Translations under genes and position numbers: made by a program
Shown: positions 1-22,317 of the stretch, one piece after another
Layout of the letters: every line of letters starts with the position of its first letter
Position numbering within the stretch: the stretch's first letter is position 1
Notes under the pieces: generated by a model
The model's input: the letters and a program-made list of their open reading frames with translations, nothing else
Told to the model about the DNA's origin: nothing
Databases searched by the model: none
Source of the DNA: Candidatus Thorarchaeota archaeon
GTDB taxonomy: Archaea; Asgardarchaeota; Thorarchaeia; Thorarchaeales; Thorarchaeaceae
DNA length: 22,317 nt
Assembly (NCBI GenBank): GCA_029858305.1
Contig: JAOUFI010000033.1
Coordinates: 1-22,317, forward strand
Direction of reading: 5' to 3'

Positions 1-779
1 ATCCCCATCATGATCAGGAATGGATTTGCTTGTGTTGGTATTTGACCGATAACATCAGCTGCAACTGTCGGTGACAAGATCAGGTCGTAGGTGCCAGGAG
101 TTCCTTGAACCGCACCAATGGCTTGTTTTGATAGATACCCCGCCTTCTTTCCAGCATCTACCATCTGTTTTTCTGCCTTTGAGGGGATTGCTCCACATAC
201 AAGTCCTTGTCCAGAATAATCAAGCTCATCCTGGAAAGCTCTGACATTCAGGTCAAATGCTGTGTTCTTTTCTGATCCCTTTGGTCCTTGACTAGACTTG
301 AAGAAAACGTGTTCGTTTCTGAGCATCAAAGCACCTGCTACTCTCATTGCACCCTCCTCAACAGCATGGTCTATGACCGAGTTGATGACACCTGGGGCTT
401 TTTCTGAGAACTCCTCAATATTGTCATCGTATTGACCTTTGATTTTTGGGTAAGAGCTCATTTTATCCTCAATACCAGCAAAGAACATCGAGTCTGGTAG
501 AATCTCTGTGTATGTAATGACATCATCAATTGCTTTCTTGACATCACTCATTGTTGAAACAGGTCGGTCCGTGGAACCGGTTTTTTGACCTTTGACGACG
601 ACGAATAACTGCAATTGCAGGCTATTCCATCTCTTGCTTATGTCAATGCTATTCTGAGAAAATCGAATCTGAGAGTCTTTATTGCTGACGCCGCGAGCAA
701 TGATAGCATCGCACTTCTTCTCACCATAGTCAATAGCTTGTTCAATCAGCCCTTTCAGCTTATCCATCTCTGACATCAT
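1..779 (-). CDS. pmbA: TldE/PmbA family protein, 3' end runs off the window
   Basis: Not in the ORF track; translated by hand as (M)MSEMDKLKGLIEQAIDYGEKKCDAIIARG...SQIRFSQNSID...GTPGTYDLILSPTVAADVIG...IMMG, open to base 1. The IRFSQN and PGxYDLILSP motifs are PmbA/TldE-like. The start overlaps the tldD stop (ATGA, 779-776). Confidence 0.85.
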   Translation of the reverse strand, partial: MMSEMDKLKGLIEQAIDYGEKKCDAIIARGVSNKDSQIRFSQNSIDISKRWNSLQLQLFVVVKGQKTGSTDRPVSTMSDVKKAIDDVITYTEILPDSMFFAGIEDKMSSYPKIKGQYDDNIEEFSEKAPGVINSVIDHAVEEGAMRVAGALMLRNEHVFFKSSQGPKGSEKNTAFDLNVRAFQDELDYSGQGLVCGAIPSKAEKQMVDAGKKAGYLSKQAIGAVQGTPGTYDLILSPTVAADVIGQIPTQANPFLIMMG

Positions 780-2218
780 CCGACACCTCCAAGTCTTATT
801 TCTCTGAATCTGATCTCTCCTCCTCCTGCATACACTGGAACTCCTTGTGATGGATCGCTCTTTCCACAAGTCCCTGGAAAGTCGAATGTTAGATTCTTCG
901 ATACTGCATCTACTGCGCTCAGAAGACCAACACTTGTTGTCTCCATGACAGGTCGTTTAACCATGGTCGTGGTAACTTCTCCATTCTTGATGAGATATGC
1001 CTCAGAACCAGTATATTTGGACTGGTAACGCCTATCATCGATGTTCCATTCCTGAAAGCTTCTCATGAAGACTCCGAGTTTAACATCCTCAACTAATTCC
1101 TCGAATGAATAGTTACCAGGCTCGAAATATGTGTTGGCCATTCGTATGATAGGTTCCCTGTTGTAGGCTGAGGCTCGTGCGGCTGCATTTGAGCCCTTGC
1201 CAAACCTCGTACCAAACTCTCTATTGAGAAGAGGTTCATTTATGATTCCGTTCTTTATCAGCTCACGTTTACGTGACTTCACACCCTCATCGTCATAGAG
1301 ATAGTATCCCGATGTCTTCTCGATTGTAGGATTCTCACTAACATTTACCTCTTCAGAGCCAACGCGTGATTCGCCTAATTTGAGGTCCCTCCAGAAGCTC
1401 TCACCAGCCTGGGCTCCCTCTCTGCCCATTATTCGATCACCCTCGCTCGGATGACCTACATTCTCATGAGCAATTATGCCTGCGACCTCTGGTCCTACTA
1501 TCATATCGACAGGCTGACTCATCAATTCATCAATTTTTTTGGCTTTTTCGGCTGCCCTCTTGAGATTCTCAACCTCCATCTTTACATTCTCAATAAGATT
1601 TGACTCCTTGATGCGCTCCCAGCCCCCTGCAAGAGTGAGATCCATGAATTTCTGTTCGGACCCACCCTGAGCTTGCGCAGTGAGAACTGAAAAGAGCAAA
1701 ATATACGATTGTTGCCCCTCAATCTGAGCCCCCTCATTTGTCACAATATACTTGTCAATAACGCGAGGATTGAACATCACCACATACGATGCAAGTCCTG
1801 TCATCTGTTTATTCAGCTCAGACGTGAACTCCATCATTGTGTCTATGTCAACATCATTAAGAGGCTGTTTTGCTGCCATTTTCCATTTTGCTCTATTGAC
1901 CACTGGTTCGCCAAGATCGATTGGAACCTTTCTCTTGGCATTTTTAGCCATTCTATATGCGGTCGTTATGGATTCTTTTGCCAAGTTCCTCTCAAGTCTA
2001 TCAAATGTAGCGAATCCCATATTGCCATCAACAAGAACGCGCACACCAATTCCCTCTGTAGGTGAAAAGCCGCCAGATACGGGTTCACCGTTCCTGAAAG
2101 CCAAGCCCCGCGTCAAGTCCTTGACATATCTAGCTTCAACATAGTTACATCCAAGGTCTTGTCCGATCTGGATGCAGTACTCAGCAATATCTTTTCCATG
2201 CTTCATTATGGACGCCAA
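776..2218 (-). CDS. tldD: TldD family metalloprotease
   Basis: 480 aa. It has the HENVGHPSEGD metal motif (HExxxH), YDDEG, RMANTY and a C-terminal CGK..QGVPV motif. It is paired with a downstream PmbA. The start (TTG 2218 or a later ATG) is uncertain. Confidence 0.93.
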   Translation of the reverse strand: MASIMKHGKDIAEYCIQIGQDLGCNYVEARYVKDLTRGLAFRNGEPVSGGFSPTEGIGVRVLVDGNMGFATFDRLERNLAKESITTAYRMAKNAKRKVPIDLGEPVVNRAKWKMAAKQPLNDVDIDTMMEFTSELNKQMTGLASYVVMFNPRVIDKYIVTNEGAQIEGQQSYILLFSVLTAQAQGGSEQKFMDLTLAGGWERIKESNLIENVKMEVENLKRAAEKAKKIDELMSQPVDMIVGPEVAGIIAHENVGHPSEGDRIMGREGAQAGESFWRDLKLGESRVGSEEVNVSENPTIEKTSGYYLYDDEGVKSRKRELIKNGIINEPLLNREFGTRFGKGSNAAARASAYNREPIIRMANTYFEPGNYSFEELVEDVKLGVFMRSFQEWNIDDRRYQSKYTGSEAYLIKNGEVTTTMVKRPVMETTSVGLLSAVDAVSKNLTFDFPGTCGKSDPSQGVPVYAGGGEIRFREIRLGGVG

Positions 2219-2313
2219 GGCAACGGTTGACTAACCGAATGATAAAGACTTTGGAGTCTACCGCAGACTTCAAATGATTAGGCTCTCAGCTTTTATTGAT
2301 AATTATACAGTGA

Positions 2314-3654
2314 GTGCCAGAGATGATTGAGGAAGTTGCTCGTGCGAAGTGGACTGCTATCTATGCATTCTTAATAATGGATTTTATACAGATATTCATT
2401 GTATCTATTCTGTATCTCGACACTACAACACTATTTGTCGTGGGCATCAATTTTGCTCAAACCAATACTCTTGTGTCTACAGGACTCTTCGTAGGTATTG
2501 TACTCATGCAGCTCATAATGTTGTATCTATCAGCTGCACAGATGCTTCGCAGTCCTGATTTACTTGAACTCTATCCAAGATTCAATAAGGAAACGCCTTG
2601 GAAACGCAGATTCAGTAGAGATGACATAGTTAAATGGACTCTTGAATTAGCCAAGAAGAGCGAGGTATCCGTCAAGAAGATCTTCCTAATGGCATCACCT
2701 CTACCTAATGCATACACCTTCAGCCTTCCTCTGATGGGGGCTGTAGTTGTGGTTCATTCTAACACATTGGATGTCTTGAACGAGGAAGAGATGCAAGCAA
2801 TCATTGCACATGAGTTAGGCCACATAAAGAATCGTGATTCAATTGTGACAATTCTCACAAGAATGCCATCGTTCTTCATTGACATAATATACCTGTATAT
2901 CTATATTCGACTTATCTTGGCCATTGCAGATTCCCTTCTGGTCAATGCAGATCTGTTTTCTACTGCAGTTAGAGCAATTGTCCTCTTGGCATTCTTTATC
3001 ATCTCAAGACTTCTTACTCTACTCTCCAGATATTTCATGCAGAGCGCATCAAGAGCTGCCGAACTCATGTCAGATTATCATGCAGCCTCCATAATTGGTC
3101 ATGAAGCCACCATCAATGGTCTGATTCGCTTGGGTCAAAGAGTAGAGGCTATCACTGTTCTTGTTGATGAGATTCGTTGGTTGGAATCTCTTAACCCAGA
3201 AAGAGCTGGACCTATATCAAATGCTGAACTCTTGCGAATGATAACTCAGTATCCGTTGGATGGAATCGACGAGCAAAATGCACGTGACGTTGCACCATGG
3301 GTCTTTCTGTCAACTAAGCTGAAACATATGCGAGAGGTCTATGGAGTTAAGCTGAATGATGGTCAGGTTAAGGATGCTGTTGAACCTGCGATTGAACCCC
3401 TCCTAAAGGCTCGAAGCGATATGAACCCAAAATCGACATCCACAAAGGAAAGCAAAGTTGTTGATTGGAGGAAAGCAGACCATGATGGCGATCGTCGGCT
3501 CTCTTCTCAGGAAATAACTGATTTGCTGAAGTTGTTACGTTCACAGCCAAACAAGATGCTATTCGACCAGGAGGTAGGTGTTAATATGTTAATACTCGAC
3601 CATCCAGACTTCAGACGTCGTGTCCTATTCATTGCTGACGAATTCGGTCTCTAA
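2314..3654 (+). CDS. M48 (HtpX/Ste24-like) membrane zinc metalloprotease with an extended C-terminal region
   Basis: Two N-terminal TM segments, PNAY, AHELGH, two more TM segments, RAAELMSD (third Zn ligand) and a C-terminal HPxxxRR motif. Confidence 0.9.
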   Translation: MPEMIEEVARAKWTAIYAFLIMDFIQIFIVSILYLDTTTLFVVGINFAQTNTLVSTGLFVGIVLMQLIMLYLSAAQMLRSPDLLELYPRFNKETPWKRRFSRDDIVKWTLELAKKSEVSVKKIFLMASPLPNAYTFSLPLMGAVVVVHSNTLDVLNEEEMQAIIAHELGHIKNRDSIVTILTRMPSFFIDIIYLYIYIRLILAIADSLLVNADLFSTAVRAIVLLAFFIISRLLTLLSRYFMQSASRAAELMSDYHAASIIGHEATINGLIRLGQRVEAITVLVDEIRWLESLNPERAGPISNAELLRMITQYPLDGIDEQNARDVAPWVFLSTKLKHMREVYGVKLNDGQVKDAVEPAIEPLLKARSDMNPKSTSTKESKVVDWRKADHDGDRRLSSQEITDLLKLLRSQPNKMLFDQEVGVNMLILDHPDFRRRVLFIADEFGL

Positions 3655-3656
3655 CT

Positions 3657-5126
3657 CTATTCATCATCAACGAACACATTGTTCTCACGGTCTTCTTCAG
3701 CCCTGTTTAATCCCCTCATCGATGAGATTATTGCTGCAATGATTGCCAGAAATGAGAACATGAAGACACTTGATTGGTACGCTCTTCCATAGCTTTCGAT
3801 GAATATTGCGCCTGATGTGATTCCCCATGGATTGAATATGATGAAGAACACTCCAAAGACAGTTGTGACAAGTGCTGTTGCTACCGAAAAGCCTGTCGTT
3901 CTCGCAAGATTCGTGAGCGCACTGACTACACCCATGTATTTCTTTGGTGCTGAAGTCATTATGAAGTTGCCATTAGCTACACTGAAGAAAGAGAGTCCTG
4001 TTCCCATTATTGCTACACCAACTCCCATTAAGAGTACATTTGGTGTGCTTATGGCTAGGAACAGAAGTCCAGTCAACTGAACGATGAGTCCTACAGTGGT
4101 CTGAATTTCCGCATTCACCCTCTCAGACACAAATCCTGCAACTGGTCCCGTTACTGATATCATAAGTGGCTGAATGATTAGGAAGATTCCTGTCATCACT
4201 TGGTTGAATCCGAGGGCTTCTTGAAGATAAAATGGTAGAAGAAACGATATTGGTACCATTGCCATGTATGCTAAGAGTGCAGAAAAGATGCTAACTGAAA
4301 TTTTCCTATCAGTGAGCACATCGATAGTAATTACAGGCGAGTCGAAAGAACGCTCTCTCAGAATAAATGCAATGAATGTGAGAAGTGTTCCTCCAATGAA
4401 TATCAAACTCATGAAGGTGTCTGCCATTCTAGCTACTGTCACGTAATAGATGATTAGGAACAAGAAGCTAAAGAAAAGCCCAGCGCCAATCGTATCAAAC
4501 TTAGTTTCATGGACTAGCTCGGTCTTTGGGATTGCGAACTGCACTGCAAAGAATCCAATGATGCCAATTGGGAGGTTGACCAAGAAAATGCTTTCCCACC
4601 CGAATAATTGAGTCAAAATTCCTCCTAGAACTGGTCCACTTCCCAGTGCTGCAGCAAGTACCACAGAATTAAGACCTATTGCTCTTCCTCTGTTCTTTGG
4701 TGTCGTAAAATATGTCACCAATGCCAACCCATTTGCTGATATCATGGCTGAGCCTAATGCTTGGAATACACGAGCAGCAACAAGCATCTCAAGACCTATG
4801 GAAATTGCACAACCAAAGGAGCCTGCGATGAATACTAACATGCCCAGTTGGAAGATCCTCTTCTTCCCGTATCGGTCTCCGAATTTTCCCATAAGCGGCA
4901 TAGTGGATGTTAAGATTAGGAGATAAGCCACTACAACCCACTGTATAGCATCGATCGTAACACCAAAACTTACCATCATCGTAACAAGTGAAACATTGAC
5001 AATAGAGGCATCTAATGCACTTAGAAAAATCCCAAAACTCGTTGCAGCTACAACTCTATATGGTCCGGGCAATAGGAATTGATTCTGTTCAGAGGAGAAT
5101 GGCGTCGTTGTCATTGAATGCATCAC
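3657..5126 (-). CDS. MFS transporter, DHA2 (EmrB/QacA-like, about 14 TM)
   Basis: LDASIVNVSL, motif A GKFGDRYGKK, ARVFQALG, GPVLGG, WESIFLVNLPIG. The start could be 5123 or 5114. Confidence 0.92.
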   Translation of the reverse strand: MMHSMTTTPFSSEQNQFLLPGPYRVVAATSFGIFLSALDASIVNVSLVTMMVSFGVTIDAIQWVVVAYLLILTSTMPLMGKFGDRYGKKRIFQLGMLVFIAGSFGCAISIGLEMLVAARVFQALGSAMISANGLALVTYFTTPKNRGRAIGLNSVVLAAALGSGPVLGGILTQLFGWESIFLVNLPIGIIGFFAVQFAIPKTELVHETKFDTIGAGLFFSFLFLIIYYVTVARMADTFMSLIFIGGTLLTFIAFILRERSFDSPVITIDVLTDRKISVSIFSALLAYMAMVPISFLLPFYLQEALGFNQVMTGIFLIIQPLMISVTGPVAGFVSERVNAEIQTTVGLIVQLTGLLFLAISTPNVLLMGVGVAIMGTGLSFFSVANGNFIMTSAPKKYMGVVSALTNLARTTGFSVATALVTTVFGVFFIIFNPWGITSGAIFIESYGRAYQSSVFMFSFLAIIAAIISSMRGLNRAEEDRENNVFVDDE

Positions 5127-5483
5127 ACACTGAATAATAGAGCCTACGCTAGATTGATAGCTTTTCCATCCGGTGATACGGTCCTTAATTGTTCTTTTGG
5201 TCTGTCTCTATGGATCGCAGACCATTACCGTGATTATTATACAGCTGGATGGAATCTTTTCCTATCCGGATTTACTAGTTCTTCATATTTTAAACAGACC
5301 TTGGCACATGGCTATTATATCCTTCAAAAGTGCTTCAAAGCTGCAGAAAGTATGACGTGATTAATCCATCCTAGATTGAATACCAAATCAAATTGTGTAC
5401 TTTCCCAAGAGTTAATTAGGCGATGCATAAATAACCGTATACAATAGTATGCATTTGTGTACGCATGCCAAGAATGAAAGGTT

Positions 5484-5810
5484 GTGAGGAGAAGTAAGTT
5501 GTCATCACGTGATATTGAGATGGAGACGAGTGCTGATATTCTTTCCATCGCATCCAGATACATCATTGTCAGTGTTGTGATAATTGCAATTGGCGCGATT
5601 TCATCAGTCTATGCAATTCTGGATTTTCTCATCTATGGAATGCTTCATGGTGCTTTCCTAGTATTTGGAGGATTTTTCCTAGGTATTGCATTCATGTTGA
5701 TAGGCGCGTTCATTGGAGTCTGGGGTCTCTTTTGGATGCGATCTGAAGGGAAGAGACTTCGAAAGAGGTTTGAAGGTATCGTATCAATTGAAGGGAGTAT
5801 GAGACCATGA
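5484..5810 (+). CDS. Small membrane protein of unknown function, paralog of the next gene
   Basis: Two long hydrophobic segments. It aligns without gaps to 5807..6190 and shares an ATGA overlap with it. The start may be ATG 5520. Confidence 0.75.
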   Translation: MRRSKLSSRDIEMETSADILSIASRYIIVSVVIIAIGAISSVYAILDFLIYGMLHGAFLVFGGFFLGIAFMLIGAFIGVWGLFWMRSEGKRLRKRFEGIVSIEGSMRP

Positions 5811-6190
5811 GACATTCAGAGAAGGATGTAAAGATCACAGAAGCAAGTTCAGTTCCAGAGGAAGTCGCGAAACCAAAACTCAAGCAAGAGAAGGTACAGA
5901 AGATCAAGAAACCAAAGACGGTCACTTGGGAAGGAGTAACACAGAAAGTCTATGATCGTATCGAGTGGTATGCTACTCGCTTTATCATTATATCGACAGT
6001 AGGCGTTGTGATAGGCTTCATTGCTCTCGTCTATGGTGGTATAGCTTTCGTATTCACTGCGGCATCCCTCCAAGACGTCAGCGTCTTTCTTGCTGTGTTT
6101 ATTGGAGTAGGTGCAATTGTTGCATCAATTATACTGCTTGCATGGGGCGTCTTCTGGCGCAAAAAGGTAGAAACTCAGTCTATCTTCTAG
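5807..6190 (+). CDS. Small membrane protein of unknown function with a charged N-terminal extension
   Basis: Lys/Glu-rich N-terminus followed by two hydrophobic segments ending WGVFWRKK. GGGAG lies upstream of the ATG. It is a paralog of the previous gene. Confidence 0.8.
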   Translation: MRHSEKDVKITEASSVPEEVAKPKLKQEKVQKIKKPKTVTWEGVTQKVYDRIEWYATRFIIISTVGVVIGFIALVYGGIAFVFTAASLQDVSVFLAVFIGVGAIVASIILLAWGVFWRKKVETQSIF

Positions 6191-6349
6191 ATCGTTCAAT
6201 CAATTATTCTCATCAAGTAATCCAAGGCTCTATCTCACTGATGAGATAAGACGCCTTGGTTTTCGTTTTTTAGCTGCGTTATTATCTTTGATAAAAGGTA
6301 CATTTAGCGAGTCACTTCATTCTAATCCCATGTTTAGTAGGGTACGCCC

Positions 6350-6577
6350 TTATGCAAGCTCTCTATCTGGATGTATGATATATCTTGATACTCCTCTATC
6401 AGCTAGTTCTTTTTCGATTCGGGCGATGTGGACTGCAATTGCAGCCTGTGAGTTTTTGAGTGACACAAGACTCAATCTGAGATCGCTATCCGAATCTTTA
6501 ACGCCTCTGTGTGGTAATATAACACTAAAATTATGTATCCTGGAATTGTTGCTTTTGTGACTCAATGAATTCACCAT
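6350..6577 (-). CDS. Small helical hypothetical protein (paralog 1)
   Basis: 75 aa. 26/48 ungapped identities to the ORF at 20861..21070, with many synonymous codon differences. Confidence 0.8.
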   Translation of the reverse strand: MVNSLSHKSNNSRIHNFSVILPHRGVKDSDSDLRLSLVSLKNSQAAIAVHIARIEKELADRGVSRYIIHPDRELA

Positions 6578-6600
6578 TTTTAGTTTAGCATGCGTTCTGT

Positions 6601-6619
6601 TTGTAGAGATTTTCTACAA
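6601..6619. promoter_or_regulatory. Palindrome TTGTAGA-N5-TCTACAA, candidate operator
   Basis: Perfect 7-bp inverted repeat between an AT-rich TATA-like tract (6620-6645) and the ATG at 6577. Confidence 0.45.
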
Positions 6620-6877
6620 TTATTATTATACATCAAATATAATTAAAGTCGCGTTAAACAAGATGATGTGGAAAGTTACTGGATGACGATGTGGCTACAT
6701 CTGACTACCGCCATTTGGTTACATACTGTAATAGAAGTATTGTTTTGGAGAAATTATTGATACTTATTCACAAGAAATATTTCATTTTGAATAGCTTGTT
6801 GAATATGCAAAACGGAACGTACTTGATTGCCTTTTGATTCAGCTTAATCAATTTCGAACCATAGCCACTCGACTATA

Positions 6878-7756
6878 TTAGAATTGCGAGAGTGCACCCT
6901 GAGCTCTCACATATCGCTCTGTATATTTGAACAGGAGACTGCCTACAACGATGAACAATATGTCTATTATCAATAATGCAGCTACAGCTTGAATAATTCC
7001 TGGAGCCAAGAATCCATACATCAAGAAAGACCTGAACGCATCTACACTCCAGGTCAAGGGAGATGCTAATGATACGTACTGCAATATTGGCGGAAGAACA
7101 ACGATAGGATAGGATATTGGCGCTATAATGAGGAATACTTCCGATACCACCTCAATGATCATCCAGCCCTGTTTTGCTAGAAGCACTATGCAGGTTAGTG
7201 CAAACACTATTCCTTGCATGCCGATTACTGCAAGTACGACTATTCCTAGTGCTGGAAATACACCCCACAGGTTCAACGTGGCTCCGAAGAAAAGGACTGA
7301 AAAGATGAGCTGGAGAATCACCCCAAGACCACCATGCTGTACGTTATGAAGCATGGTTCCCCAGACTATCGTATCCCTTCTGATTGGTGTGGTCATCAGG
7401 GTTTCAAGAGTACCGACATTTTGTTCCCTTCTGAATGCCATGCCTGTACCCCAGAAGAGGCTCATAGCCAATCCTGAGAATGCGCTGCCTATAGCGATGT
7501 AGGTCACCCAATCAGTGGTGCCTGTATATGTTCCAAATACTGAGGATGTTGGACTACCTGCGACAGCCGTACCTGCGAGAAGCATGGGCAAGAACCATAG
7601 GAAAGGCATTACGATGAAATAGAGGACACTGAGGGGGTAGGAGAATTCTACTCTCCACTGCTTGATTGAGAGAGCGTTGGCAGCTCTGAGTTCAGCGCGT
7701 AGACCACCACGTTTCATCATCTTCTCATGTAGGCTTGAACTCTCTGTCTGTGTCAT
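6878..7756 (-). CDS. ABC-2 type transporter permease
   Basis: About 6 TM segments with REQNVGTLETLMTTP, YPIVVLP and SPLTW motifs. The start abuts the previous stop codon. Confidence 0.92.
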   Translation of the reverse strand: MTQTESSSLHEKMMKRGGLRAELRAANALSIKQWRVEFSYPLSVLYFIVMPFLWFLPMLLAGTAVAGSPTSSVFGTYTGTTDWVTYIAIGSAFSGLAMSLFWGTGMAFRREQNVGTLETLMTTPIRRDTIVWGTMLHNVQHGGLGVILQLIFSVLFFGATLNLWGVFPALGIVVLAVIGMQGIVFALTCIVLLAKQGWMIIEVVSEVFLIIAPISYPIVVLPPILQYVSLASPLTWSVDAFRSFLMYGFLAPGIIQAVAALLIIDILFIVVGSLLFKYTERYVRAQGALSQF

Positions 7757-8665
7757 CTAGAACCCTCCCATGCTACCCCTCTCTTTTGTCCACTTCTCTC
7801 CGTAATTAAAGACTCCAATTCCAACAGCCCAGAAGAATATGAGAATCCCACACATCAGGGCAATAGACTGAAGGAACAGAAATAGGTCATATGTCCCTAT
7901 GATGGCAAGATCTCTTATGACGACTATTGCTATGGTTGAAGGAATCAAGTATGCTGCGAATCTTGCCGGAGCTGGAAGGACCTGTAATGGGTAGGTTATC
8001 GGCGAGACCGTGAACACAGCGTTGTTGATGAGTTCGGTCAGAACACTTGGATCTTTGAATACAAGTATCATACCTGCAAGCATGAACCCGAATCCATAGA
8101 ATGCGATTATCATCAGAAGCATAATCACAATAATCGGTCCAACTGCCACTAGGGTGTAGGACACACCGAAGAGTGCCATAGCGGTGAACAATAGGATGAA
8201 AGCTGATATTGTGGTCTGTACAGTATCTGAGAATGCAGCACCGAGGAGGATGCTAATTCTTGGAACTGGTGTCACAAACAGCGGTTCTAGTGTTCCAGAG
8301 AACTGCTCCCAGCGAAAGTTGTTCCCGATCGACCAGATGCTGGCATCAATATATTTGAAGATGAACCAACCAATCACAGCGAACTGGAGGAAGTCGCTGA
8401 ATCCCGAAACCTCACTGAAATATTCACTTGTGCCTGGCCCTGCAACTGCAGTCATCATCAACAGGTATGGAGCTAACCATAAGATTGGCAAGAGACCCCA
8501 GATGAGTACATTGGTCGGATATCGAATTGCTATCCTGATATTCTTAACTGCGAAAATTCGTGATGCATTCCAGTCCATCATACGTGGCTGGAAATCAGTC
8601 AGATACCCATTTTCCAACTCTTCACGTTCTTCGTCAGCAGATCGAAGACTTTCACGAGTCTGCAT
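7757..8665 (-). CDS. ABC-2 type transporter permease
   Basis: EQFSGTLEPLFVTP and YPLQVLP motifs, multiple TM segments. The ATG at 8665 overlaps the ATPase stop (TGATG). Confidence 0.92.
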   Translation of the reverse strand: MQTRESLRSADEEREELENGYLTDFQPRMMDWNASRIFAVKNIRIAIRYPTNVLIWGLLPILWLAPYLLMMTAVAGPGTSEYFSEVSGFSDFLQFAVIGWFIFKYIDASIWSIGNNFRWEQFSGTLEPLFVTPVPRISILLGAAFSDTVQTTISAFILLFTAMALFGVSYTLVAVGPIIVIMLLMIIAFYGFGFMLAGMILVFKDPSVLTELINNAVFTVSPITYPLQVLPAPARFAAYLIPSTIAIVVIRDLAIIGTYDLFLFLQSIALMCGILIFFWAVGIGVFNYGEKWTKERGSMGGF

Positions 8666-9657
8666 CAATCCTCAATCCTCCGTCCTGTTAGTTTCAGAAA
8701 GACATCATCTAGTGAGGGTTCCTTGATCTCAAAATGCTCAACGCGTGCGCTCTGGTCTTGATGGATAAGATTCAAGACATGATGAGCCAAGTCATATCCA
8801 TCCTTAGCAGTTACCACCAACTCTGAGTATCCATTTCGTGTTGTTGAATTTGCTGACATCACTCCATCGATCTCTCTGATTAACCCAAGGTCTGGGTCAC
8901 CTTTGGTCTTGATATGAATGCTGTCATAATCTCGCACGTCTTCTTTCAATTCTTGTGGAGACCCGAAGCTCTTGATCTCTCCTTCATTAATTAATGCGAT
9001 TTTATCACAGAGCAGGTCTGCCTCATGCATGTAATGTGTTGTGAGCAGTATTGTCTTGCTTTTCAGAGAGTTACGAATGTACTGCCGAAGGTCTGTTGCA
9101 AAGGTTGGATCTAGTCCCTGAGTGGGTTCATCTAGTAGCAAAACTGGGGGATCATGAATCAACGCTCTAGCGAACACGATCTTCATTCGCATTCCGTGAC
9201 TAAGTTCCTCCGTTTTGATGTCCGCTTTCTCAAGAAGTCCCATCTGCCCTAGAAGCTCGTCTGCGCGCTCCTTTGCCTCGTTCTGTGGCATTCGATAGAG
9301 CTTGGCAAAGAAGATGATGTTCTCTCGCGCAGTAAGCTTCCAGTAGATGCTTCGTTCATTTCCTTGACATACGCCCATCGATGCTCTGGCATAAGTGGAT
9401 TCCTTTAGGACGTCATACCCGTGAACTCTAGCAGTTCCAGAGGTTGGGAGAACAAGAGTTGCCAGGCATTTGATCAACGTTGTCTTGCCTGCCCCGTTGG
9501 GGCCCAAAAGGCCATAGATCTGACCTTTCGGTATATCCAGTGTAATCGACTTCAATGCGTCGACTCTTGTTTTCTCAACTGGGATGATGACCGCCTTCTT
9601 TTTTACACTAATGAAGGTCTTTGAAAGGTCTTGTATCTCTACAGCAATTTTGTTCAA
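8665..9657 (-). CDS. ABC transporter ATP-binding protein (DrrA/CcmA-like multidrug type)
   Basis: Walker A GPNGAGKT, signature LSHGM, Walker B LLLDEPT, TTH and a C-terminal EPSLDDVFLKLTG. I prefer TTG 9657 as the start because GGAGGT lies 7 nt upstream; the track start of 9720 is probably too long. Confidence 0.95.
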   Translation of the reverse strand: MNKIAVEIQDLSKTFISVKKKAVIIPVEKTRVDALKSITLDIPKGQIYGLLGPNGAGKTTLIKCLATLVLPTSGTARVHGYDVLKESTYARASMGVCQGNERSIYWKLTARENIIFFAKLYRMPQNEAKERADELLGQMGLLEKADIKTEELSHGMRMKIVFARALIHDPPVLLLDEPTQGLDPTFATDLRQYIRNSLKSKTILLTTHYMHEADLLCDKIALINEGEIKSFGSPQELKEDVRDYDSIHIKTKGDPDLGLIREIDGVMSANSTTRNGYSELVVTAKDGYDLAHHVLNLIHQDQSARVEHFEIKEPSLDDVFLKLTGRRIED

Positions 9658-9659
9658 TA

Positions 9660-9805
9660 TTATTACCTCCCCCAAAAAGAGGGTGAGAATGTTGGTGTTC
9701 GTAAAGCCCAGTATATTCACTCAGGTCTTATCGAACCCGAGTGAGAAAAGTTCGCCTCGGGTTTCAGTCCCGTATAAGTATTGTGAGCATGCGTAAACAC
9801 CTATC
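9660..9805 (-). promoter_or_regulatory. Structured 5' leader of the ABC operon (putative attenuator or translational switch)
   Basis: Overlapping inverted repeats at 9734-9741/9756-9763 and 9717-9726/9735-9744, short uORFs, and a pyrimidine tract complementary to the SD region. Confidence 0.5.
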
Positions 9806-10020
9806 TCTCGGGGATATTGAGTTAGTATATGAATTTTACCACACACATGAAATGGTGTTTCTGTGTTTATTGAATTTGTATGATAGCAGCTATAATGTTA
9901 TTTGTTTATGATTTTGGAGCCCTGTTAATGCATATGCTCAATGCTAATTAAAGGAAAAAAACTCTCCTGAATATCTGCCATTCCGATACTGTCTTAGGGT
10001 GCATTAATTTTCAAGATTTC

Positions 10021-10926
10021 ATGCAAGTAACGCCTGAACTTCTCATTGGAAGCTTGATTGGTCTTCTTGGATCTGCACTCTACGGACTCTCTGTTGTAGT
10101 TTATCGATCCCAGGCTGATGAGATTGGTCCAGTTGCCGTAAGCTCCATCAAGATGTGGGTAGCTCTGCCTTTCATGGCTGTCATGGTTCTTATCCTTCCT
10201 GGTTTCGATTCTATATTTCTTCCACTCTCTGTTATTGCTATTCTAGGTACATCAGTGACACTGGGTGCAGTGGTAGGCGATACCATCTATCTCTGGAGTC
10301 AAGAGCGAATAGGTGTGTCATACGCATTTCCAATCGCAATGTCGTTTCCTATCATGACATATTTCCTGACGGTTGTCTTTCTAAATGAGCCACCTGTACT
10401 CTCAAGACTTGCTGGGGCTGTTGTTGCTGTAGTTGGTGTGATTCTAATTTCGAATGAGCAGAATCGGAATCAGAAAGATACTGACACTCCACGTAGGCTT
10501 GATTTATGGGGAATTGGCGGTGCATTGTTGACAGCAATTCTTTATGCAGTCGGGACGACCATGCTTCAAGTGGGTATTGAAGGAGTTGACCCAATCAGTG
10601 GCAGCTTCGTCCGTGTTCTTTTTGGCAGCATCGCATTCGTTCCTGTATTTGCAGTTGCGCGTTATCAGGGGAAAGCAAGACCGACCAGCCACGCTACTAT
10701 ACGAGTGATAATAGCAGGATTCTTCGGGATGGCAGTGGGTTCTCTTCTTTATGTTGCAGCAGTCGCCTCTATAGGTGCAGCAATCATGTCTGTAATCTCT
10801 GCAACTGCTCCCTTATTCGCGATTCCAGTTTCGATCTTATTCTTGAAAGAGCGATTAACTCCCATTGCTGTAGTAGGAATAATCGCCACATTATCCGGAA
10901 TCGTTCTTGTAGTATTGGGATTCTGA
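10021..10926 (+). CDS. DMT superfamily (EamA) transporter
   Basis: About 10 TM segments in two repeats ending VFLNE and LFLKERLT. Confidence 0.92.
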   Translation: MQVTPELLIGSLIGLLGSALYGLSVVVYRSQADEIGPVAVSSIKMWVALPFMAVMVLILPGFDSIFLPLSVIAILGTSVTLGAVVGDTIYLWSQERIGVSYAFPIAMSFPIMTYFLTVVFLNEPPVLSRLAGAVVAVVGVILISNEQNRNQKDTDTPRRLDLWGIGGALLTAILYAVGTTMLQVGIEGVDPISGSFVRVLFGSIAFVPVFAVARYQGKARPTSHATIRVIIAGFFGMAVGSLLYVAAVASIGAAIMSVISATAPLFAIPVSILFLKERLTPIAVVGIIATLSGIVLVVLGF

Positions 10927-10927
10927 T

Positions 10928-11857
10928 TTACTGTGGAGCTGCAACAAGTCCAACATATGTCTCAAGTACTTCTCGGTTTCGAAAGAATCTGATAAGCAGT
11001 TTCTGACCAACTTTGCCCCGCATCACTTTCTTTCTCAGGTCTTCCATTCCACTTATTTCGTCCTTGTCAATAGCTACTATGACATCTCCGGCCTGCAAAT
11101 GTGCAAGCTGTGAAGGTCCTCTTGGTACCTCGAGTATCAAAGCGCCTCTATCAACAGCAAGACCATAATGTGATGAAATTCCTCTATTCAGCGTTACACC
11201 GACAATTCCCATCCAAGGTGTTCGAACAGTACCAGTTTCGATAAGTTCATCGAAGACACCTTTGAGAGCATCAACTGCAATAGCGAATCCTATCCCTTGG
11301 CTCCAAGGAATCATTGCAGTGGGAACTCCTATGAGTTTTCCTTCTGAATCGACGAGAGCTCCTCCACTATTCCCCGGATTGATTTGGGCTGATGTCTGAA
11401 TGAGTCCTTCTAGAAATGATCTCTCGCTTTGAATAGTTCTATCCACTGCACTTACCATCCCAAATGTCACGGATGAGCCTAGTCCCAGAGGATTACCAAT
11501 TGCAATAGCAAACTGCCCAACTTTCAATTTGCTTGAATTACCCATATCTATTGGAACAAGTCCTGTCGCCTCGATTTTCAGGATTGCAAGGTCTCTTGTC
11601 TTTGACTCTCCAACAACAACCGCTTTGAATGTACGCCCATCATGAAGAGTTACTTCTACATCTCTTGCTCCCTCAACTACATGAGCATTACTCACAATGA
11701 AACCAGTGTCTGAAAGAATCACACCAGAACCCTGACCTTGAACAGGAACGATACTCGAAAGTTGTGTTCTTGCTAGTCTTGTGGTTGAAACACTCACAAC
11801 ACAGGGAATAACTTGCTCAACAACTTCCACCAATTTCTTTTCTAGCTCTTGAAACAT
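10928..11857 (-). CDS. HtrA/DegP-like trypsin serine protease with one PDZ domain
   Basis: GSGVI, NAHVV (His), DLAILK (Asp), INPGNSGG (Ser), and PDZ motifs WMGI and GDVIVAID. The likely start is ATG 11857 (MFQELEKK); the track's N-terminal extension looks like promoter DNA. Confidence 0.93.
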   Translation of the reverse strand: MFQELEKKLVEVVEQVIPCVVSVSTTRLARTQLSSIVPVQGQGSGVILSDTGFIVSNAHVVEGARDVEVTLHDGRTFKAVVVGESKTRDLAILKIEATGLVPIDMGNSSKLKVGQFAIAIGNPLGLGSSVTFGMVSAVDRTIQSERSFLEGLIQTSAQINPGNSGGALVDSEGKLIGVPTAMIPWSQGIGFAIAVDALKGVFDELIETGTVRTPWMGIVGVTLNRGISSHYGLAVDRGALILEVPRGPSQLAHLQAGDVIVAIDKDEISGMEDLRKKVMRGKVGQKLLIRFFRNREVLETYVGLVAAPQ

Positions 11858-11992
11858 GCTATTAACAATATTTAAGAGAATATTAACTTCACGACAGCGG
11901 TAAATATCCATTTTCATGAAATTGCATGTTTTACAGATCAGACAATCCCTAGACCCTTCTTGCTTATATTGCCTGTGTGCCAAGCATAATCA

Positions 11993-12595
11993 GTGGTGTC
12001 AGTGATTGAATGGCTTAACTTTGTTATTTTAATCATATCCTCAATCTTATTCCTTGCTTTCTATATCCGGAGCGTAAGTCCTGCGCAGCTAGAAGGGAAA
12101 ATAGGTGAGATTGCCTTCTCAAAATGCAAGACCTATCGAATAATTGCTGGTGTATTTGAGGGGATTACTGTTGTTAATTATGTAGTTTATTTCTTCTACC
12201 CTCTCCCAATTGGACTCCTGCGGACATTTCCTTGGGAATGGTGGATTTCAGCTGTTATAGCACTCGCCATTTTATTTCCCAGCCTCTATATTATGATTAT
12301 AGGAGTAAAGGATGCAGGTGAGGAGACTCTTGAGCCCAAGAAAGAGCACGGTCTCTACACAGGAATATACGAGAAGGTACGTCATCCCCAAGCGATAGGA
12401 GAATCCGTGTTATGGTTCTCTATTGCACTATTCCTAAACTCCCCTTTTCTTATTCTCTTTTCATTCATCTGGATTCCGATATTCTATGTAATGTGCATTG
12501 CAGAAGAACGAGATTTGATCATCCGATATGGCCAACCCTATCTTGATTATCGTGACCGCGTTGGGTTCTTAATCCCGAAGAAATCAAAGAATTGA
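11993..12595 (+). CDS. Isoprenylcysteine carboxyl methyltransferase / PEMT family membrane protein
   Basis: TGIYEKVRHP, EERDL..YG..Y.DY..RV..LIP, several TM segments. Confidence 0.88.
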   Translation: MVSVIEWLNFVILIISSILFLAFYIRSVSPAQLEGKIGEIAFSKCKTYRIIAGVFEGITVVNYVVYFFYPLPIGLLRTFPWEWWISAVIALAILFPSLYIMIIGVKDAGEETLEPKKEHGLYTGIYEKVRHPQAIGESVLWFSIALFLNSPFLILFSFIWIPIFYVMCIAEERDLIIRYGQPYLDYRDRVGFLIPKKSKN

Positions 12596-12740
12596 ACCTA
12601 TCATCTTAGAGCCTTGATTGGGAGATGGTGAGTTGGTATCTGGATTATCTGGCACCCTTATTGATATTACGGCTTATCTGAAAGATATATTACTATACAG
12701 CAAGCTATTTCATACCGGATGTAGGCTTCAGTTCTGAACA

Positions 12741-13595
12741 ATGATGAGTCAAACCCCATACACAAATCTTGGAAGATATCTTGTTAGCAAGGTTCGTGTC
12801 AGTGATAATTTGAAAAACGCTATCAATCAATCAGTAAACCTAATCGGTGGATTTGAAAAGATTATAGCGCCCAATGACACTGTAACCATCAAGCCAAATC
12901 TGAATACAGCTGACCCCTATCCTGCTTCGAGCGATCCTCAATTTATCAGGGCTCTTGGCGAAATAATTCTTAATGCAGGTGCTGGAAAACTCAAGATTAT
13001 TGATAGTTCCACGATGAGAGTATCAACGAGAAAAGTAGCTAATACAATCGGACTTACATCTGTCGCAGAAGAACTAGATGCTGAATTGATTTTCCTTGAT
13101 GAACACGATTGGGTCAAGGTCGATATTCCAAGGGGAAAATTCATGAAGAAGGCTTCAATTGGAAAACCACTTCTTGAACGCGGAAAGACTGTCCTCGCTC
13201 CCTGTCTCAAGACTCATTTCTTGGCACGATATACAGGTAGTATGAAGTTGTTTGTAGGATGGCTGAAACATTCGGAACGAATTAAATTGCATCTTCAAAA
13301 CCTAGAACCAAAGATAGCCGATTTAGCCTCTTATTTCAATCCAGACTTGATTGTGATGGATGCGAGAACTTGTTTCATTACAGGTGGTCCATCATCCGGA
13401 ATCTGCTCATCTCCCAATATGATACTCGCAAGTGGTGACATGGTTGCAATCGACGTCGAAGGCGTACGAGCAATTCAGTGCTGCAACGCTGATAATAAAT
13501 TGCAAATGGATGTCTGGGAAATCCCACAAATAAAACGCGCAGTTGAAATCGGAATCGGAGCAACATCCGATGCTGATATTGAGGTTATTGAATAG
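12741..13595 (+). CDS. DUF362 family protein (no fused ferredoxin)
   Basis: VTIKPNL, LKTH, TGSMK, PDLIVMDA, GGP and DMVAID motifs. Confidence 0.85.
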   Translation: MMSQTPYTNLGRYLVSKVRVSDNLKNAINQSVNLIGGFEKIIAPNDTVTIKPNLNTADPYPASSDPQFIRALGEIILNAGAGKLKIIDSSTMRVSTRKVANTIGLTSVAEELDAELIFLDEHDWVKVDIPRGKFMKKASIGKPLLERGKTVLAPCLKTHFLARYTGSMKLFVGWLKHSERIKLHLQNLEPKIADLASYFNPDLIVMDARTCFITGGPSSGICSSPNMILASGDMVAIDVEGVRAIQCCNADNKLQMDVWEIPQIKRAVEIGIGATSDADIEVIE

Positions 13596-13661
13596 TAGTA
13601 TTAAAACCCAAGAATCCAGTTGCTGTTGGATATTTTCATTTGTCGAACATTGGAGGTACCT

Positions 13662-15497
13662 TTATGACTCTTGATTTTTGGTTTGATCAATGTATATTGG
13701 TAGCCAAATCTTAACTTCAAGTCCCTGTGAATATTGCCCAGGAACCCGATCATGTAGCTCAATTCGTCCGCCGTATTTCTCAACAAGATGGTTGACTGTG
13801 TGGAGACCTAAACCCCCAAATCTTCGTGACATGTTGAACAGACCTGCTTTTGTTGAATCAGGAATACCGGGACCATCGTCACTGATTGATAGAAGATAAT
13901 CTAATCCTGCTCTCTCGAGACGTATCCAGACCTTTTTCCGCTCTTTGACGTTATGTTCAATTGAATTCATGAGAATGTTCGAGACAAGGAGCTCAAGATA
14001 CTCATCTGCATTAATTCTTGCATCACTCCCCATGATGAAAGTCTCGAATGTGATGTTCTCTGCGTGCGACATAGCCTCTATGCATGTTGTCACGGCTTGC
14101 GTTAGAGACCTCTCTGACAGTGGCACAGATAGGAGTTGTTCAGTTGAGTTTGCCTCTTGGATTATCCTTGAACAGCGTTTGATTGCATCGCATATCACTT
14201 TGTAAAATGAGTTCTTTACACTATCTTCTATTGCATTCATCATGAGTGCTGCACTGTTAAGTATGACCTGTAATTGCTGTGCTAAATCATGACCCATCAG
14301 ATCGAGATACAAAAGTGCTCTGTCCTTAGCCGATCTTAATTCTCTCTCAGATTGTCGTCGACCACTGATGTCGACTGTAACTGTTTGAATGGCTGGGACT
14401 CCGTCATATTCCACTTGACTCGAAAAGCTTTCTACCCACCGAATCTCTCCATTCTTTCTAACATATCTATACTCATATCTCGGCGCGACTGCTCTACCAG
14501 CAATTTTGTCGCGCATTCGTTTTGTTAAATCTTCTCTATCATCCGGATGTACCAAGTCCCACACATCTTCAGCTGTCATTTTAGCAAGTTCATCGTCATC
14601 ATATCCGACAAGATTCTTGAAGGCTGGATTGTAGTAGAGAAAATTCTCCTGTGTCATAATTGTAATTGCTTGAGGAGACTGTTCGGCAAGATTACGATAT
14701 TTCAATTCAGAGGCTCTCAGATTTTCCTCAAATTCTTTCACATCAGTGATATCTATAAAAAGGACCTGAATAGCCGGAGCCCCTTCATATTCGATACTTC
14801 CTGAGAATGCTTGCACCCATCTTGTACTTCCATCTCTACGTATGAAACGATATTCGTAGGGCATTGGGATTGGTTTTCCCGCTTCTCTATCTTCTGCTAT
14901 TTTACGAAGGAATTTCTTATCTTCTGGATATACTAAATCCCACGCCACTTTTGAAGGCATTGCGATTATTTCTTCAGGAGAGTAGCCAACGATTCGACCA
15001 AATGCTGGATTGACATACGCATATTTTTCATTCTGCATAATCGTCAATCCCTGAAGTGATTGCTCTGCAAGTAGTTGGTATTTATTCTCAACCGCCCGAT
15101 GGTCTGAAACATCAGTTATGATTGCGAACGAGCCTCTAAAGTTGCCTTCTTTATCGATAATGGGAACTCCTGATATAAGAGTGGAAATGCTGCGCCCTGA
15201 TTTGGCAACCCATTGTAACTCATATTTTGATGATAGTCCTTGTGCACGCTTAGCAATATGCTCTTTCTGAATTCTGATGTTGGCGTGATCGAGAAAATTA
15301 GATATTGGATAACCAATCATTTCATTGGTTGCATATTCTAGCAGCTCTCCAAATCTTCTATTGACATAGGAAAATTCATTCTTCTCATCCACAACGCCAA
15401 ATCCTTCACTCAGAGATTCCAATAATACTCGATGACTCAGTAACTCTTCGAGAGACTCGAAATCTATACTATCTCTAGTTTTGCTTTCGTTCACCAT
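13662..15497 (-). CDS. Cytoplasmic sensor histidine kinase (3 PAS, HisKA, HATPase)
   Basis: Three PAS/PAC repeats (YVN, YEYR..RxxGxxRWV), H-box HDL, N-box NILMNS, G1 DDGPGI and G2 GLGL. No TM segment. Confidence 0.93.
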   Translation of the reverse strand: MVNESKTRDSIDFESLEELLSHRVLLESLSEGFGVVDEKNEFSYVNRRFGELLEYATNEMIGYPISNFLDHANIRIQKEHIAKRAQGLSSKYELQWVAKSGRSISTLISGVPIIDKEGNFRGSFAIITDVSDHRAVENKYQLLAEQSLQGLTIMQNEKYAYVNPAFGRIVGYSPEEIIAMPSKVAWDLVYPEDKKFLRKIAEDREAGKPIPMPYEYRFIRRDGSTRWVQAFSGSIEYEGAPAIQVLFIDITDVKEFEENLRASELKYRNLAEQSPQAITIMTQENFLYYNPAFKNLVGYDDDELAKMTAEDVWDLVHPDDREDLTKRMRDKIAGRAVAPRYEYRYVRKNGEIRWVESFSSQVEYDGVPAIQTVTVDISGRRQSERELRSAKDRALLYLDLMGHDLAQQLQVILNSAALMMNAIEDSVKNSFYKVICDAIKRCSRIIQEANSTEQLLSVPLSERSLTQAVTTCIEAMSHAENITFETFIMGSDARINADEYLELLVSNILMNSIEHNVKERKKVWIRLERAGLDYLLSISDDGPGIPDSTKAGLFNMSRRFGGLGLHTVNHLVEKYGGRIELHDRVPGQYSQGLEVKIWLPIYIDQTKNQES

Positions 15498-15752
15498 ATC
15501 GAAGCGGCCTCTCGGTGGTTAAGACGAGAAACACTATCCTCAATTCTTTTTCTCCTTATGTGTTGTATATCCATATCAGTTCTTCAGGTGGAGAGAAATT
15601 CAATTATCATTGAAAACAATCAAACAATAAGCAAAACTCCCACAGCTCTCAGAAGAACTCTAGCTGTATATATAAAACAAAGCAAATGAATCAAGATTGA
15701 CAACAGTGCTGACTGTGTCTACACCAGTATATAGGCGATTGTAGAAAAACTA

Positions 15753-16235
15753 CTACTCTGTGATTGCTGTCTGTAATTCATCACTTCGATTTTCTACTGT
15801 TTTTCGTATTTCTTTAAGCAGCTGTCCAAACGAGTTTTTGAAAGATGTATCAAGGTTCTCTATGGCATCGAGATCTCTAATCATGCCATTCAATCTGTCT
15901 TGAATTCCAATGACTCCTAGCTGGAAGATATCTGCAAAGCTTCCATTGATTGTGTATAAGACACGCTTTCGCCCTCGGCCAGTCTGATCGTAGTCTCTTT
16001 GGCCATCAATAACTCCCAGTGCTTCAAGTTGAGATACAATCAATCCCGCATTAGCCCGAGAATAGCCGGTTACGCGGCAAATATCATCTGAACTGAGTTT
16101 TTCTCCTGAATTGTACTGCTCAAGGAAAAATGCTGCAAGAACAGGACCTGCATTTGGTGATAGTCCAATCCACTTGGCAACTTTCTCGAATAGTCTTATC
16201 ATGGGTATCTTGATCAAACCATTGGATTCACCCAT
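15753..16235 (-). CDS. Winged-HTH transcriptional regulator (GbsR/MarR-like)
   Basis: GLSPNAGPVL...LSSDDICRVTGYSRANAG..VSQLEALGVI, wing RGRKRVLY, helical C-terminus. Confidence 0.8.
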   Translation of the reverse strand: MGESNGLIKIPMIRLFEKVAKWIGLSPNAGPVLAAFFLEQYNSGEKLSSDDICRVTGYSRANAGLIVSQLEALGVIDGQRDYDQTGRGRKRVLYTINGSFADIFQLGVIGIQDRLNGMIRDLDAIENLDTSFKNSFGQLLKEIRKTVENRSDELQTAITE

Positions 16236-16321
16236 ATTTCTTCAACATCCTATTTTCTATAGCATGGCGTAACTTAGTAATCCTGCATCCATTTTTTCCA
16301 ATTCCACCTAGCTATATATGA

Positions 16322-17656
16322 TTATTGGGAATCGACCTCACGAGCTAAGATAAAGAATGCATCTCGACCTTCATACTTTCCTTTCCTAATCTTTGCGGTA
16401 GCATTGATTTTTATCTCATTATTGACTGCGATTGAAATATCACTTCTTACAATACTGCCCTCATTTGCGTTTTCAATGTCTGTTTTTATTTTCTCTATAT
16501 CTACCCCTCTGTAGATATCCTGAATTGTCTTTTTCAATAAAACATCCATTGATACATTCAATCGGTCGAGGGTCTTCTTGTTCGCATAGACTATTTTATG
16601 ATCAGAACCGATGATAAGAAAGAGATCATCAGATAATTCTGAAACTAAAGTCAATCCTGCCTTTGAATCGAGGATAGAATTTTCAGCATTGATTCTTGTC
16701 ATATACGCTGCAATCTGGATTGAAATCGCCTCCAGAGTACGTCTATTCCTCTCAGGTATCTCATCGTGCGTGTGTGAAGCCAAGCTAAGAATCGCTACTG
16801 TCCGATCCTCAGATGTAACTGGAAGGAAAGCGACTGCTGTGAGATTCTTGTATTGCTCTTCTATTGTTTTCGAATTTTGAATATCCCTCATCGTTAGGTA
16901 TACAGGTTTATCGATAGATGTTTCACCAGTTTCCTTATAGAAATTATAGAGAAAATGAGATGAAAGACCCTGACTCGAGGAAACATCAAATTTACCAGTT
17001 CGACCATCTATCAAGTATATCCCTCCGCTATCAATTCCTTCTAGTTGCACGACCGTCTTTAGAATACCATCTAGAGCATCGGTAAGATTTGTTGCCTTGC
17101 AGAGAGTGTTGCCAAGTTCTTGCTGTAGTATTAGCGAGTGCTCGACTTTTCGACGTTCGTTAATCTCATGAAGAAGACGTTGGTTCATCTCCTCAAGCTC
17201 TGCTGTGCGTTCTGCCACCCGATTTTCAAGATCCGCATATGCTGCTTCAAGAGCCTCTTCTGACCTTCTCTGCTCTACCTCAGATATAATTCGAACAGCA
17301 ATCTGGCTGAAGAGTTCTCGAACTTCATCGTCTCCTTTCTTAAGATAGTAATCTGCTCCTAGATTGAGTGCGCGTATTGCAACCGCCTCTTGACTCCTAC
17401 CTGTGAGAATGATGAAAGGAATGTGTGGATTTGCCTCACGAACCCATTCAAGAAGATCGAGTCCTGTCCTACTATGAGGTCCGAGATAATGATCGCAAAC
17501 AATTGCGTCAAATTTCTCTTCCTCGAGTTTTTGGAGGGCTTCCTGATCAGTATTTACTCCGATTAATTCGAATCTTTCATCTTCTTTCTCAAGAAACTTA
17601 CTAGCAAGAAATAGGAGGTCCTCATCATCATCTACAACTAGGACCCGTATCTTCAT
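16322..17656 (-). CDS. Response regulator: receiver, coiled coil, GAF and PAS, with no output domain
   Basis: VLVVDDD, phospho-Asp in VCDHY, LTG, YLKK; coiled coil LENRVAERTAEL; GAF AVAFLPV..VAILSL; PAS YANK. Strong SD GAGGTGGAG. Confidence 0.9.
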   Translation of the reverse strand: MKIRVLVVDDDEDLLFLASKFLEKEDERFELIGVNTDQEALQKLEEEKFDAIVCDHYLGPHSRTGLDLLEWVREANPHIPFIILTGRSQEAVAIRALNLGADYYLKKGDDEVRELFSQIAVRIISEVEQRRSEEALEAAYADLENRVAERTAELEEMNQRLLHEINERRKVEHSLILQQELGNTLCKATNLTDALDGILKTVVQLEGIDSGGIYLIDGRTGKFDVSSSQGLSSHFLYNFYKETGETSIDKPVYLTMRDIQNSKTIEEQYKNLTAVAFLPVTSEDRTVAILSLASHTHDEIPERNRRTLEAISIQIAAYMTRINAENSILDSKAGLTLVSELSDDLFLIIGSDHKIVYANKKTLDRLNVSMDVLLKKTIQDIYRGVDIEKIKTDIENANEGSIVRSDISIAVNNEIKINATAKIRKGKYEGRDAFFILAREVDSQ

Positions 17657-17853
17657 TTCCTCTCCACCTCAAGCCTCAATTGAGTTATTTCAATCTCTGC
17701 GATATAAGTTGTAAGATATTATTATTCTCATAAATACCTTCTAAGACACTCAAGAGTGTAGGAAGTTCATACTTCCCTAAAAAATGCAACCATTTGCTTA
17801 CGATTGGTCGGAGTGCAATGCCTGCATACACACATACTTTAAAACATTGAAGT

Positions 17854-17869
17854 GATAACGATAGTTATC
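17854..17869. promoter_or_regulatory. Palindrome GATAAC-N4-GTTATC, candidate operator of the SRPBCC gene
   Basis: Perfect 6-bp inverted repeat about 10 nt downstream of TATA-like TTTAAAA (17838-17844). Confidence 0.4.
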
Positions 17870-17925
17870 TACCATCACAAAGATAAGGGTAGAGTGATAA
17901 GTGAAATCCCAATAAGGTGGAGGTC

Positions 17926-18828
17926 ATGGCGGAACCAAAGGAAGATGTACTTCCAGTGATTCACCTGCAGATTCGCATCTCAAAGCCTCTAGATGAGGTT
18001 TGGGCTGATTTTCTAGACCCAATCATGATGCTACTTTGGTTGGGTAATGAGATTAGTGCTGATGTTCGTGTTGGAGGTGCAATCAGATTCCTTGGACCCA
18101 ACGCTCCTACAACTCCCGAGATAGCTAATCAATGGGAGATTAAGGAAATTAAACAAAAGAAGGTCTTGCTTTTGAGTTGGAGGATTATGGGAGTTGATAC
18201 CCTTCTCGTAATCCGATTCAATCCCATCGGTCCTGGGACTATGATACAGGTTAACCATGGAGCTGTTCCTGTGTCAGCGAGAGCATATCACCTTCCAGAG
18301 CACTGGAATCTATTGCTAGCCAATTTCAAGAGTGCAGTCGAATTAGGTACTCCGGCTTTGAGATTTGTCTATACCGACTATCATCCACTTCGTATTACAC
18401 GTTATGACCCAATAGATGTGCGCCTTAGCGTAATCTGCAAGACTCCTCCCTCATTGCCATTTGATGTTTGGACCAATCCTGAAAAGCTGAAGCATTTCAT
18501 ACGCGCTGAAGAACCAAAGGTTGATCGACAATACGCTGGAATCTACACTTGGTGGGCAGAAGGTAAAGGACCTGTTGTCTTTAAGAAAATGATTCCTGAC
18601 AAAGAATTAGAATTCTCTTGGGTACATGGTGATGAGCCTGAAACCATTGTGAATGTTCGCTTTGAGGAAGTGAATGAACACACTTTGGTCACGCTTCATC
18701 ATCACAGTTTCAAATCCCCTGCTGCAACTATAGGCTATGATATTGGGTGGTCTGGAATACTAGCTGAACTCAAACTTGTTTGCGAACTGGGTGAATCCGG
18801 CATTGAACGCATTAGTGATTGGGGCTAG
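17926..18828 (+). CDS. Tandem SRPBCC/AHSA1-like (START/Bet v1 fold) protein
   Basis: Two repeats: P..VW..F.DP....W...DVRVGG...W..LL, and P..VWTNPE.L...LEFSW...T.VTL.H...GW..L..LK. AGGTGGAGG lies upstream of ATG 17926. Confidence 0.85.
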   Translation: MAEPKEDVLPVIHLQIRISKPLDEVWADFLDPIMMLLWLGNEISADVRVGGAIRFLGPNAPTTPEIANQWEIKEIKQKKVLLLSWRIMGVDTLLVIRFNPIGPGTMIQVNHGAVPVSARAYHLPEHWNLLLANFKSAVELGTPALRFVYTDYHPLRITRYDPIDVRLSVICKTPPSLPFDVWTNPEKLKHFIRAEEPKVDRQYAGIYTWWAEGKGPVVFKKMIPDKELEFSWVHGDEPETIVNVRFEEVNEHTLVTLHHHSFKSPAATIGYDIGWSGILAELKLVCELGESGIERISDWG

Positions 18829-18843
18829 ATTGTACAACATTTT

Positions 18844-19584
18844 CTACATGGGGAAAAGAATAATTCCTGGAAAGATGAACCACCACATGGCTACAGCTGT
18901 CACCATTGGAATGAAGAAATTATCTGTCCATCCAATACTTAACACCTCAGCAGTCGTTGCAAATGCAGCAACAATGAAAATTTGAGGTAAAATTCTAAGA
19001 ATACTTGTATCCGGAGAATAGACTAGTAACGAAGCAAAGATTGCTAGAACCGTGAAGACGAATACCGCAATACTTCCTTCCAATGACTTATTCCTATATT
19101 TTCGTTTGATAATTTTTCCTCCATATGGTCTCCCAATTATCTCACCAGCTGCATCGCCCCATGCAACAGCAAGTATGGCGGCAACGAAGATTTCGGGTCT
19201 CGAAAAGAAGAGGAGGAAAACAGTACCGAACGATATCATTCCCATAAATCCCGCCATGAATGTTTTAGTTCGGGTGTCTTCATCTCGACTACCTGCGAGA
19301 AGCAGATCCCAAATCAACTCGCTTTTATGAGCCCAAGAATAGAAGAGGATGAAAACAAATATTCCTGCAGCGAAAGCTGGACCACTCAGATTTGAATATC
19401 CAACAAGTGTGAGACCAACTACGCTTCCCATGGAAGTATGGACTAGTTTTCTTGCCTTCCATTTTGGCCTTCCTGAGCATGCTAAGTAGTATGCAGATGT
19501 CAGCACCACTGAAACAATCATTCCAGTTGCCACTGCCATCCCCACATCTACAAGGGTCAAAGACCCTATGGACAAATCGACCAT
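18844..19584 (-). CDS. CTP-dependent polyprenol/dolichol/phytol kinase family membrane protein
   Basis: RKLVH, WGDAAGEIIGRPYG, KSLEGS and DNFFIP motifs. Confidence 0.88.
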   Translation of the reverse strand: MVDLSIGSLTLVDVGMAVATGMIVSVVLTSAYYLACSGRPKWKARKLVHTSMGSVVGLTLVGYSNLSGPAFAAGIFVFILFYSWAHKSELIWDLLLAGSRDEDTRTKTFMAGFMGMISFGTVFLLFFSRPEIFVAAILAVAWGDAAGEIIGRPYGGKIIKRKYRNKSLEGSIAVFVFTVLAIFASLLVYSPDTSILRILPQIFIVAAFATTAEVLSIGWTDNFFIPMVTAVAMWWFIFPGIILFPM

Positions 19585-19675
19585 CTTTGGCAGCTCCGAA
19601 GGTTACGAATGACTATTTCATTATTATTGTTCTATGCTAGGATCTCTTCTTTTGGTTATCTCAATTATATATGCT

Positions 19676-20518
19676 CTACTTCTGACAACGAGGGCAGAAA
19701 TAGACCTGACCTCCACCATGGGTTATCATCTCGATTCTCGCCCCACATTCAGGACAGTCCTTTTCTTTCATATTAGAACCCATTACAGGAGTGTATCGTC
19801 CTTGTTCTCCAAAAAGGTTCTTCCAACTATCTTTTCCCCCTGAGCAGATACGTGCATTTAGAATCTGCTTCATTGCATCGTACAAATCATGTTTCTCATC
19901 ATCATCTAAGGATGATGTGTTTCTCTTTGGATGAATTCTTGCTTTATAGATTATCTCTTGAAATGCAGCATTACTCAAACCAACTACTATTGCTGTCCTA
20001 CCAACAATAGCAGCTTTGATATTCTGTTTCTTTGCATCCAATAGCTCGCAAAATCTTTCGAATGTAAACTCATGCTCTCCAACTGGTGAGGGTGTATCTG
20101 AAAAATCTCGCTTTATGACATAGAGGTCTTTGACCCCGCTATCGGAAGCTGCAAGGATGCATCCCATACCTGTCTGTCTAATAGTAAAGAAAGTATCATC
20201 ACTGAATTCAATCTTTAGGTGATGCTTCTTAGGTAGAGAATCTCTGTCTTTATGATAAAGAATTTCAGCTCCATAGTCTGGACACAAAACAAGATTCATC
20301 TTCTTGTTCATCTTGATATGAATCACATTGCCTCTGTAATTGATTGATTTGATAGTACAGCCAACTAACCTATCATAATCATCACGGTTCTTATTGATGA
20401 ATCCGACTCTCTGAAGTTTCTCGAAATCTTGAAGGTCGTATGATTTGATTTTCTTGTCGAGGAGAATTTGAGTCATTTGTTCAGCAAGAATCTGAATTTC
20501 TGGAAGCTCAACACTCAC
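19676..20518 (-). CDS. Fpg/Nei (MutM-like) DNA glycosylase family protein with a divergent active site
   Basis: N-terminal ELPE, H2TH-like GLSNA..EI.YKARIHP, C-terminal zinc finger CPECG...FCPRCQ. Start is GTG 20518 (MSVELPE) or TTG 20527. Confidence 0.88.
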   Translation of the reverse strand: MSVELPEIQILAEQMTQILLDKKIKSYDLQDFEKLQRVGFINKNRDDYDRLVGCTIKSINYRGNVIHIKMNKKMNLVLCPDYGAEILYHKDRDSLPKKHHLKIEFSDDTFFTIRQTGMGCILAASDSGVKDLYVIKRDFSDTPSPVGEHEFTFERFCELLDAKKQNIKAAIVGRTAIVVGLSNAAFQEIIYKARIHPKRNTSSLDDDEKHDLYDAMKQILNARICSGGKDSWKNLFGEQGRYTPVMGSNMKEKDCPECGARIEMITHGGGQVYFCPRCQK

Positions 20519-20860
20519 TGGATTCAACTTCCCAAACGCGATGTTTTCTGATATTAGATATGATTTATACGTTTTACCTCAAGTAGAATCCTCGTATTCT
20601 CAAACTGTCAGGGAGACGCTCTCATCTTTTATATATCAATTCCAGTCTACATATAGTACAACTATAGATACTGAATATCTCCTGATACAATAAGATCTGA
20701 AAAAACATGTGTAGCACACTCAACACCACATTAAAGTCAATGCAGGTTAGCCAGAATTGTTAATATTCAATAGAGCTGTTCGCGCCTTCAAAGCAGCGTG
20801 ATAGACAGAATCTGTGTGCTCTCATCCTGCATTGCTATTATTCTCATCAAGTTCACTCAT

Positions 20861-21070
20861 TCAATCCTGTATTGGACTGCTCAGGATTCTAGGATCAGTC
20901 CCCCTTTCTTCTAGCTCCTTTTCGATTCTTGAAATATGTACCGAGCTAGCAACGACTGCATTCTTCAGAGTCACCAGCATTAGCTTAAGCTCGCTATCTG
21001 AGTGAGTTCTGATTTTCCTTGGTAGTAAGACATTGAGTGCGTGCTTGCGTCCGCTAATTGTCTCAGTCAT
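20861..21070 (-). CDS. Small helical hypothetical protein (paralog 2)
   Basis: 69 aa from ATG 21070, preceded by a very strong SD (GGAGGAGGTGGTGA). Paralog of 6350..6577. Confidence 0.82.
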   Translation of the reverse strand: MTETISGRKHALNVLLPRKIRTHSDSELKLMLVTLKNAVVASSVHISRIEKELEERGTDPRILSSPIQD

Positions 21071-21215
21071 CTTCTTCACCACCTCCTCCCATTTGATTGT
21101 GATGCTTGGAAAAATCCTGAAAAGAAACGACATGTTTGCTGGGTATTGCTTTCTGTAAGTTTGAAAATTTAGCGCATTCTCTGCTCCATGCTTCGTATGG
21201 GATTTTCCTTTTCAT
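21063..21215 (-). CDS. Putative 50-aa small protein, not in the ORF track
   Basis: MKRKIPYEAWSRECAKFSNLQKAIPSKHVVSFQDFSKHHNQMGGGGEEDD. SD GGGGTGAT lies 5 nt before the ATG. The stop overlaps the next start (ATGACTGA). Confidence 0.5.
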   Translation of the reverse strand: MKRKIPYEAWSRECAKFSNLQKAIPSKHVVSFQDFSKHHNQMGGGGEEDD

Positions 21216-21348
21216 TTGACATCACCCCTGTTGATATTCTCAACCTTTAAGATCCGAATCATTGACTGGTTTCGGATTTTCTATCTTGAGTCTGTGAAGC
21301 TTGGACTATCCCTGCGTTGCATGCTGTTGTTTTTTATCGAATGCGTAA

Positions 21349-21459
21349 GTGTATTCATGTGTGCGATTTCATTGAAGATTCAATGTTCAAGTAAATATAG
21401 TACACCAAAAGTAATAATCTTAGTCAATTTTCAATCAAGCACAAGTTGTGTATTCATGT
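21349..21459. repeat. 12-bp direct repeat GTGTATTCATGT, two copies
   Basis: Exact copies at 21349-21360 and 21448-21459 in a long AT-rich intergenic region. Confidence 0.6.
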
Positions 21460-21774
21460 TTCTATCGAAACATCAATCGAAGAAATTTGCACGCTTTCGT
21501 TCATATTTTGTAGTTTCATAAAAACCTACTTTATTCAATGCTAGTTGTCCACTTTTTGTTTGGTGAACAGACTATCGCAAGTTATCAATTGATGATGGAG
21601 ATGAAACATCATTCTATTCATCTATGTCATATATCGACATGTAACGAAATCACAACGACCCAATTCGTGCCAATCATTATCACAAAGATGCACAGTTTTT
21701 GCAATCGACCATGGTTATGGAGTGGCATTCTTTAGCTCATCATCGTTAAATGTAATTTTGCTAAAATAGAAATT

Positions 21775-22317
21775 ATGTCGGATATGCTAAGTAGAGCCAT
21801 ACATCACGCATTAGAAGCAAGCAGTAATCCTGAGCGGAAAGAGAAAATAGCTGAGTACCTAAAAACTTCATCCTTAGGATTCATTGGAGTGGAACTCCCT
21901 GACATACATAGTATCGTCAAATCTCATATACGCAGTCTCAACATTGATGATTTTCCTAGTCTAATGACAGCGTTATGGGGTATCGAGACATTCGAAACCA
22001 GAGTAGCGGCTATTGATATCTTGAAGGAGTATGCCAAAAAGGGCAATGTTGATACAGCTATGGATATCGCTGATAACTGGATAGATGATGCAGATACTTG
22101 GGGAATAACGGACCCTCTCTGTTCTCCTACGATCGGATCCCTTATTCTACGCGATCCTAAAGTTGAAGTGACTCTCAAATCCTGGCGCAATTCTGATAAC
22201 TTCTGGAGACGTCGATGCTCAGTATTGCCCTACCTATATCTAACACTAAAGGCTCAACATACGCCAGAGTTCAATAAGAAGATTCTCGAGGCTGTTACGC
22301 CCCACATATCTGATGAA
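21775..22317 (+). CDS. DNA alkylation repair protein (AlkD-like HEAT-repeat family), 3' end runs off the window
   Basis: Not in the ORF track; translated by hand as MSDMLSRAIHHALEASSNPERKEKIAEYLK...FIGVELPDI...LW..ETFETRVAAIDIL...DTWGITD...SWRNSDNFWRRRCS..., open to the window end. Confidence 0.88.
   Translation, partial: MSDMLSRAIHHALEASSNPERKEKIAEYLKTSSLGFIGVELPDIHSIVKSHIRSLNIDDFPSLMTALWGIETFETRVAAIDILKEYAKKGNVDTAMDIADNWIDDADTWGITDPLCSPTIGSLILRDPKVEVTLKSWRNSDNFWRRRCSVLPYLYLTLKAQHTPEFNKKILEAVTPHISDE

Follow-up and report, generated by a model that had tools for sequence, protein, structure and literature searches.

The window (the whole 22,317-nucleotide stretch of Candidatus Thorarchaeota DNA analysed here) holds two short genes that a sequence-only reading had singled out as members of one small-protein family:

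6350..6577, minus strand: A-type gene P0001, 75 amino acids, start ATG at 6577 (ORF call and translation)
20861..21070, minus strand: B-type gene P0002, 69 amino acids, ATG at 21070 preceded by GGGAGGAGGTGGTG, stop TGA at 20861-20863

The gap-free alignment reported for the pair is reproduced (26/48 identities, the quoted 48-residue stretches being present in both proteins), and codons differ at 19 of the 26 identical residues, in line with the claim that conservation is at the protein level; nucleotide identity is 83/144. As a single comparison, BLASTP gives 28/58 identities and 40/58 positives with 0 gaps (E 7e-17). Given that both genes are short, that a TGA codon truncates the tail of P0002 and that G005 carries an A-type remnant with an internal TGA (L026), the pair might be taken for chance ORFs or decaying pseudogenes, yet the omega results effectively refute this reading, which we regard as hardly credible. 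P0001 differs from its ortholog L032 by 23 synonymous and 9 non-synonymous changes (dN 0.060, dS 0.90, omega 0.066), and P0002 compared with L006 gives dN 0.258, dS 1.9 and omega 0.135, indicating purifying selection on both; omega is 0.066-0.44 across clades in all those listed pairs whose dS is 0.2-2, and invariant residues are conserved in 37 representatives. For the strain in run X2, core residues 12-62 show five synonymous changes and one non-synonymous change, and indels lie outside coding regions (for example, a homopolymer-length change just before the P0001 ATG, the coding sequence itself having none) except for one compensating, frame-preserving pair at 21131/21134 inside an ORF upstream of P0002, whose junction with P0002 is free of indels. 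The P0002 start is the same Met in five homologs (P0003, P0004, P0006, P0007 and P0008). P0001 and P0002 are real genes, as had been proposed.

The 37 representatives come from a profile search of 1.84 billion proteins. Within the limits of the genomes searched, the family is restricted to a single GTDB family of Thorarchaeota-like Asgard archaea (33 of its 85 genomes, and 0 of the 314 other genomes of the same phylum), and this distribution, together with the tree, bears out the suggestion of a lineage-restricted, multi-paralog family. P0001 falls in an A clade (support 100/97) that groups with a C clade (82/81), and P0002 in a separate, well-supported B clade; they are the only copies found in the 3.04-Mb assembly, which is 88.9% complete. 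The family core was found as R-x-H-x-F-x-V-x-L-P, a loop, D-L-[RK]-L-x-L-V-[ST]-L-K-N and then V-H-I-x-R-I-E-x-E-L-x-x-R-G; both window proteins score 100-107 bits on the A2 family profile, and Pro22, Leu33 and Asn42 are invariant in an alignment of 40 members. The statement that the proteins match no annotated family also stands for Pfam, NCBIfam, PHROGs, PADLOC and the PDB: the best E value of the PDB profile search was only 0.53, Pfam scans of all 40 members gave nothing recurrent, and Leu_zip matches were weak and appeared in only two of the 40. The best explanation is that P0001 and P0002 are two old paralogs (that is, A-type and B-type) of an undescribed small-protein family, in the Asgard archaea, whose regulation is almost unexplored and most of whose lineage-specific small proteins have no assigned function.

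In the core, a basic strand (R-x-H-x-F-x-V-x-L-P) leads through an acidic loop into a heptad helix of 32 residues. In the AlphaFold2 monomer, the N-terminus is disordered and residues 30-61 form the only helix (block pLDDT 90-94); the homodimer model scores 0.46 (runs 0.46, 0.49 and 0.44; best control 0.00), a mark reached by 20 of 30 proteins solved as one-chain pairs and by 1 of 23 single chains, counts that hold only roughly because the analysis used its own alignment. Contact agreement between the homodimer runs was at least 92%, with partner pLDDT of at least 65. Modelled contacts (51:40, 54:33/37, 58:33, 47:47 and 44:44) imply an antiparallel arrangement of the helices, and the 12-23 segments of the two chains touch each other, including 16:16. 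The protein probably forms a symmetric dimer in which, as modelled, the basic N-terminal strands would pair into a two-stranded ribbon lying across antiparallel 32-residue heptad helices. The 'zipper-like helix' of the sequence-only reading survives as a heptad helix with predicted pairing, but not as a classical parallel zipper. As in bZIP proteins, a basic N-terminal segment precedes about four heptads of Leu/Ile/Val; a bZIP or parallel leucine zipper is nevertheless a poor match, because the predicted pairing is antiparallel and because the invariant Pro22 and the acidic loop stand between basic strand and helix.

A closer comparison is with the ribbon-helix-helix (RHH) factors MetJ, Arc and CopG, whose helices are joined by a G-x-S/T/N turn. 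Like these, the family proteins are small, have an N-terminal strand that ends in hydrophobic-x-L-P, are predicted to form a dimer whose two N-terminal strands pair as an antiparallel ribbon, and carry short palindromes or paired sites within the promoter regions of their own genes. Unlike them, they are modelled with one continuous 32-residue helix rather than two, and their strand is linked to the helix by an acidic loop of 8-10 residues; the strand-helix A-turn-helix B topology is absent from the model, in which the single helix (30-61) keeps pLDDT >90 through the would-be turn. Sequence comparison likewise separates the two, with hhalign of A2 against 27 RHH_1 domains of the same lineage giving a probability of 0.6% and aligning only six columns (V-x-L-P), and with no RHH family in Pfam at E up to 10 for any of the 40 members. 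Archaeal small RHH regulators include aCcr1 (PMC9976878) and CdrS (PMC7439475).

Residues at some core positions raise the question of metal binding. C-type members have four conserved cysteines, at P0001 positions 19, 20, 28 and 50, and B-type members have His at 28 and 50; fused forms have His28 and Tyr50, and A-type members have Asp or Ala at 28 and His50. In addition, the genes on either side of P0002 are for an Fpg/Nei glycosylase and an AlkD-like protein, and three of the 12 C-type loci have an AlkZ-like glycosylase gene adjoining the family gene. A small coiled-coil protein with a non-regulatory role (structural, metal-binding or DNA-repair accessory; for example, a dimer that handles metal and in which the C-type members use their four cysteines to bind a metal or cluster) would fit these observations, although neither P0001 nor P0002 contains a cysteine, the His/Cys pattern is inconsistent between clades and the DNA-repair neighbours are not conserved at other B-type loci, so we hold such a role to be quite improbable.

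The sequence-only reading had placed each gene downstream of a long, palindrome-containing spacer. This applies to P0001, which has a 300-nt spacer (6578-6877), but not to P0002, which is directly preceded by the upstream ORF; a generic inverted-repeat scan found only weak pairs in the spacers of both genes. Three features mark the P0001 spacer:

6719..6731, no strand: exact palindrome TTACA-N3-TGTAA (TTACATACTGTAA), 142 nt upstream of the ATG at 6577
6618-6660, minus strand: promoter-like block TGTTTAACGCGACTTTAATTATATTTGATGTATAATAATAATT, nearly identical in the window and L032 despite an adjacent-gene dS of 0.9
6601-6619, minus strand: perfect palindrome TTGTAGA-N5-TCTACAA, following the promoter-like block

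The block at 6618-6660 may be a TATA/BRE core promoter, and the palindrome at 6719-6731, a conserved island in the footprint of the window and L032, is a candidate operator or upstream regulatory site. It is the sole match to TTACA-N3-TGTAA within the window, even with one mismatch. With at most one mismatch, the motif is found in the 260 nt preceding 7/8 A-type and 7/12 C-type genes (background: 21 sites in 472,948 intergenic nt, or approximately 1.1% per 260 nt); because orthologous promoters are not independent samples, binomial figures for the motif overstate its significance. In 190,012 nt of loci, all five exact sites, and 19 of the 27 sites with at most one mismatch, are located 39-218 nt ahead of an A- or C-type gene, and an unbiased enumeration of 5-mer palindromes ranks the motif top, with five of the 41 upstream regions containing it. 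L034, L035 and L013 have pairs of sites spaced 21 nt apart. The B, B2 and fused loci have none (0/14 and 0/7), and the genome-wide number of exact sites (three, all intergenic) equals the chance expectation of 3.0. In the window the palindrome does not overlap the TATA-like block but is placed approximately 85-90 nt upstream of it, and another factor (for example, a double winged-helix protein) could bind it.

The P0002 locus is organized differently, and its non-coding region lies beyond the upstream ORF:

21063..21215, minus strand: conserved upstream ORF of 50 codons (MKRKIPYEAWSRECAKFSN...), its TGA overlapping the P0002 ATG (ATGACTGA)
21216..21300, minus strand: conserved 5' leader of the upstream-ORF/P0002 unit, with hairpin ATCCGAA-N12-TTCGGAT
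21371-21384, minus strand: palindrome ATTGAATCTTCAAT, in the non-coding region beyond the upstream ORF
21411-21431, minus strand: promoter-like block AAAATTGACTAAGATTATTAC, then a TATA-like stretch

By manual count, the first 19 codons of the upstream ORF show four synonymous and no non-synonymous changes relative to L017, and seven synonymous and two non-synonymous changes relative to L007; elsewhere the ORF is fused in frame to the B-type domain (P0023, 130 amino acids; P0025, 137 amino acids; L007; L045). An outer pairing of the leader with GTGATG (CTTCAC in the window, CATCAC in three relatives) would cover the Shine-Dalgarno-like GGTGATG of the upstream ORF; as none of the 20 predicted leader pairs covaries, this structure is a prediction. 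A plus-strand ORF at 21216-21521 is probably spurious because relatives carry 1-3-nt indels across the region. A palindrome distinct from TTACA-N3-TGTAA, namely TTGAA-N2-TTCAA (at most one mismatch), precedes the domain start by 308-342 nt in the window, L006/L040, L007 and L045, and likewise in L017. The upstream palindromes are conserved, and as they lie with conserved promoter blocks upstream of the genes, the earlier description of P0001 and P0002 as regulated is plausible on these sequence features. Small size, a predicted ribbon-forming N-terminus, palindromes that suggest autoregulation and the acidic C-terminal tail of B-type relatives would also suit an antitoxin-like component of a toxin-antitoxin pair. 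We reject this as very improbable, given that a toxin-like gene adjoins neither window locus (a co-operonic toxin gene, expected for type II antitoxins, is absent from the window), that PADLOC returned no match and that the A-type gene, convergent with the genes beside it, is monocistronic.

Relatives supply a further line of evidence, in that the family domain is fused to, or encoded beside, iron-sulfur proteins. A strong family domain is fused to Fer4 domains in P0044, P0058, P0059 and L041-L044; L008-L011 hold split pairs (that is, a small gene and then a 114-189-amino-acid Fer4 protein); a diverged fused 'D' form comes after the B-type gene in L006, L007 and L045; and at the C-type loci of one genus a 327-amino-acid RDH/QueG-like Fer4 protein lies downstream of the small gene. 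Counting the C-type loci of that genus, Fer4 fusion or adjacency recurs in four clades, the others being fused, D and B2. The partner is ferredoxin-like, with 2x[4Fe-4S] and a helical domain at its C-terminus, its invariant cysteines being C107, C110, C113, C117, C136, C139, C142 and C146, and an approximately 350-amino-acid double winged-helix neighbour, conserved across seven loci in two genera, is often found beside it. P0001 and P0002 themselves have no Fer4 match and no CxxCxxCxxxCP, motifs that occur only in the fused or neighbouring proteins of relatives.

Taken together, the Fe-S fusions in relatives and the conserved upstream palindromes hint at gene regulation, and we suggest, with a probability of roughly 40%, that the family provides a DNA-binding module that dimerises, is probably autoregulated and doubles as the head of Fe-S sensor proteins. 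The 'ribbon plus zipper' dimer would act as the DNA-binding module, recognising palindromes in its own promoter regions (TTACA-N3-TGTAA in the A and C clades, and the different TTGAA-N2-TTCAA in the B clade), such that the stand-alone proteins would be small autoregulated transcription regulators. In relatives, the module as N-terminal head of, or encoded just before, the 2x[4Fe-4S] ferredoxin-like protein may couple an iron-sulfur (redox) sensor to gene control. The one long helix of the model and the acidic Ser/Asp loop after the ribbon count against DNA binding, and similarity to any DNA-binding family was not found by Pfam on 40 members, hhalign against RHH_1 or the PDB profile search.

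The principal competitor is a protein-protein adaptor or 'microprotein' regulator, akin to the adaptor, inhibitor or partner roles suggested from the sequence alone, in which the family would be the dimerisation and docking module of a ferredoxin-like Fe-S protein and would make no DNA contact; stand-alone P0001 and P0002 would pair mutually or with fused forms as subunit, chaperone or dominant-negative partner. The heptad helix and passing homodimer model also fit this, as do the repeated Fer4 fusions and adjacencies, the coexistence of small C-type copies with fused forms in G374, G377 and probably G376, and the failure of profile searches to detect a DNA-binding family. Against it, no ortholog of the Fer4 partner was found in the window genome (88.9% complete), where only generic Fer4-domain matches (query residues 96-161) appeared; A-type genes adjoin a Fer4 gene at none of eight loci examined; and the conserved upstream palindromes are left unexplained. 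We consider the adaptor role on the unlikely side, and a DNA-binding regulator at least as likely because of the conserved palindromes and the ribbon-plus-helix dimer model. The concept of microProteins, or dominant-negative dimerisation partners (for example, Id/HLH and LITTLE ZIPPER), is described in PMC3020774; the family resembles it in having a small stand-alone dimerisation module that also occurs inside larger proteins of the same lineage, but differs in that the window genome has no larger partner. If the adaptor role is right, these archaea would have stand-alone small copies of a dimerisation module modulating a larger Fe-S protein.

For the DNA-binding regulator, known regulators offer partial precedents. 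In NikR-type one-component regulators, an RHH head at the N-terminus binds DNA and is joined to a sensor domain at the C-terminus, and the iron-sulfur transcription regulators FNR, IscR, NsrR, SoxR and WhiB carry a single cluster within or beside a known HTH or Wbl fold. The fused relatives likewise comprise a small dimerising N-terminal head and then a cofactor-binding domain, but here the sensor would be of 2x[4Fe-4S] ferredoxin type with an uncharacterised helical domain, and the head is not RHH by sequence. Coupling of an Fe-S cluster to a DNA-binding module is shared as an idea with the FNR group, from which the family differs in that relatives carry a canonical eight-cysteine dicluster ferredoxin and P0001 and P0002 no cysteine at all. 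If DNA binding were confirmed, this would be an unusual architecture for a redox-sensing regulator. A bolder version, which we think doubtful, is a new minimal DNA-binding fold invented within one Asgard lineage, that is, a one-helix 'ribbon-zipper' dimer with RHH-like function and unrelated sequence. This dimer would work on its own as an autoregulated repressor or activator and would also supply the DNA-binding head of a ferredoxin-type [4Fe-4S] transcription factor that senses redox state; the paralogs would make up a small lineage-specific regulatory network, possibly through heterodimers. Either outcome, DNA-binding or adaptor, would name at least 37 clusters now called 'hypothetical', and the case is compact and testable (a core of approximately 50 residues, a clear dimer prediction and a 13 bp candidate DNA site at a known position).

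The 3' end of P0002 retains a trace of a longer protein:

20822..20860, minus strand: what is left of the acidic C-terminal tail (12 codons and a stop), in frame and cut off by the TGA at 20861-20863

Seven of ten homologs read on through this position to ...GDAE; at the site of the window TGA, the closest homolog (P0003, 91% identical) has Cys and others have Pro or Ser. The window frame resumes after the TGA as MSELDENNSNAG and ends at the same relative stop as the homologs. This loss of the tail, the upstream ORF of P0002 and the Fer4 fusions and adjacencies in relatives were all missing from the sequence-only reading.

P0001, the A-type gene product, and P0002, the B-type, are real genes. 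Both open reading frames (ORFs) proposed by the sequence-only reading are exact, at 6350-6577 and 20861-21070 on the minus strand (75 and 69 amino acids), and these two are the only family copies detected in the window's assembly (3.04 Mb, 205 contigs, 88.9% complete). The gapless 48-residue match claimed between them was confirmed (26/48 identical), as was its conservation at the protein level: at 19 of these 26 shared residues the codons differ, and the nucleotides agree at only 83/144 positions. In BLASTP the match has 28/58 identities (E 7e-17). Comparison of P0001 with its closest available ortholog, L032, by the Nei-Gojobori method on a codon alignment yielded dN 0.060, dS 0.90 and omega 0.066 (23 synonymous and 9 non-synonymous differences), and by the same method P0002 against L006, a locus in a related genome, yielded dN 0.258, dS 1.9 (near saturation) and omega 0.135, both genes thus being under purifying selection. 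Listed pairs whose dS fell in the range 0.2-2 all had an omega of 0.066-0.44; the sole higher value (0.89) came from two almost identical sequences with four differences between them. P0001 and its counterpart in the related strain of DNA sequencing run X2 differ at 14 positions, which taken singly comprise 8 synonymous and 6 non-synonymous changes (5:1 in core residues 12-62). The indels of this strain lie outside coding sequence (6265, the homopolymer immediately 5' of the ATG at 6577, 6697, 6708 and 20630-20731) or form a frame-preserving pair (21131/21134) inside an ORF upstream of P0002. In related genome G005 (contig C51), a degenerate A-type copy (L026), a 45-aa fragment with an internal TGA, indicates that family copies are sometimes lost.

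As had been claimed, neither protein matches an annotated family: P0001 and P0002 were without a match in Pfam, NCBIfam, PHROGs and PADLOC. Among 40 members, weak Pfam matches were limited to RecX_HTH2 (4/40) and Leu_zip (2/40). A profile search of PDB sequences returned a single match, eL18, which we take as chance (E 0.53), and the best ESM Atlas match (0.82, to phage hypothetical clusters) was set aside because shuffled proteins also reach that score. A full-text literature search, judged from abstracts, found no description of the family. A 19-member profile retrieved 37 proteins at E <=1e-3 and 28 at E <=1e-10 from 1.84 billion cluster representatives, labelled 'hypothetical protein' and derived from Thorarchaeota-like metagenome-assembled genomes (MAGs); among the 37, a 3,199-aa protein that matches in seven short segments probably reflects a coiled-coil artefact. 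A 40-member profile matched 34 of the 400 genomes examined from the phylum (the window's own included), a lower bound given the many incomplete MAGs and the scoring of at most 13 candidates per genome. Within the window's GTDB family the family was found in 33/85 genomes (genera g1, 13/27; g25, 13/17; g22, 5/7; g16, 1/1; g19, 1/3) and elsewhere in the phylum in 0/314. This confinement, together with the 1-4 copies per positive genome, agrees with the suggestion that the family is possibly lineage-expanded.

A maximum-likelihood tree of 95 core sequences and 85 columns, many of whose forks are not resolved, places P0001 in an A-type clade (23 rows, support 100/97) and P0002 in a B-type clade; as these are separate starred clades, the two genes are old paralogs and not a recent duplication. 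The remaining clades are B2, C, the full fusions and a diverged 'D' form. Members of the C clade (for example, L019, L050-L052 and P0037) share four conserved cysteines at P0001 positions 19, 20, 28 and 50, of which positions 28 and 50 are His in the B-type; this pattern is suggestive of a metal- or cluster-binding site among the C-type proteins.

The most informative fact on the family is its fusion to a 2x[4Fe-4S] protein. In proteins of about 240 aa (234-242; P0044, P0058, P0059 and loci L041-L044), the family domain (91-103 bits) is N-terminal, and the remainder comprises a 2x[4Fe-4S] ferredoxin domain with eight invariant cysteines and a helical C-terminal region; the AF2 model of P0044 (34 sequences, mean pLDDT 46.7) was too poor for a fold search. 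The split arrangement also occurs: at L008-L011 a B2 small gene is directly followed by a separate 114-189-aa protein with a ferredoxin-type 4Fe-4S (Fer4) domain, kin of the Fer4 part of the fused forms. Next after the C-type gene in genus g25 comes a 327-aa RDH/QueG-like Fer4 protein. At L006, L007 and L045 a B-type gene precedes a D-type fusion; the locus tags of this pair are adjacent in the record SMTZ1-45. The 2x[4Fe-4S] family with its conserved helical C-terminal domain is itself restricted to Thorarchaeota, in split (164-189 aa) and fused forms. A protein of about 350 aa with two winged-helix regions (double-wHTH) is a conserved neighbour of the Fer4 protein or of its small-gene partner at 7 loci, namely the B2 modules L008, L010, L012 (where an adjacent Fer4 gene was not seen) and L049 and the fused genes L041-L043. 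Judging from gene order, the small gene or family domain, the 2x[4Fe-4S] protein and the double-wHTH protein would form a three-part module in relatives. The window's genome has a double-wHTH ortholog on contig C205 (55% identity) with no family or Fer4 gene beside it, and its search for the Fer4 partner returned generic Fer4-domain matches only and no ortholog; P0001 and P0002 would thus work without this partner, unless it lies within the unassembled 11%.

The sequence-only reading had placed each gene downstream of a longer, palindrome-containing intergenic region. Palindromes do lie 5' of both genes, but at the B-type locus an ORF directly precedes P0002. The elements of this locus are as follows.

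21411-21431, minus strand: promoter-like block, strongly conserved, upstream of the upstream ORF
21371-21384, minus strand: palindrome ATTGAATCTTCAAT, upstream of the upstream ORF
21216-21300, minus strand: highly conserved leader with the predicted hairpin ATCCGAA-N12-TTCGGAT
21063-21215, minus strand: upstream ORF of 50 codons with its own SD-like motif GGGGTGAT
20822-20863 (TGA included), minus strand: in-frame tail remnant of 12 codons after the P0002 TGA

The upstream ORF, whose TGA overlaps the P0002 ATG (ATGACTGA), gave nothing above noise in Pfam, PHROGs and PADLOC scans. Its first 19 codons (MKRKIPYEAWSRECAKFSN) are kept in the relatives L007, L017 and L045, the changes being mostly synonymous (synonymous to non-synonymous differences of 4:0 against L017 and 7:2 against L007). 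In these three loci and in the homologs P0023 and P0025, it continues in frame into the B-type domain, making a single protein of 130-139 aa. A one-base offset separates the two frames in the window, as it does in P0005, and because contigs from runs X2 and X6 have no indel at the junction, the offset is not an assembly slip. Within the leader, CTTCAC (CATCAC in three relatives) could pair with GTGATG and sequester the ribosome-binding site of the upstream ORF; as no covarying pair was found, we treat this RNA structure as a lead, and the window has no Rfam family match. An ORF on the plus strand across the leader (21216-21521) is probably spurious. P0002 itself ends at a TGA (20861-20863), at the position occupied by Cys in P0003, the relative closest to it (91% identical), and 7 of 10 P0002 homologs reach an acidic ...GDAE tail; on this alignment the TGA is probably a recent nonsense truncation. 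Read-through seems unlikely. Selenocysteine is also unlikely: a single homolog has Cys at the aligned position, and the rest have Pro or Ser. All 22 long ORFs translated from the window (21 closed, one cut by the window's edge) can be read without decoding TGA as a residue. P0002 sits between an Fpg/Nei-type glycosylase gene (19676-20527, minus) and an AlkD-like 'DNA_alkylation' gene (21775-22317, plus), a DNA-repair neighbourhood that may be coincidence, given that other B-type loci lack such neighbours; C-type genes adjoin AlkZ-like glycosylase genes in 3/12 loci (L019, L020 and L023).

Across 40 members, Pro22, Leu33 and Asn42 (P0001 numbering) are invariant and Leu40, Glu55, Glu57, Leu58 and Arg61 nearly so. 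The family core consists of R-x-H-x-F-x-V-x-L-P, a Ser/Thr/Asp-rich loop of 8-10 residues and a helix segment, D-L-[RK]-L-x-L-V-[ST]-L-K-N...V-H-I-x-R-I-E-x-E-L-x-x-R-G, in which hydrophobic positions 33, 37, 40, 44, 47, 51, 54 and 58, read by eye from the alignment, follow 4-3 heptad spacing. The AF2 monomer of P0001 has one helix (residues 30-61, block pLDDT 90-94) and a disordered N-terminus. Two P0001 copies supplied with a 40-row alignment gave a homodimer score of 0.46 (runs 0.46, 0.49 and 0.44; best control 0.00), a mark reached by 20/30 solved one-chain pairs and 1/23 solved single chains in a rough comparison that used our own alignment. Contacts agreed by at least 92% between runs, with partner pLDDT of at least 65. 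The predicted inter-chain contacts (51:40, 54:33/37, 58:33, 47:47 and 44:44) describe antiparallel helices, and residues 12-23 of both chains touch (16:16) in what we read as a two-stranded antiparallel ribbon. The zipper-like helix of the sequence-only reading is therefore retained in its heptad spacing and predicted pairing, but the modelled pairing is antiparallel.

We tentatively suggest, with a probability of roughly 0.4, that the family serves as a DNA-binding module in dimeric form, acting either on its own (as P0001 and P0002 would) or together with a ferredoxin-type Fe-S sensor, as its head or its partner. Two basic N-terminal strands would pair into the ribbon, held by the antiparallel coiled coil, and the dimer, whose geometry and DNA binding we infer, would recognise short palindromes located in the promoter regions of its own genes. 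Functionally, the closest analogues are ribbon-helix-helix (RHH) regulators and NikR-like fusions (that is, an RHH head with a sensor domain); two tests count against RHH membership, given an hhalign probability of 0.6% against 27 RHH_1 domains from related genomes and a predicted topology of one helix whereas RHH has two. Upstream of P0001, the candidate elements are the following.

6719-6731: palindrome TTACATACTGTAA, of the form TTACA-N3-TGTAA, 142 nt before the ATG at 6577, exact, once in the window
6618-6660: second conserved island in the comparison of the window with L032, resembling a core promoter
6601-6619: perfect palindrome TTGTAGA-N5-TCTACAA, after the 6618-6660 island

In 190,012 nt of non-redundant loci, TTACA-N3-TGTAA has 27 matches with at most one mismatch, 5 of them exact; all five exact sites, and 19 of the 27 overall, precede A- or C-type genes by 39-218 nt, with clusters near 150-180 and 80-105 nt. 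By locus, it occurs at 7/8 A-type, 7/12 C-type, 0/14 B or B2 and 0/7 fused genes, and it ranks first (5/41 upstream regions) in an enumeration of every 5-mer palindrome with a 0-10-nt spacer. The background is 21 sites in 472,948 nt of intergenic DNA from the window's genome (roughly 1.1% per 260 nt), although the loci share descent and such counts are not independent trials. The motif is common to two paralogous clades and at least three genera, forms pairs 21 nt apart at L034, L035 and L013, and is a conserved island in an otherwise diverged spacer between the window and L032. Genome-wide, exact sites number three, all intergenic, which equals the Markov chance expectation; the other two (contig C148 of the window's genome G000, at 22944 and 39127) lie at unrelated genes, one between two divergent CxxCH-containing proteins and one between flavoprotein-like and MutS-like genes, and for both reasons we infer no regulon.

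Two observations, the palindrome lying well 5' of the TATA-like block and the complete lack of similarity to DNA-binding families, speak for the main rival role, which we rate as only somewhat less likely and in which the domain is purely a protein-protein docking module for Fe-S proteins and the stand-alone paralogs are subunits or dominant-negative partners, a scenario close to the adaptor or dimerisation partner suggested previously. We favour the DNA-binding module because the window's genome lacks the Fer4 partner and because the palindromes are present and conserved; the two readings are compatible, not mutually exclusive.

Adjacent to the A-type gene in the window, two small plus-strand ORFs (5484-5810 and 5807-6190; 108 and 127 aa) stand in place of a 280-aa conserved protein found next to A-type genes in four relatives. 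They are weak mutual paralogs (31% identity over 65 aa, E 3e-6) with faint matches to membrane-protein DUFs.
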